Source: an uncultured virus (IMG/VR IMGVR_UViG_3300010158_000044) | Lineage: Duplodnaviria; Heunggongvirae; Uroviricota; Caudoviricetes | Reading direction: 5' to 3' (one strand) | Length of the DNA: 29,727 nucleotides | IMG/VR virus record: IMGVR_UViG_3300010158_000044 | Part shown: one piece after another, positions 1 through 29,727 of the stretch | How the letters are laid out: each line of letters opens with the position of its first letter | Position numbering within the stretch: the stretch's first letter is position 1 | Translations under genes and position numbers: made by a program | Notes under the pieces: model-generated | What the model was told of the DNA's origin: nothing | The model's database searches: none | The model's input: the letters and a program-made list of their open reading frames with translations, nothing else

Positions 1-515
1 ATCTCTACCGGTAGATATCTGCGACCACGTACTAGCATGTAAGCGCCAGAGGTTTCCTCTGGTGTTTCACCTAGCCATCTAGCCACAGTACCAATTAGAT
101 ATGGAGCAACAGCTGGATACCTAGCACATAGTAATGTCTCAATGCGCTGGTCTTCCAACATGTTGGTAGCCTCCATATAATCATTTTGTAGAACCCATTT
201 GATCAGTTCTGTACCCTTGCGAGGCGTATAGAAATGATGGGCTAGCTCATGATAGTTCAGGCCCGTCACCTGAGTTAGTGTTTCCATATCCATCTCAGAT
301 ATTTCTTCTTGATTGATATAGATTGCGGCACCGTCAGACCAAGCGGGCGCAGGCCCACCAGCCATTACGTTGACGATTAGTGGATCACCTGTAAGAACAC
401 GATCTGCTTGTTCATACACACGACAAAGAGCACCTAATTGAATGATGCGTTCTTGTTCTAGTTCTGAACGAGCGTCTCCTCCCCACGGTGAGTCATCTAC
501 TTCATCTATAAGCAT
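1..515 (-). CDS. CobT-like/VWA-type partner of MoxR ATPase, N-terminal HExxH metallopeptidase-like region (partial, runs off the left edge)
   Basis: Manual translation from ATG at 515 (SD AAGGAGG) is open to base 1: MLIDEVDDSPW...APAWSDGAAIYIN...GLNYHELAHHFYT...TNMLEDQRIETLL. HELAH plus NxxEDxRIE is typical of phage CobT-like partners. It lies directly downstream of the AAA+ gene. The VWA domain itself is not visible in the window. Confidence 0.8.
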   Translation of the reverse strand, partial: MLIDEVDDSPWGGDARSELEQERIIQLGALCRVYEQADRVLTGDPLIVNVMAGGPAPAWSDGAAIYINQEEISEMDMETLTQVTGLNYHELAHHFYTPRKGTELIKWVLQNDYMEATNMLEDQRIETLLCARYPAVAPYLIGTVARWLGETPEETSGAYMLVRGRRYLPVE

Positions 516-524
516 TTAACCTCC

Positions 525-1913
525 TTATACTAGTTGTTTAGCCCATTCTTCCAGGCGTTGGTCAATGCTTGCATCTGCAGGATGCTCTGTTACTTCACCA
601 GTATCTAGACCAAAGTCAGTCTTGATGTTGTACTCATGAGTCTGGAAGACCATGCGTACGCTGGCTTGCTCATCTGTACTAAAGTGAGCGATAAAGTTCT
701 CTGCTGCAAACTCATAGCCAAGATCGTCTACAAGCTTAGTGAACTCCATACCCATATTGGTAGAGATTGGTGTTTCATATTGACCTTTAGCAGCCTCTAC
801 ACGAAGTTGCTTCATCAATATGCGAAGAGCCTTAGAACCAATCAACTTCTCCTCAACAGCATCGTCATAATCCCAAGGGATTTGAATGTCGAAGCGATTG
901 CGGAACGCAAAGTTGAGCGGCGTGGTGCCGATATAATCTGGATTCATAGTAGCAAAGATAGTAAGGTCTGGATGAGCCTCAATAGTCTCGCCGTGATGAT
1001 CGAGCAATATAATATTGCGACGACCATCGGTCAATGAATACAGATTGGTATAGATCTTAGGATTGATGAAGTTAACCTCATCAAGCAAAAGAACGCCACC
1101 ATTGCGAACTACGTCAGTTACTGGACCATCAATCCACATGAATGCACCTTCTCCATCGGAGACGAATTTTCCAGTCATTTGACTTGGCTCCATTGATGCA
1201 TTACCAGAGATTGATGCCATACGTAAGCCACGCTCTGAGGCCCACGCTTCAACTGATGTAGTCTTACCAGGGCCAGTTGGGCCATAGATAAGCACGTTGA
1301 TACCTTCAGCACGTGCGTGGTCATAGACTTTGAAGTCTTCCACGCCCCACACCTTGCGATGTACATAGCGCTCAGCTAATTCCTTGCGTGGAACTGTTGC
1401 AAGATTTACGCTAAACACTTTGCCACCGGATGATACTGATGTGTTGTCCATTGTTTGTGTTGGCACAGGAACTACCAACGGGACTGTTGCACCAGCTTGA
1501 CGACGATTATCTATTACATATGTTTCCAATGTGTCATCTCCAATTAGTGTTTGGTCATACAGTTCATAGAGTTTATCTAAGAACGGTGTTGTATCTGTAT
1601 TAGGTTCAGCCTTAGCATGCTGATTACATGCTTTAGTTCCCAATACAGGAGAATAGCCTTTGTCTGCAATTGCCTTCTCATCTGCTGCCGTAACATATAC
1701 GCCAACAGGGGTCCGTGTCAATTGCTCATTGCTATCAATCATGTTCACGAATTGATCTACGTGAGCATCCTCCCACTTATTGTGTGGACCTTTGCTACCA
1801 TCAGTCATTCGAGACCAGATTCTGACTCCACCTTCATGCGGGGACATAAGGATTTGACGTCGCTTAGCACCCATACTTGGTTCGTAAGACTCGGTGAATA
1901 CTGCTATCTCCAT
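525..1913 (-). CDS. MoxR/CobS/CbbQ-NirQ-NorQ-like AAA+ ATPase with an unknown N-terminal domain
   Basis: Walker A GPTGPGKT, Walker B LLLDEVN, WIDGPVT, sensor-1 ATMNPDYIGT, Arg finger AFRNRF; SD GAAAGGA. Confidence 0.92.
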   Translation of the reverse strand: MEIAVFTESYEPSMGAKRRQILMSPHEGGVRIWSRMTDGSKGPHNKWEDAHVDQFVNMIDSNEQLTRTPVGVYVTAADEKAIADKGYSPVLGTKACNQHAKAEPNTDTTPFLDKLYELYDQTLIGDDTLETYVIDNRRQAGATVPLVVPVPTQTMDNTSVSSGGKVFSVNLATVPRKELAERYVHRKVWGVEDFKVYDHARAEGINVLIYGPTGPGKTTSVEAWASERGLRMASISGNASMEPSQMTGKFVSDGEGAFMWIDGPVTDVVRNGGVLLLDEVNFINPKIYTNLYSLTDGRRNIILLDHHGETIEAHPDLTIFATMNPDYIGTTPLNFAFRNRFDIQIPWDYDDAVEEKLIGSKALRILMKQLRVEAAKGQYETPISTNMGMEFTKLVDDLGYEFAAENFIAHFSTDEQASVRMVFQTHEYNIKTDFGLDTGEVTEHPADASIDQRLEEWAKQLV

Positions 1914-1924
1914 TGTGTTCCTTT

Positions 1925-2188
1925 CTAGTTGTAGTTTTCTTCGTCACGAAGAACTTGTCTTTGCATGACGACTGCTGCTTCATACATTGCTACCTTTTGT
2001 CTAGGCCATTGTGTAATGAGCTCAAACAAAAAGCCGTTCTCTTCTGCCTTCTCCATAATATAGTTCATATGGTCTTGAAGTTCAGAAATAATTTCATTTC
2101 TGACATCTTCAGGCATTTGCTGCAGTTGTTCGATAGCATCGCTACTGAACTCTGGCTCATCATCATCATCCCCACATTCGTGGCACAT
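1925..2188 (-). CDS. Small acidic hypothetical protein with N-terminal CxxC (87 aa)
   Basis: Start moved from 2296 to ATG 2188 (MCHECGDDDD), which follows SD GAAAGGA. Confidence 0.75.
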   Translation of the reverse strand: MCHECGDDDDEPEFSSDAIEQLQQMPEDVRNEIISELQDHMNYIMEKAEENGFLFELITQWPRQKVAMYEAAVVMQRQVLRDEENYN

Positions 2189-2208
2189 GATTAGTTCCTT
2201 TCTGTTAT

Positions 2209-2407
2209 TAGGTTGAGTTGGCTTACCTCCGTTGCCGCACAGGGACTGAATGCCCATCGCACCTTCTCTTTTCATCTCGCATACATTAGTTATCACGTAC
2301 TACTAATGCGTGAGCCTTTAAATTACTCGGTTCTTGAATTGATTAAGTATGATTAGAGGTGGGCTTAGCCAACTCATCCTATTTGGTATTCATATGTGAT
2401 ACCAAAC
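2209..2407 (-). ncRNA. Putative structured RNA domain in an intergenic spacer
   Basis: Long-range helix TAGG-T-TGAGTTGGCT (2209-2223) with AGCCAACTCA-T-CCTA (2367-2381), plus ACCTC/GAGGT. Internal hairpin at about 2275-2314 and an adjacent TTTGGTAT/ATACCAAA hairpin at about 2382-2407. Confidence 0.5.
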
Positions 2408-2899
2408 CTAGAGGTTTAGTGATTCTTTTTCAACGTTCCACATATTGATAGCGTTATCAGTTGTGTTAGCGATTGCTTGGTTGAAAGTCTCTGAGGTCCA
2501 TTTGCGTAAGCCAATGGCTTGATACAGAGTCTTGATGTAATTAGAGGCTTGTTGTGCCGGTACTCTCATAATTACTTCTTTTGCCAAGTCTAATTGACCT
2601 GACATATAAGCCATACTCGCTGCGTATTCACAAAGAGTAAGTTCGGTTTTTGTTTGAACATGCTCAACAGTATTTAGTGCTTGAATAAATGTTCTAGCAC
2701 ATCCTTCTGTTGAATTGCTTTTTAATGCGATCACTAAGAAAGCATCACGTAGCGCTTCTGTTTGTGTTGACCACTCAAGTAGATTGCTAGGCATAATGCC
2801 TGCACTTACATACAGAACTAATTGTTCTGCCCCATCTATTGAGCCGCTTATCTGTGGATAGACTGCTTGTGGATCATACTTAGCCGATAGGTTCGACAT
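2408..2899 (-). CDS. Helical hypothetical protein, DUF4192 C-terminal-like
   Basis: 163-aa ORF. The pattern LRDAFL...AASMAYMSGQLDLAKEVIMR...YIKTLYQAI resembles the actinobacterial DUF4192 C-terminus (recognition by eye only). Confidence 0.55.
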   Translation of the reverse strand: MSNLSAKYDPQAVYPQISGSIDGAEQLVLYVSAGIMPSNLLEWSTQTEALRDAFLVIALKSNSTEGCARTFIQALNTVEHVQTKTELTLCEYAASMAYMSGQLDLAKEVIMRVPAQQASNYIKTLYQAIGLRKWTSETFNQAIANTTDNAINMWNVEKESLNL

Positions 2900-3605
2900 A
2901 GTCTGCCACCATCCTTTCTAGTAGTGTTGCTGCTGATTTGATGATCTTTCCATCACGTAAACGAAGAGGGGTTCCATCCCACTGTGTACGCTCAGGTTTA
3001 CTTCCATAGTCTCTCTTCTTAGAGCCACTACAGAAATAACAAGTTTGGCTTCTCTTTACCATATGAGACTGATCATTTCCGTGTACACACGGCAAGCTAT
3101 GCCAGTATCTATGGCCCTTAACATCCATATCAGGATGTTTTGCGCAGGTTTGAAAGCCTTTTTCATTTATTTTGACGTTGTAACAAGTATCGGTGCTGCA
3201 CCAACCATCTAATAATCCGGTCTGTGAACATTGACGACAGCCTTGTATCTTAGGCTTACTAAGAGGGGCGCCATCTTCTTGTAAATAGAACTTATGATTA
3301 CGCTGGAATACTTGAATACCTGCGTAACGTTGGATAGTAAGACGTACTGAGTGACTGCGTAATGGGTTCCAAGTACTGCCCCAATGTGTAACTGTATCTA
3401 TACCGCTGATAACAGTTGTTCCGTCTTTATGGAAGGTAACGAACTTACTTGTTCCTCCACCAAAGTGCCAACCTATATTTATGGGACTATCAGCGTCCCA
3501 TTTGTTTTCTTTCCAGATGCGAAGACCTCTATCATATAAAGGACGCTCATACTTCTTGCGACCTCCAGATAAGAAAGTCGAACCCCAATTCCAATCAGGA
3601 ATCAT
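2880..3605 (-). CDS. Hypothetical protein with a Cys/His-rich Zn-binding region (DnaJ-like CxxCxxxG)
   Basis: 241-aa ORF with CRQCSQTG and CYFCSGSK plus further Cys/His; TAATG-coupled to the upstream gene. Confidence 0.75.
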   Translation of the reverse strand: MIPDWNWGSTFLSGGRKKYERPLYDRGLRIWKENKWDADSPINIGWHFGGGTSKFVTFHKDGTTVISGIDTVTHWGSTWNPLRSHSVRLTIQRYAGIQVFQRNHKFYLQEDGAPLSKPKIQGCRQCSQTGLLDGWCSTDTCYNVKINEKGFQTCAKHPDMDVKGHRYWHSLPCVHGNDQSHMVKRSQTCYFCSGSKKRDYGSKPERTQWDGTPLRLRDGKIIKSAATLLERMVADYVEPIG

Positions 3606-3916
3606 TAATCAACCTCCTCATAAAATAATGATACTTTGCTCTGCTGTTGTAAGTCAAACATCCGCTCACGCAGACGCTCAACCTGTTTTGCTGGTTCTTC
3701 TTCCTCATAAAAAGAAAGACTAATGGGGAAGATCGGTGCTTCTTGTGCGGGTTGATTTGACAATAAGCCAATTACCATGCCAAGACCATCGATTATGCCG
3801 GCACTATAAGAGCGCATTACTTGGCTCTCTTCGAACTGGCTATCTTGATGTTCTTCCCACATTAACCGATTGATCTTGTCAATCAGTCCCTTGCGCTTAA
3901 CCAGTAACTTTCGCAT
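3605..3916 (-). CDS. Hypothetical protein
   Basis: 103-aa ORF with SD AAGGAGG. Confidence 0.75.
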   Translation of the reverse strand: MRKLLVKRKGLIDKINRLMWEEHQDSQFEESQVMRSYSAGIIDGLGMVIGLLSNQPAQEAPIFPISLSFYEEEEPAKQVERLRERMFDLQQQSKVSLFYEEVD

Positions 3917-3937
3917 ACTGGTACCTCCTTATGGGTA

Positions 3938-3963
3938 AGCCCCCGCCATTGCTGACGGGGGCT
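3938..3963 (-). other. GC-rich stem-loop with GCAA tetraloop (processing or stabilising hairpin, or weak terminator)
   Basis: Minus strand AGCCCCCGTCA-GCAA-TGGCGGGGGCT (one U-G pair); no real U-tract follows. Confidence 0.65.
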
Positions 3964-3979
3964 GGTTTGTTTGTGTTGG

Positions 3980-4414
3980 TTAGCGAATGAATGACGCCCA
4001 TGTAGATGATGAACTGATCTTGAATTCAGTATCAGTTGCACCATCAATTAGAGCGATAGCATTTTGTACTTGCTCATACTCAGATACAGCATCATGACGA
4101 GTATTTTTGTACTGTGGTTCACGCTCATTAGTTGGGCGTTCACCTAGCGCAGCCTCAGCCAATTCAATATTAAATGAATAGGTTAAAGAGAATCGATTGT
4201 GATACTTATTAGTATCAACCTCGTAAGCTTTAGCTACATTCTTTTTAGCCCATGCTTTGGCTTTGCTATCCCAAGCGTCTTGACGCTTGTTGAGAGTTGA
4301 TTGGTTCTTTTCCCATTCACTTATCTCTGCGTCCATACGCTTGAGTGTTTCGGTTAGTTTCTTGACTAAGTCTTTCTTAGCCCAAGTTGTTGCGATGACC
4401 TTGTTACTGGCCAT
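3980..4414 (-). CDS. Hypothetical coiled-coil protein
   Basis: 144-aa ORF with SD AAGGAGG. Confidence 0.8.
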   Translation of the reverse strand: MASNKVIATTWAKKDLVKKLTETLKRMDAEISEWEKNQSTLNKRQDAWDSKAKAWAKKNVAKAYEVDTNKYHNRFSLTYSFNIELAEAALGERPTNEREPQYKNTRHDAVSEYEQVQNAIALIDGATDTEFKISSSSTWASFIR

Positions 4415-4427
4415 AGCACGCCTCCTT

Positions 4428-4733
4428 TTAGTTAGGTGGTGTTACAGGGACTCCTGCAACATATTCATTCTCTTGGCTATCAATAACCACGAGAGTGTTT
4501 TCAACGTAGGCATTGCCTACTGGCGTTTCTCCAATCGTTGCGTAAACCAATGCGCTCTTCAGACTCTGAAGCTCATCTTCGGTAAGGTGCAAGAGCTTGG
4601 TTTTTGCTAAACGATCGACCATACCTATAACACGACCAGCACACTCTAGACGAGTGGCATCTTCGGTCAAGTCATCGGAATATTTTTTCTCTTTGAGGTA
4701 GTCCAAAGAGTAGACTTTGAGGTTATTAGGCAT
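4428..4733 (-). CDS. Hypothetical protein
   Basis: 101-aa ORF overlapping the upstream stop codon. Confidence 0.75.
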   Translation of the reverse strand: MPNNLKVYSLDYLKEKKYSDDLTEDATRLECAGRVIGMVDRLAKTKLLHLTEDELQSLKSALVYATIGETPVGNAYVENTLVVIDSQENEYVAGVPVTPPN

Positions 4734-5019
4734 TAGACATAGCCTCTAACTTCTCAGGATCAAATGCCGGAGTTAGAGATGTTGCTGTGTACACCTTTCC
4801 TGTTTTCCAATGAGGAATTGATTTGTGGTTCCAACGACCACCCATAGCCTTCCAAGCTTCACGCTTGGCATTACTAGCAGCACTGCGACCATTCACGTGA
4901 GTGAAGTTAGTCTTTTCTGGCTGTGCTGGGCCTGGGTTTTTCTTGCGTGCTTTACCGTTCTTACGGTCGCCCGCTGTGTTTACTTTAGGAGCTGGTGCTC
5001 CTCCTCTACCTTTTGCCAT
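4726..5019 (-). CDS. Small basic Lys/Gly-rich hypothetical protein
   Basis: 97-aa ORF (MAKGRGGAPAPK...) with SD GAAAGGGG. Confidence 0.75.
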   Translation of the reverse strand: MAKGRGGAPAPKVNTAGDRKNGKARKKNPGPAQPEKTNFTHVNGRSAASNAKREAWKAMGGRWNHKSIPHWKTGKVYTATSLTPAFDPEKLEAMSNA

Positions 5020-5039
5020 TGTCTGGCCCCTTTCGGAGG

Positions 5040-5195
5040 TTAGTTGATTGTCTCTACACGAGTGTATAGAGTGTTGATGCCATCATTCCATAGCATCAAT
5101 GCTTCGTTGCGTGTGAGGCCATAGAATAACTGGGCCTCTATAATGAACAGGTGCTTGCCGATGAATGTGTCGGGCGTTGTTTGTGTTGGTTGCAT
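5040..5195 (-). CDS. Small hypothetical protein (51 aa)
   Basis: Manual translation MQPTQTTPDTFIGKHLFIIEAQLFYGLTRNEALMLWNDGINTLYTRVETIN; TAATG-coupled to the upstream gene and fills the gap. Confidence 0.6.
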   Translation of the reverse strand: MQPTQTTPDTFIGKHLFIIEAQLFYGLTRNEALMLWNDGINTLYTRVETIN

Positions 5196-5434
5196 TAGAT
5201 ATGCCAATCTAATAGATCAGTTGTTCCCCATTTACGATAGGGTGCATCTATGATGCTATATAACTTCCACCATCTATACCCTGCTTTGGGCATAGTCTCT
5301 TCGTTCTCATACTTAATTTCATATCTTAATGCTTTATGCAATGGGTATGAAGATAAGTGGTCGCACCAATTAGCAAACCATCTAAGAGGTAATACATTTG
5401 TTTTGTGTATCGGTGTGGTTTTAAAATCTTCCAT
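5195..5434 (-). CDS. Trp-rich small hypothetical protein (79 aa)
   Basis: Start moved to ATG 5434 (MEDFKT), which follows SD GAAAGGA. Confidence 0.7.
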   Translation of the reverse strand: MEDFKTTPIHKTNVLPLRWFANWCDHLSSYPLHKALRYEIKYENEETMPKAGYRWWKLYSIIDAPYRKWGTTDLLDWHI

Positions 5435-5453
5435 TGTTATCCTTTCTATTAGA

Positions 5454-5576
5454 TGAGCAGTTTTAATCATCGTGCTCAGGATGTTTGGCGTAGGCGAGGA
5501 TACTTTTTACTCCTAGGAGCTATCACTATCGTGCCATACCAATTATGGTGAGCAGTTTAACCTCATTGCTCAGGAG
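5454..5576 (-). repeat. Twin ~30-nt repeats foldable as H-type pseudoknots (5454-5483 and 5549-5576)
   Basis: Minus strand CATCCTGAGCACGATGATTAAAACTGCTCA and CTCCTGAGCAATGAGGTTAAACTGCTCA. Confidence 0.7.
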
Positions 5577-5613
5577 TCGTGTTTTACCTCAGGTCTCGCC
5601 AGACCAACTGTCA

Positions 5614-5817
5614 CTAGTAAATTGGAGTAATCTTTACAAGATCTTCTTCCAATTTAGTAGAGACATATTTGCCACTCTCTCGAGTGGATTCGTAACAACC
5701 TTTCCAAGTTTCGTGATAGGTATCAGTACCATTGCGGACTCTGATTTCTAGCTTGGATTGGTGTGATTGTATTCTCCGACCACAGTTGTTACAGTATTGC
5801 AAGGCGGGTTTCGCCAT
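5614..5817 (-). CDS. Small putative Zn-finger protein (67 aa)
   Basis: Start at ATG 5817 after SD AAGGAGG; CNNC...HxxxxxC. Confidence 0.72.
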   Translation of the reverse strand: MAKPALQYCNNCGRRIQSHQSKLEIRVRNGTDTYHETWKGCYESTRESGKYVSTKLEEDLVKITPIY

Positions 5818-5872
5818 TGCGGTACCTCCTTTTAGCAGGTACATCCCACTACTTGTGGGAATACTAATACAG

Positions 5873-5897
5873 ATGGGGGTTGCTAGGCAACCCCCAT
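5873..5897. other. Perfect 11-bp stem-loop
   Basis: ATGGGGGTTGC-TAG-GCAACCCCCAT, with a second hairpin TCCCAC/GTGGGA just to its left. Confidence 0.65.
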
Positions 5898-5960
5898 ACT
5901 GTCAGTTATCCAGGATTAAAGAGGGATTGGACAATCAGTTCAATCCATAACTCACGATGG

Positions 5961-6077
5961 CTATGGGTATCGTAAAGGGCTCAGACCAGGGGTTCGGATA
6001 CATCTATTAGCGAACTCATTACTGAGTAAAGCGTTCGAAGCCTTAGCAACTGCTTTGCCTAATTTCTCAATACACAC
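5961..6077 (-). CDS. Possible 38-aa peptide
   Basis: GTG start after SD GAAAGGA: MCIEKLGKAVAKASNALLSNEFANRCIRTPGLSPLRYP. Confidence 0.4.
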   Translation of the reverse strand: MCIEKLGKAVAKASNALLSNEFANRCIRTPGLSPLRYP

Positions 6078-6100
6078 TCGATATTCCTTTCATTGGTTGT

Positions 6101-6331
6101 CTATACAACCAGGACACACACTAAACGAACTACAAAAGGACCTTTACTCATCTTCGGGTTTACCTTTTCCACAGCCCTGTTAGTGAGTAGATTCTAGGAA
6201 TCTATCCGATACGCCACTGCGCTCAACAACTGTGGGGAATTACAAGCATAGAACGCTAAGTTGAACAGACAACCGCTGCGTCGTGCTTATCCTTTGAGTG
6301 TAGGTGTTTAGTGTGTGTCCTGACTGTACAG
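6101..6331 (-). ncRNA. Putative ~230-nt highly structured RNA
   Basis: Perfect 17-bp inverted repeat at 6110-6126/6306-6322, extended outward by 9 bp (three G-U pairs, valid only on the minus strand) and inward by 5-bp and 7-bp helices, enclosing a multi-branch core. Confidence 0.7.
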
Positions 6332-6374
6332 GCGGGGATTGTTTGTGTTGGAGCGACAGTTAGTATTAGTTACT

Positions 6375-6617
6375 CTATGACCTTCTGCTCTCATAGTCTG
6401 AGATTGCTTCTTGTATTGTTCGTCCATAATCCCCTTGTACACACATACCTGAGTCTTCCATATATGTGTGAACAACAAAAGGGGTTACTTTATTGTGGGC
6501 TAGAAAACACAGCACTATTGTTGTGTTTGGATATATGCCCGGCTTACAGGCTAGTACAAGCCCTTTGTTAGATTCAATATTAGTACCTATACTGATAACT
6601 GTTATATCGTCAGTCAT
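6375..6617 (-). CDS. Small hypothetical phage protein
   Basis: 80-aa ORF with SD AAGGAG. Confidence 0.78.
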   Translation of the reverse strand: MTDDITVISIGTNIESNKGLVLACKPGIYPNTTIVLCFLAHNKVTPFVVHTYMEDSGMCVQGDYGRTIQEAISDYESRRS

Positions 6618-6652
6618 TGCTTATCTCCTTTTTCCATAGCCTACGCATACGC

Positions 6653-6883
6653 CTAGACCAACGCTTCTTGTTGGGTAAGGAAGTTGCTGCATTCGAGCGC
6701 CTCAATTCCTGAATCCTTTGTACCTTGGACTTGTCCTTGTTGGGATAACTGCGGAACATAGATAGTCTCCTTTATCTGCATAGCCATTACCTGTTGAATG
6801 ATTGCAAGACATAGCAAGTGCTTGTCGTGCTGAGTGATAGCACCTGCCTTACTTATCTTGGCTGTTACTTGTAGCGTGTTCAT
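6653..6883 (-). CDS. Small hypothetical protein
   Basis: 76-aa ORF with SD-like AGGAAGG. Confidence 0.6.
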   Translation of the reverse strand: MNTLQVTAKISKAGAITQHDKHLLCLAIIQQVMAMQIKETIYVPQLSQQGQVQGTKDSGIEALECSNFLTQQEALV

Positions 6884-6905
6884 TGTTGCCTTCCTGTAGA
6901 GGGAT

Positions 6906-6948
6906 AAAAGAAGGGCGGGGAGAGCCCCCTCTAGCTCTCAACCCGCCC
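6906..6948 (-). terminator. Rho-independent terminator
   Basis: Minus strand GGGCGGG-TT-GAGAGC...GCTCTC-CCCGCCC followed by TTCTTTT. Confidence 0.7.
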
Positions 6949-6982
6949 GGTGTCTACGTAGATGTAGACCTCTCACATAATG

Positions 6983-7111
6983 CTACTTATTGAGCGTCTC
7001 CTTGAGGAGTTTGACTTGCAGACGCATAGTGCCGACTTCGGCAAGGGTTGCGATACAAAACTCCTCTAACTTGCTGAGATGTTCGTCAATAATGCGGGCT
7101 AACTCTTCCAT
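6983..7111 (-). CDS. Small helical hypothetical protein (42 aa)
   Basis: Manual translation MEELARIIDEHLSKLEEFCIATLAEVGTMRLQVKLLKETLNK; SD AGGAG. Confidence 0.6.
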   Translation of the reverse strand: MEELARIIDEHLSKLEEFCIATLAEVGTMRLQVKLLKETLNK

Positions 7112-7242
7112 TGCTCGTCTCCTAACGATACGGATACATTAAACGGACCGACTTGGATAGCAATCTCTTTAGAGAATGAATACCAAGCGACATTAAGTGC
7201 AATACCCCAATTGCGTGGGGTAATTATCCAATGTAGGTGCAT
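7099..7242 (-). CDS. Small hypothetical protein (47 aa)
   Basis: Manual translation MHLHWIITPRNWGIALNVAWYSFSKEIAIQVGPFNVSVSLGDEQWKS; SD GAAAGGA. Confidence 0.6.
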   Translation of the reverse strand: MHLHWIITPRNWGIALNVAWYSFSKEIAIQVGPFNVSVSLGDEQWKS

Positions 7243-7301
7243 TGTCTTTCCTTTCTTATAGGTGGTGCGTGGGTTGTTTGTGTTGGTACGCCCCCGCCGG
7301 C

Positions 7302-7599
7302 AGAAAATTGGCGGGGAAACTTACTTTAGTGTATATAATTCAACAGCCTTAGTTTCATACTCCATAACCTGTTCAGTTATAACATAGCCAATTACATCAC
7401 TGTCTTGAGCATCTGTTATTAGTTCGGCTACAACCTTCATAGTTCCATCACACATCTCAAAGAAAAATGTGCGTGAAGCATCAGTTACCTCAGAAGGGCA
7501 TTGACGATAGAGCATCTCAAACATAGGGTTATCCTGACTTATAACAGGGTTTAATCCCATCTACTTCTCCTTTCTGTAGAAAATTGGCGGGGAAACTTA
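7302..7599. repeat. 22-bp perfect direct repeats (7302-7323 and 7578-7599) flanking one gene
   Basis: AGAAAATTGGCGGGGAAACTTA occurs twice, each copy including the TAA of a minus-strand gene. Variants at 7980-7997 and 9314-9331; core GGCGGGGA also at 6331-6338. Confidence 0.85.
7321..7560 (-). CDS. Small acidic hypothetical protein
   Basis: 79-aa ORF with SD AAAGGAG. Confidence 0.78.
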   Translation of the reverse strand: MGLNPVISQDNPMFEMLYRQCPSEVTDASRTFFFEMCDGTMKVVAELITDAQDSDVIGYVITEQVMEYETKAVELYTLK

Positions 7600-7809
7600 T
7601 TTGTTGAGGGTATAGTGTGTCTCGTATGTAGAGATAAACGAGAAGGCACCGGCACAGGTATAGCAATACACTTCAGTAGGCACGCCTAGCATAAAGGCAT
7701 CAGTACCGGAGTAGACGAGTTTGGTGGATTCACAATTAGGGACAGCACACACCTTTGGAGCGGGCTTGGTGTGTTGGGAACATACGTATGAGCCTAGGCA
7801 ACCGCACAT
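7597..7809 (-). CDS. Small Cys-rich Zn-finger-like protein
   Basis: 70-aa ORF with CxC..CxxH, CxxxxC and CxxC; abuts the upstream stop codon. Confidence 0.7.
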   Translation of the reverse strand: MCGCLGSYVCSQHTKPAPKVCAVPNCESTKLVYSGTDAFMLGVPTEVYCYTCAGAFSFISTYETHYTLNK

Positions 7810-7941
7810 TTACTTAGCCTTTGCCTTAGCCTTACAGGTCTTACATACATAAGACGAGCCGATAGTAACGAGGTGCATTACTTCAGCCCCGCGTATCTCT
7901 TGCTTGCTCTTGCACTTAGCGCAATAGATGGTTGCGTTCAT
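7810..7941 (-). CDS. Small zinc-ribbon protein (43 aa)
   Basis: Manual translation MNATIYCAKCKSKQEIRGAEVMHLVTIGSSYVCKTCKAKAKAK (two CxxC); SD GAAAGG. Confidence 0.7.
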   Translation of the reverse strand: MNATIYCAKCKSKQEIRGAEVMHLVTIGSSYVCKTCKAKAKAK

Positions 7942-7983
7942 AGCATTACCTTTCGTGGGTGGGATTGTTTATGTCGGGCGAAA

Positions 7984-8390
7984 ATCGGCGGGGATACCGA
8001 TGGCTCTCTGTGTAGATAGAGAGTGAGAGAGACATAAGGAACAGAGACCATACACGCTCACTAAGAAGCCTCAGTCATAAGTCTTATGTCTCTTCCACTA
8101 ACTACCTAGTAACTACCTGCTCATAGAGTAGCCCCCTAGCCGTAGGCCTGGTGGTACTCACAATGATCATAGATAGTTGCCGACAGTAGCCTGAATAGAC
8201 TCCCCACTCCCAATGATGGGAGATAGGGAGCCTATTCGTTAGCAGGACACCGAATTGCGGGCGTGGATTGCTCTGGGGGGCTAGACATTACACCTAGCAC
8301 TGAGCCGATTGGTCGGCATACCCCATCTATGACCATAGAGACTATGACCATAGATAGAGGCAGGGGGAGAACCTAATCCCCCCCTGCTCT
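7984..8390 (-). ncRNA. ~400-nt non-coding region dense in nested inverted repeats (putative structured RNA or regulatory region)
   Basis: Helices at 8028-8038/8083-8093, 8129-8136/8276-8283, 8193-8237 (G-U pairs on the minus strand) and 8360-8387; tandem CTATGACCATAGA. No ORF of 60 aa or more in the track. Confidence 0.55.
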
Positions 8391-8404
8391 ACCGAGTTAT
8401 GCGA

Positions 8405-8977
8405 TTAGGAGATTAACGCTGGCTCTGGTGCGCTCATAACTGCCTTGACCTTCGCTGAAGTCTTGGCAGATTCGTAACGCTTGATGACCGCCTTGAGTGC
8501 CTTGATGTAGTCATCTTGCTCTTCATCTGGTGTGAAGACAATAGACTCATCATCTAAGCGAGAAGCAGACTTAAGGAGTGCCTTGCCACCTACGCCAGAA
8601 GTATTATCTTCTTGACGCTTGGCTTGGCTTACCTTAGTTAGACGCTTGACCGCCTTCTTGTATGACTCGACAACCTTCTCGAAGGTGTCGGCTTTCATTA
8701 CAGAGCGATACACTTCGGACTTACCAAGACGAGCCATCTTGTAGACGGCTGTCTTGTTCTCCTTAGTTGCGCCGTAGGTATAAAGCAACCAACCACCCAT
8801 AGCAAGACGACGGACTTCATCAGACTTTATTAGGTCTGATGCGTCGTTTATTGTGCTGTGGGGGAATTGTGCGAATACCCCTGCCACTTTTACAAAGCGG
8901 GCGGTTACTGCTGTTTCGCTATTGCCTTCTTCTAGGAAGATAGGCTCTAACGCTGTTGCTAGTGTGTGTGTGGACAT
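8405..8977 (-). CDS. Basic helical hypothetical protein, first gene of the leftward arm
   Basis: 190-aa ORF with SD AGGAGG. Confidence 0.8.
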   Translation of the reverse strand: MSTHTLATALEPIFLEEGNSETAVTARFVKVAGVFAQFPHSTINDASDLIKSDEVRRLAMGGWLLYTYGATKENKTAVYKMARLGKSEVYRSVMKADTFEKVVESYKKAVKRLTKVSQAKRQEDNTSGVGGKALLKSASRLDDESIVFTPDEEQDDYIKALKAVIKRYESAKTSAKVKAVMSAPEPALIS

Positions 8978-9401
8978 AATACTCCCCTCCTAAGGGAGAG
9001 AGAGCAGGGCCACTCGCCCTGCTCCCACCACCCCTGCTAGACTAGACGCCTAGCAGGGACAGAAGAAGCAGAGCGCACCACGCCCGCAGTATCTCTCGGC
9101 TTCCTACCGATACATACAACGATAAAAAATACATTCGACACCTTTGTCCCCCCCTACCCTTAAGTCGTTTAAGTCGTGTTTGTCCGCCAGGTGAGACGCA
9201 GGGTTGGGACTATTTTGAGCTATACAGTGGCCAAGGCAGTGTCCGATTTGTGACTTTGATCATAGTTTGATAAGTTGTGAGCGTAAAAACGGGTAACTCT
9301 CATCATAGTTGGTGAAAAAATGGCGGGGAATATGCTAAACTTCATGCAGAGTGCTCAAAATGAGGCTCTAATTAACTAATTTCGTCTAAGGAGAAATTAA
9401 A
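8978..9401. promoter_or_regulatory. Divergent control region between the leftward and rightward arms
   Basis: Strand switch; three hairpins (8982-8998, 9002-9024, 9032-9058); tandem TAAGTCGT at about 9160-9178; ATCATAGTT twice; extended -10 TGCTAAACT at 9333-9341. Confidence 0.6.
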
Positions 9402-9851
9402 ATGGCAACATTTACTACTGGTTTAACACCAGATCGTTCAGAAATCACAATCTCAAACCTCTTTCCTCAGTTCAATCGCTGGGCAATCGGGTTTGATCCA
9501 CTATTTGACACATTTTCTCGTGTCTCTAGTGCAAAATCGAGCGGGTATCCTCCATACAACATCTTCAAATATAAGGACAATTACGTCCTAGAGATCGCTG
9601 TAGCAGGATTTGCTAAGGAAGATATCACCATCACTGTGAAAGAGCTTCAGCTGACCGTAGAAGGCGTTAAATTGCCATCTGTGGACGAGTATGTGCACAA
9701 GGGAATTGCTAACCGTGACTTCAAGCAGGACTTCGTATTAGCGGAGTATGTAGTAGTCAAGGGAGCAGAGATGAAGGATGGATTACTACGCATTAATCTA
9801 GCTCAGGAGCTACCCGAGGAGAAGAAGCCAAAGGTTATTGAAATCGCATAA
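9402..9851 (+). CDS. ibpA: Small heat-shock protein, Hsp20/IbpA family
   Basis: IGFD, YPPYNI, LEIAVAGF, YVHKGIANRDF, MKDGLLRI, PEEKKPKVIEI (IxI motif). Confidence 0.95.
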   Translation: MATFTTGLTPDRSEITISNLFPQFNRWAIGFDPLFDTFSRVSSAKSSGYPPYNIFKYKDNYVLEIAVAGFAKEDITITVKELQLTVEGVKLPSVDEYVHKGIANRDFKQDFVLAEYVVVKGAEMKDGLLRINLAQELPEEKKPKVIEIA

Positions 9852-9855
9852 TCTC

Positions 9856-9864
9856 TGGTAGAAT
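9856..9864 (+). promoter_or_regulatory. Extended -10 promoter element
   Basis: TGGTAGAAT (TGn-TAnnnT), followed by hairpin GCCTCAGTAGG/CCTACTGGGGC at 9878-9904. Confidence 0.5.
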
Positions 9865-9926
9865 ATTTAATAAGGACGCCTCAGTAGGTTATGCCTACTG
9901 GGGCTCCACAATTTTAGGAAGTAAAG

Positions 9927-10019
9927 ATGGATTTAGTAAAAGAAAAAGAAGTAAAAGAGTTAACAGAGCAAGAGAAGCAAGATCTATTCTGGCAGAGCCA
10001 AGTAAGCTTTGAGGAGTAA
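9927..10019 (+). CDS. Acidic micro-protein (30 aa)
   Basis: MDLVKEKEVKELTEQEKQDLFWQSQVSFEE; SD-like AGGAAG. Confidence 0.5.
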   Translation: MDLVKEKEVKELTEQEKQDLFWQSQVSFEE

Positions 10020-10052
10020 CTACATCAAGGCTTCCCGCCGAAAGGAGACGAA

Positions 10053-10157
10053 ATGCTAGATGTGTTATGTTATGACTGTGGAGTAATGTTCCAAGTTGAA
10101 GAAGGAACCAAGAATCCGACTAAGGCTCACAAGGAGTGCAAGAATGCCAACCTATGA
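10053..10157 (+). CDS. Micro zinc-binding protein (34 aa)
   Basis: MLDVLCYDCGVMFQVEEGTKNPTKAHKECKNANL (CxxC...HxxC); SD AAAGGAG. Confidence 0.6.
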   Translation: MLDVLCYDCGVMFQVEEGTKNPTKAHKECKNANL

Positions 10158-10314
10158 CTTTAGATGTGAACGCTGTAAGGTAGTCCATGAGATTACCCGT
10201 TCTTTTACTGATGTGAATACACCACCCTGCCCCGGGTGTGGCGATGAGCTAATCCGCATTTGGCAAGCAACCCCCGCACACTTTAAAGGTGGCGGCTGGG
10301 CTGGTAAAGAGTAG
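10144..10314 (+). CDS. FmdB-family zinc ribbon protein (56 aa)
   Basis: MPTYDFRCERC...CPGCG...FKGGGW signature; SD AAGGAG; start moved to ATG 10144. Confidence 0.9.
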   Translation: MPTYDFRCERCKVVHEITRSFTDVNTPPCPGCGDELIRIWQATPAHFKGGGWAGKE

Positions 10315-10323
10315 ACTTGACCA

Positions 10324-10779
10324 ATGGCAGCTAAAGGTGGTTTAGGTCCCGAGGGATACAAGCGTTTACAAGAAGCTGCTGATATGTTGTCGGGTAAGAA
10401 GGTTATTGCCTCCCGCAATGATGGTTTGGATATGCTTATCCCTAACCGCACTCTTGCACAGAGCAGCGATCCTGATTTTGGTATCGGGTATGAAGTTATG
10501 GATGCTAAGTCCTCAAACCCGCTAGGAAGAGCTAGAGCCCAGAGAATTGGGTATAACAAGGATCTTCAGTACTTAGCTATCCTGATGCGTGATGGAACCC
10601 TTGTAGGATATCCCGGCGTTACTGAAGATGAGTGGGATGACTACTCCAGCTTCTCTTCAACTACTGATTACATAGAAACAATTCTTTCCCGCTACTCTAA
10701 TGGTCGCTGGGAGAATAAGACTCTAGGTAACCTGCCTCAGAGCAACCCCCAAAACTTTACACAAGGCACTATCGATTAG
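10324..10779 (+). CDS. KTSC-like domain protein
   Basis: SSNP...IGYNKDLQYLAILMRDGTLVGYPGVTEDEWDDY...STTDYI follows the KTSC pattern. Confidence 0.65.
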   Translation: MAAKGGLGPEGYKRLQEAADMLSGKKVIASRNDGLDMLIPNRTLAQSSDPDFGIGYEVMDAKSSNPLGRARAQRIGYNKDLQYLAILMRDGTLVGYPGVTEDEWDDYSSFSSTTDYIETILSRYSNGRWENKTLGNLPQSNPQNFTQGTID

Positions 10780-10781
10780 TC

Positions 10782-10790
10782 TGATAGTAT
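10782..10790 (+). promoter_or_regulatory. Extended -10 promoter element
   Basis: TGATAGTAT, 26 nt upstream of the protease ATG. Confidence 0.45.
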
Positions 10791-10816
10791 TTACACCTAA
10801 CTACTGAGAGGGTTCT

Positions 10817-11383
10817 ATGACAACGCTTGTCGCTATACAAGGTGATGGCTGGTCCGTCATTGGATGCGATAGTCGTGCATCTAGTGAAGATGGTCGCTAT
10901 ATGGACCTTGCTACCTCTAAGGTTATAGATAATAACGGAATACTGATCGCAGTCTCCGGTGCTTCCCGTGGTGGAAATATTACACAGTTTGGTTGGAAAC
11001 CGCCTAAACCACGTGCTAATGAAAACTTAGATGTGTTTATTACAAATAGGTTTATACCCCAGATGCGTGAAACTTTTATAAAAGCCGGTTACGATGCCAA
11101 AGATGATGGCGATGCAGCTGGCCACGACTCTAGTCTTATCATTTCAGTTCGTGGAGTTATATACCCAATTTTTGAAGACTACTCGTGGGATCGTGAAGCC
11201 CGCAACGTTTACTACGCAGGTTCGGGTGGAGATGTAGCTCTAGGAGCACTTGAGGCTTTAGAGTACACAAAAGCTAAAAGTCCTGCAGTTGCCGAAAAAA
11301 TATTGCGTAAGGCCGTAGAGATTGCCTGTAAACATGATATTTATTCTGGCGGAAAAATCATTACACACATACAAACTGCCTAA
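10817..11383 (+). CDS. Proteasome-beta/HslV-like N-terminal-threonine (Ntn) protease
   Basis: M-T-T start, D17-S-R19, K34, G47, AGSGG and DIYSGG (numbering from Thr1). Confidence 0.9.
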   Translation: MTTLVAIQGDGWSVIGCDSRASSEDGRYMDLATSKVIDNNGILIAVSGASRGGNITQFGWKPPKPRANENLDVFITNRFIPQMRETFIKAGYDAKDDGDAAGHDSSLIISVRGVIYPIFEDYSWDREARNVYYAGSGGDVALGALEALEYTKAKSPAVAEKILRKAVEIACKHDIYSGGKIITHIQTA

Positions 11384-11453
11384 TCCTTAATACTATACTC
11401 CTGTCCCTAAGTGCACCGGGACGATAAACCCTCTATATAGAAAAGGTAAAATA

Positions 11454-12437
11454 ATGGCCGTAAATAATAATGGCAACTTGGTGGATACCTCCGGCAACGT
11501 TGCAGTAGATTTCGTATGGGGAAATTTCCCTATGCAACCAAATGATGATCGCACAGATGGAACAGCTGTTTCAGTTGTTGCTGCCGATGCATCTGAAAAC
11601 AAGCAGTGGACCGGATACTCAGTGTATCCAAGTGCTCGCCTAAACGCATCTTACGATAGCCACGCTATCGCAGAAGCAGAGTGGGCTAACTATCCTTCAT
11701 TTATTGCAGCTGAACCTAACTACATGGTTTCAGCAGTATCAGGTGATGGAACAACAGTTACATACACATGTCAGAATTACTTCACTGGTGGAGAGTCTGT
11801 AAACATTACTGGTCTTACAGCAAATGCTTACAACCTTTCATCAGCAACAGTTGTAAACCCACAAAAGACTTCATTCCAAGTTACTAACGCAGCAAACGCT
11901 GGAACTATTACAGGTCAACTTGGTAAGGTTCAATCAACAACTGCTCTTACAGCAGCTGATGGTTTTGGAATTAACTCAGGTGTTCCATACATTCAAGTAC
12001 CTTCAGTAATCGGTAAGACAACAGCTCTTGCTCTTGATGCTCTTAAGGATGCTGGTTACGAAGCAGCTAATATCACAACAGCAGCTGGCGCAACAAACGC
12101 AGCTTCAACAATCACAGCAGTTTCACGTACAGGTACAGCAGCAACAATCACCTCTTCAGGTGCTGGTGCTAAGTACCCAGTTGGAACTAAGATTACAGTT
12201 GCATCACTTGTATCACCAGATACTGCACTAAACGGTACTTGGACAGTTACAGCAGTTGCTACAAACACTGTTTCTTTCACAACCACAACATCAGGTACTC
12301 TTTCAACAACAGGTCTTTCTGTTGCTGGACTTACAGGTGTTGCTGGAACAATCAAGACTCAGTCAACAGCTGCAAATGCTGCCTCAACCGCAACAACAGC
12401 TACAATTACAATCACACCGTTTGCAACAGCTTCATAA
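11454..12437 (+). CDS. Thr/Ala-rich protein with a PASTA-like domain and two beta-rich modules (probable virion surface protein)
   Basis: IQVPSVIGKTTALALDALKDAG...GTIKTQS (PASTA-like); modules of the form V-x-A-x-S-G-x-x-x-x-T-Y...GxxVxIxG...N...V...SF. Confidence 0.7.
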   Translation: MAVNNNGNLVDTSGNVAVDFVWGNFPMQPNDDRTDGTAVSVVAADASENKQWTGYSVYPSARLNASYDSHAIAEAEWANYPSFIAAEPNYMVSAVSGDGTTVTYTCQNYFTGGESVNITGLTANAYNLSSATVVNPQKTSFQVTNAANAGTITGQLGKVQSTTALTAADGFGINSGVPYIQVPSVIGKTTALALDALKDAGYEAANITTAAGATNAASTITAVSRTGTAATITSSGAGAKYPVGTKITVASLVSPDTALNGTWTVTAVATNTVSFTTTTSGTLSTTGLSVAGLTGVAGTIKTQSTAANAASTATTATITITPFATAS

Positions 12438-12456
12438 TAGCAAAAACTAAATAGCG

Positions 12457-12490
12457 CAAAGGTCGGGAGAAATCCCGGCCTTTGGCATTT
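12457..12490 (+). terminator. Probable terminator
   Basis: CAAAGGTCGGGA-GAAA-TCCCGGCCTTTG followed by GCATTT. Confidence 0.7.
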
Positions 12491-12521
12491 CTAAGAGTTC
12501 TATTGGTGGGAGAATACGATT

Positions 12522-12818
12522 ATGACTCACACACACCATCATCTAAAAAAGCATGCAAAGCATAAGCATGATCACACTGTGTCTGTAGGACGTGGTGGGT
12601 TTTTGGTACCAGGGCAAAGTTGGTGGGGATGCTGGGGCAATAATTGTGATGGTAAGGGTAATGGTGATGAAAGTAACAACCACGAAGCTAGTGAAACGTC
12701 TCAACAAGAGAGTCAGGAGCAAGGCGATGGTGCAGCAGCAACAGCAGGCGGAGAGGCCGGAGAAGCGGGAGCAGTCTCAACCGGTTCAGGAGCTAGTGCT
12801 GGGGCCGGTGGTATGTGA
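12522..12818 (+). CDS. His-rich N-terminus, low-complexity Gly/Ala/Glu tail, hypothetical
   Basis: 98-aa ORF with SD GGGAG. Confidence 0.65.
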   Translation: MTHTHHHLKKHAKHKHDHTVSVGRGGFLVPGQSWWGCWGNNCDGKGNGDESNNHEASETSQQESQEQGDGAAATAGGEAGEAGAVSTGSGASAGAGGM

Positions 12819-12975
12819 CCAATGCTCTGCTAGAGCAAAGATGGAAGTATCATTAACGTCGGGGATTTTAACATTCTGTCTACATCACTATAATATTAAT
12901 GCCCAAGCGCTTACAGAAAAGGGCGGAATTGCTAAACTTCTTGACATATCAGGCGAAAAGGTAGGATTAGCATGA
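12796..12975 (+). CDS. Small CxxC...CxHH zinc-finger protein, actinobacterial type (59 aa)
   Basis: CDQCSARA...LTFCLHH; GTG start after AGGAG preferred over the 12592 start. Confidence 0.7.
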   Translation: MLGPVVCDQCSARAKMEVSLTSGILTFCLHHYNINAQALTEKGGIAKLLDISGEKVGLA

Positions 12976-13721
12976 AGAACACATTGAATAATGGTAGCGC
13001 CGTTCAGGCCAGTAATACCATCGGGGCAAACGGTGGCATCCTTGGTGCAATGGTCAAAAAGTGGCAGATGGATTATAACCACAATTTAGAGATGGATCGC
13101 ATCAAGCACAAAACTATAATGGGTCTTGCAGCAGAATCTGCTGGCGCTGCAATTCAACATCATTATAATACTGTTATGGAAGGCATCAAGACTTCAGAGC
13201 TTGATAAGCGTAACACTCGTCAAAACGAACTTGATCAGCAATTAGAACAAGCAAAGCATATTAATAAGACTGCACAACAAGATCAAGCTACTTCAGGAAA
13301 TATTAAACTTGCACAGAAAACTGCTGCAGCTGCTCGTGCTACAAAGAAACATGGAAATGTAACAGATCTTAACTCTATGAAAGCACTTAGCAAAAGTCTT
13401 AATGAAGGTACTGTTTCTCCATTTGTTGCTGGCCCAAATAGCATTCAAAATATTGGTCCTGGATTAACTCAGCATATTAATACACTATTCCCTGCTGCCG
13501 GAGCAGCTGGCAATACTAATACAAAAACTACTAACCCTAACCCAGGAACTCAACCTCCTACAAGTAAAGTTCGTAAGAAGAGTGCTCCTAAACCTCGTAC
13601 TACTCCAGTAGGCGCAACACCAAACCCATCTTCATCACCTGTTGTAACCCCGGCTGCAGCTCCTCAAGTAAAGCCTGCACGTCGTGCTAAGAAAGCTACT
13701 ATCGCAAAGGTTAATCCATAA
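12972..13721 (+). CDS. Hypothetical protein with coiled coil and basic Pro/Thr/Lys-rich tail
   Basis: 249-aa ORF, overlap-coupled on both sides. Confidence 0.8.
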   Translation: MKNTLNNGSAVQASNTIGANGGILGAMVKKWQMDYNHNLEMDRIKHKTIMGLAAESAGAAIQHHYNTVMEGIKTSELDKRNTRQNELDQQLEQAKHINKTAQQDQATSGNIKLAQKTAAAARATKKHGNVTDLNSMKALSKSLNEGTVSPFVAGPNSIQNIGPGLTQHINTLFPAAGAAGNTNTKTTNPNPGTQPPTSKVRKKSAPKPRTTPVGATPNPSSSPVVTPAAAPQVKPARRAKKATIAKVNP

Positions 13722-16700
13722 TGGCACGTAGTAAAAAGAAAATTGATATCGCACCAGAAGATATGGACATCGCTAAGAACCTTGGCGTTAAGACTGAAGA
13801 AAAACCTAAGGTAGATCGTGGTGCTGAACGTAAGAAGTATAAGGCTGCACGTGAAGCCGCACTTATTGGTGGCGCACTTACTCTTGCACAACGTGAAGAG
13901 CGTGATGCTGCAGCAGAACAAAAGCGTTATGAAGCAACCCTTGCTCGTGGAGCAGGCGTACCGGGAGTTGAAACAGTAACAGTTCCTCGTGGTAAGGCCT
14001 ATGAAGAGCGTAAGCGTAAAGAGGCTAGAGAAGCTGCTGATGCAAAATATGCGGCTAAGAGTGAACAATTTATTGAATCTAAGAAACCTACTGAAACTGT
14101 ACCTATTGGAAAGCCTAAGCTTGATGAAGCAGAGCTAAAAGTTCTAGGTAAGAAAGAAATTTTAGAGCGTGCTACAAAGAAACAAGCTTTTGATCTACCT
14201 AAGCGTGGACGTTTTGAAAAGCCTATTACTTTAGGTACTCCAGAAGCAGATCTAACTGAAACATCGTTTACAGCTGAAGAGTCTGCTGTTAATGCAGAAA
14301 AAAGCGCAAAGCTTTATGCAGATAAGCTAGAGCGAGATGCTCGTGCAAGAGAAGGTCAAGAGATTACTGCTGCTTCTCTTAAGTTTACAAAGAAAAAGGC
14401 AGAGATTGCAGGAAAGCCACAGTTTGATCCTATGGCTGCTACAGCAAAGCTTCGTCCTGCAGATAAGGGATTAGCTCCTAGCGTATACGACTACATGAGC
14501 AACTCAGCAGAGCGTGCTGCCGCAAGTCTTAAAGAAGCTCGACCAAAGATTGCAGAACTTACAGGTAAAGCTCCTGAAGATATTTCATATTCTGGAGATG
14601 AACCATACGATGTTAAAGATGCTGCAGGAAATGTTGTAGCGACTCGTACTGTAAACTCACACGCTTTGTCTCTTGCAAAAAAGTCACATCGTGCGGCTAA
14701 GCGTACCGGTAAAGAAGTTAACGGTATTAAGCCTACAGATAAGCGCCCATCTAAGGTAGAAGACATTCTTGGAACTCCTCACCAAGCTATGGCATACCAA
14801 CTTCGCCATCTTCCATCTTTGACTGAAAAAGATGTTATGGCTGCACCTGGACTTGATCGTGAAAAGTTTAGGGTAAAATCAGAAGCTTTAATGAGCGCTG
14901 CTGTTAATAAGGCAGAATCTACTCGTAAGATCAATGTCGCTAATGAAGTTCAAAAGGGACATAAGGGTTGGGAAGATGAAAAAGGAATGGTTCACCCATT
15001 CGTATTTGAAAAGGGTGGAAGAGTGAGCCCACTATCCCTTCCTAATGACTTTACACGTACAGCTCAACCTAAGGTAATGATTCATATCCCAGATGAAGAG
15101 GACACTGAAACATCAATGGGTGCTGCTCAAGTAGCTGAAAAGCCAACACAGCCACAGCAACGCATGAGCAAGACTGGAATGGTTGCCTCTATTTCATCAC
15201 ATGAGCCTTCAGCTGTTGCAAGCCATGAAGGTTGGACTCTTCACAGCGATAACGTTTGGCGTAAGATCCAACACCCACTAACTAATGTTCCTGAGTCTCA
15301 AAAGATGCATGCTGCAGACTATGTAGCTGCACAGGCTTCTATGCTTGTAGATGAGAAGAAAGCTGCTGCAGCTAAGTCTGCTAAATCTGCTCCGGTTAAA
15401 AAAGCTGTAAAGGGAATGGCCGCTGCTCTTAGCAAGACTCAAGATGTTCTTACATCTCAGAAAGAGCCATACCACTATGCAACTAACCCACGTCCACCTA
15501 AGTCAACAGGTACTGATATGTTGGTTCGTGATACCGGTGCTGTTGGAAAAGCTCTTAAAGCTGGCAAGATTACTACTGAACAAGCAGGACAGTTTGATCC
15601 TAATATTCGTAATGCTCCTAAAAAGAATAAGGGACAGCTTGTTGGTACCCCACGTGCCGGAGATTTCAAATATTTAAGCAAGGAAGAGAAGAAGTCACTT
15701 AAAGAGAGCAACCCTAGAGCTCACAAGTTATATCTTCAATCTGAGAAGGCTCATAAGGAAAGTGAAAATGCTAAGGCTCTTAAAGCTCAGCAAAAAGCTC
15801 TTTCACCTAGAAAGTCATTCTATAACCGCTTTGGTGATGCTAAGGCTGTTGGAAAGACAGAGTCTTCCAAGTTTACTAAGGCTAAAGCTGAAGTATCTGG
15901 TGGACGTCAATGGAGAACAGTAGAAGTGGGAGAAACTATTCCTACTGTTTACAACCAGGATAATATGGAAGGTCAAGGACTTTCTGCAGATCAGCAAGCT
16001 GCAGTAAAAGATCTTGGAACTTCAATTGTTCGTGCTAAGAATACTTTTGGACTTACCCCTGCACAAGCTCGTAAGAAGGGCGCTGTAGGTAAGCGTTCAT
16101 TCCAGGTAATGGCAGATGAGCGTGGTCCAGTACGTGATACTGAAGTACACGCACACATCCAGCACCTACCAGAGCGTACAGATGTTGTTCAGGCTCTAAA
16201 GACTGGAAAGATTCATCCAGAAGAGGCTAAAGATCTTCGTTCTCTTGATCAGTTCAGTAAGTATCGTGCTGAAGGCGTAACTCCAGGCAAAGAAGGTCTT
16301 AACGAAGTTAAGTACTCTCGTTTGTTTGAGCCTGTACTAGCTCCTGTTAAGCCTGCTTCTCGTAAGGGAACACCTGTTGAAAAGTTAAATGCTGCTGTTA
16401 AGCCTGGACTTCGTAGTGAAGAATCTATGGTTAAGGGCGGACCAGTTAAAGAAGTTATGGAGCCTACAGGTAAGAAGGCTGCTTCTGCAGTTAAGGTTCC
16501 TAAGAACATGAAGCGTGTATACGGTGAGAAGCTTCCTGTTCCTGAAGAGAAGCCAGAAAATCGTGGTATGAAGGGTTCTGTTAAGGAAGGTCGTGGACGT
16601 CAGTTCAGCAACCTACAAGGACCAGTAAATCTTAACGCTGTTAATCCTAAGACAGGAAAGTTTGCTGGAACAATTGCTGTTCACCCTTCATTGGGACGAG

Positions 16701-16885
16701 GCTATGTAGCTGCGCACCATGAAACCGGAACAGATATTCCTGGCACAGGTAATGTTGTTCGCAGAGGAAATGCTACACAGGAAACTCTACGTAAGGGAGT
16801 AAAGAAGTTTGAAGCTCCTCACGTAACATTTATTCCGGATAGCAATCCTGCTAACCCTGTTCACGTCCCTGCTAGTGACTTCTAA
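13721..16885 (+). CDS. Large Lys/Ala/Glu-rich low-complexity protein (possible internal virion protein)
   Basis: 1054-aa ORF, TAATG-coupled, no Cys, no recognisable catalytic motif. Confidence 0.85.
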   Translation: MARSKKKIDIAPEDMDIAKNLGVKTEEKPKVDRGAERKKYKAAREAALIGGALTLAQREERDAAAEQKRYEATLARGAGVPGVETVTVPRGKAYEERKRKEAREAADAKYAAKSEQFIESKKPTETVPIGKPKLDEAELKVLGKKEILERATKKQAFDLPKRGRFEKPITLGTPEADLTETSFTAEESAVNAEKSAKLYADKLERDARAREGQEITAASLKFTKKKAEIAGKPQFDPMAATAKLRPADKGLAPSVYDYMSNSAERAAASLKEARPKIAELTGKAPEDISYSGDEPYDVKDAAGNVVATRTVNSHALSLAKKSHRAAKRTGKEVNGIKPTDKRPSKVEDILGTPHQAMAYQLRHLPSLTEKDVMAAPGLDREKFRVKSEALMSAAVNKAESTRKINVANEVQKGHKGWEDEKGMVHPFVFEKGGRVSPLSLPNDFTRTAQPKVMIHIPDEEDTETSMGAAQVAEKPTQPQQRMSKTGMVASISSHEPSAVASHEGWTLHSDNVWRKIQHPLTNVPESQKMHAADYVAAQASMLVDEKKAAAAKSAKSAPVKKAVKGMAAALSKTQDVLTSQKEPYHYATNPRPPKSTGTDMLVRDTGAVGKALKAGKITTEQAGQFDPNIRNAPKKNKGQLVGTPRAGDFKYLSKEEKKSLKESNPRAHKLYLQSEKAHKESENAKALKAQQKALSPRKSFYNRFGDAKAVGKTESSKFTKAKAEVSGGRQWRTVEVGETIPTVYNQDNMEGQGLSADQQAAVKDLGTSIVRAKNTFGLTPAQARKKGAVGKRSFQVMADERGPVRDTEVHAHIQHLPERTDVVQALKTGKIHPEEAKDLRSLDQFSKYRAEGVTPGKEGLNEVKYSRLFEPVLAPVKPASRKGTPVEKLNAAVKPGLRSEESMVKGGPVKEVMEPTGKKAASAVKVPKNMKRVYGEKLPVPEEKPENRGMKGSVKEGRGRQFSNLQGPVNLNAVNPKTGKFAGTIAVHPSLGRGYVAAHHETGTDIPGTGNVVRRGNATQETLRKGVKKFEAPHVTFIPDSNPANPVHVPASDF

Positions 16886-16890
16886 TAGCC

Positions 16891-17067
16891 ATGTCTCTAT
16901 CGGAGATCTTTAAGTCTTATTACCCTAAAGGCAATAAGCTACCTAAGAACTTGCGTAATAACGCACGTGAGGCTGCAACCTATCTAACAGGCATCCCATA
17001 TGAGTCTGATCCAGATGCTATGAAGCCTATCGGTCGTGCAGGAAGATCATCGGGGTCTAATAACTAA
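16891..17067 (+). CDS. Small hypothetical protein (58 aa)
   Basis: Manual translation MSLSEIFKSYYPKGNKLPKNLRNNAREAATYLTGIPYESDPDAMKPIGRAGRSSGSNN; TAATG junction with the next gene. Confidence 0.65.
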   Translation: MSLSEIFKSYYPKGNKLPKNLRNNAREAATYLTGIPYESDPDAMKPIGRAGRSSGSNN

Positions 17068-17276
17068 TGGGGCTTAATAACGACACTATCTACACCCATG
17101 GTGGAGAGCTTAATGGTAAAGGCTTGCACAAATGGCATTGCCTTAGCTGTCCATGGACACAGACTGCTCTAGGTGGTAGTAAAGAGCAAAATGCCGGGCA
17201 GCGCAAGGCTGAAGCCCACAGATGCTATGATTCATCTAAGGATGCACAAGCAAGGCGTAGGGATATCTATGGATAA
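17067..17276 (+). CDS. Small putative Zn-binding protein
   Basis: 69 aa with WHCLSC...AEAHRC. Confidence 0.65.
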   Translation: MGLNNDTIYTHGGELNGKGLHKWHCLSCPWTQTALGGSKEQNAGQRKAEAHRCYDSSKDAQARRRDIYG

Positions 17277-17323
17277 CAACTTTGAGTTTTCAATAGGGTC
17301 TGCACAACAAGAGGAGAAAAATA

Positions 17324-17587
17324 ATGGCTAAATCAGCAGCTTGGACTCGTAAAGAAGGTCAGAACCCTAATGGCGGACTAAACGCTAAAGGTCGCGCCTC
17401 TGCCAAAAAAGAAGGACATAATTTAAAACCTCCTGTAAAAAAAGAAGAAGCAGCTAAATCTAAGAAGTCTGCTGCACGTCGTAAGTCTTATTGTGCACGC
17501 TCTGCAGGACAAGCTAAAATGTTTCCTAAAGCAGCTAAAGATCCAGATAGTCGTTTAAACAAAGCAAGAAGGGCATGGGACTGCTAA
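17324..17587 (+). CDS. Small basic phage protein (DUF6321-like)
   Basis: AWTRKEGQNPNGGLNAKGRAS...RRKSYCAR...DPDSRLNKARRAWDC. Confidence 0.8.
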   Translation: MAKSAAWTRKEGQNPNGGLNAKGRASAKKEGHNLKPPVKKEEAAKSKKSAARRKSYCARSAGQAKMFPKAAKDPDSRLNKARRAWDC

Positions 17588-17748
17588 TGGCTAAAGAAGT
17601 ATGGGATAAAAAAGATCCTGATGGTGGCAAGCATAAGAAGCTATCTTCTAAGAAGAAAGCTTCGGCTAAAGCACGTGCTAAAGCTGCTGGTCGCCCTTAT
17701 CCTAATTTGATTGATAATATGGCTGCCGCAAAGAAAAAGGGCAAGTAA
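17587..17748 (+). CDS. Small basic phage protein (53 aa)
   Basis: Manual translation MAKEVWDKKDPDGGKHKKLSSKKKASAKARAKAAGRPYPNLIDNMAAAKKKGK; TAATG-coupled at both ends. Confidence 0.8.
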   Translation: MAKEVWDKKDPDGGKHKKLSSKKKASAKARAKAAGRPYPNLIDNMAAAKKKGK

Positions 17749-18299
17749 TGTCAGCCGAGAAGTCTTTATTTCCTTTAAAAGGTCAAAGACTAAATGTAGT
17801 ATCCCCTGAGGGTATAACTGTAGGTGTTCATAGAATGCCTGTTGTTGCAGATAAGTCCTCACTTCCCCCACTTTATCATGGTTCAGGTAGTCATATTAAG
17901 GTGGGAGATACTGTAAGGCCTCATCCAAAATCTCCAGATCCAGAGTCTAGAAGATATGCTTTTGCAAGCTCTCTTCAGGGAGCTGCTGGGGTATATGCAC
18001 GAGGTCCAAACACTGAAATAAATGGTCAGGGAGTGTTTTGGGGTATTGTCCATAGAGTAGGGCCTACAGAAGATAACGAAGTATTAAAGGATATTCATCC
18101 TCATGGAGAAAGATCTTGGGGAAAAGAACATGGGCACTACTTATCTAAACAGTTTAAAGTATTAGAGGCTACTCATTTAGTGGATTATATGGGGAGGCAC
18201 ACCCCTCTGGGAAACAATTCACCATTGTATGACCCGCCTACAAAAAAATACAAACAATTAAAATTTCAGGATATACGGGAGAAAAATAATGGCAACTAA
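17748..18299 (+). CDS. Arr-like ADP-ribosyltransferase-fold protein
   Basis: LYHGS...IKVGDTVRP...YAFASS...AGVYA...VHRVGP parallels the rifampin ADP-ribosyltransferase pattern. Confidence 0.65.
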   Translation: MSAEKSLFPLKGQRLNVVSPEGITVGVHRMPVVADKSSLPPLYHGSGSHIKVGDTVRPHPKSPDPESRRYAFASSLQGAAGVYARGPNTEINGQGVFWGIVHRVGPTEDNEVLKDIHPHGERSWGKEHGHYLSKQFKVLEATHLVDYMGRHTPLGNNSPLYDPPTKKYKQLKFQDIREKNNGN

Positions 18300-18585
18300 G
18301 AAAAAAGCAGTCGCAGGCGGTAAAGAATATAAAGGATCTGCTGCTAATGGTGGTCGTAAAATTATTGTTGAGCATTATAAAGATAAAGCCGGTAAATGGC
18401 ATACTACTTCAAAGAACGCTGCCAAGGCTAAATATGAAAAAACACATGGCAAGCTACCTAAGGGAACAGATGTGGACCACAAGGATAATAATCATGATAA
18501 TGATTCTTCCAGCAACCTGCGCCCACTCAAGCATGGCAAGAATACTGCCAAGGAGAATAAGCGCAGAGCTGGTAAAAAAGCTTAA
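18289..18585 (+). CDS. Small basic HNH-motif protein
   Basis: DVDHKDNNHDNDSSSNLRPLKHGKN. Confidence 0.75.
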   Translation: MATKKKAVAGGKEYKGSAANGGRKIIVEHYKDKAGKWHTTSKNAAKAKYEKTHGKLPKGTDVDHKDNNHDNDSSSNLRPLKHGKNTAKENKRRAGKKA

Positions 18586-19109
18586 GCTAAAGGTGCTGCT
18601 TTAAGCCAGTACTTTACAACGTTTGTTGAAACACCACCATTATAAGAATTTCTTCCTACTCCCCAGCTACCCCAATTACGGCCTCCAGAGGTCATCTGGA
18701 AGGCTATCTTGGCATTGGTAACGGGATTATATAGGTCAGTAGCTGAAACAAGCCCATACTGGCTTACACGGGCTTTTAAGGCACCATATAAGTTAATCTG
18801 AAACATCCCATAAGAATTATCCCCAGTACGAGGATTAAAGTTATGAGATAAAGGATTTCCATGGGATTCTTTCATTGCCACTGCCCAGGCAACCTTCAAG
18901 CTTTGTCCTTGAAAACCTGTTAGGCGTAAAAGGTCATATAGTTGAATTTGGCTGAGCTTTCTCATACCGGAGTATTTGAGAACGGGGTCTACGCACGTGG
19001 GGACCACCTTGGCTGTGACAGCTCTAGCTGTCGAGGTAAACGAGTTTGTTATTGCTAGTACTACTGAGAGCACTACTACCGCTAGTTTTCTTTTTCCATT
19101 AAAATGCAC
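18582..19109 (-). CDS. Secreted lysozyme-like/SLT lytic transglycosylase
   Basis: Signal peptide (KRK, hydrophobic stretch, ARA), catalytic AVAMKES, SYGMFQIN, LYNPVTNAKIA, NWGSW; GTG start after AGGAG. Confidence 0.88.
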   Translation of the reverse strand: MHFNGKRKLAVVVLSVVLAITNSFTSTARAVTAKVVPTCVDPVLKYSGMRKLSQIQLYDLLRLTGFQGQSLKVAWAVAMKESHGNPLSHNFNPRTGDNSYGMFQINLYGALKARVSQYGLVSATDLYNPVTNAKIAFQMTSGGRNWGSWGVGRNSYNGGVSTNVVKYWLKAAPLA

Positions 19110-19260
19110 ACTATCTCCTAGGCTTGAGAGCCAACCCGAATCCTCATCCAACTGTCACTTGGATGAAAATAGCCCGGCGTCTGTCTGCCAAGCTAGTTGC
19201 AACCCTTTTGTTTCGTTGTTAGTGTTAGAGGCTATGACCCCTCTATGAAATACTGTACCA
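19110..19260 (-). promoter_or_regulatory. Extended -10 promoter and multi-hairpin 5' leader of the transglycosylase gene
   Basis: TGGTACAGT at 19260-19252, then hairpins AGAGG/CCTCT, TAGCTTGGC/GCCGGGCTA, TCATCCAA/TTGGATGA and a short stem abutting the SD. Confidence 0.55.
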
Positions 19261-19391
19261 GTAAATACAGGGTTAGCGCAACAACCAAATATGTATGAGA
19301 TACTATAGACCTGTATAAACTGGCCTGAAAGGACCTTATATGGCAAAATGCGTATCAAAGATCCTCATGGCAAGGAAAGCAAAGGTACAAG

Positions 19392-19664
19392 ATGAGAATA
19401 GAACGAATAGTAACGAAGCAGGGACATCCAGTTCCGAAAACAGCACACAATCCTAAGGGACCGTTTCCACCAGAGATTTACCAAAGAACAGAAGTTGTTA
19501 CGGATTATGTTCCATTTGATGATGATATTCCGACAGGGGCGACAGCACAAAATGAATTTAAAGAACCAAAAATCTTCAAGTGCCGCTTCTGCCAGCAACT
19601 TGTGTATGAGCACAAAATTCCAGACCACGTATGTGAGGGCATCGAAGATGGCGAAGACGCATGA
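19392..19664 (+). CDS. Hypothetical protein with a C-terminal CxxC...HxC finger
   Basis: 90 aa with FKCRFC...DHVC. Confidence 0.75.
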   Translation: MRIERIVTKQGHPVPKTAHNPKGPFPPEIYQRTEVVTDYVPFDDDIPTGATAQNEFKEPKIFKCRFCQQLVYEHKIPDHVCEGIEDGEDA

Positions 19665-19947
19665 TGTTGGAGATTATTACTGGCACTTTATGGTGTACCC
19701 GGTAAAACCACCAAGCATTATAGAAAAAGCAGAAACACAAGAGATTGACGGCAAATACCGTGGTGGACATGGGTGGGTAACCCGACTTCCATTTACACGG
19801 TATGCTTTAGTCATTGGAAAATGGACTAAGGCCTATGATGAAAGCTCTGCGTTAACAAGAGCGATTATAGGTCGCCCAATGAAGCAAGATGAAGTTGATT
19901 GGGACAAAATACGATTTGGGGCAGAGAATGTTCAAGAAGAAGAGTAA
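19648..19947 (+). CDS. Hypothetical protein (99 aa)
   Basis: Start moved to ATG 19648 (MAKTHDVG), overlapping the previous gene end. Confidence 0.7.
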   Translation: MAKTHDVGDYYWHFMVYPVKPPSIIEKAETQEIDGKYRGGHGWVTRLPFTRYALVIGKWTKAYDESSALTRAIIGRPMKQDEVDWDKIRFGAENVQEEE

Positions 19948-20161
19948 GTTAGCAAAAGAATTAACAAAAATACAAAAGCGTGTACAGATGCTGCCTACGG
20001 CAGAACTTCTTACATGGAGCGACCAAATAATGTATACAGTTGGTCGTAATCTATCTGCATGGCAGAAAAGTCAAAATCCTTTCTCTTTAGAGGAAGCCAG
20101 AGTGGGCGCAGAAGCGTTGCACGCAATCGTAGACGCATTAAGCGAAAGGTCGATTAAGTGA
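19928..20161 (+). CDS. Small helical protein immediately upstream of terminase (77 aa)
   Basis: Start at ATG 19928 (MFKKKSK); GTGA overlap with terL. Confidence 0.7.
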   Translation: MFKKKSKLAKELTKIQKRVQMLPTAELLTWSDQIMYTVGRNLSAWQKSQNPFSLEEARVGAEALHAIVDALSERSIK

Positions 20162-21747
20162 GCGACGAAGAAGATCTCTTTGATGAGGTTGATATCGATG
20201 AACTTGAACTTGATCTAGAACCACAAGATATAGATGTAGAAGATGCTGAAGAAGAGCTTGATGAATTATCTAAAGAGTTTGTAAAAGCGCTTGTAGATAA
20301 AATCATGCAGTTTATGGAGTTATTGGTAGGACATCAGCTTCACCCATATCAAGCCCCATTAGCTAGACGAATTATTGAATCCGTACTTATTAACGATGGT
20401 GAAGAAGTAACTGCTCTAGCCTCACGTCAATCAGGTAAATCAGAAACTATTGCTAATACTGTCTCTACTTTGATGGTAATCCTTCCACGTCTAGCCCGCA
20501 TGTACCCAGAGCTACTTGGTAAATTTGGTGACGGTTTATGGGTTGGAATGTTTGCTCCAGTTCAAAACCAGGTAGAAACCCTCTATGGTCGTACAGTTTC
20601 CCGCCTAACAAGTGACCGTGCTATGGAAATCTTTGGGGATCCAGAAGTAGACGATATTCCTACTAAAACCCCAGGCGTAACTAAAAACATTAAGCTTAAG
20701 AAGTCTGGCTCCACTCTTATGATGATGACAGCTAACCCAAGAGCTAAGATCGAATCTAAATCTTTCCATTTAATTATTATTGATGAGTGTCAAGAAGCTG
20801 ATGACTTTGTAGTTTCAAAATCTATTGCTCCTATGGGTGCGTACTATAACGCCACCATAGTAAAGACCGGAACCCCTACAACCCACAAAAATAACTTTTA
20901 TCGTGCCATCCAACTTAACAAACGACGCCAGACCGGCTCACGTGCTAAGCAGAACCATTTTCAATGGGACTGGCGAGAGGTAATTAAGTACAACGAAAAC
21001 TACGGCAAGTTCATTAAAAAGGAGATGCTACGTATTGGCGAGGACTCAGATGAGTTCCAGCTTTCATACAACTGTAAATGGTTGCTTGAACGTGGTATGT
21101 TCATTACCTCAACTATTATGGATGATCTTGGTGATACCTCACAAGAGATTGTTAAGAGTCACTTTAGATCTCCAGTAGTAGTCGGTGTGGACCCTGCTCG
21201 TAAAATGGACTCAACAGTTGTAACAGTAGTATGGGTAGACTGGGACCGACCAGATGAATACGGTTATTATGATCATAGAGTATTAAATTGGTTGGAATTA
21301 CAGGGCGATGACTGGGAAGAACAATATTTTCAAATTCAACAGTTCTTATCTAACTACGATGTGCTAGCTATTGGAGTAGATGCCAACGGTGTTGGTGACG
21401 CAGTTGCTGGTCGTCTAAAGATCCTTATGCCTCGTGCTGAGGTAATCCCTGTAACATCCAGCCCTACAGAGCAATCCAAGCGCTGGAAGCACCTTCAAGC
21501 TTTAATTCAACGTCAGCTGGTCTCATGGCCTTCCCATGCTAAAACCAGACGACTTCGTATTTGGAAGAAGTTTTACCAACAAATGGTAGATGCTGAAGTT
21601 CAGTATAAAGGCCCTAATTTTCTAGTAGCAGCCCCAGATGAGGTACATGCCCACGATGACTTCGTGGACTCACTTGCCTTAGCCTGTTCTCTTACCCAAG
21701 AGATGGTTATGCCTACTGTTGAAGTTAGCGCCAACCCGTTCTTTTAA
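20158..21747 (+). CDS. terL: Terminase large subunit
   Basis: Walker A SRQSGKS, Walker B LIIIDE, coupling motif TGT, nuclease acidic residues GVDPAR / VDANG / HDDFVDS. Confidence 0.95.
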   Translation: MSDEEDLFDEVDIDELELDLEPQDIDVEDAEEELDELSKEFVKALVDKIMQFMELLVGHQLHPYQAPLARRIIESVLINDGEEVTALASRQSGKSETIANTVSTLMVILPRLARMYPELLGKFGDGLWVGMFAPVQNQVETLYGRTVSRLTSDRAMEIFGDPEVDDIPTKTPGVTKNIKLKKSGSTLMMMTANPRAKIESKSFHLIIIDECQEADDFVVSKSIAPMGAYYNATIVKTGTPTTHKNNFYRAIQLNKRRQTGSRAKQNHFQWDWREVIKYNENYGKFIKKEMLRIGEDSDEFQLSYNCKWLLERGMFITSTIMDDLGDTSQEIVKSHFRSPVVVGVDPARKMDSTVVTVVWVDWDRPDEYGYYDHRVLNWLELQGDDWEEQYFQIQQFLSNYDVLAIGVDANGVGDAVAGRLKILMPRAEVIPVTSSPTEQSKRWKHLQALIQRQLVSWPSHAKTRRLRIWKKFYQQMVDAEVQYKGPNFLVAAPDEVHAHDDFVDSLALACSLTQEMVMPTVEVSANPFF

Positions 21748-21834
21748 TTATTGTATTTACTAAGACAGATCTTATAGTTTTAGCGAATAATAATACCCGA
21801 GGACCTCAATCCCAACCCTATAGGAGAATAAACA

Positions 21835-22242
21835 ATGGCAATGGAAAATATTGCACCTACTCCTCAGTTCCCTGAGCGTGTAGGCACAAGTTATGAACGC
21901 AAGTTCAGCCCAGCAACACCAGGCCTACGTGGCCCACTTCGTTTTGAAGAAGGTATTGCAACAGATACAGACGTTCCAAATGATTTCCAACTTGGCTTGG
22001 ATCAAGGTTATGACACACCAGCTGGTCGTCCTAACCACAACGAGAACGTTTTTGAGAAGTATCCAGAAGAAACAATGAAGGAACGTGCACACGTCGGCTC
22101 AGCTGCGTGGGTAGAAGCTCCTACATACCTTGGCGAGTTTGCACAAGGAAACTTCGGAGATCACTCTCAGACAGTTATTGAAGAAGTCATCCGCAATGGC
22201 TCACGCTATGAGCGCATGAACCCTGCTTCAGTTAACGACTAA
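21835..22242 (+). CDS. Hypothetical protein between terminase and portal
   Basis: 135-aa ORF with SD AGGAG and the codon style of the structural genes. Confidence 0.8.
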   Translation: MAMENIAPTPQFPERVGTSYERKFSPATPGLRGPLRFEEGIATDTDVPNDFQLGLDQGYDTPAGRPNHNENVFEKYPEETMKERAHVGSAAWVEAPTYLGEFAQGNFGDHSQTVIEEVIRNGSRYERMNPASVND

Positions 22243-22260
22243 TTACTGTATACTAATGTC

Positions 22261-22284
22261 GTCCCCGGTCGCAAGGCCGGGGAT
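22261..22284 (+). terminator. GNRA-capped stem-loop (terminator-like, no U-tract)
   Basis: GTCCCCGGTC-GCAA-GGCCGGGGAT. Confidence 0.45.
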
Positions 22285-22300
22285 AACATAAGGGAGAAAC

Positions 22301-22570
22301 ATGGGAACAGCTAAAAAGTATTTAAAATCGTATGAAGCGATTGTGAATCAAGCTAAGGCTAGATACCCAAAGCGCAGAGGTGCAGGAACAACTCCCCAAG
22401 CAAACAAAATGATTAGTCAACAGTGGGCCGCTACAGGAGAGCAAGAACCTAGAACTTTGAAAGATGCCGATCCAAATAAAGTGGATTTGAAAGCAGTAGC
22501 AAGAGATAAAGAAAAGCAGAAGACAGATCGCAAAAAGCGTAATCTGAAAAAACAAAATTTCGTAGTTTGA
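22301..22570 (+). CDS. Small basic hypothetical protein
   Basis: 89-aa ORF with SD AGGGAG. Confidence 0.75.
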   Translation: MGTAKKYLKSYEAIVNQAKARYPKRRGAGTTPQANKMISQQWAATGEQEPRTLKDADPNKVDLKAVARDKEKQKTDRKKRNLKKQNFVV

Positions 22571-22596
22571 GGGCAAACAATGATGGGATTTAATCG

Positions 22597-24321
22597 ATGA
22601 GTGGTGGTATTGATTTTAGTCCTCCGTCGTATAGAGCGGCGTCGAGTGATTTAACAATCTCCATTTCCCCACTGGGACTTGTAGAACTTGCTGATGAAGA
22701 GTTCGAAGTTCATGGGCCACGTCTAAACCGTTACTCACTTAACTGGGCAATGTATCTAGGACACCATTGGTCTTACCGCCGTGAATTAGGCGAATCGCAG
22801 ATGGTATATAACTATTATCGTGCTTTTACAGATTTTATTATTAACTTTACATTTGGACGTGCAGTTTCATTTCGCAGCCCTGCAGCAACAGAGGCAATCA
22901 TTCCCGACATCTTAAAGCGTGTATGGGAAATTGATAATGATAAGCATGGCGTTATGTGGGAAATGGGCCAGCAAGGCGGAGTATCTGGCGACTGCTTTAT
23001 TAAAGTAGCTTACGAAGAAGCTTATGAAGACTCAGTAGGAGGACGCCACCCGGGTCGTGTTCGTGTACTTCCTCTCAATGCTTCTTTCTGTTTTCCAGAG
23101 TTTCACCCACATGATCGTTCACGCTTGATTCGTTTTAAGCTTAAGTACCGCTTCTGGGGCACCTCAGTAGAAGGCACACGACAGGTCTACACATATACAG
23201 AAATTTTGACCGATGAGCGTATTGAAGAATACATCAACGATGAAATGATCGATAGCCGTCCAAACCCTATCGGCATAGTTCCAGTTATTCATATTCCTAA
23301 CGTTCGTGTTTCAGGATCCCCATGGGGACTAGCTGATTGTCACGACGTTATTACTCTTAACCGTGCTTATAATGAAACTGCTACAGATATTGCTGACATA
23401 GTCAACTACCACGCCGCACCAGTTACAGTTATCACAGGAGCTAAAGCTTCAGCCCTTGAAAAAGGCCCTAAGAAGGTATGGGGCGGACTTCCAAAGGATG
23501 CACAAGTATTTAACCTAGAAGGTGGCGGACAAGGTCTTACAGGTGCTCTTGAGTATCTTAAGATGGTCAAGACTGCTATGCACGAGATGATCGGAGTACC
23601 TGAGACAGCACTTGGACAAGTACAGCCTATCTCTAATACCTCTGGTGTTGCTCTTTCTATTCAGTACCAACCTCTTATGAATCGTTACCAGCAAAAGTTA
23701 GTACAATATGGTGAGGGATTGCGTCGGGTTAATGAGCTTGTCCTACGTACCTTGGCATTTAAAGAGCCTGAGCTATTTACTTACAATCCTAAGTTTAACG
23801 GCCCAATCAAGCCTAATCAGCTAACCCAGTTAGATTTGAATGACCCAATCACTTATGAGACGATTGTTCACTTCCCACAACCTCTTCCATTGGATAAGCT
23901 CATCGTCCTCAATGAAATCCAACAGAAGATGAATATGAACTTGGAAAGCCGTGAAGGTGCTTTGCGCCAGCTCGGTGAAGAGTTCCCAGCTGAGAAGCTT
24001 GAAGAGATTCGTCAAGAGCTTATCGCTGATGCTAAGGCTGATGGAGCTGTTAACCTTATCAAGCAACAAATCAACTCCGCTATTACCTCTCTAACAGGAA
24101 TGATGCCAGACGGCACCATGCCTCCAGGAGCTCAACCAGGTGATGGAACAGGCCCAGGACCTCTTGGACAACCTGGAGTTGTGACCCCATTTGAAGAGCA
24201 GACTCTAGCTCAAATGCAGTCAGAGATCGTGACTGAAGCCTATGGAACTAAACTTCCACAGTGGCGTTCAGCTGATAAAGACGGCGGAGCAGAGGATGAC
24301 TTTAAAGGTCAAACAAATTAA
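22597..24321 (+). CDS. Portal protein (SPP1 gp6-like)
   Basis: 574 aa, positioned after terL; NPIGIVPVIHIPN, PWGLAD, SNTSGVALSIQYQPL motifs. Confidence 0.9.
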   Translation: MSGGIDFSPPSYRAASSDLTISISPLGLVELADEEFEVHGPRLNRYSLNWAMYLGHHWSYRRELGESQMVYNYYRAFTDFIINFTFGRAVSFRSPAATEAIIPDILKRVWEIDNDKHGVMWEMGQQGGVSGDCFIKVAYEEAYEDSVGGRHPGRVRVLPLNASFCFPEFHPHDRSRLIRFKLKYRFWGTSVEGTRQVYTYTEILTDERIEEYINDEMIDSRPNPIGIVPVIHIPNVRVSGSPWGLADCHDVITLNRAYNETATDIADIVNYHAAPVTVITGAKASALEKGPKKVWGGLPKDAQVFNLEGGGQGLTGALEYLKMVKTAMHEMIGVPETALGQVQPISNTSGVALSIQYQPLMNRYQQKLVQYGEGLRRVNELVLRTLAFKEPELFTYNPKFNGPIKPNQLTQLDLNDPITYETIVHFPQPLPLDKLIVLNEIQQKMNMNLESREGALRQLGEEFPAEKLEEIRQELIADAKADGAVNLIKQQINSAITSLTGMMPDGTMPPGAQPGDGTGPGPLGQPGVVTPFEEQTLAQMQSEIVTEAYGTKLPQWRSADKDGGAEDDFKGQTN

Positions 24322-24432
24322 GCATTAAGCCTGCAAATACTTCAAGTATTTGACAGACTGTATACCAAACTAACCCGCAGGTCATCGTGGCACTAATTCG
24401 GACAACGACCTCTTAAACCTAAAGGAATAATC

Positions 24433-25197
24433 ATGGCAACAGATTCACCCGTTGTTGAGAATGCAGTGGCTCAAGAAGCTTTTGCTTCAGAAGTCAATCC
24501 AACTCAAACAACTCAAGCAGTGGCCTCCCAACAGTTCACAGAACAAAAGGGATACACTGAAGACGATCTAAAGCGAGTACGTGAACAAGAAAAATCAAAA
24601 CTTTACCCTCAGATAGATTCACTTAAAGAAGAATTAAATCTTCTTAAGAAAGAACGTGAAGAGCGTGTAGCAGCAGCTGAAGCAGCGAAAGCAGAAGCAG
24701 AAGCAGTAGCTAAGCGCCAAGCAGAATCCGAACTAGATGTTCGTCAACTTCTTGAGGTTAAGGAAAAAGAATGGGCAGCCCAACTTGATGAAATTCGTCA
24801 AGAGAATGCTCGTAAGGATGCACTACTAGAGCGTGAACGCCAGTATGCAGAACTTACTAACTATCGTAATCGTCGTTTAGAAGAAGAACGGGATAACATA
24901 ATCCCTGAGCTTGTAGATCTAATCTCAGGAAATAATCCCGACGAGATTGAACAAAGCATCACCAATCTTAGAGATCGTTCGTCTAAGATACTAGATTCGG
25001 CACAGCAGGCACTTCAGTCCACCCGTCGTGAGATGGTAGGAACTAAGACTACTTTGCCACCAACCATGGAAAACAATTCGGATCAACAACAGTTCACGGC
25101 AGAACAACTTTCTGCTATGTCGGTTACTGAATACGCAAAAATCAGAAATAAGCTACTCCCAGGAGTATCTTCACCTGATCGAGGAATCTTTGGTTAA
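24433..25197 (+). CDS. Capsid scaffolding protein
   Basis: Long Glu/Lys/Arg coiled coil, C-terminal LSAMSVTEYAKIR, located between portal and capsid genes. Confidence 0.85.
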   Translation: MATDSPVVENAVAQEAFASEVNPTQTTQAVASQQFTEQKGYTEDDLKRVREQEKSKLYPQIDSLKEELNLLKKEREERVAAAEAAKAEAEAVAKRQAESELDVRQLLEVKEKEWAAQLDEIRQENARKDALLERERQYAELTNYRNRRLEEERDNIIPELVDLISGNNPDEIEQSITNLRDRSSKILDSAQQALQSTRREMVGTKTTLPPTMENNSDQQQFTAEQLSAMSVTEYAKIRNKLLPGVSSPDRGIFG

Positions 25198-25244
25198 TAG
25201 TTTTACACCCCCTAACCCATATATGAACAAGGAGTAATACCGAC

Positions 25245-26321
25245 ATGGCATCAGCCGTAACAGGTACCGGCAATTTAGCCGCAGCACCTACAGCGTATTC
25301 TGGTTCAAACAGCCAGCTTACACAAGCAATTCAGACCATCTGGTCTAAGGAAATTCTATTCCAATCAATGCCTATCTTGCGCTTCGAACAATTCGCAGTC
25401 AAGAAGACAGAACTTGGCGTAGCTCCTGGACTCCAGATCAACTTCATGCGTTACAACAACCTCGGATTCGCATCTTCACTAGTTGAAGGCGTCCGTATGT
25501 CAACAAGCGCATTGACAGCACAACAGTTCTCAATCACAGTAGCAGAGCACGGCTTTGCAATTGCTGTATCAGAACTACTACTTAACGCATCATTCGATGA
25601 CGTTATGGCATCAGCTTCACGTCTTCTTGGACGTAACATGGCTCTCTACCTTGATGGCCAGGCTCGTGACACACTCATGGCAGCTTCATCCGTAATCTAC
25701 GGTGAAGATCGCTCAGCCCTAACAGGTTCTAACAACTGGTATGACTACGGCACAGTAGCAACATCACGTGCAACCCTTACAGGTGCAGCTTACCTATCTC
25801 CACACGTTGTTAAGGACGCAGTTGAGAGCCTCTCAACAAAGAACATCCCACGTCTTGGTGAGACATATGTTGCATTCGTGCATCCACACCAATCACGTCG
25901 TCTTCGTGACAATCCTGAGTTCATTGAAGTAACCAAGTACGCAGCTCCAGGTAACTTCATGCTCGGTGAAATTGGTCGTCTATACGATACAGTCTTCATC
26001 GAAACAACTCAAATCCAGAAGGTAACAAACGGCGCAGGCAGTGGCTATACCACTGACTCAGTTGTTGCTCCTGGAGATATCACATACCCAACTGGTGGAG
26101 GATACACAACACCAGTAACAAAGACCGGTAACGGTAACAAGGATCGCTACTCAGCAATCTTTATTGGTGACAACGCATTCGGTCACGCTATTTCACTTCC
26201 AGTGGAACTTCGTGACGGCGGTATTCTTGACTTCGGTCGTGAGCACGCTCTTGCTTGGTACGCAATTTACGGTCTTGGCCTTATTACAGATCAGTCTGTA
26301 ATCATCGCAGAAACCAACTAA
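25245..26321 (+). CDS. Major capsid protein (N4-gp56-like, HK97 fold)
   Basis: 358 aa; IWSKEIL, GLQINFMRYNNL, LVEGV, YVAFVHPHQ, GEIGRLYDTVFIET. Confidence 0.93.
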   Translation: MASAVTGTGNLAAAPTAYSGSNSQLTQAIQTIWSKEILFQSMPILRFEQFAVKKTELGVAPGLQINFMRYNNLGFASSLVEGVRMSTSALTAQQFSITVAEHGFAIAVSELLLNASFDDVMASASRLLGRNMALYLDGQARDTLMAASSVIYGEDRSALTGSNNWYDYGTVATSRATLTGAAYLSPHVVKDAVESLSTKNIPRLGETYVAFVHPHQSRRLRDNPEFIEVTKYAAPGNFMLGEIGRLYDTVFIETTQIQKVTNGAGSGYTTDSVVAPGDITYPTGGGYTTPVTKTGNGNKDRYSAIFIGDNAFGHAISLPVELRDGGILDFGREHALAWYAIYGLGLITDQSVIIAETN

Positions 26322-26331
26322 TTTAAACCCC

Positions 26332-26357
26332 GAGGGGGTTAGGAAACTAGCCCCCTC
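26332..26357 (+). terminator. Stem-loop after the capsid gene (attenuator or stabiliser)
   Basis: GAGGGGGTTAG-GAAA-CTAGCCCCCTC; no U-tract. Confidence 0.55.
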
Positions 26358-26387
26358 ACCCTAAAACCTACAAGGAGAACACACATC

Positions 26388-26753
26388 GTGGCAAAAGCAA
26401 AAGTAACTGACGTAACAGGTCGTCAACGTGAAGATCAAATTAAGGCAGTGGCAGAACAGCAAGCAGCTCGTGTTAACGAGATGTCTATGGCAACAGCTGT
26501 AAAAGAAGTCAAGGATGCAACAGAAGTTGTGGATATGACTATTCCTTCAGCACCAACCGTTATTGATGAAGTAGAAAGCGTGGGCGTTAGCCTAGCAGAC
26601 GATTCAGTCGTAGTGCGTGTGGCAGAAAACATTGATCAGATGACCATCGGAGCAGGAAATAGTTATTCTTTCCAGGCCGGTAAAAAATATAAGGTGTCAA
26701 AGCATGTAGCTAATCACCTTCAAGAAAAAGGTTATCTGTACGATAGATTGTAA
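26388..26753 (+). CDS. Hypothetical virion-module protein
   Basis: 121 aa, GTG start with SD AAGGAG, directly after the capsid gene. Confidence 0.8.
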   Translation: MAKAKVTDVTGRQREDQIKAVAEQQAARVNEMSMATAVKEVKDATEVVDMTIPSAPTVIDEVESVGVSLADDSVVVRVAENIDQMTIGAGNSYSFQAGKKYKVSKHVANHLQEKGYLYDRL

Positions 26754-26780
26754 GAGAGCTTTTTAAGACTCTCTTATCCC

Positions 26781-26822
26781 GCCCCCTGCAGACAACCGCC
26801 CTCCTGTCTGTAGGGGGTCTTT
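26781..26822 (+). terminator. Rho-independent terminator
   Basis: GCCCCCTGCAGACA-10-nt loop-TGTCTGTAGGGGGT followed by CTTT. Confidence 0.7.
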
Positions 26823-26890
26823 AACGTTTAGGCGGATTATTTAAGCAAAATCTAAGATGATATGCACAAGCAACCTTATATGGAGGATCA

Positions 26891-28441
26891 GTGGCCACCT
26901 TATCACAACTCGCTAGTAGATTGCGGTCAGAAATTGGCGATACTCCACGTTCTTTTGTAGACACTTACACAGGCGATGGATTAACAACTAGATTTCAACT
27001 TAGTCAAGCTCCAGTTCTAGGCAGTAGCCTAGTTATTACAGTGGCTGTCCCAACATCTACATCTACAGTAACAGCTGCCTCAGCTGCCTCAGGAACCATT
27101 ACCTATACTTCTAGCAACTCTTTAACCGCTGGACAAACTGTAAACATTACTGGATTAACTAACTCTATTTCTATAACCGCTATTGCGGGTTCTGGCTCCG
27201 TTGTAACTTACTCGACAACGTCAACAACAGGTCTTTCAGCAGGGCAAACGATTACTATATCTGGTTCTACCACAACTGGTTTTAATGGTACAAAAACTAT
27301 TTTAGCAGTCAATGCCGGAACTAGTTTTACAGTTACCTCTGCTGTTACCGGAGCAACTTCAACTGCAACAGGTACGTATTCATCCCCGTTTAATTTAACT
27401 GGTGTGATAGTAGCCTCTAGAACTACAACATCTTTTACAGTAACTAATGCCACCACTGGTGTTGCAGTAACTGGCGCCTCAGCAGTGGCCTCTGGTTTGG
27501 CTACAACATTTGACGTCTCTTCTACTACAGTTATAGAAGAAGGCATCGGCATTATGACCTTGGCAACGGCTCCTGCAAACAATGCGGTAATTACTGTATC
27601 CGGTACAGCCTACCGATATTTTACTGATTCTGAAGTATCCTATTATATAACCACTGCCTTTATAGAACATACGCGTAATGAAGCCGATACTAATGGTAGT
27701 GCGATTAGTCAACTAAATAGACTTCCAGGTATTGAAGAATACCCATTAATTCTCTTAGCATCAACTATGGCTCTTTACACCTTGGCTAATGATGCGGCGT
27801 TTGACATTGATATTATTTCTCCAGATGGCGTATCTATCCCACGTTCTGAGCGTTACCGCCAGCTCATGGAAATGGTTCAAGCAAAGAAGGAACAGTATCG
27901 TGAGCTTTGTTCCCTACTCAACATTGGCCTTCATCGCATTGAGGTATTTACTCTGCGCCGTATTAGCCGCATGACAAATCGTTATATTCCCGTATATCAT
28001 CCTCAAGAAATTGATGACGGATCAATTCCACAAAGAGTTTCTCTACCTATCCCTAACTACGGAGATACTGCACCTGACGTACCAGTTATTTCTAAAGATC
28101 TATCACTTTATGCTGGGGATGATTTTATGGAGGTCATTAAATTCTCTATGGATATTACTTCCTATACTCCTCTTTCTCAAATTCGTCTATATCCATCTAT
28201 TCCTGGAAGCAGAGTTGGTCCAGTAATTGTTGGAACATTTACTTTAACAAAGAGTGCGTCTGTAGTAGGCGGAATTGTAGATACATTAACCATGACTCTT
28301 CCCGGCTCAGTTACACGAGATTTACCAAATGTTTCATACTACGATTTGCAAATGACCTCAAATAGCGGAAAAGTTAAGACATACCTTTATGGCAAGGTAT
28401 TTACACACTCAGAGGTTAGTAATCCACTAGGACCCTTCTAA
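26891..28441 (+). CDS. Putative head-tail adaptor/neck protein with inserted Thr-rich beta modules and a C-terminal beta-sandwich
   Basis: [11 protein letters not shown]...YFTDSEV (the R-x-x-I-G-D / F-T-D-x-E adaptor pattern, split by an insert); C-terminal [10 protein letters not shown]...YYDLQMT; position after the capsid gene. Confidence 0.7.
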
Positions 28442-29727
28442 TGAGTTGCTTAGATAACTGCGGAACATGTACTCAATGTACTGAACTTATTATCGTTACT
28501 GATGTATCTCCAGGCATTACTTATATAACCTCTGATCTTATTCCAGACCCTCTCTCCCCAGACATTACTAATATTGCTGCTACCGGTCCTCAGGGTATTC
28601 AAGGTCTTCAAGGTACGCAAGGTAATCTTGGTATACAAGGTTTTGGTTATGCTCAGCTACAAGGTATTCAGGGACCTCAAGGCGTACAAGGATTGCAAGG
28701 TAATCAAGGAGTACAAGGTCTACAAGGTGTTCAGGGATTAGGCTATGCTCAATTACAAGGTATTCAAGGTAATCTTGGACCTCAAGGCGTACAGGGCTTA
28801 CAAGGAGTTCAAGGCTTACAAGGCACGCAAGGTGTACAGGGTGTTCAGGGAACACAAGGAACCCAGGGTATTCAAGGTAATCTTGGAAATCAAGGAACTC
28901 AAGGTGTACAAGGTGTGCAAGGCTACACTGGCTTACAAGGTTTTAGAGGACTGCAAGGTTTACAAGGTATTCAAGGTTTTCAAGGTAACCCAGGCCTTAA
29001 CATTAATATTCGTGGTTACATCACTAGTGTAAGTCAACTACCCGCAACAAACAATACTATTAATGATGCTTACATTAATGAAACTGATTTAGACTTATAT
29101 GTTTGGGCAGGTACTATCTGGATAAATGTAGGACAAATTGTAGGTAACCAAGGCGTAACAGGTGCACAAGGTTTTAATGGCTTACAAGGTATTCAAGGAT
29201 TAATTGGACTTCAAGGATCTCAAGGTACGCAAGGTATTCAAGGCATTCAAGGACCTCAAGGTTTACAGGGTAATCAAGGACTACAAGGCTTTGGTTATGC
29301 ACAGTTACAAGGAACCCAAGGTACTCAAGGTTTACAAGGAACACAAGGAACCCAAGGTACTCAAGGTGTACAAGGTCTACAGGGATTACAAGGATACGAT
29401 GGTACGCAAGGTACTCAGGGAATTTCAATACAAGGTACTCAAGGCACTACTGGTACCCAAGGCTTAACAGGTATTCAAGGAACTACTGGTTCTCAAGGCA
29501 CAACAGGCTCACAAGGAACTACTGGAACTCAAGGAACTACGGGTGCGCAAGGCACGACAGGTACTCAAGGTCTGTTAGGCGCCCAAGGTACATTTAATAT
29601 TGGCTCTGCTCAACCAGTACCTCCATATGTTGGAGAAGTTTGGGTAAACACTAATGATGGTAGAACTTATACATATGATGGTGTTGAGTGGTTTGAAGCA
29701 TATGGAAATTATCAAGGATTACAAGGA
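28441..29727 (+). CDS. Collagen-like (G-X-Q) fibre protein, partial (runs off the right edge)
   Basis: ATG 28441 (TAATG overlap): [13 protein letters not shown]...[13 protein letters not shown]...; long Gly-X-Y runs interrupted by two small Trp-containing globular inserts. Confidence 0.9.

Follow-up and report, generated by a model that had tools for sequence, protein, structure and literature searches.

A strictly oriented, regularly spaced 13-nt word in one gene arm of large freshwater actinophages: probable docking sites for a trans-acting factor

The viral DNA stretch of 29,727 nt analyzed here (the window) contains a repeated 13-nt word, CCAACACAAACAA in gene sense, which is real, oriented, confined to one leftward gene arm, regularly spaced, under nucleotide-level selection, conserved in related phages, and varied in concert in some lineages. 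The copies probably serve as docking sites for a trans-acting factor that influences how the arm is expressed; more tentatively, the factor may be a stoperator-like brake on elongation, operating on duplex DNA. The source phage is a ~95–100-kb myovirus of freshwater Actinobacteria and turned up in lake-water metatranscriptomes. No description of the word was found in the literature: among the full-text matches listed for the word and its core, on either strand, none concerns phages, and the term "motif" is absent from the accessible part of the COBRA whiB-actinophage paper.

Results

Occurrence of the word in the window and in the phage

Exact TTGTTTGTGTTGG starts at positions 1451, 3967, 5177, 6339, and 7274 of the + strand of the window (five copies), and variants with two mismatches start at 2758 and 7965 of the same strand. 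The preliminary description had placed all copies in one orientation and had judged five exact ones in about 6 kb to be well beyond chance, and both claims hold: all seven positions are on the + strand, and at up to two mismatches the window has nine matches, compared with a mean of 1.07 and a maximum of 4 in 100 shuffles, none of which reached nine.

The first base of the window is base 13445 of the record G001, where the series runs on past the window's left edge with two more exact copies and with one-mismatch copies at 10841 and, on the opposite strand, at 9520. The arm extends ~3.9 kb past the same edge, to a bidirectional terminator at ~9537–9562 of G001. It is ~13 kb long, is the sole minus-strand block in the ~94 kb of this phage, and holds all copies; the phage has nine sense copies and one at the terminator. 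The arm and its copies in the window are:

1..7977, minus strand: leftward gene block (the arm) bearing the word, from ORF maps
7965..7977, minus strand: first copy, variant CCGACATAAACAA, in the leader, 24 nt ahead of the first arm gene (7810–7941)
7274..7286, minus strand: exact copy, 31 nt ahead of the start of gene 7099–7242
6339..6351, minus strand: exact copy, 23 nt past the stop of gene 6375–6617
5177..5189, minus strand: exact copy, 5 nt past the stop of gene 5195–5470
3967..3979, minus strand: exact copy, 0 nt past the stop of gene 3980–4414
2758..2770, minus strand: variant TCAACACAAACAG, core intact, within a 163-aa gene, 2408–2899 (WSTQTE)
1451..1463, minus strand: exact copy within the AAA_5 ATPase gene, 525–1913 (VPTQTM)

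Two weak matches to the word are also seen in the window beyond the arm, at 19216 (+) and 24499 (−).

Intergenic copies had been said to abut hairpins, and this is borne out at 3967, 7274, and 7965, while the 6339 copy lies beside a long stem and heads a structured, ORF-free gap of 530 nt. The leader copy comes just after a weak hairpin (~7984–8001). The 7274 copy starts 5 nt past a hairpin at 7292–7316 (CCCCGCC..GGCGGGG), and its layout of hairpin, word, and Shine–Dalgarno (SD) sequence is also present in L120. The 3967 copy is followed by 4 nt, a GC hairpin (~3939–3962), and then the SD and start of gene 3605–3916; orthologous sites are found in L120–L123. The 5177 copy forms codons 3–6 of a small ORF (MQPTQT...), with orthologous sites in G002 and L121/L122. 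Among the intragenic copies, the one at 2758 has counterparts at the matching position in L118 and L120–L122, and the one at 1451 falls in the variable linker between the N-terminal domain and the AAA domain of the ATPase.

Only C and A occur in the word, which is inherently unpaired and takes ~2.3 kcal/mol to open. The logo across copies is Y-CAACACAAACA-W; a second box is absent, the upstream side shows no conservation, and ~10 C-rich, T-poor letters trail the word. A mobile repeat (MITE- or REP-like) was rejected because similarity between copies ends at ~13 nt plus this compositional tail, and because orientation is strict.

Conservation and placement in related phages

Tblastn confirmed 598 capsid relatives in IMG/VR. 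In 34 related contigs (632 kb) there are 181 sense and 30 antisense occurrences of the 11-nt core of the word; a reversed-word control gives no matches in the same 34 loci. Most loci have one antisense copy, and in the contexts examined these copies read in the direction of a converging operon and separate its stop codon from its terminator hairpin. At three operon ends conserved copies stand 3–5 nt ahead of terminator hairpins, and their orientation follows the local gene direction. In the complete ~100-kb genomes G008–G011, as in this phage, the word is kept to one block of 12–15 kb, with a few outliers, and is missing from about 85% of the genome. It is nearly invariant among phages with 54–100% ATPase identity. 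Random orientation, random distribution, or lack of conservation had been named in the preliminary description as evidence that would speak against a regulatory site; since the word is kept in relatives, none of these is observed. Lineages carry from 2 to 13 copies (8–13 in motif-rich arms), and hence the system is dispensable or decays in some of them.

Mid-gene copies make up 72 of the 181 unique copies (about 40%). The single reading frame claimed for intragenic copies is seen in the window but does not hold in relatives: frame 0 has 46 of the 72, frame 1 has 25, and frame 2 has one. Intergenic placement was counted with naively called ORFs over all 211 copies, including those of near-identical loci. 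Of the 73 intergenic copies, 44 start 0–10 nt past a stop codon; a downstream start is called for 70 copies, 34 of which end at most 50 nt from it. At some sites the SD begins directly after the word (TAA-word-GGAGG-ATG). A hairpin of −10 kcal/mol or stronger is found within 40 nt downstream of 29% and upstream of 19% of copies, compared with 12% for controls.

Selection, spacing, and lineage variants

Selection on the word inside genes is at the nucleotide level, and the use of mainly two reading frames by mid-gene copies agrees with this. The ATPase core copy is at an equivalent coordinate (~10443–10452) in most of the 34 loci, and 28 distinct sequences show a hypervariable linker around it, with amino acid identity of 0.2–0.5 and indels; the four motif codons are 93–96% identical, and their third positions are 0.96–1.00 identical vs. 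0.3–0.5 in the flanking linker. Conservation at synonymous sites, a check suggested in the preliminary description, is thereby seen at this copy. Selection for extra accessibility in the flanks of the word was not found (2.31 vs. 2.16 kcal/mol, p = 0.77).

The spacing between copies has a median of 1,236 nt (IQR 1,050–1,641) and a mean CV of 0.33, compared with 0.80 for random placement; none of 2,000 simulations is as regular. Ends of homology blocks in arm comparisons are enriched near the word (205 observed vs. 135 expected; 1.24 per word site vs. 0.98 at other gene ends), although this effect is small and cannot be separated from that of intergenic position.

Besides AC, concerted lineage variants of the word are AT, GT, and G3. 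L142 has CCAACGTAAACA in four of six copies and CCAACATAAACA in the remainder, L218 has CCAACATAAACA in five of six, and L235 has CCGACACAAACA in four of six. A distant clade with an ATPase identity of only 32–33% carries instead another C/A-rich word, CCGCAACAAAA, whose layout is as in the main group: on the sense strand, in the ATPase linker, after stops, and after hairpins.

Search for the reader of the word

The product of ORF 8405–8977, earlier proposed as a candidate binder, is not supported in this role: it has a homolog in only one of the 34 related loci, although 25 of them hold the full 10 kb upstream, and it is not conserved with the word. Only nine close homolog clusters are found among 5.8 billion proteins. 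The predicted structure is all-helical (pLDDT 78); its best Foldseek match in the PDB has an E-value of 0.5, and it has no match to an HTH or a stoperator-repressor-like fold.

A comparison for protein families shared by at least six of seven motif-rich genomes and lacking in all three motif-poor ones gave none. Pfam scans of this phage reveal no integrase or partition genes, hence the setting of an immunity repressor is unsupported; in the same scans no ORF matches a NusG-type family, although small ORFs without any match remain and such a factor may come from the host. T7-type RNA polymerase (PF00940, a profile run without a positive control) and sigma-70 region 2 (PF04542, with the control positive in 10 of 14 genomes) are both absent from five related records. 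The one lead toward a nuclease, a 79-aa ORF whose match to HicA is below threshold (E = 0.012), is missing from the motif-rich loci L125, L126, and L143–L145. As for the host, 7 of 301 Actinomycetia genomes have the word, one copy each, vs. 3 for the control, and it was set aside as a host word.

Discussion

The inference of the preliminary description, a regulator site on DNA or single-stranded RNA that coordinates the leftward operon, fits the orientation, confinement, conservation, nucleotide-level selection, and concerted variants of the word; a binder, however, was not found. We suggest that the word would be a cis-acting recognition site carried by the coding (non-template) strand along one ~13-kb operon, kept by selection at ~1.2-kb intervals, both between genes and in variable linkers within genes, and read by one sequence-specific trans-acting factor that would co-evolve with the phage lineage. 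We infer protein binding, reading of duplex DNA, and a block to elongation: the factor would dock on duplex DNA in an orientation fixed relative to RNA polymerase and would brake or stop elongation, so that one protein could shut off or insulate the entire arm. Copies just ahead of terminators on converging operons would reinforce operon boundaries.

The closest parallel comes from Cluster A phages. According to PMC9283540, L5-type repressors bind more than 20 asymmetric 13-mers oriented with transcription, reversal of a stoperator abolishes repression, and stoperators lie throughout the genome. The word has in common with the Cluster A sites (L5 gp71; the TipsytheTRex repressor) that it is an asymmetric 13-mer of an actinobacterial phage with many dispersed copies, oriented with transcription, found in short gaps between genes and at times within them, and with lineage-specific variants. 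Unlike them, it is regularly spaced, is kept to one ~13-kb arm and a few operon ends, has about 40% of its copies in genes, is unrelated in sequence, belongs to a ~100-kb myovirus, and is almost invariant over a wide phage group; nor were a cognate HTH repressor, integrase, or partition genes found here, ORF 8405–8977 being the only one examined as a repressor. This comparison suggests that the word is stoperator-like, whereas membership in a network of the Cluster A type is only partly matched. Several points weigh against a brake on duplex DNA: its reader was not found and ORF 8405–8977 is not conserved with the word; the C/A-only composition and C-rich tail suit a single-stranded target at least as well; near-invariance over 54–100% ATPase identity is unlike fast-diverging immunity systems; and the word is confined to the arm and a few operon ends, whereas Cluster A stoperators span the genome (PMC9283540).

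Another reading comes next in plausibility, although we consider it rather unlikely: the word might be read single-stranded during transcription, as nascent RNA or non-template strand, with an elongation factor boarding RNA polymerase every ~1.2 kb. Such a signal would be nut- or ops-like, and it is equally unlikely, in our judgment, that it keeps the long operon processive, mainly against Rho-type termination. Sense orientation is obligatory, the inherently unpaired word costs little to open, the first copy is in the leader of the arm, and even spacing together with intragenic copies fits reading by polymerase, not by ribosomes; moreover, its length is comparable to that of a transcription bubble, ops, or boxA. 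On the other hand, no precedent is known for 8–13 such sites per operon, copies directly ahead of final terminators at three operon ends are odd for anything except a Rho-only antiterminator, the ORFs scanned with Pfam give no NusG-type match, the flanks show no extra selection for accessibility, and in two actinobacterial rrn operons the ~200 nt that precede 16S do not contain the word.

Nut sites and rrn boxA mediate NusB/NusE-dependent antitermination. Lambda nut and rrn boxA resemble the word in being linear sense-strand elements of ~12–13 nt in the leader of a long phage operon, sometimes beside a hairpin. However, they have one or two copies per operon, whereas the word has 8–13, most without a hairpin and some ahead of final terminators; compared by hand with the E. 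coli boxA, it matches 6 of 13 letters. Together with the two rrn operons, this leaves the boxA/nut analogy drawn earlier weak. The ops element, which RfaH reads on the non-template strand, is likewise an oriented word of 12–13 nt, serving one direction of transcription in long operons, but it has one or two copies in the leader and another composition, and Pfam scans here give no match to a NusG-type family. The most novel form of the idea is a hairpin-free, single-stranded C/A "reload" signal, read on nascent RNA or on the non-template strand by a factor that boards RNA polymerase every ~1.2 kb and sets the processivity or fate of the operon, signal and reader co-evolving across a large, abundant group of freshwater actinobacterial phages and a distant clade using another C/A-rich word with the same grammar; this we regard as less likely still.

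It is doubtful that the word directs RNA processing or decay, with a sequence-specific endoribonuclease, or an RNA-binding protein that guides one, cutting the transcripts of the arm at each copy, and similarly doubtful that neighbouring hairpins then set the stability of the segments and speed up mRNA turnover by a logic like that of T4 RegB or T7 RNase III. Restriction to one temporal or functional block would agree with this, as would the many intergenic copies directly after stops or near the next start, and the recurrence of hairpin–word–SD and word–hairpin–SD layouts, the distant clade included. Yet cutting would destroy the messages with conserved mid-gene copies, and cuts ahead of terminators would leave the transcripts of other operons without their protective 3′ hairpin; the one nuclease lead, the ORF with the sub-threshold HicA match, is absent from several motif-rich loci, and a specificity of 13 nt is unusual among known RNases. 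The T4 PeSL, T7 early RNase III, and T4 RegB sites are also regulatory words that recur among the small genes of a single temporal block, in many cases next to hairpins; unlike them, the word has no promoter features, is not a hairpin, and often lies in conserved genes.

A role in DNA metabolism is improbable, be it site-specific single-strand nicks (as in T5, phiKMV, and tf), a Chi-like or other polar signal that a translocase or nuclease reads, or a linker for cassette recombination (PeSL-like, as in T4). The word is strand-specific, roughly regular, and tolerated in genes, its other strand is G/T-rich, and homology-block ends are slightly enriched near it; but this enrichment is weak and confounded, at three operon ends the orientation switches with the local gene direction, the word there falling exactly in the gap from stop codon to terminator, and a packaging, Chi, or priming signal would need to cover the ~85% of the genome that has no word. 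Slightly more improbable is that the word and its C-rich tail form an RNA feature for the core machinery of the host, such as a stand-by or enhancer pad for ribosomes upstream of start codons or a compact Rho loading site just past stop codons. A C/A-rich, unstructured word that is often between a stop codon and the next SD might serve in this way, and conservation over divergent phages would suit a conserved host reader. However, exact conservation of 11 letters and concerted variants are unexpected for loose signals, mid-gene and pre-terminator copies misfit a role in translation, complementarity to the 16S rRNA operon is only 6–8 nt in two genomes, and the exact complement is absent from 294 of the 301 Actinomycetia genomes.

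It is very improbable that the word is a promoter, repeated along the arm, that serves a phage-specific or modified RNA polymerase: conserved short repeats behind hairpins, in runs of small genes, do typify phage-specific promoters (T7, phiC31 early, T4 PeSL), but here a second conserved box is absent, a word that has no T offers no −10-like element, conserved copies stand right ahead of terminator hairpins at three operon ends, the SD follows some copies directly, and PF00940 and sigma-70 region 2 were not found in five related records.

The phage group has uncultured Actinobacteria as hosts and is represented by hundreds of related IMG/VR contigs. The word, with its strict orientation, regular spacing, and selection at the nucleotide level, marks out one regulatory unit in these phages and offers a handle on its reader, by pull-down or by covariation over the variants AC, AT, GT, G3, and CCGCAACAAAA. 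If the reader blocks or licenses elongation by orientation, the word could supply a compact, orientation-specific part for transcription control in Actinobacteria, and the stoperator principle would reach large, apparently lytic myoviruses, beyond the temperate Cluster A mycobacteriophages.

Copies of the word in the window and in the longer record

The 13-mer TTGTTTGTGTTGG and its close variants lie at the following positions of the window and of G001, the longer virus record of which the window is the part from base 13445 on (4 mismatches in 28,589 bases).

Window 1451, 3967, 5177, 6339 and 7274, plus strand: five exact copies
Window 2758 and 7965, plus strand: two copies with two mismatches
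G001 12051 and 13103: two further exact copies, in the continuation of the arm
G001 10841: copy with one mismatch, in the continuation of the arm
G001 9520, opposite strand to the other copies: copy with one mismatch, 4 nt past the stop of a rightward 53-aa ORF and 3 nt ahead of a GC-rich hairpin with a T-run

The five exact and two two-mismatch copies are found exactly where the preliminary description had placed them, all seven arm copies share the plus strand as it had said, and its claim that the word is commoner than chance holds: allowing up to two mismatches, the window has 9 matches against 1.07 expected, a count reached in none of 100 shuffles. Every gene between 1 and ~8000 is directed leftward; therefore, the word in the sense of the genes is CCAACACAAACAA. 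The site at G001 9520 is a bidirectional terminator, where the arm converges with a rightward operon ending in class II ribonucleotide reductase (RNR). The 53-aa ORF there (9354–9515; locus L014) closes that operon immediately ahead of the word and the terminator and is extremely acidic (Asp/Glu-rich).

Sequence logo and gene context

The logo over 191 distinct contexts reads Y-CAACACAAACA-W, followed by about ten C-rich, T-poor positions, with no upstream conservation and no second box. Gene borders were assigned by a naive ORF call for all 211 copies, near-identical loci counted in. Intergenic copies account for 73 of the 211; 18 of these 73 directly adjoin a stop codon (0 nt) and 44 begin no more than 10 nt past one, and for 34 of the 70 that have a called downstream start the word ends at most 50 nt from it. 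Mid-gene copies, with at least 40 open codons on either side, constitute 72 of 181 distinct copies, and are distributed over frames 0, 1, and 2 as 46, 25, and 1; hence, the single frame ascribed to intragenic copies is true of the window and does not extend to the relatives.

Hairpins of −10 kcal/mol or lower are seen within 40 nt downstream of 29% of copies, mostly terminator copies, and within 40 nt upstream of 19%, compared to 12% for 600 random 40-mers. Thus, they are common neighbours of the word, outside the element proper. A family of hairpin-forming repeats (CCCCGCC...GGCGGGG, lacking a T-run) occupies the arm start and the divergent region (window 7292–7316, 7578–7602, 7979–8003, and 9316–9330), two of them directly ahead of word copies. 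At G005 ~39935 and L235 3276, in related phages, a copy stands upstream, at a distance of a few nucleotides, of what by eye resembles a tRNA or tRNA-like gene inserted in the arm.

Distribution, spacing, and conservation in related phages

Thirty-four loci were fetched around relatives (54–100% identity) of the AAA_5 ATPase encoded at 525–1913, and all were set with the arm on the plus strand. These 632 kb contain 181 sense and 30 antisense copies of the 11-nt core CAACACAAACA, and 0 of the reversed-word control. Clearly, neither random orientation nor a lack of conservation in relatives, the two outcomes that the preliminary description had set against its proposal, is seen. Most loci have just one antisense copy; in the contexts examined, antisense copies precede a bidirectional terminator, reading in the sense of the converging operon. 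Another rightward operon has at its end a second conserved module of this kind ("stop-word-terminator"). In complete genomes of ~100 kb, the word is restricted to the 12–15-kb arm, few outliers excepted; the 8 outliers examined comprise 3 from the second module, 3 intragenic copies in sense, 1 opposite an antisense ORF, and 1 missing the first letter.

The copies are regularly spaced, with a median of 1,236 nt (interquartile range 1,050–1,641; 134 intervals in 21 non-redundant loci). The mean coefficient of variation is 0.33 versus 0.80 for random placement over the same spans, and none of 2,000 simulations is equally regular, although the figure is no strict probability, because the loci are related.

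Most of the 34 loci have a core copy at the equivalent ATPase coordinate. Among 28 distinct ATPase sequences, the third positions of the word's four codons are 0.96–1.00 identical; in the surrounding linker, third-position identity is 0.3–0.5, amino-acid identity is 0.2–0.5, and indels occur. The synonymous-site comparison suggested earlier for intragenic copies is positive here. Since the ATPase homologs of cultured phages span residues 168–461 only, the word sits where a clade-specific N-terminal domain meets the AAA domain. The linker copy may once have been intergenic.

Several lineages carry their own form of the word. Locus L142 has CCAACGTAAACA in 4 of 6 copies and CCAACATAAACA in the remaining 2, including the terminator copy; L218 has CCAACATAAACA in 5 of 6, the terminator copy included; and L235 has CCGACACAAACA in 4 of 6. 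A distant clade (loci L246, L247, and L248, and genome G319; ATPase 32–33% identical) lacks the word and has instead the C/A-rich CCGCAACAAAA, placed in the same way: on the sense strand, in the ATPase linker, past stop codons, and between a hairpin and the SD. It is present in 5, 2, and 4 copies in the three loci, and in 4+3 copies in the complete genome, against 0 for the control. Copy number of the word itself ranges from 2–3 (L137–L141) to 13. At word positions 1–11, transitions outnumber transversions (70 versus 23); this bias was rejected as a sign of wobble pairing, since any transition in a word made of C and A keeps wobble compatibility, and contamination affects the two-mismatch class (79 two-mismatch matches for the control).

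The phage and the genes of the arm

Together with G007, a 72-kb record matching it with 2 mismatches over a 7,282-base overlap, the window gives ~94 kb of one phage, with 44% G+C. It encodes a contractile tail (T4 gp19-like tube, baseplate J/W/V), terminase, portal, and capsid, and also PolA, DnaB, primase, RecA, SNF2 helicase, two WhiB proteins, SpoVS, Hsp20, and an HslV-like protease. Its IMG/VR relatives number in the hundreds. The capsid protein is ~70% identical to that of Streptomyces phage BRock and kin; despite this, BRock lacks the word. WhiB points to an actinobacterial host. Among the genome contigs searched, no relative of the RNR query is found; RecA matches, at 61% identity, a 7.5-kb contig from a MAG labelled uncultured Rhodoluna sp., which may be phage DNA itself, and, at 50% identity, a sequence in a Streptomyces genome. 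An integrase, a phage RNA polymerase, and a sigma factor were looked for and not found; for PF00940, the search lacked a positive control. A 1054-aa low-complexity ORF rich in Lys, Ala, and Glu (window 13721–16885) matches no family and is not an RNA polymerase.

The arm, ~13 kb, is the sole leftward-strand block in the ~94 kb. Its conserved core comprises the AAA_5 ATPase, a VWA protein, a 241-aa protein with two CxxCxGxG motifs, and a 63-aa protein. The first three (the ATPase being MoxR/CobS-like; window 525–3605, G001 12064–13959) resemble a proteostasis set; Hsp20 and the HslV-like protease are encoded on the far side of the control region (window 9402–11383).

Candidate readers

The protein of ORF 8405–8977 had been proposed earlier as a candidate binder of the word. 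A tblastn homolog is found in 1 of 34 loci (L120), the full 10 kb upstream being present in 25 of 34, and a collection of 5.8 billion proteins yields only 9 homolog clusters (62–96% identity). The protein has no Pfam match and no PDB sequence match; its model is all-helical (pLDDT 78), with a best Foldseek PDB match at E = 0.5. Judged from this distribution, it cannot serve as a conserved reader, because dozens of word-bearing phages lack it, and the proposal is not supported. Two non-coding stretches of ~425 nt flanking this ORF contain five copies of the palindrome CTATGAYCATAG (window 8161–8173, 8327–8354, and 9250–9310). Their probable role is that of operators at the divergent control region, bound by a dimeric regulator; more likely, they are the ORF's own.

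In a comparison of 11 genomes (7 motif-rich, 3 motif-poor, and 1 variant), the word is not tracked by any protein family, and for G013, the variant genome, no convincing candidate emerges from divergence ratios. A HicA-like 79-aa ORF (G001 10274–10513) was rejected as a nuclease: its match is sub-threshold (E = 0.012; 16 bits, with the cut-off at 27), and motif-rich loci lack the ORF.

Transcripts and a structured gap

In three lake metatranscriptomes, the arm is represented by contigs only, in pieces of 150–250 nt from which neither starts nor ends can be derived; hence, RNA data cannot choose between mechanisms. ORF 8405–8977 and hsp20 (9402–9851) have longer RNA contigs, 440–580 nt, in three lake metatranscriptome studies (window 8406–8987 and 9361–9877), with ends at 8981–8987 and 9361–9365 shared between studies. 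RNA accessibility of word sites does not differ from that of transplant controls.

Straight after the copy at 6339–6351, in minus sense, lies a 530-nt ORF-free gap (window 5845–6374) with a folding z-score of −4.98 versus shuffles and no Rfam family match. Its 25-bp long-range stem (6306–6331 with 6101–6126) is kept in five related phages, with one compensatory pair, while the enclosed ~280 nt differ. Possible identities for the gap are a non-coding RNA and a processing stem of RNase III type.

Identity and possible function of the word

Several identities were rejected. As the word contains no T, it has no −10-like element, and a promoter is further opposed by the lack of a second box, by copies standing immediately before terminators, and by the phage polymerase and sigma factor not being found; a scan for consensus promoters and terminators yielded nothing informative. 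A host-native element is rejected since, of 301 Actinomycetia genomes, 7 contain the exact word, each in single copy and in a random-looking context, versus 3 for the control. The suggested kinship with boxA finds no support, as no word is seen in the last ~200 nt examined upstream of 16S in two actinobacterial rrn operons. Pairing with host rRNA would involve at most 8 nt (pre-16S leader), or 7 and 6 nt inside 16S in two genomes. Conservation stops at the word ends, so it is not a mobile repeat. Rfam gives no family at E ≤ 1 save one chance miRNA match.

The copies are probably docking sites of one sequence-specific factor acting in a transcription-polar manner. This reading of the sequence rests on the sense orientation, confinement to one operon and to operon ends, regular spacing even in genes, selection at the nucleotide level, and concerted variants. 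How such a factor would act is a more tentative matter. The preferred candidate, somewhat less likely than not, is a stoperator-like brake, drawn by analogy: a putative protein would occupy each copy as duplex DNA in fixed orientation and halt RNA polymerase, so that the arm would be silenced or insulated, and the pre-terminator copies would strengthen operon boundaries. Actinobacterial phages offer a precedent in asymmetric 13-mers whose orientation follows transcription and whose function is lost on reversal, as described in PMC9283540. Against a brake are the repressor and lysogeny genes not being found, the confinement to one arm, the C/A-only composition, and near-invariance across a broad group.

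The main rival, rather unlikely, is a single-stranded site, in nascent RNA or the non-template strand, for reloading an elongation factor. An RNA processing or decay site is less probable still. A signal in DNA metabolism, e.g., for nicks, is very improbable; the recombination-junction test shows weak enrichment near the word. A loose translation or Rho feature is marginally less probable again.

Among known systems, stoperators appear most like the word in their working; unlike them, it is not spread genome-wide, and the single candidate proposed as cognate repressor (ORF 8405–8977) does not qualify. It differs from nut/boxA and ops in both sequence and copy number. We found no account of the word in the literature, with no phage paper among the full-text matches listed, and the term "motif" occurs 0 times in passages of a paper on whiB-encoding freshwater actinophages. 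Across the group, a kept grammar combined with a lineage-specific word is the pattern that would be expected of a cis site with a co-evolving trans-acting reader.

Follow-up and report, generated by a model that had tools for sequence, protein, structure and literature searches.

Conserved RNA structures with exchangeable interiors in the spacers of a mosaic gene module of a freshwater phage

The spacers at positions 2209-8390 of the window, the 29,727 nt stretch of DNA that was analysed, were confirmed to encode conserved RNA structures in which a fixed basal helix or fixed flanks surround an exchangeable interior. The window is part of a freshwater phage genome of ~100 kb. This genome encodes WhiB, and the phage is therefore probably an actinophage. 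Region 2209-8390 lies at the promoter-proximal end of a ~14 kb module. This module is transcribed against the rest of the genome, and small gene cassettes are arrayed along it as a mosaic. The structures in these islands are real and evolutionarily conserved, making them genuine new RNA elements. On balance the islands at the cassette junctions probably act in cis on processing, stability and translation, and carry cargo RNAs. Their most likely job would be the cutting up and stabilising of a long messenger.

Folding energies of the spacers were compared to 200 dinucleotide shuffles per spacer on both strands. On the minus strand the z scores were -3.59 (2209-2407), -3.47 (5454-5604), -4.63 (5844-5897), -5.88 (6101-6331) and -5.80 (7984-8390), with 0/200 shuffles as low as the real spacer in each of the five. 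The claim of an earlier note that every large spacer folds back on itself was thus borne out for five of five (minus-strand z -3.5 to -5.9). The plus strand folds almost equally well (-3.70, -2.73, -5.43, -5.89 and -5.27, respectively), so energy alone cannot choose the strand. Across 297 background segments (120 nt, transcribed strand) the mean z was -0.81 (sd 1.40) with 6.1% below -3, and low values were also found in coding segments (4401-4520, -4.0; 5001-5120, -4.6). Spacer thermodynamics by itself is only moderately unusual. Long-range closing helices had also been proposed and three were found, 81-93% complementary, in 6101-6331, 2209-2407 and 7984-8390. The proposed pseudoknots were not recovered, as a scan for non-nested covarying helices returned 4-bp candidates only.

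Compensatory changes were present in the alignments for all five spacers and were well above shuffled and slid controls in the fetched relatives. Most relatives were fetched using the basal 18-mer, the invariance of which is partly ascertainment. With 6-10 mutually related sequences per alignment, few and related enough for shuffle controls to overstate significance, 27 of 45 pairs in the alignment of domain C and hairpins H3 and H4 (A5) had changed on both sides compared to 11.5 ± 2.1 in shuffles (0/500) and 2-10 in the slid control. The same limit applies to domain B (A4, nine sequences), where 9 of 61 pairs were compensatory compared to 3.9 ± 1.4 shuffled (0/500) and 0-1 slid. Compensatory pairs numbered 14 of 31 in domain D (A7, seven sequences), including five of the ten long-range pairs, and 9 of 41 in domain A (A9). 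Element E2 (A8, eight sequences) had changes on both sides in 8 of 22 pairs. Consensus folding and four different GNRA tetraloops identify the mRNA (minus) strand as the one that folds. The consensus energy was better in sense than in antisense in all three comparisons (-64.4/-55.1, -38.9/-24.6 and -23.7/-15.9), and one hairpin was GNRA-capped on the sense strand in 6 of 10 sequences (GUAA, GCAA, GAAA or GAGA). The motif-3 stem had C-to-U changes which yield U-G on the sense strand. The earlier polycistron proposal was partly supported: its placing of conserved structures on the mRNA strand stood, with the 'early' character of the arm and its processing into small RNAs as putative parts.

Domain C (5898-6100, minus strand) is a conserved non-coding structured RNA with no conserved frame in 11 genomes. 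It contains a GNRA-capped hairpin at ~6018-6031 and a strongly covarying hairpin at ~5948-5970. Domain C was absent from the list in the earlier note, which also missed the swappable interiors and the location of a 13-mer at mosaic block edges. On the same strand follow two covarying hairpins, H3 (5873-5897), which is G+C-rich, precedes CUGUAUUAGUAUU and has five unrelated stem sequences among the relatives, and H4 (5844-5861); the spacer that holds both, 5844-5897, had the z of -4.63. The next hairpin, GUACCU...AGGUAC (5818-5842, minus strand, z -3.28), was found in 11 of 13 loci and encloses part of the SD of a 76-aa zinc-ribbon gene with its ATG at 5826-5824. A compensated version, CTAAC/GTTAG, is present in relative L025.

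In domain A (5454-5613, minus strand, z -3.47) the hairpin CCUGAG(C/U)A..UAAAACUGCUCA occurs twice (5549-5574 and 5454-5480). The domain also has long-range helices, and its middle (~5490-5541) is variable. In three relatives a tRNA-Arg lies within this island, 1-3 nt after the conserved hairpin, and a stable RNA must therefore be excised from the spacer there, which lends indirect support to the earlier proposal. No tRNA was found in the window itself. Domain D (2209-2407, minus strand, z -3.59) has a 5' hairpin (2381-2407), a variable interior and a long-range helix in which 2209-2223 pairs with 2367-2381 (15 nt, 93% complementary). In domains A and D the long-range helices measure 5-15 bp, which is short for RNase III. 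A GAAAGGA SD had been reported just after two of the domains. The spacing was correct (2209, 6 nt; 6101, 9 nt), but the second SD has no conserved frame, as the 38-aa GTG frame behind it was not conserved in 10 relatives.

The islands would act in cis on a polycistronic transcript. Their 20-26 bp stems may be cut or may just be barriers. The obvious candidate nucleases are host RNase III, which would act on the stems, and RNase P, which would act on the tRNA. Cutting would split the message and leave the flanking mRNAs with protective end hairpins, while the interior RNA would be freed as by-product or cargo. The islands may also set access to the next ribosome-binding site, as suggested by the SD after domain D and the one inside the conserved hairpin. 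As DNA, the conserved flanks together with the 13-mer could supply homology for cassette swapping. In phage T7 early mRNA the RNase III substrates are hairpins lying between genes, and helix length and position there match the islands here. Common to both are long double-stranded stems in polycistronic spacers near the next ribosome-binding site, and the stems here, if cut, would likewise leave protective end hairpins. Unlike those of T7 the stems here enclose large swappable interiors (~180-230 nt of RNA, or a tRNA in the neighbouring island). The host, too, is probably actinobacterial, similarity is lacking both in sequence and in Rfam, and cleavage is putative.

Domain B (6101-6331, minus strand) combines a 26-bp closing helix, 6101-6126 pairing with 6306-6331 (26 nt, 88% complementary, 179 nt apart), with a ~180-nt interior termed type 1 RNA (~6127-6305). 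The helix has three mismatched positions, each of which forms G-U when read on the minus strand, in agreement with the earlier note, and G-U is common at these pairs across relatives. The 3' arm has an alternative pairing with 6094-6100 (UGGUUGU/ACAACCA). The type 1 interior is a covarying four-helix RNA with conserved unpaired stretches. Some relatives have this ~180-nt RNA as the interior, and in others its place is taken by a 230-nt RNA unrelated to it or by just a plain hairpin. Type 1 was missing or replaced in five relatives (L007, L010, L011, L012 and L036) and in one contig of run X4, which has few mismatches, skips 6112 to 6326 and carries 38 other letters instead. The unrelated interior of L007 had a z of -7.55 and no sense-strand ORF wholly within it. 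The plain hairpins had z scores of -5.61 (L011), -4.99 (L012) and a weak -1.88 (L010).

These interiors, above all type 1, may instead be trans-acting stable small RNAs, either host-takeover regulators or anti-defence decoys, which the stems only excise. The multi-helix form, unpaired conservation and covariation of type 1 are consistent with this, as are its presence or absence among near-identical strains, like accessory genes, and the tRNA at the equivalent cargo position of another island in relatives. The tRNA clusters of phage T4 similarly include co-processed stable RNAs of unknown function. As there, a tRNA and structured RNAs lie within one phage transcript and need excision; unlike there, each island holds one cargo between protein genes. 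RNA data were two metatranscriptome runs in the form of contigs, without strand or true ends, and in these the islands were not visibly better covered than coding parts. One 151-nt contig lay within type 1 (6148-6298), but its depth of 2.7 was similar to that of scattered coding contigs, and no accumulation was seen. Against a trans-acting role, no Rfam family matched the RNA structures of the window, and neither target nor mimicry was found. Type 1 was found at one locus only, as all three matches in viral contigs were the known loci and all 15 in species-representative genomes were chance 19-mers. It is also dispensable in several relatives. Such a role is unlikely.

The 13-mer CCAACACAAACAA (motif 1) marks the 5' edges of conserved mosaic blocks, almost only on the sense strand. 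Block 5' ends lay within 15 nt of a copy in 16 of 59 cases (chance 1.9%) and 3' ends in 1 of 59. Five copies are exact, and with up to two mismatches nine matches were found compared to 1.14 expected; of these nine, the left arm has seven on its minus strand. Sense and antisense copies numbered 10 and 1 in 23.4 kb of this genome and 12 and 1 in a second genome, G002, and antisense copies were absent from eight other loci. All eight forward copies in G002 lie within 10 kb of its 100 kb. The 13-mer adjoins hairpins, as had been noted, for example at two minus-strand sites. At 7270-7318 motif 2, a short G+C hairpin and motif 1 stand 32 nt before the ATG at 7242, and at 3939-3979 motif 1 is followed by the hairpin GCCCCCG..CGGGGGC (z -5.05), an SD and the ATG at 3916. 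The latter is a block 5' edge in six relatives. The minus strand also carries motif 2 (ATCCCCGCCGATTTT) then a motif 1 variant (CCGACATAAACAA) at 7961-7995, 24 nt before the ATG at 7941. The copy at 6339-6351 (minus strand) directly adjoins the 5' side of domain B, a place it keeps in 14 of 15 related loci, and is a block 5' edge in 7 of 10 non-duplicate relatives. A further copy (5177-5189, minus strand), a block 5' edge in four relatives, lies just 3' of the start codon of a 51-aa frame and is read as PTQT; copies within genes read as (P/S)TQT.

This distribution could point to promoter/terminator cassettes similar to PeSLs (promoter-early stem-loop cassettes). The hairpins would then end or attenuate transcription, the 13-mer would serve as promoter or as an orientation-dependent, stoperator-like operator, and conservation would reflect transcription control and recombination, not RNA processing. 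In the excerpted text of PMC2839356 and PMC4122927, PeSLs of T4-type phages are motif-plus-stem-loop units between the small genes of a hyperplastic region, and they mark the boundaries where relatives differ by insertion, deletion or replacement. The islands share the short motif and stem-loop between small genes of unknown function and the position of the 13-mer at indel and mosaic edges. Compared to PeSLs as excerpted there, the 13-mer has no sigma-70-like promoter, and the structures are far larger, covary as RNA and belong to a different phage lineage. In cluster A mycobacteriophages, L5 among them, the stoperators as excerpted from PMC9283540 are likewise 13 nt, asymmetric, multi-copy and oriented with transcription. 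The 13-mer resembles them in asymmetry, copy number and single orientation, often just past stop codons in short intergenic spaces. It is restricted to one ~12 kb module whereas stoperators, in that excerpt, are spread over the whole genome; its sequence is unrelated and several of its copies fall within genes. A repressor with the HTH and stoperator domain described there was not detected, and the 190-aa first-gene protein had no PDB or Pfam match. The start-associated sequences (SAS) and extended SAS of cluster K mycobacteriophages, in the excerpted text of PMC3203893, are 13-bp one-orientation repeats upstream of a subset of genes from different families, some extended by adjoining inverted repeats with a variable spacer. 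Orientation and, in cases, nearby inverted repeats are shared. According to that excerpt SAS extend over the ribosome-binding site, and their distance is short and constant, whereas the 13-mer has no SD complementarity and is 9-50 nt from starts or inside genes, and the neighbouring inverted repeats enclose up to 230 nt.

Terminator-like hairpins (8357-8390, 5873-5897 and a scan match at 6911-6929) also fit transcription control, as does a terminator hairpin at the far end of the module with a tail that is the reverse complement of the 13-mer. Most hairpins, on the other hand, lack a U run, and multi-helix domains, GNRA loops and ~200-nt interiors exceed what a terminator needs. Sigma-70-type promoter matches numbered 12 compared to 18.8 in shuffles, none at the 13-mer, which also had no fixed -10-like element after it. 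This explanation was judged quite unlikely.

Part of region 7984-8390, namely the palindromic boxes and the TATCAGGTAG repeats, looks like DNA-level sites. A G+C-rich minus-strand hairpin (8357-8390) lies directly 3' of the 190-aa first gene, is part of the MFE structure of the spacer (z of segment 8301-8420, -5.80) and is terminator-like without a clean U run; it is kept in three relatives. Two tandem palindromic, operator-like boxes CTATGGTCATAG (8326-8354, neither strand; repeat families D8 and D5) are conserved in relatives, with related boxes at 8161-8173, 9250-9267 and 9293-9310. Element E2 (8114-8263, minus strand) has an invariant helix, GGUG.CCUG/CAGG.CUAC, around a hairpin with four unrelated sequences among relatives, and two of its G-U pairs are invariant on the sense strand. 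Hairpin E3 (8013-8108, minus strand, inverted repeat I2) has 26-nt arms (8013-8038 and 8083-8108, 81% complementary), a conserved basal helix and a variable apical part. Relatives have one or two E3 units with TATCAGGTAG on the flanks, and the DNA contig of run X4 that skips 6112 to 6326 has 8037-8084 replaced by 152 other letters.

The features could therefore act as DNA, as a replication origin or operator region with iterons and palindromes, mainly at 7984-8390, or as attC-like single-stranded recombination hairpins. The boxes recur in a divergent promoter region, the TATCAGGTAG repeats flank hairpin units as well as a zinc-finger ORF that is inserted in L006, and conserved arms around a variable centre are also found in the attC sites of integrons. 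Folded DNA tolerates G-T wobble too, but RNA is favoured by the GNRA tetraloops and by the G-U pairs that many helices form on the sense strand. A scan of 13 module ORFs in G002, each 100 aa or longer, showed no integrase or recombinase, the arms read without attC core motifs and each element is single-copy per genome. Action as DNA is very improbable.

That the spacers are unannotated small protein genes with coding conservation is barely credible, as the short frames (38 aa, 5961-6077; 39 aa, 8232-8351; 37 aa, 7938-8051) are broken or shifted in relatives, spacer indels are not multiples of three and paired columns covary. A tiny frame, MKGxSSx, stands 3' of domain B in 5 of 11 genomes and would fit coding. 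The earlier note's picture of a right arm with mostly short spacers and simple hairpins was not confirmed. The right arm has gaps of ~390-470 nt (9852-10323, 16886-17323 and 18586-18975) and holds some strong hairpins (26701-26820, z -5.5).

Conserved structures of the minus (mRNA) strand were found at the junctions between gene cassettes in the leftward arm. Their stems are fixed and their interiors exchangeable, and in relatives a tRNA is one of these interiors. The genes of the leftward arm lie on the minus strand between about 9000 and 1. From 9402 the rightward arm encodes Hsp20, a large terminase, an SPP1-type portal, a capsid protein and a collagen-repeat fibre. The nearest cultured matches of the terminase were Streptomyces phages (52%), and the DNA runs containing this stretch were labelled freshwater or lake. 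The phage is probably a freshwater actinophage. A search of phage records by DNA gave no match. G001, a viral record of 42 kb, is 100% identical to the window over 2000-8500. G002 is a relative of 100,206 nt with terminal repeats, is about 75% identical to the window and encodes WhiB, RecA, a family A DNA polymerase, a DnaB-like helicase, a primase, a ribonucleotide reductase and a CHAP lysin. There the arm corresponds to a module of 14.5 kb, at about 17.8-32.3 kb, whose transcription opposes that of its neighbours. The module is presumed to be early solely because it adjoins the divergent control region and holds many small ORFs without a known function. PHROG and Pfam searches with the small proteins were informative only for a MoxR-like AAA ATPase, vWA and Hsp20. 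The small-gene array ends in a pair, a MoxR/CobS-like AAA ATPase (525-1913) followed by a protein (3-515) with a vWA domain in G002.

Two diverged genomes, L003 and L004, were obtained by protein search. Further relatives were sought with an 18-mer probe taken from the 6101-6331 helix (3' arm), and a locus was counted as true when its flanks were related as well. This retained 7 of 9 loci in viral contigs and 9 of 27 in metagenome contigs, the other 2 and 18 being dropped as unrelated coding matches. Invariance of the 18-mer among the loci fetched with it is partly ascertainment, since it was the probe. It is also present in L003 and L004, which were found independently of it.

The earlier note had described the five large spacers of the left arm as self-folding, and all were more stable than 200 dinucleotide shuffles on both strands. 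The minus-strand z scores (200 shuffles each) were -3.59 for 2209-2407, -3.47 for 5454-5604, -4.63 for 5844-5897, -5.88 for 6101-6331 and -5.80 for 7984-8390. The long-range closing helices are real, as in the 26-nt arms at 6101-6331 and 8013-8108. Folding energy by itself is suggestive at best because background windows are not neutral: 297 windows of 120 nt had a mean z of -0.81 and 6.1% fell below -3, coding windows among them.

Covariation was examined in homologous spacers, and pairs changed on both sides were found in all five alignments. In the type 1 interior of domain B, the 6101-6331 structure, 9 of 61 pairs had changed on both sides among 9 sequences (A4; shuffled controls 3.9 ± 1.4, 0/500 reaching 9; slid controls 0-1). 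In domain C and the hairpins following it (5815-6100) the count was 27 of 45 pairs in 10 sequences (A5; shuffled 11.5 ± 2.1, 0/500 reaching 27; slid 2-10). Both controls were run on these two alignments. The other three alignments gave 14 of 31 pairs in 7 sequences for domain D at 2209-2407, including 5 of 10 long-range pairs (A7), 8 of 22 in 8 sequences for the hairpin element E2 at 8114-8263 (A8) and 9 of 41 in 6 sequences for domain A at 5454-5613 (A9). Unrelated stem sequences also occupy the same place with the same shape, with five versions of the hairpin at 5873-5897 and four of the E2 inner hairpin. Shuffle counts overstate significance because the sequences are few and related to each other; the slid controls and whole-stem replacements are the stronger covariation argument. 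Pseudoknots, also proposed earlier, were not borne out, as a scan for non-nested covarying helices gave no supported helix.

The comparison with Rfam 15 gave no family at gathering score across the whole window (0 matches). Permissive searches returned what was read as noise, just four sub-threshold matches in 1900-9420 (three miRNA and one snoRNA, E 0.76-4.6) and one sub-threshold snoRNA match in 5440-6360 (E 3.5). The motifs are without an Rfam family, and "not described" is judged against Rfam 15 alone. Structured RNAs of phage early regions are known in a few model phages and are hardly charted in uncultured lineages. The present set comprises several covariation-supported motifs of this kind in abundant freshwater phages.

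The basal helix of 6101-6331 (CTATAC.../...GTTGTATAG) was present in all relatives, with stems of 19-27 bp. Its interior was the type 1 RNA of about 180 nt in nine loci. In L007 it was an unrelated sequence of about 230 nt (z -7.55) with no ORF lying entirely within it on the sense strand, and in L010, L011, L012 and L036 the site held a plain hairpin of 19-23 bp. A low-mismatch contig from the DNA runs skipped from 6112 to 6326 with 38 other letters instead, resembling the plain hairpin. The same contig had 152 letters in place of 8037-8084, the apex of the 8013-8108 hairpin. In the domain A island a tRNA-Arg was predicted by ARAGORN in the sense orientation (minus strand in the stored loci) in three relatives: tRNA-Arg(TCT) at L025:3371-3444 and L028:2559-2632, and tRNA-Arg(CCT) at L041:2172-2245. 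The window and six other relatives are without it. The tRNA lies 1-3 nt past the first conserved hairpin and directly ahead of an ATTGGTA block that the window also has. No tRNA or tmRNA was predicted by ARAGORN in the window. A tRNA-Asn (L004:3072-3145) lies in the G002 right arm near the counterpart of the 472-nt gap at window 9852-10323, and this gap holds no tRNA. Each element occurs once per genome, and on this ground a reading as dispersed (MITE-like) repeats was rejected. The conserved stems with interchangeable interiors, a tRNA among them, are a clear case that ties RNA processing signals to mosaic genome evolution.

On balance the islands probably act in cis on the transcript. Their stems of 20-26 bp would serve either as cleavage sites or as barriers. 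In this way they may divide the message, make it more stable and modulate the ribosome-binding site that follows, and the interior would be freed as cargo. RNase III sites of the T7 type are double-stranded stems, about two helical turns long, between the genes of a polycistronic transcript. The 26-nt arms at 6101-6331 and 8013-8108 and the 19-27 bp stems in relatives are like these, and the helices of domains A and D are shorter. The 2209 and 6101 domains had been said to end 6-9 nt before a GAAAGGA Shine-Dalgarno (SD) sequence. The spacing stood, with an SD 6 nt after domain D and GAAAGGA 9 nt after domain B, and the second site has no conserved reading frame behind it. The SD of the zinc-ribbon gene lies within a conserved hairpin.

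That the interiors are themselves trans-acting cargo RNAs is unlikely. The exchange of interiors fits such a role, but type 1 was found at no other locus: all 15 matches to a type 1 19-mer in a genome-collection scan shared just the 19-mer, and a viral scan returned just the 3 known loci. Also doubtful is a wider modular "RNA cassette" system, in which the basal stem would be a universal docking and excision site for swapping stable RNAs (tRNA, type 1, type 2), types 1 and 2 would act in trans, and the 13-mer CCAACACAAACAA and the stems would serve as recombination handles. If it were true, the stems would let a lineage express a tRNA, the ~180-nt type 1 or the ~230-nt type 2 from its early message. 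Host takeover or counter-defence would be the role of types 1 and 2, as trans-acting phage RNAs of new classes, and the 13-mer and stems would double as handles moving RNA and protein cassettes. The coordinates and alignments offer a concrete basis for examining the delivery of non-coding cargo RNAs by early transcripts of phages.

Exact copies of the 13-mer numbered 5 in the window, every one of them minus-strand, and with up to 2 mismatches there were 9 matches where 1.14 were expected. At this threshold sense and antisense copies numbered 10 and 1 in 23.4 kb of this genome and 12 and 1 in the G002 module, with 0 antisense copies in eight further loci. All 8 forward copies in G002 (up to 1 mismatch) lie within 19156-29029 of its 100,206 nt. 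Many copies come after a stop codon and lie 9-50 nt ahead of a start, and others are intragenic, read as (P/S)TQT. One copy (1451-1463) lies within the MoxR/CobS-like ATPase gene. With the near-duplicate loci L011, L021, L028, L036 and L040 left out, 16 of 59 BLAST homology blocks had their 5' end no more than 15 nt away from a copy, where chance predicts 1.9%, and just 1 of 59 had its 3' end near one. The 13-mer therefore heads conserved blocks in the mosaic. In both G002 and this genome, the terminator hairpin at the far end of the module has a U-rich tail that reads as the 13-mer in reverse complement (L043:12060-12125 and L047:9515-9575, respectively), so that on the opposite strand the 13-mer comes before a terminator for the convergent genes. 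TTCCCCGCCAATTTT is a second repeat, found in 4 copies on the minus strand (7304-7318, 7580-7594, 7981-7995 and 9316-9330), two of which share the same 23-nt context directly after stop codons. TCCCCGCC is common to this repeat and the extension of the 13-mer at 6351.

Transcription control of a PeSL or stoperator kind would account for such repeats but is rather improbable. PeSL cassettes are repeated units with a strong sigma-70-like early promoter (PMC2839356, PMC4122927). The present units likewise lie at indel or replacement borders, by the 16/59 block 5' ends and the interior swaps at 6112/6326 and 8036/8085, but a consensus scan found no sigma-70-type promoter at the 13-mer. That scan, which covers the sigma-70-type consensus only, gave 12 sites versus 18.8 in shuffles. 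A -35 role for the 13-mer, paired with a TAnnnT box 3' of it, was rejected for inconsistent spacing (17-23 nt, or the box absent), and there is no fixed -10-like element 3' of the 13-mer. Stoperators are asymmetric 13-nt sites in many copies whose orientation follows transcription (PMC9283540), and the phage 13-mer is likewise asymmetric, multi-copy and tied in orientation to transcription direction. Stoperators are spread genome-wide and bound by a monomeric immunity repressor (PMC9283540), whereas the 13-mer is confined to one G002 segment (19156-29029) and no repressor-like protein was found by sequence. The start-associated sequence of cluster K (PMC3203893) has a short fixed distance to the start codon and partial 16S complementarity, unlike the 13-mer with its 9-50 nt range and intragenic copies. 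The 13-mer at cassette borders is comparable to the still unexplained mycobacteriophage repeats. Integron attC-like cores were absent from the arms on reading.

The strand evidence points to RNA or, at the least, to folding of the minus strand. Consensus folds were better in sense than in antisense in all three alignments compared (-64.4/-55.1, -38.9/-24.6 and -23.7/-15.9). In the conserved hairpin of domain A, C-to-U is accepted in many copies and gives U-G on the sense strand. The G-U count (123 G-U versus 19 A-C cells in predicted pairs) is biased because structures were predicted on the sense strand. GUAA, GCAA, GAAA or GAGA caps one hairpin in 6 of 10 sequences, the hairpin being absent in 2 and having other loops in 2. 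This evidence makes it improbable that the elements are DNA-level sites, a reading that has most plausibility at 7984-8390, with its palindromes and TATCAGGTAG repeats. Palindromic boxes CTATG(G/A)TCAT(A/T)G at 8326-8354, 8161-8173, 9250-9267 and 9293-9310, which lie past the first gene and within the divergent control region, resemble operators of a dimeric regulator. Hairpin units are flanked by TATCAGGTAG-like repeats at L006 about 1100-1290 (sense), L009 about 1390-1470 and window 8105-8135. In L006 the repeats enclose a small inserted Cys-rich ORF, as though modules had been placed between them.

Hidden small genes in the spacers are very improbable, as the 38-aa GTG frame at 5961-6077 was not conserved among relatives. 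Stops shift in all three frames across 11 genomes and indels are not multiples of three, so the whole stretch of about 525 nt that separates the ATG at 5826 from the 5' edge of the 13-mer copy at 6351 is non-coding, this copy included. The spacers 6101-6331 and 5844-5897 are parts of this single island. A frame of 7-8 codons, MKG(I/L/T)S(S/G)x, at 6068-6094 (minus strand) begins 3 nt past a conserved ACAACCA in 5 of 11 genomes and may be a leader peptide, or just RNA conservation. The idea that spacers are more conserved than genes was rejected, identity to G002 being 65-86% for islands versus 77% for the adjacent zinc-ribbon gene.

Two metatranscriptome runs contained phage parts, as contigs from which strand, ends and level are not readable. 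They are taken to show only that phage sequence was present in RNA libraries. The longest covered the 190-aa first gene (8406-8981 and 8492-8987) and hsp20, and scattered 151-nt contigs included 6148-6298, inside type 1. Contigs of runs X9 and X20 left 8001-8400 and most of 5201-7200 uncovered. Contigs of two studies end at 8981 and 8987, just 3' of the leader hairpin (9003-8984) of the 190-aa gene, where a DNA contig continues. These stops hint weakly at the 5' end of an RNA, or else the assembly broke at the hairpin. The ends at 8981/8987 and 8406 adjoin hairpins, which can break assemblies, and were not used as evidence. In the Atlas the 190-aa protein matched only hypothetical viral clusters, with a poor model (pLDDT 0.57). 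Its candidacy as a repressor was dropped, not disproved, there being no PDB match better than E 0.3.

The terminator scan listed 6911-6929 (minus strand). No clean U run accompanies the hairpins at 8357-8390, 5873-5897 and 3939-3962, and the G002 module-end hairpin has one. An inverted repeat with 26-nt arms lies at 9015-9075 in the leader of the first leftward gene (window 9001-9120, z -4.67). In the structural arm a strong local fold at 26701-26820 (z -5.53), after the gene at 26388-26753, is probably a terminator.

What the first reader, a model, noticed from the sequence alone, without database searches (positions are those of the whole stretch)
5454..5576. Twin H-type pseudoknots with internal covariation upstream of a ribosome-binding site
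Seen (minus strand): CAUC-C-UGAGCA-C-GAUG-AUUAAAAC-UGCUCA and CUC-C-UGAGCA-AU-GAG-GUUAAAC-UGCUCA. Stem 2 (UGAGCA/UGCUCA), the 1-nt C loop and the AAAC loop end are invariant. Stem 1 differs in sequence but pairs in both copies (CAUC/GAUG vs CUC/GAG). The downstream copy ends about 8 nt before the SD of gene 5195-5434. Established: compact H-type pseudoknots with A-rich loop 3 occur in preQ1-I aptamers, type III antitoxin (ToxI) repeats and the T-even gene 32 operator. Inference: a ligand- or protein-binding RNA module, a nuclease roadblock or an antitoxin mimic. An alternative reading is a DNA operator, TGAGCA-N12/13-TGCTCA.
Basis: partly seen in the sequence, partly recalled or inferred. Interest (0 to 1): 0.75.

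Follow-up and report, generated by a model that had tools for sequence, protein, structure and literature searches.

The report
Twin copies of a widespread phage RNA pseudoknot
The two short repeats are real copies of a tiny knotted RNA fold, kept by compensating mutations in hundreds of unrelated phages and some bacteria and absent from the RNA catalogue searched, that most likely shields the ends of messages from RNA-degrading enzymes, though its function is untested.

Summary
Observation confirmed. Two copies sit on the minus strand at 5576-5549 and 5483-5454, as written. No others occur in the window or its 42-kb record.

The pseudoknot reading is strongly supported. Stem 1 covaries: 105 of 105 and 104 of 105 Watson-Crick at its two variable inner pairs. 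When one side of a stem 2 pair is forced to change, the partner compensates: 81 of 101, 96 of 104, 91 of 92 and 23 of 109 plus 86 U.G. G.U pairs and co-orientation with genes make it RNA, not a DNA operator.

No Rfam family matches, and none of my paper searches described it.

Family-wide it sits 8-13 nt after a stop codon (35 of 77), 4-14 nt before a tRNA (16 of 144), or about 20 nt before a start. Here copy A lies 39 nt after a gene and copy B 19 nt before the next.

Best reading, at 0.5: a protein-independent structural roadblock or end-cap. Its core resembles the plant-virus coremin element. Function is untested.

This scan has already reported the same family on other DNA at least eight times.

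The parts
5549..5576 (-). Pseudoknot copy A: S1 CUC/GAG (5576-5574 with 5564-5562), L1 C 5573, S2 UGAGCA/UGCUCA (5572-5567 with 5554-5549), L2 AU, L3 GUUAAAC. It is followed directly by CCA (so S2 ends ...UGCUC-ACCA) and a possible small hairpin ACCA-UAAU-UGGU.
   Evidence: Sequence. Model R1 scores it 33.9 bits, E 3.3e-8. A structure-only scan finds it.
5454..5483 (-). Pseudoknot copy B: S1 CAUC/GAUG (5483-5480 with 5471-5468), L1 C 5479, S2 UGAGCA/UGCUCA (5478-5473 with 5459-5454), L2 C, L3 AUUAAAAC.
   Evidence: Sequence. Model R1 scores it 34.7 bits, E 2e-8. A structure-only scan finds it.
5484..5548 (-). 65-nt spacer between the two copies. It holds no ORF of 30 aa or more on this strand and no sigma-70-like promoter or intrinsic terminator. 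It is the proposed, inferred place of an RNA cut.
   Evidence: The nested fold of the whole intergenic region is not unusually stable (z -1.26).
5614..5817 (-). Upstream gene (67 aa, Cys-rich, no family match). Its stop codon TAG is at 5616-5614, and 39 nt separate it from C1 of copy A.
5195..5434 (-). Downstream gene (79 aa from ATG 5434, no family match). The ribosome-binding site GAAAGGA lies at about 5446-5440, and 19 nt separate copy B from the ATG.
   Evidence: One RNA-library contig covers 5148-5381 only.

Best explanation
Both repeats are members of a very large, uncatalogued family of roughly 28-nt H-type RNA pseudoknots.

Consensus: 5'-NNN-C | C | U-R-R-R-Y-A | W | G-N'N'N' | NN-AAA-C | U-R-Y-Y-Y-A-3'.
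- Stem 1 has 3-4 bp and is closed by C-G.
- Loop 1 is a single C.
- Stem 2 has 6 bp.
- Loop 3 ends in AAAC.

The two stems stack into about one helical turn. The conserved loop and junction bases (C2, A16-A18, C19, the C1-G10 pair) probably lock it by groove triples, as in luteovirus and coremin-type knots.

I propose that it works without any dedicated protein, as a compact and mechanically tough block on the transcript. It stays folded next to a ribosome and stops processive enzymes that move along RNA: 3'->5' and 5'->3' exonucleases, or a scanning RNase E.

Family-wide, its commonest position is pressed against the stop codon of the upstream gene. That fits a cap for the 3' end of that message.

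In this window the two copies bracket a 65-nt spacer. Copy A follows gene 5614-5817 and copy B precedes gene 5195-5434. A cut or a transcript end in the spacer would therefore leave the upstream message ending in a knot and the downstream message beginning with one.

Shown here: the fold, its conservation, its RNA strand and its placement. Inferred: the tertiary contacts, the blocking function, its direction, and the cut in the spacer.
For: Fold, stem 1.
- Of 105 ungapped copies, the two variable inner pairs are Watson-Crick in 105/105 (GC 40, AU 26, UA 21, CG 18) and 104/105.
- The closing pair is C-G in 104/105. A fourth pair forms in 83/105.
- The covariation score is 0.33 against 0.088 in shuffles (0 of 500 reach it) and at most 0.086 when the partner is slid.
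- Stem 1 alone is worth only -0.5 to -2.3 kcal/mol, so its strict upkeep implies tertiary support.

Fold, stem 2. When one side is forced to be non-canonical, the partner among copies with stem 1 paired is as follows.
- Position 4 with 24: Watson-Crick in 81/101.
- Position 5 with 23: Watson-Crick in 96/104, plus 6 G.U.
- Position 6 with 22: Watson-Crick in 91/92.
- Position 7 with 21: U-A in 23 and U.G in 86 of 109.

Conserved loop bases.
- Loop 1 other than C: only 13 unique copies in the whole viral collection, 10 of them U.
- Position 19 other than C: 28 unique copies, none of them U.

Autonomy and breadth.
- All 49 of 49 viral records searched whole carry 1-8 matches at E<=0.1, and about six hold copies within roughly 110 nt of each other.
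- 106 of 116 unique copies in bacterial genome contigs keep stem 1. Hosts range from Saccharibacteria and Lachnospiraceae to cyanobacteria, Aminicenantes and Lactobacillaceae.
- The genes up- and downstream are unrelated to one another.

Placement.
- By my crude ORF calls, 53 of 71 viral copies lie between two genes of their own strand.
- In 35 of 77, a same-strand ORF of at least 60 codons stops 8-13 nt before C1; only one lies closer (3 nt).
- In intergenic regions of 110 nt or more, the knot hugs the stop (8-14 nt) in 13 of 35 viral and 13 of 28 genomic cases. It sits 18-30 nt before the start in about 8 and 3.
- In 6 of 18 convergent gene pairs it lies 8-12 nt after the last gene, with nothing co-directional behind it.
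- 16 of 144 copies lie 4-14 nt before a same-strand tRNA, against 1 of 144 with a tRNA within 150 nt upstream.

Precedent.
- The coremin element has a short hairpin closed by C-G, a loop starting with C that tolerates only U, and a spacer ...GUUAAACU.C. It stalls Xrn1 and scanning ribosomes (passages of PMC10520033 and PMC10321173).
- Copy A carries the same GUUAAACU.
- A flaviviral resistant RNA also stops bacterial RNase J1 (passages of PMC5760640).
Against: - No experiment and no informative RNA data. The one RNA-library contig covers 5148-5381 only and shows no ends.
- Neither copy in this window is stop-anchored, at 39 nt and more than 130 nt from the stop, so the family's main placement rule does not apply here.
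- Coremin needs a second hairpin right behind it. Here the 36 nt downstream fold no better than a control stretch (mean -4.35 against -4.38 kcal/mol, n = 257).
- A pure mechanical block would not obviously need near-invariant C2, AAA and C19. Such conservation also fits a ligand or a universal protein or RNA partner.
- The direction of protection is unresolved. The stop-anchored and convergent cases point to 3' capping, while the pre-start cases and the coremin likeness point to a 5'->3' block.
- My ORF calls are crude (longest open frames, no gene finder), and 7 of 71 viral and 17 of 67 genomic copies fell inside a called ORF.
Confidence: 0.5

Rival explanations
1. tRNA-acceptor mimic or processing signal. 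The stacked stems plus a 3' ACCA imitate the acceptor/T arm of a tRNA. RNase P, RNase Z or the CCA-adding enzyme would then cut or mark the transcript at the knot and separate messages from each other and from tRNAs.
For: - Copy A is followed directly by CCA, giving ...UGCUC-ACCA.
- Family-wide, ACCA follows in 15 and ACC in 28 of 263 copies, against 1.0 and 3.3 expected.
- 16 of 144 copies lie 4-14 nt before a tRNA.
- The topology, with the 3' strand pairing into a hairpin loop, is that of plant-virus tRNA-like acceptor knots (recalled).
- A small pseudoknot with a 3' RCCA is cut by bacterial RNase P in loop 1 (start of the abstract of PMC12710915, seen in the listing).
Against: - About 89% of copies, including copy B, have no ACC behind them.
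- ARAGORN and the Rfam tRNA model do not see the element.
- The stack has about 10 bp rather than 12.
- A cut in the 1-nt loop 1 would destroy the conserved fold.
Confidence: 0.12
2. Translation-linked element. The knot meets the ribosome itself. It would hold or release the terminating ribosome, bar post-termination sliding or read-through into the next cistron or tRNA, or (copy B) tune initiation at the ribosome-binding site 8-10 nt downstream.
For: - The distance from stop codon to knot starts sharply at 8 nt (35 of 77 at 8-13, one closer at 3). That leaves 4-6 nt between the stop codon and the first pair of stem 1. This is about where RNA enters the ribosome when the stop is in the A site (recalled ribosome geometry).
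- Coremin blocks scanning ribosomes and promotes frameshifting (abstracts and passages).
- Copy B lies inside the region a 30S subunit would cover at the start site of gene 5195-5434.
Against: - Many copies follow no ORF, and many precede tRNAs or lie far from any start.
- Both copies here are far from the stop codon.
- The sharp minimum is equally expected for any structure that merely must not be melted by the terminating ribosome.
Confidence: 0.12
3. Ligand- or factor-binding aptamer (riboswitch-like, architecture as in preQ1-I). The conserved junction and loop bases would form a pocket for a small molecule or a universal protein, switching expression or stability of neighbours. Tandem copies would sharpen the response.
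For: - Stem sequences vary freely, while C2, W9, A16-18, C19 and the C1-G10 pair are nearly fixed. That is typical of binding pockets.
- The topology and the A-rich loop 3 match preQ1-I (recalled).
- Tandem arrangement occurs here and in about 6 of 49 records.
Against: - No Rfam riboswitch model matches at E<=10.
- The 43 downstream genes examined share no pathway. They include nuclease, PhoH, Mom, kinase, helicase and scaffolding families, and 27 have no match.
- The commonest position is behind a stop codon, including between convergent genes, and before tRNAs. A cis riboswitch has nothing to control there.
Confidence: 0.08
4. The conserved sequence serves mainly as a recombination linker at gene-cassette boundaries, and the RNA fold is secondary.
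For: In contigs of related lake phages, homology to the window breaks at 5454 (last base of copy B) and at 5566 (inside copy A), with other DNA joined on. Several contigs share only 5566/7-5608.
Against: - Recombination needs identity, not compensating changes. The stems covary in hundreds of copies, and G.U pairs are strand-specific.
- Breakpoints at any conserved intergenic element are expected as a by-product.
Confidence: 0.04
5. Small self-cleaving or otherwise catalytic RNA that cuts the polycistronic transcript at each copy.
For: Phages place ribozymes next to tRNAs (theta ribozymes; abstract of PMC10879173 seen in the listing). The element is intergenic, directional and has invariant unpaired bases.
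Against: - No ribozyme family of Rfam matches.
- 28 nt with a 1-nt loop 1 leaves little room for an active site.
- The order of its strands differs from the HDV-like, hammerhead, twister and pistol cores (recalled architectures).
Confidence: 0.03
6. DNA operator: the palindrome TGAGCA-N12/13-TGCTCA binds a dimeric repressor.
For: A perfect 6-bp inverted repeat occurs twice in one intergenic region.
Against: - The 5' strand of stem 1 lies outside the palindrome yet covaries with the spacer.
- U.G and G.U pairs (86, 6 and others) would be A.C mismatches on the other strand.
- The asymmetric CC and AAAC are conserved.
- Orientation follows the genes.
- The half-sites themselves vary by compensation, which no protein site does.
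Confidence: 0.01

Closest known systems
Coremin motif (xrRNA-C) and its Watson-Crick variant (xrRNA-WCC) of beny-, cucumo- and other eukaryotic RNA viruses (PMC10520033, PMC10321173, PMC6546385; passages read)
   Same: - A short hairpin closed by C-G.
- A first loop base C that tolerates only U. Here 10 of the 13 non-C copies carry U.
- A 3' spacer ...UUAAAC-U. Copy A shares GUUAAACU.
- The loop pairs with the spacer to give a compact H-type knot, and loops of 6-8 nt are tolerated.
- Tandem and intergenic placements occur.
   Different: - Stem 2 has 6 Watson-Crick pairs rather than 0-3.
- The second loop base is U, not G.
- The obligatory downstream hairpin is not found.
- The hosts are DNA phages and bacteria, which have no Xrn1.
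- The commonest position is right after a stop codon.
- Nuclease resistance is untested.
Luteovirus-type frameshift pseudoknots (BWYV, PLRV), as described in PMC10321173
   Same: About 28 nt in size, H-type, with a very short loop 1 holding a C, an A-rich loop 3 lying along stem 1, and strict Watson-Crick pairs in stem 1.
   Different: The element is not inside an overlapping reading frame and is not preceded by a slippery site. It lies behind stop codons, before tRNAs or in spacers. Stem lengths are reversed (3-4 + 6 rather than 5 + 3).
Flaviviral and plant-virus ring-type exoribonuclease-resistant RNAs (PMC5760640; PMC12397905)
   Same: The proposed mode of action is the same: a protein-independent mechanical block, effective also against bacterial RNase J1. 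They are often tandem.
   Different: Those are 45-70-nt three-way junctions with a ring around the 5' end, with no sequence or secondary-structure likeness to this element.
3' stabilising hairpins of bacterial and phage messages (REP elements, terminator hairpins, T7 RNase III products), recalled
   Same: Placed just behind a gene, co-oriented with it, with the proposed role of stopping 3'->5' exonucleases.
   Different: Those are simple long hairpins without conserved loop bases. This is a pseudoknot with a fixed tertiary core shared across phyla.
Pseudoknotted acceptor arms of viral tRNA-like structures and pseudoknot substrates of RNase P (PMC12710915, abstract start; TYMV recalled)
   Same: The 3' strand pairs into a hairpin loop, and copy A plus 15 of 263 copies carry ACCA behind stem 2.
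   Different: Most copies lack CCA, there is no anticodon-arm equivalent, and no tRNA model matches.

Membership tests
Coremin / xrRNA-C, xrRNA-WCC | Short 5' hairpin closed by C-G whose first loop base is a pyrimidine (C; only U tolerated) | tested here: met
   C1-G10 in 104/105 copies. Position 2 is non-C in only 13 unique copies of the viral collection, 10 of them U. The rule itself comes from passages of PMC10321173.
Coremin / xrRNA-C, xrRNA-WCC | Loop consensus YGAD or YGNNAD | tested here: inconclusive
   The loop is C-U-R-R-R-Y-A-W. It starts with Y and ends with A-D, but the second base is U, not G. The paper defines no consensus for 8-nt loops.
Coremin / xrRNA-C, xrRNA-WCC | Conserved spacer ...UUAAAC-U.. 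that interacts with the loop | tested here: met
   NN-AAAC-U is conserved. Copy A has GUUAAACU. Loop-spacer pairing is proven by covariation.
Coremin / xrRNA-C, xrRNA-WCC | A second hairpin directly behind the spacer is required | tested here: not met
   The 36 nt downstream have mean MFE -4.35 against -4.38 kcal/mol for a control stretch, n = 257. Copy A happens to have ACCA-UAAU-UGGU; copy B has none.
Coremin / xrRNA-C, xrRNA-WCC | Stalls a 5'->3' exoribonuclease | not testable with these tools
   Needs an enzyme assay.
Luteovirus-type -1 frameshift pseudoknot | Lies 5-8 nt behind a slippery heptamer inside overlapping reading frames | tested here: not met
   Both window copies are intergenic. 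64 of 71 viral copies lie outside called ORFs, and many follow a stop codon. Slippery sites were not searched as such.
preQ1-I riboswitch (RF00522) | Match to the family's covariance model, upstream of queuosine genes | tested here: not met
   No hit at E<=10 on 5380-5680. 0 of 43 downstream genes examined belong to queuosine pathways.
ToxI antitoxin (RF02519) | Match to the model; head-to-tail array of 36-nt repeats beside a toxN gene | tested here: not met
   The only ToxI hit is at 5619-5668 on the plus strand, 12.9 bits, E 9.9, and not on the element. There are two copies 94 nt apart, not an array. toxN was not searched for.
T-even gene 32 translational operator | Pseudoknot at the 5' end of the message of the phage's own ssDNA-binding protein | tested here: not met
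   Downstream gene 5195-5434 has no PHROGs or Pfam match. Family-wide, downstream genes are diverse.
GP20-b motif (RF03003) | Match to the model | tested here: not met
   No match in the window or in five loci holding about 25 copies at E<=0.5.
tRNA-like acceptor pseudoknot / RNase P pseudoknot substrate | RCCA directly 3' of the stem that carries the 3' strand | tested here: inconclusive
   Present in copy A, absent in copy B. Found in 15 of 263 copies against 1.0 expected.
Intrinsic terminator | G+C-rich hairpin followed at once by a U run | tested here: not met
   None in 5300-5950. A U tract follows 31 of 263 copies.

The most novel reading that the evidence does not exclude
The element is the prokaryotic counterpart of the eukaryotic-virus resistant RNAs: one minimal, protein-free 28-nt fold. 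Phages of most bacterial phyla use it, as do some bacterial chromosomes and, according to earlier unverified notes of this scan, giant viruses. They would use it to stop processive RNA machines (RNase J, scanning RNase E, 3' exonucleases, perhaps ribosomes). It shares its tertiary core with the plant-virus coremin motif, which would make that core the smallest and most widely distributed mechanical RNA block known.
Probability: 0.3. Interest if true: 0.9.

Novelty: new variant of a known kind. Interest (0 to 1): 0.75.

Why it matters
- **A missing catalogue entry.** A 28-nt RNA fold proven by covariation, present in hundreds of unrelated phages and in bacteria of many phyla, absent from Rfam 15 and from every paper my searches reached, would be one of the commonest unnamed RNA structures in the virosphere.
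- **New biology if it blocks nucleases or ribosomes.** It would bring programmed exonuclease resistance, so far known only from eukaryotic RNA viruses, into phage and bacterial mRNA biology.
- **A practical tool.** It would offer a very small, host-independent stabiliser or insulator for synthetic operons.
- **A mechanistic link.** It would explain how compact phage genomes separate the fates of neighbouring messages and tRNAs. The likeness to coremin could also help solve the still unknown structure of that motif.
- **Easy to test.** Transcribe 40-60 nt, then challenge with RNase J1, Xrn1, PNPase and RNase P.

Tried and rejected
- **Rfam.** No match at gathering thresholds. Only chance-level hits at E<=10. 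Only tRNA and tmRNA in five copy-rich loci.
- **BLAST of the region against cultured phages.** No match. BLAST of a copy-rich 5-kb locus gave only weak, unrelated hits.
- **Cultured relatives by capsid protein.** Streptomyces phages BRock and LuckySocke and Bacillus phage BCD7 were searched whole with model R1 and with a relaxed pattern. 0 of 3 carry the element, so no annotated or studied example was found. R1 is biased towards the UGAGCA form.
- **Sequencing runs.** 20 runs hold part of the stretch, and only one is an RNA library. Laid on the window, its single 234-nt contig covers 5148-5381 and says nothing about the knots. Parts without cover are no evidence.
- **Promoter and terminator scan of 5300-5950.** 0 and 0. 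The idea that the knots are the 5' ends of primary transcripts got no support here. An A/T-rich stretch at -12 to -8 in the family is explained by stop codons.
- **Nested folding of the 196-nt intergenic region.** Not unusual (z -1.26). An alternative pairing of copy A's 5' half with 5520-5509 is broken by substitutions at 5513 and 5514 in a relative, so I dropped it.
- **Downstream hairpin (coremin hp2).** Not enriched.
- **Shared neighbour genes.**
  - Upstream ORFs: 13 of 67 are DUF932/phrog_1221 and 6 are DUF7249/phrog_871. These are lineage blocks; the rest are diverse or unmatched.
  - Downstream ORFs: 7 of 43 are SNase-like (one lineage); the rest are diverse or unmatched.
  - No candidate partner protein emerged.
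- **Literature.**
  - The motif string, 'bacteriophage + pseudoknot + exoribonuclease-resistant + tRNA', 'candidate structured RNAs + phages', 'H-type pseudoknot + bacteriophage + stop codon' and 'RNase J + exoribonuclease-resistant' returned no paper describing this element.
  - In PMC10690425 the main-text passages and 6 supplementary files hold no occurrence of the motif strings. Files 1, 2 and 4, probably the alignments, could not be searched. It may therefore be among that paper's 10,006 unnamed candidates.
- **Earlier notes of this scan.** A look-up by sequence found nothing. Look-ups by words found the earlier reports.
Full report
**1. The observation**

On the minus strand the window reads CUC-C-UGAGCA-AU-GAG-GUUAAAC-UGCUCA at 5576-5549 (copy A).

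Both lie in the 179-nt gap between two minus-strand genes, 5614-5817 and 5195-5434.
- Copy A begins 39 nt after the TAG stop codon (5616-5614).
- Copy B ends 19 nt before the ATG at 5434.
- 65 nt separate the two copies.

The inverted repeat TGAGCA-N8-16-TGCTCA occurs twice against 0.03 expected by chance. The window belongs to a 42-kb fragment of a tailed phage, with terminase, portal, major head and tail fibre genes. Its capsid protein is about 70% identical to those of Streptomyces phages such as BRock. DNA runs that hold the stretch are labelled freshwater or lake metagenomes.

**2. It is one family, and stem 1 covaries**

That gave 144 unique copies, two of them from the window's own record. 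Of these, 105 have the same 24-nt core length.

I aligned those 105 without gaps (A2) and counted pairs.
- The pair at -1/12 is Watson-Crick in 105 of 105 (GC 40, AU 26, UA 21, CG 18).
- The pair at 0/11 is Watson-Crick in 104 of 105.
- The closing pair C1-G10 forms in 104 of 105.
- A fourth pair forms in 83 of 105, and a fifth in only 37 of 105.
- The covariation score is 0.33 against 0.088 in shuffles (0 of 500 reach it), and at most 0.086 when the partner is slid by 1-3 columns.
- No G.U occurs in the 210 cells of the two variable inner pairs.

**3. Stem 2 also covaries, and the loops are what is conserved**

My first pattern fixed stem 2, so I ran scans that force one stem 2 base to be non-canonical and leave its partner free (counted). 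The counts below are among copies whose stem 1 pairs.

| Forced base | Partner result |
|---|---|
| Position 4 not G | Complementary in 81 of 101 (A-U 74, C-G 5, U-A 2) |
| Position 5 not A | Watson-Crick in 96 of 104, plus 6 G.U |
| Position 6 not G | Watson-Crick in 91 of 92 (A-U 76, U-A 10, C-G 5) |
| Position 7 not C | Always U, with G (86) or A (23) opposite, of 109 |

In each of these four scans, 92-109 of the 96-112 unique hits also kept stem 1. Chance would give about 6%, so nearly all hits are true members.

Two scans ran to completion.
- Loop 1 other than C gave 15 loci and 13 unique copies, of which 10 have U and only 3 keep stem 1 in register.
- Position 19 other than C gave 52 loci and 28 unique copies (A 19, G 9, U 0).

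The family consensus is therefore NNN-C | C | U-R-R-R-Y-A | W | G-N'N'N' | NN-AAA-C | U-R-Y-Y-Y-A. The stems are free to change in sequence, while the junction and loop bases are nearly fixed.

Stem 1 alone is worth -0.5 (copy A) and -2.3 (copy B) kcal/mol, and stem 2 about -5 kcal/mol. The strict upkeep of stem 1 therefore implies tertiary support.

**4. It is RNA of this strand**

G.U and U.G pairs (86 at 7/21, 6 at 5/23, more) would be A.C mismatches on the other strand. The 5' strand of stem 1 lies outside the DNA palindrome. CC and AAAC are asymmetric. By my crude ORF calls, 53 of 71 viral copies lie between two genes of their own orientation, and only 1 lies between two genes of the opposite orientation. 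The DNA-operator alternative is rejected.

**5. Spread**

A covariance model built from the 105 copies (R1, stem 1 only) finds only the two known copies in the window (34.7 and 33.9 bits; next 6.9) and in the 42-kb record. A structure-only scan that ignores the stem 2 sequence also finds only these two.

R1 was run over the whole records behind 50 of my roughly 130 loci (one record was not held). It found 1-8 matches at E<=0.1 in 49 of 49 records, often clustered. About six records hold copies within roughly 110 nt of each other, as here.

They include Saccharibacteria, Lachnospiraceae, Aminicenantes, Anaerolineae, cyanobacteria, Lactobacillaceae, Paenibacillus, Segatella and others. Of 116 unique copies, 106 keep stem 1.

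Most of these contigs look like prophages or phage contigs binned into genomes. I did not check that generally. Two Aminicenantes chromosomes, however, carry the element between cellular-looking genes (peptidase C26/GATase and DUF6786), with different stem 1 sequences.

**6. Not catalogued**

Rfam 15 gives no match at gathering thresholds, only chance-level hits in 5380-5680, and only tRNA and tmRNA in five loci with about 25 copies. Five literature searches returned no description. The large phage-RNA survey PMC10690425 does not mention it in the passages shown or in the 6 supplementary files that could be searched. Three files could not be read.

**7. Placement across the family**

Relative to stop codons:
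- Of 77 viral copies with enough flank, 35 have a same-strand open frame of at least 60 codons whose stop codon ends 8-13 nt before C1, and only one lies closer (3 nt).
- In intergenic regions of 110 nt or more, the knot hugs the stop (8-14 nt) in 13 of 35 viral and 13 of 28 genomic cases. It sits 18-30 nt before a start with a ribosome-binding site in about 8 and 3.
- Among 18 copies between convergent genes, 6 lie 8-12 nt behind the last gene. Among 11 copies between divergent genes, 2 lie within 30 nt of the start.

Relative to tRNAs:
- Seventeen of 144 copies have a same-strand tRNA within 150 nt downstream, 16 of them at 4-14 nt. Twelve are tRNA-Asp. Only 1 of 144 has a tRNA within 150 nt upstream.
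- The tRNA-Asp cases are largely one syntenic block, a DUF932 gene, then the knot, then the tRNA, in AT-rich phages.

What follows and surrounds the knot:
- ACCA follows in 15 and ACC in 28 of 263 copies (1.0 and 3.3 expected), and a U tract in 31 of 263. There is no excess of hairpins.
- Neighbouring genes share no theme.

**8. This window**

Neither copy is stop-anchored. Copy A is of the ACCA type and can be followed by a 4-bp hairpin (ACCA-UAAU-UGGU). Copy B is of the pre-start type.

The spacer has no sigma-70-like promoter or intrinsic terminator.

In contigs of related lake phages, the only listed difference inside either knot is at 5559, a variable loop 3 position. Many other differences lie in the flanking genes, but 103 further differences were not shown.

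Homology to those relatives breaks at 5454 (last base of copy B) and at 5566 (inside copy A), with other genes joined on. The knots therefore mark cassette boundaries.

**9. Mechanism**

Shown: a conserved, directional, transcript-sense pseudoknot with a fixed tertiary core, independent of host phylum and of neighbouring genes. Its preferred position is as close to a stop codon as a terminating ribosome should allow. The geometry of about 4 nt of single strand between the A-site codon and the tunnel entrance is recalled, not computed.

Inferred: it acts by itself as a tough obstacle that stops enzymes running along the RNA.
- The stop-anchored, convergent and pre-tRNA placements fit a 3' cap for the upstream message. 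RNase P cutting at the tRNA would leave only a 4-14-nt tail, and the short-tail requirement of 3' exonucleases is recalled.
- The pre-start placements and the likeness to coremin fit a 5'->3' block. A flaviviral resistant RNA stops bacterial RNase J1.
- For the twin arrangement, I propose that a cut or transcript end in the 65-nt spacer leaves each neighbouring message with a knot at its new end.

I give this reading 0.5.

Rivals and their weights:
- tRNA-acceptor mimic or RNase P signal: 0.12.
- An element acting on the ribosome: 0.12.
- A ligand or factor aptamer: 0.08.
- A recombination linker: 0.04.
- A ribozyme: 0.03.
- A DNA operator: 0.01.

**10. Comparison with known RNAs**

The nearest known thing is the coremin motif of plant and other RNA viruses. 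It has a 3-4-bp hairpin closed by C-G, a loop that starts with C (only U tolerated), a spacer with UUAAAC-U, and a suspected loop-spacer pseudoknot. A selected Watson-Crick variant of it also exists.

This element shares those features but has a 6-bp Watson-Crick stem 2 and lacks the obligatory second hairpin. I therefore do not file it as a coremin member; it may work like one. It is not a preQ1-I, ToxI, gene 32, GP20-b, frameshift or terminator element by the tests listed in the membership table.

**11. Earlier notes of this scan**

Word look-ups show that the scan has already reported what is evidently the same family on other DNA at least eight times: e1-5986425, e1-6001688, e1-5981492, e1-5951398, e1-6036825, e1-5840258, e1-5673030 and e1-5565981. 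Those notes read it as a stop-anchored cap or a coremin-like block.
- The coremin lead came from those notes. I checked it against the papers' text.
- The stop anchoring, the tRNA adjacency and the absence from Rfam I reproduced independently.
- The GP20-b suggestion I could not confirm.
- Presence in giant viruses I did not test. One hit each lies in a record named as a giant-virus bin.

**12. Limits**

- My starting pattern biased the sample towards one stem 2 sequence.
- ORFs were called crudely, without a gene finder.
- No RNA ends could be seen.
- Function is inference.

Noticed in passing
window 5454, 5566-5608, 5818: In DNA contigs of related lake phages, homology to the window breaks at the knots. 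One contig joins 5289 to 5454 with 585 other letters between. Another joins 5566 to 5818 with 239 other letters. Several contigs share only 5566/7-5608. Gene cassettes between knots appear to be swapped.
   Followed up: partly
window 5875-5895 and 5845-5859 (minus strand): Two further hairpins lie upstream of gene 5614-5817: GGGGGUUGC-CUA-GCAACCCCC and CCCAC-AAGUA-GUGGG. The scan called neither a terminator nor a promoter there.
   Followed up: no
L010, L039, L067, L037, L007 and others: A recurrent block occurs in AT-rich phages of about 100 kb: a DUF932 (phrog_1221) gene, 9-18 nt, the knot, 4-8 nt, then tRNA-Asp(GTC). 13 of 67 upstream ORFs examined are phrog_1221.
   Followed up: partly
L172:1456-1493, L171:2066-2103(-), L169:7365-7402(-), L174:3435-3472, L180:3037-3074(-): A subclass of the knot has AAAAGGCUC in place of AAACUGCUC, in 5 copies. 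This leaves an A.G opposite position 8 and A at position 19.
   Followed up: no
L181:4837-4909: A tmRNA model match at 47.3 bits (gathering score 47) lies about 90 nt behind a knot copy (L181:4711-4748) in a viral record.
   Followed up: no
L243 and L265 (about 1501-1524, minus strand): Knot copies lie between cellular-looking genes (peptidase C26/GATase upstream, DUF6786 downstream) in two Aminicenantes chromosomes. Their stem 1 sequences differ (CCUC/GAGG versus CAUC/GAUG), so the element is not confined to phages.
   Followed up: partly
window 25245-26321 and records NC_048650.1, OR725497.1, NC_019515.1: The window's major head protein is 70-71% identical to those of Streptomyces phages BRock, LuckySocke and Alone3. 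BRock, LuckySocke and Bacillus phage BCD7 carry no copy of the knot by model R1 or by a relaxed pattern.
   Followed up: yes
window 525-1913, 9402-9851, 10817-11383: The phage encodes a CobS-like AAA ATPase (PHROGs label 'porphyrin biosynthesis'), an Hsp20 and an HslV-family peptidase.
   Followed up: no

Follow-up and report, generated by a model that had tools for sequence, protein, structure and literature searches.

The segment at positions 6101-6331 of the window (the whole stretch of DNA that was analysed, 29,727 nucleotides from an uncultured virus) is the first domain of a structured region of about 470-500 nt, which extends on the minus strand from ~6338 to ~5820. Domain 1 is closed by a long helix, P1, which encloses in related phages either one of three unrelated interiors of ~180-230 nt or the short top of a hairpin. 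The reading that we favour, with a probability of roughly 0.4, is that this stem would be recognised or cut as double-stranded RNA, and would thus present or release a lineage-specific cargo RNA. The original prediction, made from the letters alone, was of a stand-alone non-coding RNA of ~230 nt. A structured RNA is indeed present, but a stand-alone RNA of that size is not supported, since the segment forms one domain of the larger region inside an early operon of same-strand genes.

Source DNA and gene neighbourhood

The window is phage DNA with a G+C content of ~44%. It is contained in viral record G001 (42 kb), to which a 72-kb record is 99.9% identical across the compared region. The element is also present in G003, a complete genome of 100,206 bp with terminal repeats. 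The head (capsid) protein is ~70% identical to that of the Streptomyces phages BRock, LuckySocke and Alone3 (~112-116 kb), and the group is a clade of ~100-kb freshwater phages that are kin of the Streptomyces phages. The window is organised as follows:

20158-21747, plus strand: terminase large subunit
plus strand of the window: portal, major head protein and collagen-like tail fibre
~9000 down to 1, minus strand: run of small genes with unassigned functions

The small genes that neighbour the element matched no Pfam or PHROGs family, and a blastn search with 5800-6700 against 50,697 phage records returned zero matches. Genes for an AAA_5/MoxR-type ATPase (best PHROG label 'porphyrin biosynthesis'), an Hsp20 and an HslV-like peptidase were observed within 525-1913 and 9402-11383.

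Inverted repeat and fold of the window copy

The sequence CAGGACACACACTAAAC at 6110-6126 is the exact reverse complement of 6306-6322, which confirms the perfect 17-nt inverted repeat that had been claimed. Allowing up to 3 mismatches, this 17-mer has just two matches in the window against a chance expectation of 0.09, and two were reached in 1 of 100 shuffles. A repeat search delimited arms of 26 nt, 6101-6126 and 6306-6331, which are 88% complementary and have 179 nt between them. Minimum-energy folding of the minus strand gave -88.8 kcal/mol versus -62.7 +/- 5.1 kcal/mol for 200 shuffles (z = -5.1), none of which was as good. The ~38-bp closing helix of the original prediction is found in this fold: outside the repeat lie 9 bp formed by CUGUACAGU/GUUGUAUAG, with three G-U pairs, and inside it CUACA/UGUAG and AAGGAU/GUCCUU. 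All helices listed for the multi-branch core are present as well, including both arms, AAGCA..UGCUU and CCACAGU..GCUGUGG, the latter with the apical UAGAUUC-CUA-GAAUCUA. The plus strand of the window copy folds equally well (-88.0 kcal/mol, z = -5.1), so the strand of the RNA has to be read from relatives rather than from the window alone.

The features of the region, including the 13-mer that had been placed just 5' of the helix and is found there (6351-6339, minus strand), are listed below, broadly in the 5' to 3' direction of the minus strand:

6339..6351, minus: 13-mer CCAACACAAACAA, ending 7 nt 5' of P1; one copy of an oriented repeated word
6306..6331, minus: 5' arm of P1, CUGUACAGUCAGGACACACACUAAAC; 25 pairs in the alignment, with 99.6% of the cells pairing over 10 sequences
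6101..6126, minus: 3' arm of P1, GUUUAGUGUGUGUCCUGGUUGUAUAG; the final 10 nt are shared with the anchor hairpin
6127..6305, minus: type A cargo, from the fold and the 10-sequence alignment
6299-6303 with 6130-6134, minus: helix P1b, in the type A cargo
6289-6294 with 6136-6141, minus: helix P2, in the type A cargo
6244-6288, minus: arm P3, with the invariant loop CUGUU
6235-6243, minus: P3-P4 junction
6169-6234, minus: arm P4, with an apical hairpin at 6188-6204 and the invariant ACAG
6142-6168, minus: single-stranded stretch of the cargo, ending in the invariant GAGUAAAG
6095..6110, minus: anchor hairpin GGUUGU-AUAG-ACAACC, invariant and present once per genome; it and the base of P1 exclude each other
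5906..6094, minus: domain 2, closed by P5 (~6077-6087 with 5913-5923), with several hairpins, one of them covarying (5945-5967); non-coding
5869..5902, minus: long G+C-rich hairpin with ACAG/CUGU flanks
5843..5861, minus: covarying hairpin UUCCCAC-AAGUA-GUGGGAU
5822..5842, minus: hairpin GUACCU..AGGUAC holding the Shine-Dalgarno sequence AAGGAGG; CUAAC/GUUAG in L049, from an alignment read by eye
5614..5817, minus: gene of a 67-aa CxxC zinc-ribbon protein, starting at ATG 5815-5817 behind the Shine-Dalgarno sequence

Four forms at one locus

Searching with the 17-mers of the arms recovered a near-identical record and one relative of ~72% identity, L008, in which the arms are kept around an interior of 226 nt unrelated to the 179 nt of the window. 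With the zinc-ribbon protein as a query, 16 viral loci were retrieved. Seven carry the element: the near-identical record and L014, L015, L016, L017, L018 and L019, L018 being the same contig as L008. An 18-mer, CTGGTTGTATAGACAACC, is common to all seven and was used as a further query. Among viral sequences it gave 8 loci, all genuine relatives and one of them new (L037). Metagenomes gave 21 loci, of which 10 distinct ones were kept, 4 were set aside as exact duplicates (L042, L048 and L057 of L015; L046 of L019) and 7 were dropped as unrelated. The dropped loci comprise L040, L045, L047 and L054, which have no similarity outside the 18-mer, and L043, L055 and L060, which are located 3' of a tRNA-Ser gene in an AT-rich genome. 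There the 18-mer occurs, apparently by chance, 3' of tRNA-Ser(UGA) of a Kapaibacterium-like genome (L055, 45-127; L079; L043, L060); L043 and L060 differ in the DNA upstream of the same tRNA 3' end, an arrangement that resembles an integrated element. In 185,579 species genomes the 18-mer had 4 matches, all unrelated, and consequently no prophage copy or host was found. Because the exact 18-mer fetched 7 of the 10 type A sequences, as well as 9 of the 16 that make up the alignment of the 3' domain, its invariance in these sequences is there by construction; its conservation was judged from the protein-retrieved sequences only.

Four forms were distinguished at the locus, with lengths measured from the 13-mer to the anchor. 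The short form is a simple hairpin of ~60-65 nt (L017, L019, L056, L037, L041 and L053). Type A, of ~240 nt, is that of the window, L014, L016, L049, L050, L051, L052, L058 and L059, and L044 is a type A element minus its apical arms. Type B (289 nt, L015) and type C (L018) are represented by one distinct sequence each, so that their structures are predictions from folding energy. The base CUAUAC.../...CUGGUUGUAUAG is kept in all forms, and CAGGACACA(C/U)AC(C/U)AAAC with its partner is also kept in the three long ones. Beyond the arms, the interiors of types A, B and C have no detectable similarity, nor do they have an open reading frame in common. The flanks of the short-form loci L037 and L041 are near-identical to those of the type A loci L016, L051 and L058. 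Between CCTATAC and CTGGTTG, the 35 nt of the former are cleanly replaced by ~215 nt in the latter, with no flanking duplication. Otherwise near-identical phages of this set also differ by the presence or absence of a 34-nt two-hairpin module of the 3' domain (L016 and L058 versus L037, L041 and L051). In every form there is a near-continuous helix of at least ~20 bp: ~20 pairs in the short forms, and the 25-26 pairs of P1 together with P1b and P2 in the long ones, where the nearly invariant duplex lengthens to ~38 bp. P1 has the near-continuous duplex of about two turns (20 bp or more) that is looked for in a substrate of RNase III.

Covariation and strand

We aligned the 10 type A sequences and obtained with RNAalifold a consensus of 67 pairs, in which 98.9% of 661 cells pair. 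Changes on both sides were observed at 12 of the 67 pairs (26 cells), versus 5.5 pairs and 7.6 cells in column shuffles, and 0 of 500 shuffles reached the observed values. Sliding the partner by 1-3 columns left at most one compensatory pair. P1b, which is offset in the alignment, can form in all 10 sequences, and two of its positions covary. The independent lineages number fewer than 10, given that L049 and L052 are one base apart and that L016 is near-identical to L058. Homologues devoid of compensatory changes, the outcome that had been named as evidence against an RNA, are not what the type A sequences contain.

The structure predicted on the gene strand was used to count non-Watson-Crick cells: 60 are G-U and 2 are A-C, or ~10 A-C if the excluded A/C position of P1 is counted by eye. 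For the consensus, the gene strand gave an energy of -64.4 and the opposite strand one of -51.0, and the fold of L008 reaches -106.2 (z = -9.0) versus -74.0 (z = -3.2). Taken singly, L014 and L016 fold better on the opposite strand by a few kcal/mol. On covariation, G-U asymmetry and energies together, we read the element as a conserved structured RNA of the minus (gene) strand, the strand that had been claimed for it.

Sequence conservation is unevenly distributed. The base of P1 and its CA/UG-rich duplex of ~26 bp hardly vary in sequence. Invariant columns amount to 85% in P1, 55% in the paired cargo and 38% in the unpaired cargo. As judged from these alignments, the constraint on the sequence of P1 exceeds what pairing requires. 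The invariant unpaired runs of the cargo are CUGUU in the P3 loop, ACAG in the P4 internal loop, GUAA and GAGUAAAG. CUGUU and ACAG are mutually complementary, and their conservation with that of GAGUAAAG suggests tertiary or protein contacts within the cargo.

These data also bear on whether the locus could act as DNA, being a MITE or transposon remnant, an invertible segment, a retron or an origin cruciform. Such an element would be consistent with a 26-nt inverted repeat around ~180 bp, with the equal folding of both strands of the window copy and with the presence/absence polymorphism among near-identical phages. We consider it very unlikely, because covariation in the interior and strand-specific G-U pairs are unexplained by a site in duplex DNA. 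The element is single copy in G001 and in every record searched, and among the viral-contig matches no locus but the orthologous one has both arm 17-mers as a pair (2 of 9 and 3 of 14 loci). Nor do the short alleles correspond to empty sites of a MITE: in the swap the hairpin retains its base and exchanges its top (35 versus ~215 nt), with neither a flanking direct repeat nor a target-site duplication at the boundaries. The original prediction had pointed to a MITE as what would undo it, and neither a further copy in the genomes searched nor a target-site duplication was found. An invertible segment was rejected since the interior points the same way in all 10 type A sequences and Resolvase and Phage_integrase, the serine and tyrosine recombinases, are absent from all 5 records, of which 2 are complete. 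A retron was rejected as well, the reverse transcriptase RVT_1 being absent in the same 5 of 5 records.

The 3' domain and the zinc-ribbon gene

About 280 nt of conserved structure, overlooked in the original prediction, lie 3' of domain 1. The order downstream of P1 is the anchor hairpin, domain 2, three hairpins and the ribosome-binding site of the zinc-ribbon gene. The anchor GGUUGU-AUAG-ACAACC is found 3' of P1 in every relative and in single copy in G001-G003; it is without variation in the 16-sequence alignment, and its pairing is predicted. Its first ten bases are those of the outer 3' strand of P1, and forcing the anchor hairpin over the base of P1 costs 0-2.4 kcal/mol in short forms and 2.7-9.1 kcal/mol in long forms. 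Over the 3' domain of the 16 sequences, 21 of 40 pairs are compensatory, versus 10.3 in shuffles (0 of 500 as high) and 6-13 in slid controls. P5, the closing helix of domain 2, is predicted by the consensus fold of 7 sequences.

The indels of domain 2, which is ~190 nt long, are not in threes, and hence this domain is not protein-coding. A 38-aa frame at 5961-6077 was considered, as it is partly conserved in comparison with L008, but 1-nt indels and module deletions in more relatives break it. According to the alignment, entire hairpins have been added or removed between close relatives as the 3' domain evolved. The hairpin at 5869-5902 could mark a 3' end or resemble a terminator, but the scan of 3500-9500, which reported 8 terminator-like sites, did not include it. 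An intrinsic terminator would have a run of U after its G+C stem; here the tail is AUUAGUAUU. No recognisable sigma-70-type promoter or canonical intrinsic terminator bounds the RNA (terminator scan of 3500-9500).

The zinc-ribbon protein belongs to no Pfam or PHROG family, and a tblastn search against 50,697 phage records gave no match. A length of 67 aa is likelier than the 76 aa that start at ATG 5844 in the list of open reading frames, because ATG 5817 lies behind AAGGAGG and is aligned with the starts of the relatives. A tRNA-Arg gene (anticodon TCT or CCT) was observed after the zinc-ribbon gene on the RNA strand in L049 (371-443), L053 (437-509) and L059 (398-470); the window is without it.

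This arrangement raises the possibility of a cis-acting leader, in which the region would be a 5' regulatory UTR of ~500 nt of the zinc-ribbon gene. Competition between the base of P1 and the anchor, together with the G+C-rich and Shine-Dalgarno hairpins, would then set read-through, stability or translation, and the interiors would be tolerated expansion segments. The gene follows the RNA in 15 of the 15 relatives whose fetched DNA reaches that far, its Shine-Dalgarno sequence lies in a conserved hairpin that is changed on both sides in L049, and the invariant GGUUGUAUAG has alternative pairings that differ little in energy. Hairpin modules appear and disappear in the way expected of expansion segments, and the failure to find a promoter and terminator belonging to the RNA is equally compatible with a purely cis role. 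However, in the more distant relatives L021-L028 the homologous gene comes directly after the 13-mer and a Shine-Dalgarno sequence, ~20 nt apart, with none of these hairpins, which indicates that the RNA is dispensable for the gene. The pairing of cargo with the ribosome-binding site (RNAduplex) was no better than that of shuffled cargo in 9 of 9 sequences. Moreover, the invariant unpaired runs and branched fold of type A would be unexpected of neutral filler, and a duplex of ~26 bp is far more conserved than pairing needs. Such a leader seems to us possible, though somewhat improbable.

The oriented word beside the RNA

The 13-mer contains a word, CAACAYAAACA, that occurs in the window at 1452-1462, 2759-2769, 3968-3978, 5178-5188, 6340-6350 and 7275-7285, always on the minus strand. 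In each genome it is confined to one block of ~12 kb (19157-32123 in G003), with a spacing of ~0.7-1.8 kb, mostly 1-1.3 kb. Forward and reverse copies number 12 and 1 in G003, 9 and 1 in G001, 8 and 1 in G002, and 7 and 1 in G005. In these four genomes the sole inverted copy marks the far end of the block, and the others are on the gene strand. In G004 there are just 4 copies, of which 3 share an orientation. Open reading frames contain the word as well, and the sequence around it drifts.

The element could also be mainly a by-product of genome mosaicism. The word and the stable hairpins would be junctions of cassette exchange, for which the promoter-stem-loop cassettes of T4-type phages offer a comparison, or the hairpins would stabilise or insulate mRNA, and the RNA would have no specific function. 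The upstream neighbour indeed varies among relatives while the 13-mer and the base of P1 are kept, other intergenic copies of the word adjoin G+C-rich hairpins, and both the top of the hairpin and the 34-nt module are cleanly replaced between near-identical phages. Nevertheless, compensatory changes across a branched core of ~180 nt and its invariant loops exceed the needs of insulation, and such a structure is found in only one intergenic region of the block. We hold mosaicism as the main explanation to be unlikely.

Searches for known families and for expression

The element did not match a known RNA family, in agreement with the original prediction. Rfam 15 gave no match at gathering thresholds in the whole window and none at E <= 10 in 5800-6700. 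In the relatives, only tRNA reached gathering, and the matches in L015 and L018 (E >= 0.067) were far below it. ARAGORN found no tRNA or tmRNA gene in the window; a divergent tRNA-like module could escape it. A Y RNA was rejected since TROVE is absent in 5 of 5 records (2 complete) and no Y-RNA model of Rfam matched.

A mimic of 6S RNA or Ms1 that would sequester RNA polymerase had been offered as an example of what the element might be. Like 6S RNA and Ms1, the element has a long closing helix formed from both ends, and it lies in a phage whose capsid protein is similar to those of actinobacterial phages. In contrast to 6S RNA and Ms1, it has no Rfam match, at E <= 10 over 5800-6700 or in the relatives, and its core is a multi-branch junction instead of a rod with an open-promoter-like central bubble. 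Three unrelated interiors, or none, in the same stem also argue against such a mimic, which we hold to be very unlikely. For the other example that had been offered, a decoy of a defence protein, the analyses gave evidence neither for nor against.

A 151-nt contig from one lake-water metatranscriptome is identical to 6148-6298. It shows only that the sequence is present in an RNA library, with DNA carry-over possible. This is a single contig, and 13% of the sampled words occur in the same metatranscriptome. As assembled contigs are filtered and DNA is possibly present, the uncovered flanks are not evidence. Within the share of the literature open to full-text search we found nothing specific to the element, which does not establish it as unpublished.

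Discussion

The reading that we prefer starts from P1, which occupies a fixed place in an early polycistronic transcript. Long duplexes of such a kind are expected to be bound and cut by RNase III, as in T7 early RNA and the stems of rRNA precursors. The long near-perfect duplex would serve as a platform recognised as double-stranded RNA, and its likeliest reader would be host RNase III or another duplex-binding protein. RNase III is encoded in 0 of 5 phage records, so that the enzyme would have to be that of the host. A cut in the duplex would separate upstream from downstream cistrons; the cut would release, or the duplex would present, a compact branched cargo RNA acting in trans. Recombination within the conserved arms would exchange the cargo among phage lineages. 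The base could have two states, since either the 5' arm or the ACAACC just downstream is able to pair with the invariant 3' strand. Covarying, branched and endowed with invariant loops, the type A cargo looks like an RNA with a partner of its own. By analogy, near-identical phages that exchange unrelated cargoes in one socket resemble phages in which accessory early genes turn over.

Several known systems have parts of this organisation. The early RNase III sites of T7, R0.3-R1.3, are irregular hairpins of ~50-60 nt between early genes, with no cargo, and the long-range stems that flank bacterial 16S and 23S rRNA enclose one fixed product. The element resembles the former in placing a long duplex between cistrons of a polycistronic transcript, and the latter in that distant strands enclose a folded RNA that cutting would free. 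It differs from both in that the enclosed RNA, ~180-230 nt long, exists in three unrelated versions and is missing from the short forms, and in that its cleavage is a prediction. Like the Y RNAs bound by Ro60/Rsr, it combines a sequence-conserved stem of the 5' and 3' ends with a variable second module, but the 5 phage records have no TROVE/Rsr gene and the window has no Rfam or ARAGORN match.

ROOL and GOLLD are large, ornate phage-associated RNAs and both are Rfam families. With them the element shares a length of several hundred nucleotides, several domains, carriage by phages and, in three relatives, a nearby tRNA gene; unlike them, it matches no model, is smaller, resides in an mRNA operon and has a swappable domain. 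The C4 RNAs of P1 and P7 and the CI RNA of P4, of ~77-79 nt, are cut from the leader of the operon that they control and pair with defined downstream sites. The element, too, is a structured RNA that shares a transcript with the genes downstream of it, but its cargo has no complementarity to the ribosome-binding site above that of shuffled controls.

A bolder version of the duplex reading is that the element represents a new class of large (~0.5 kb) multi-domain phage RNAs with a cassette site of their own. The invariant duplex of ~26 bp, at one fixed locus, would be a socket in which otherwise near-identical phages exchange unrelated, compactly folded RNAs of ~180-230 nt. Once released or displayed, each of these would act in trans, perhaps on a host protein of defence or gene expression. 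We advance this version with considerable reserve. If it is true, the element would be to RNA what the rapidly exchanged accessory genes of phage early regions are to protein.

Few structured RNAs of phages are understood, and here the structure is well supported by covariation in metagenomes and belongs to no catalogued family. Its pattern is unusual, with one sequence-invariant duplex around three unrelated interiors or none. Even as a mere leader, the region would be a new type of cis-regulatory RNA, large and modular. Should the duplex prove to be a platform for processing or recognition, the element would show how phages deliver and exchange small functional RNAs within an mRNA operon, and the cargo RNAs would be candidate host-directed effectors.
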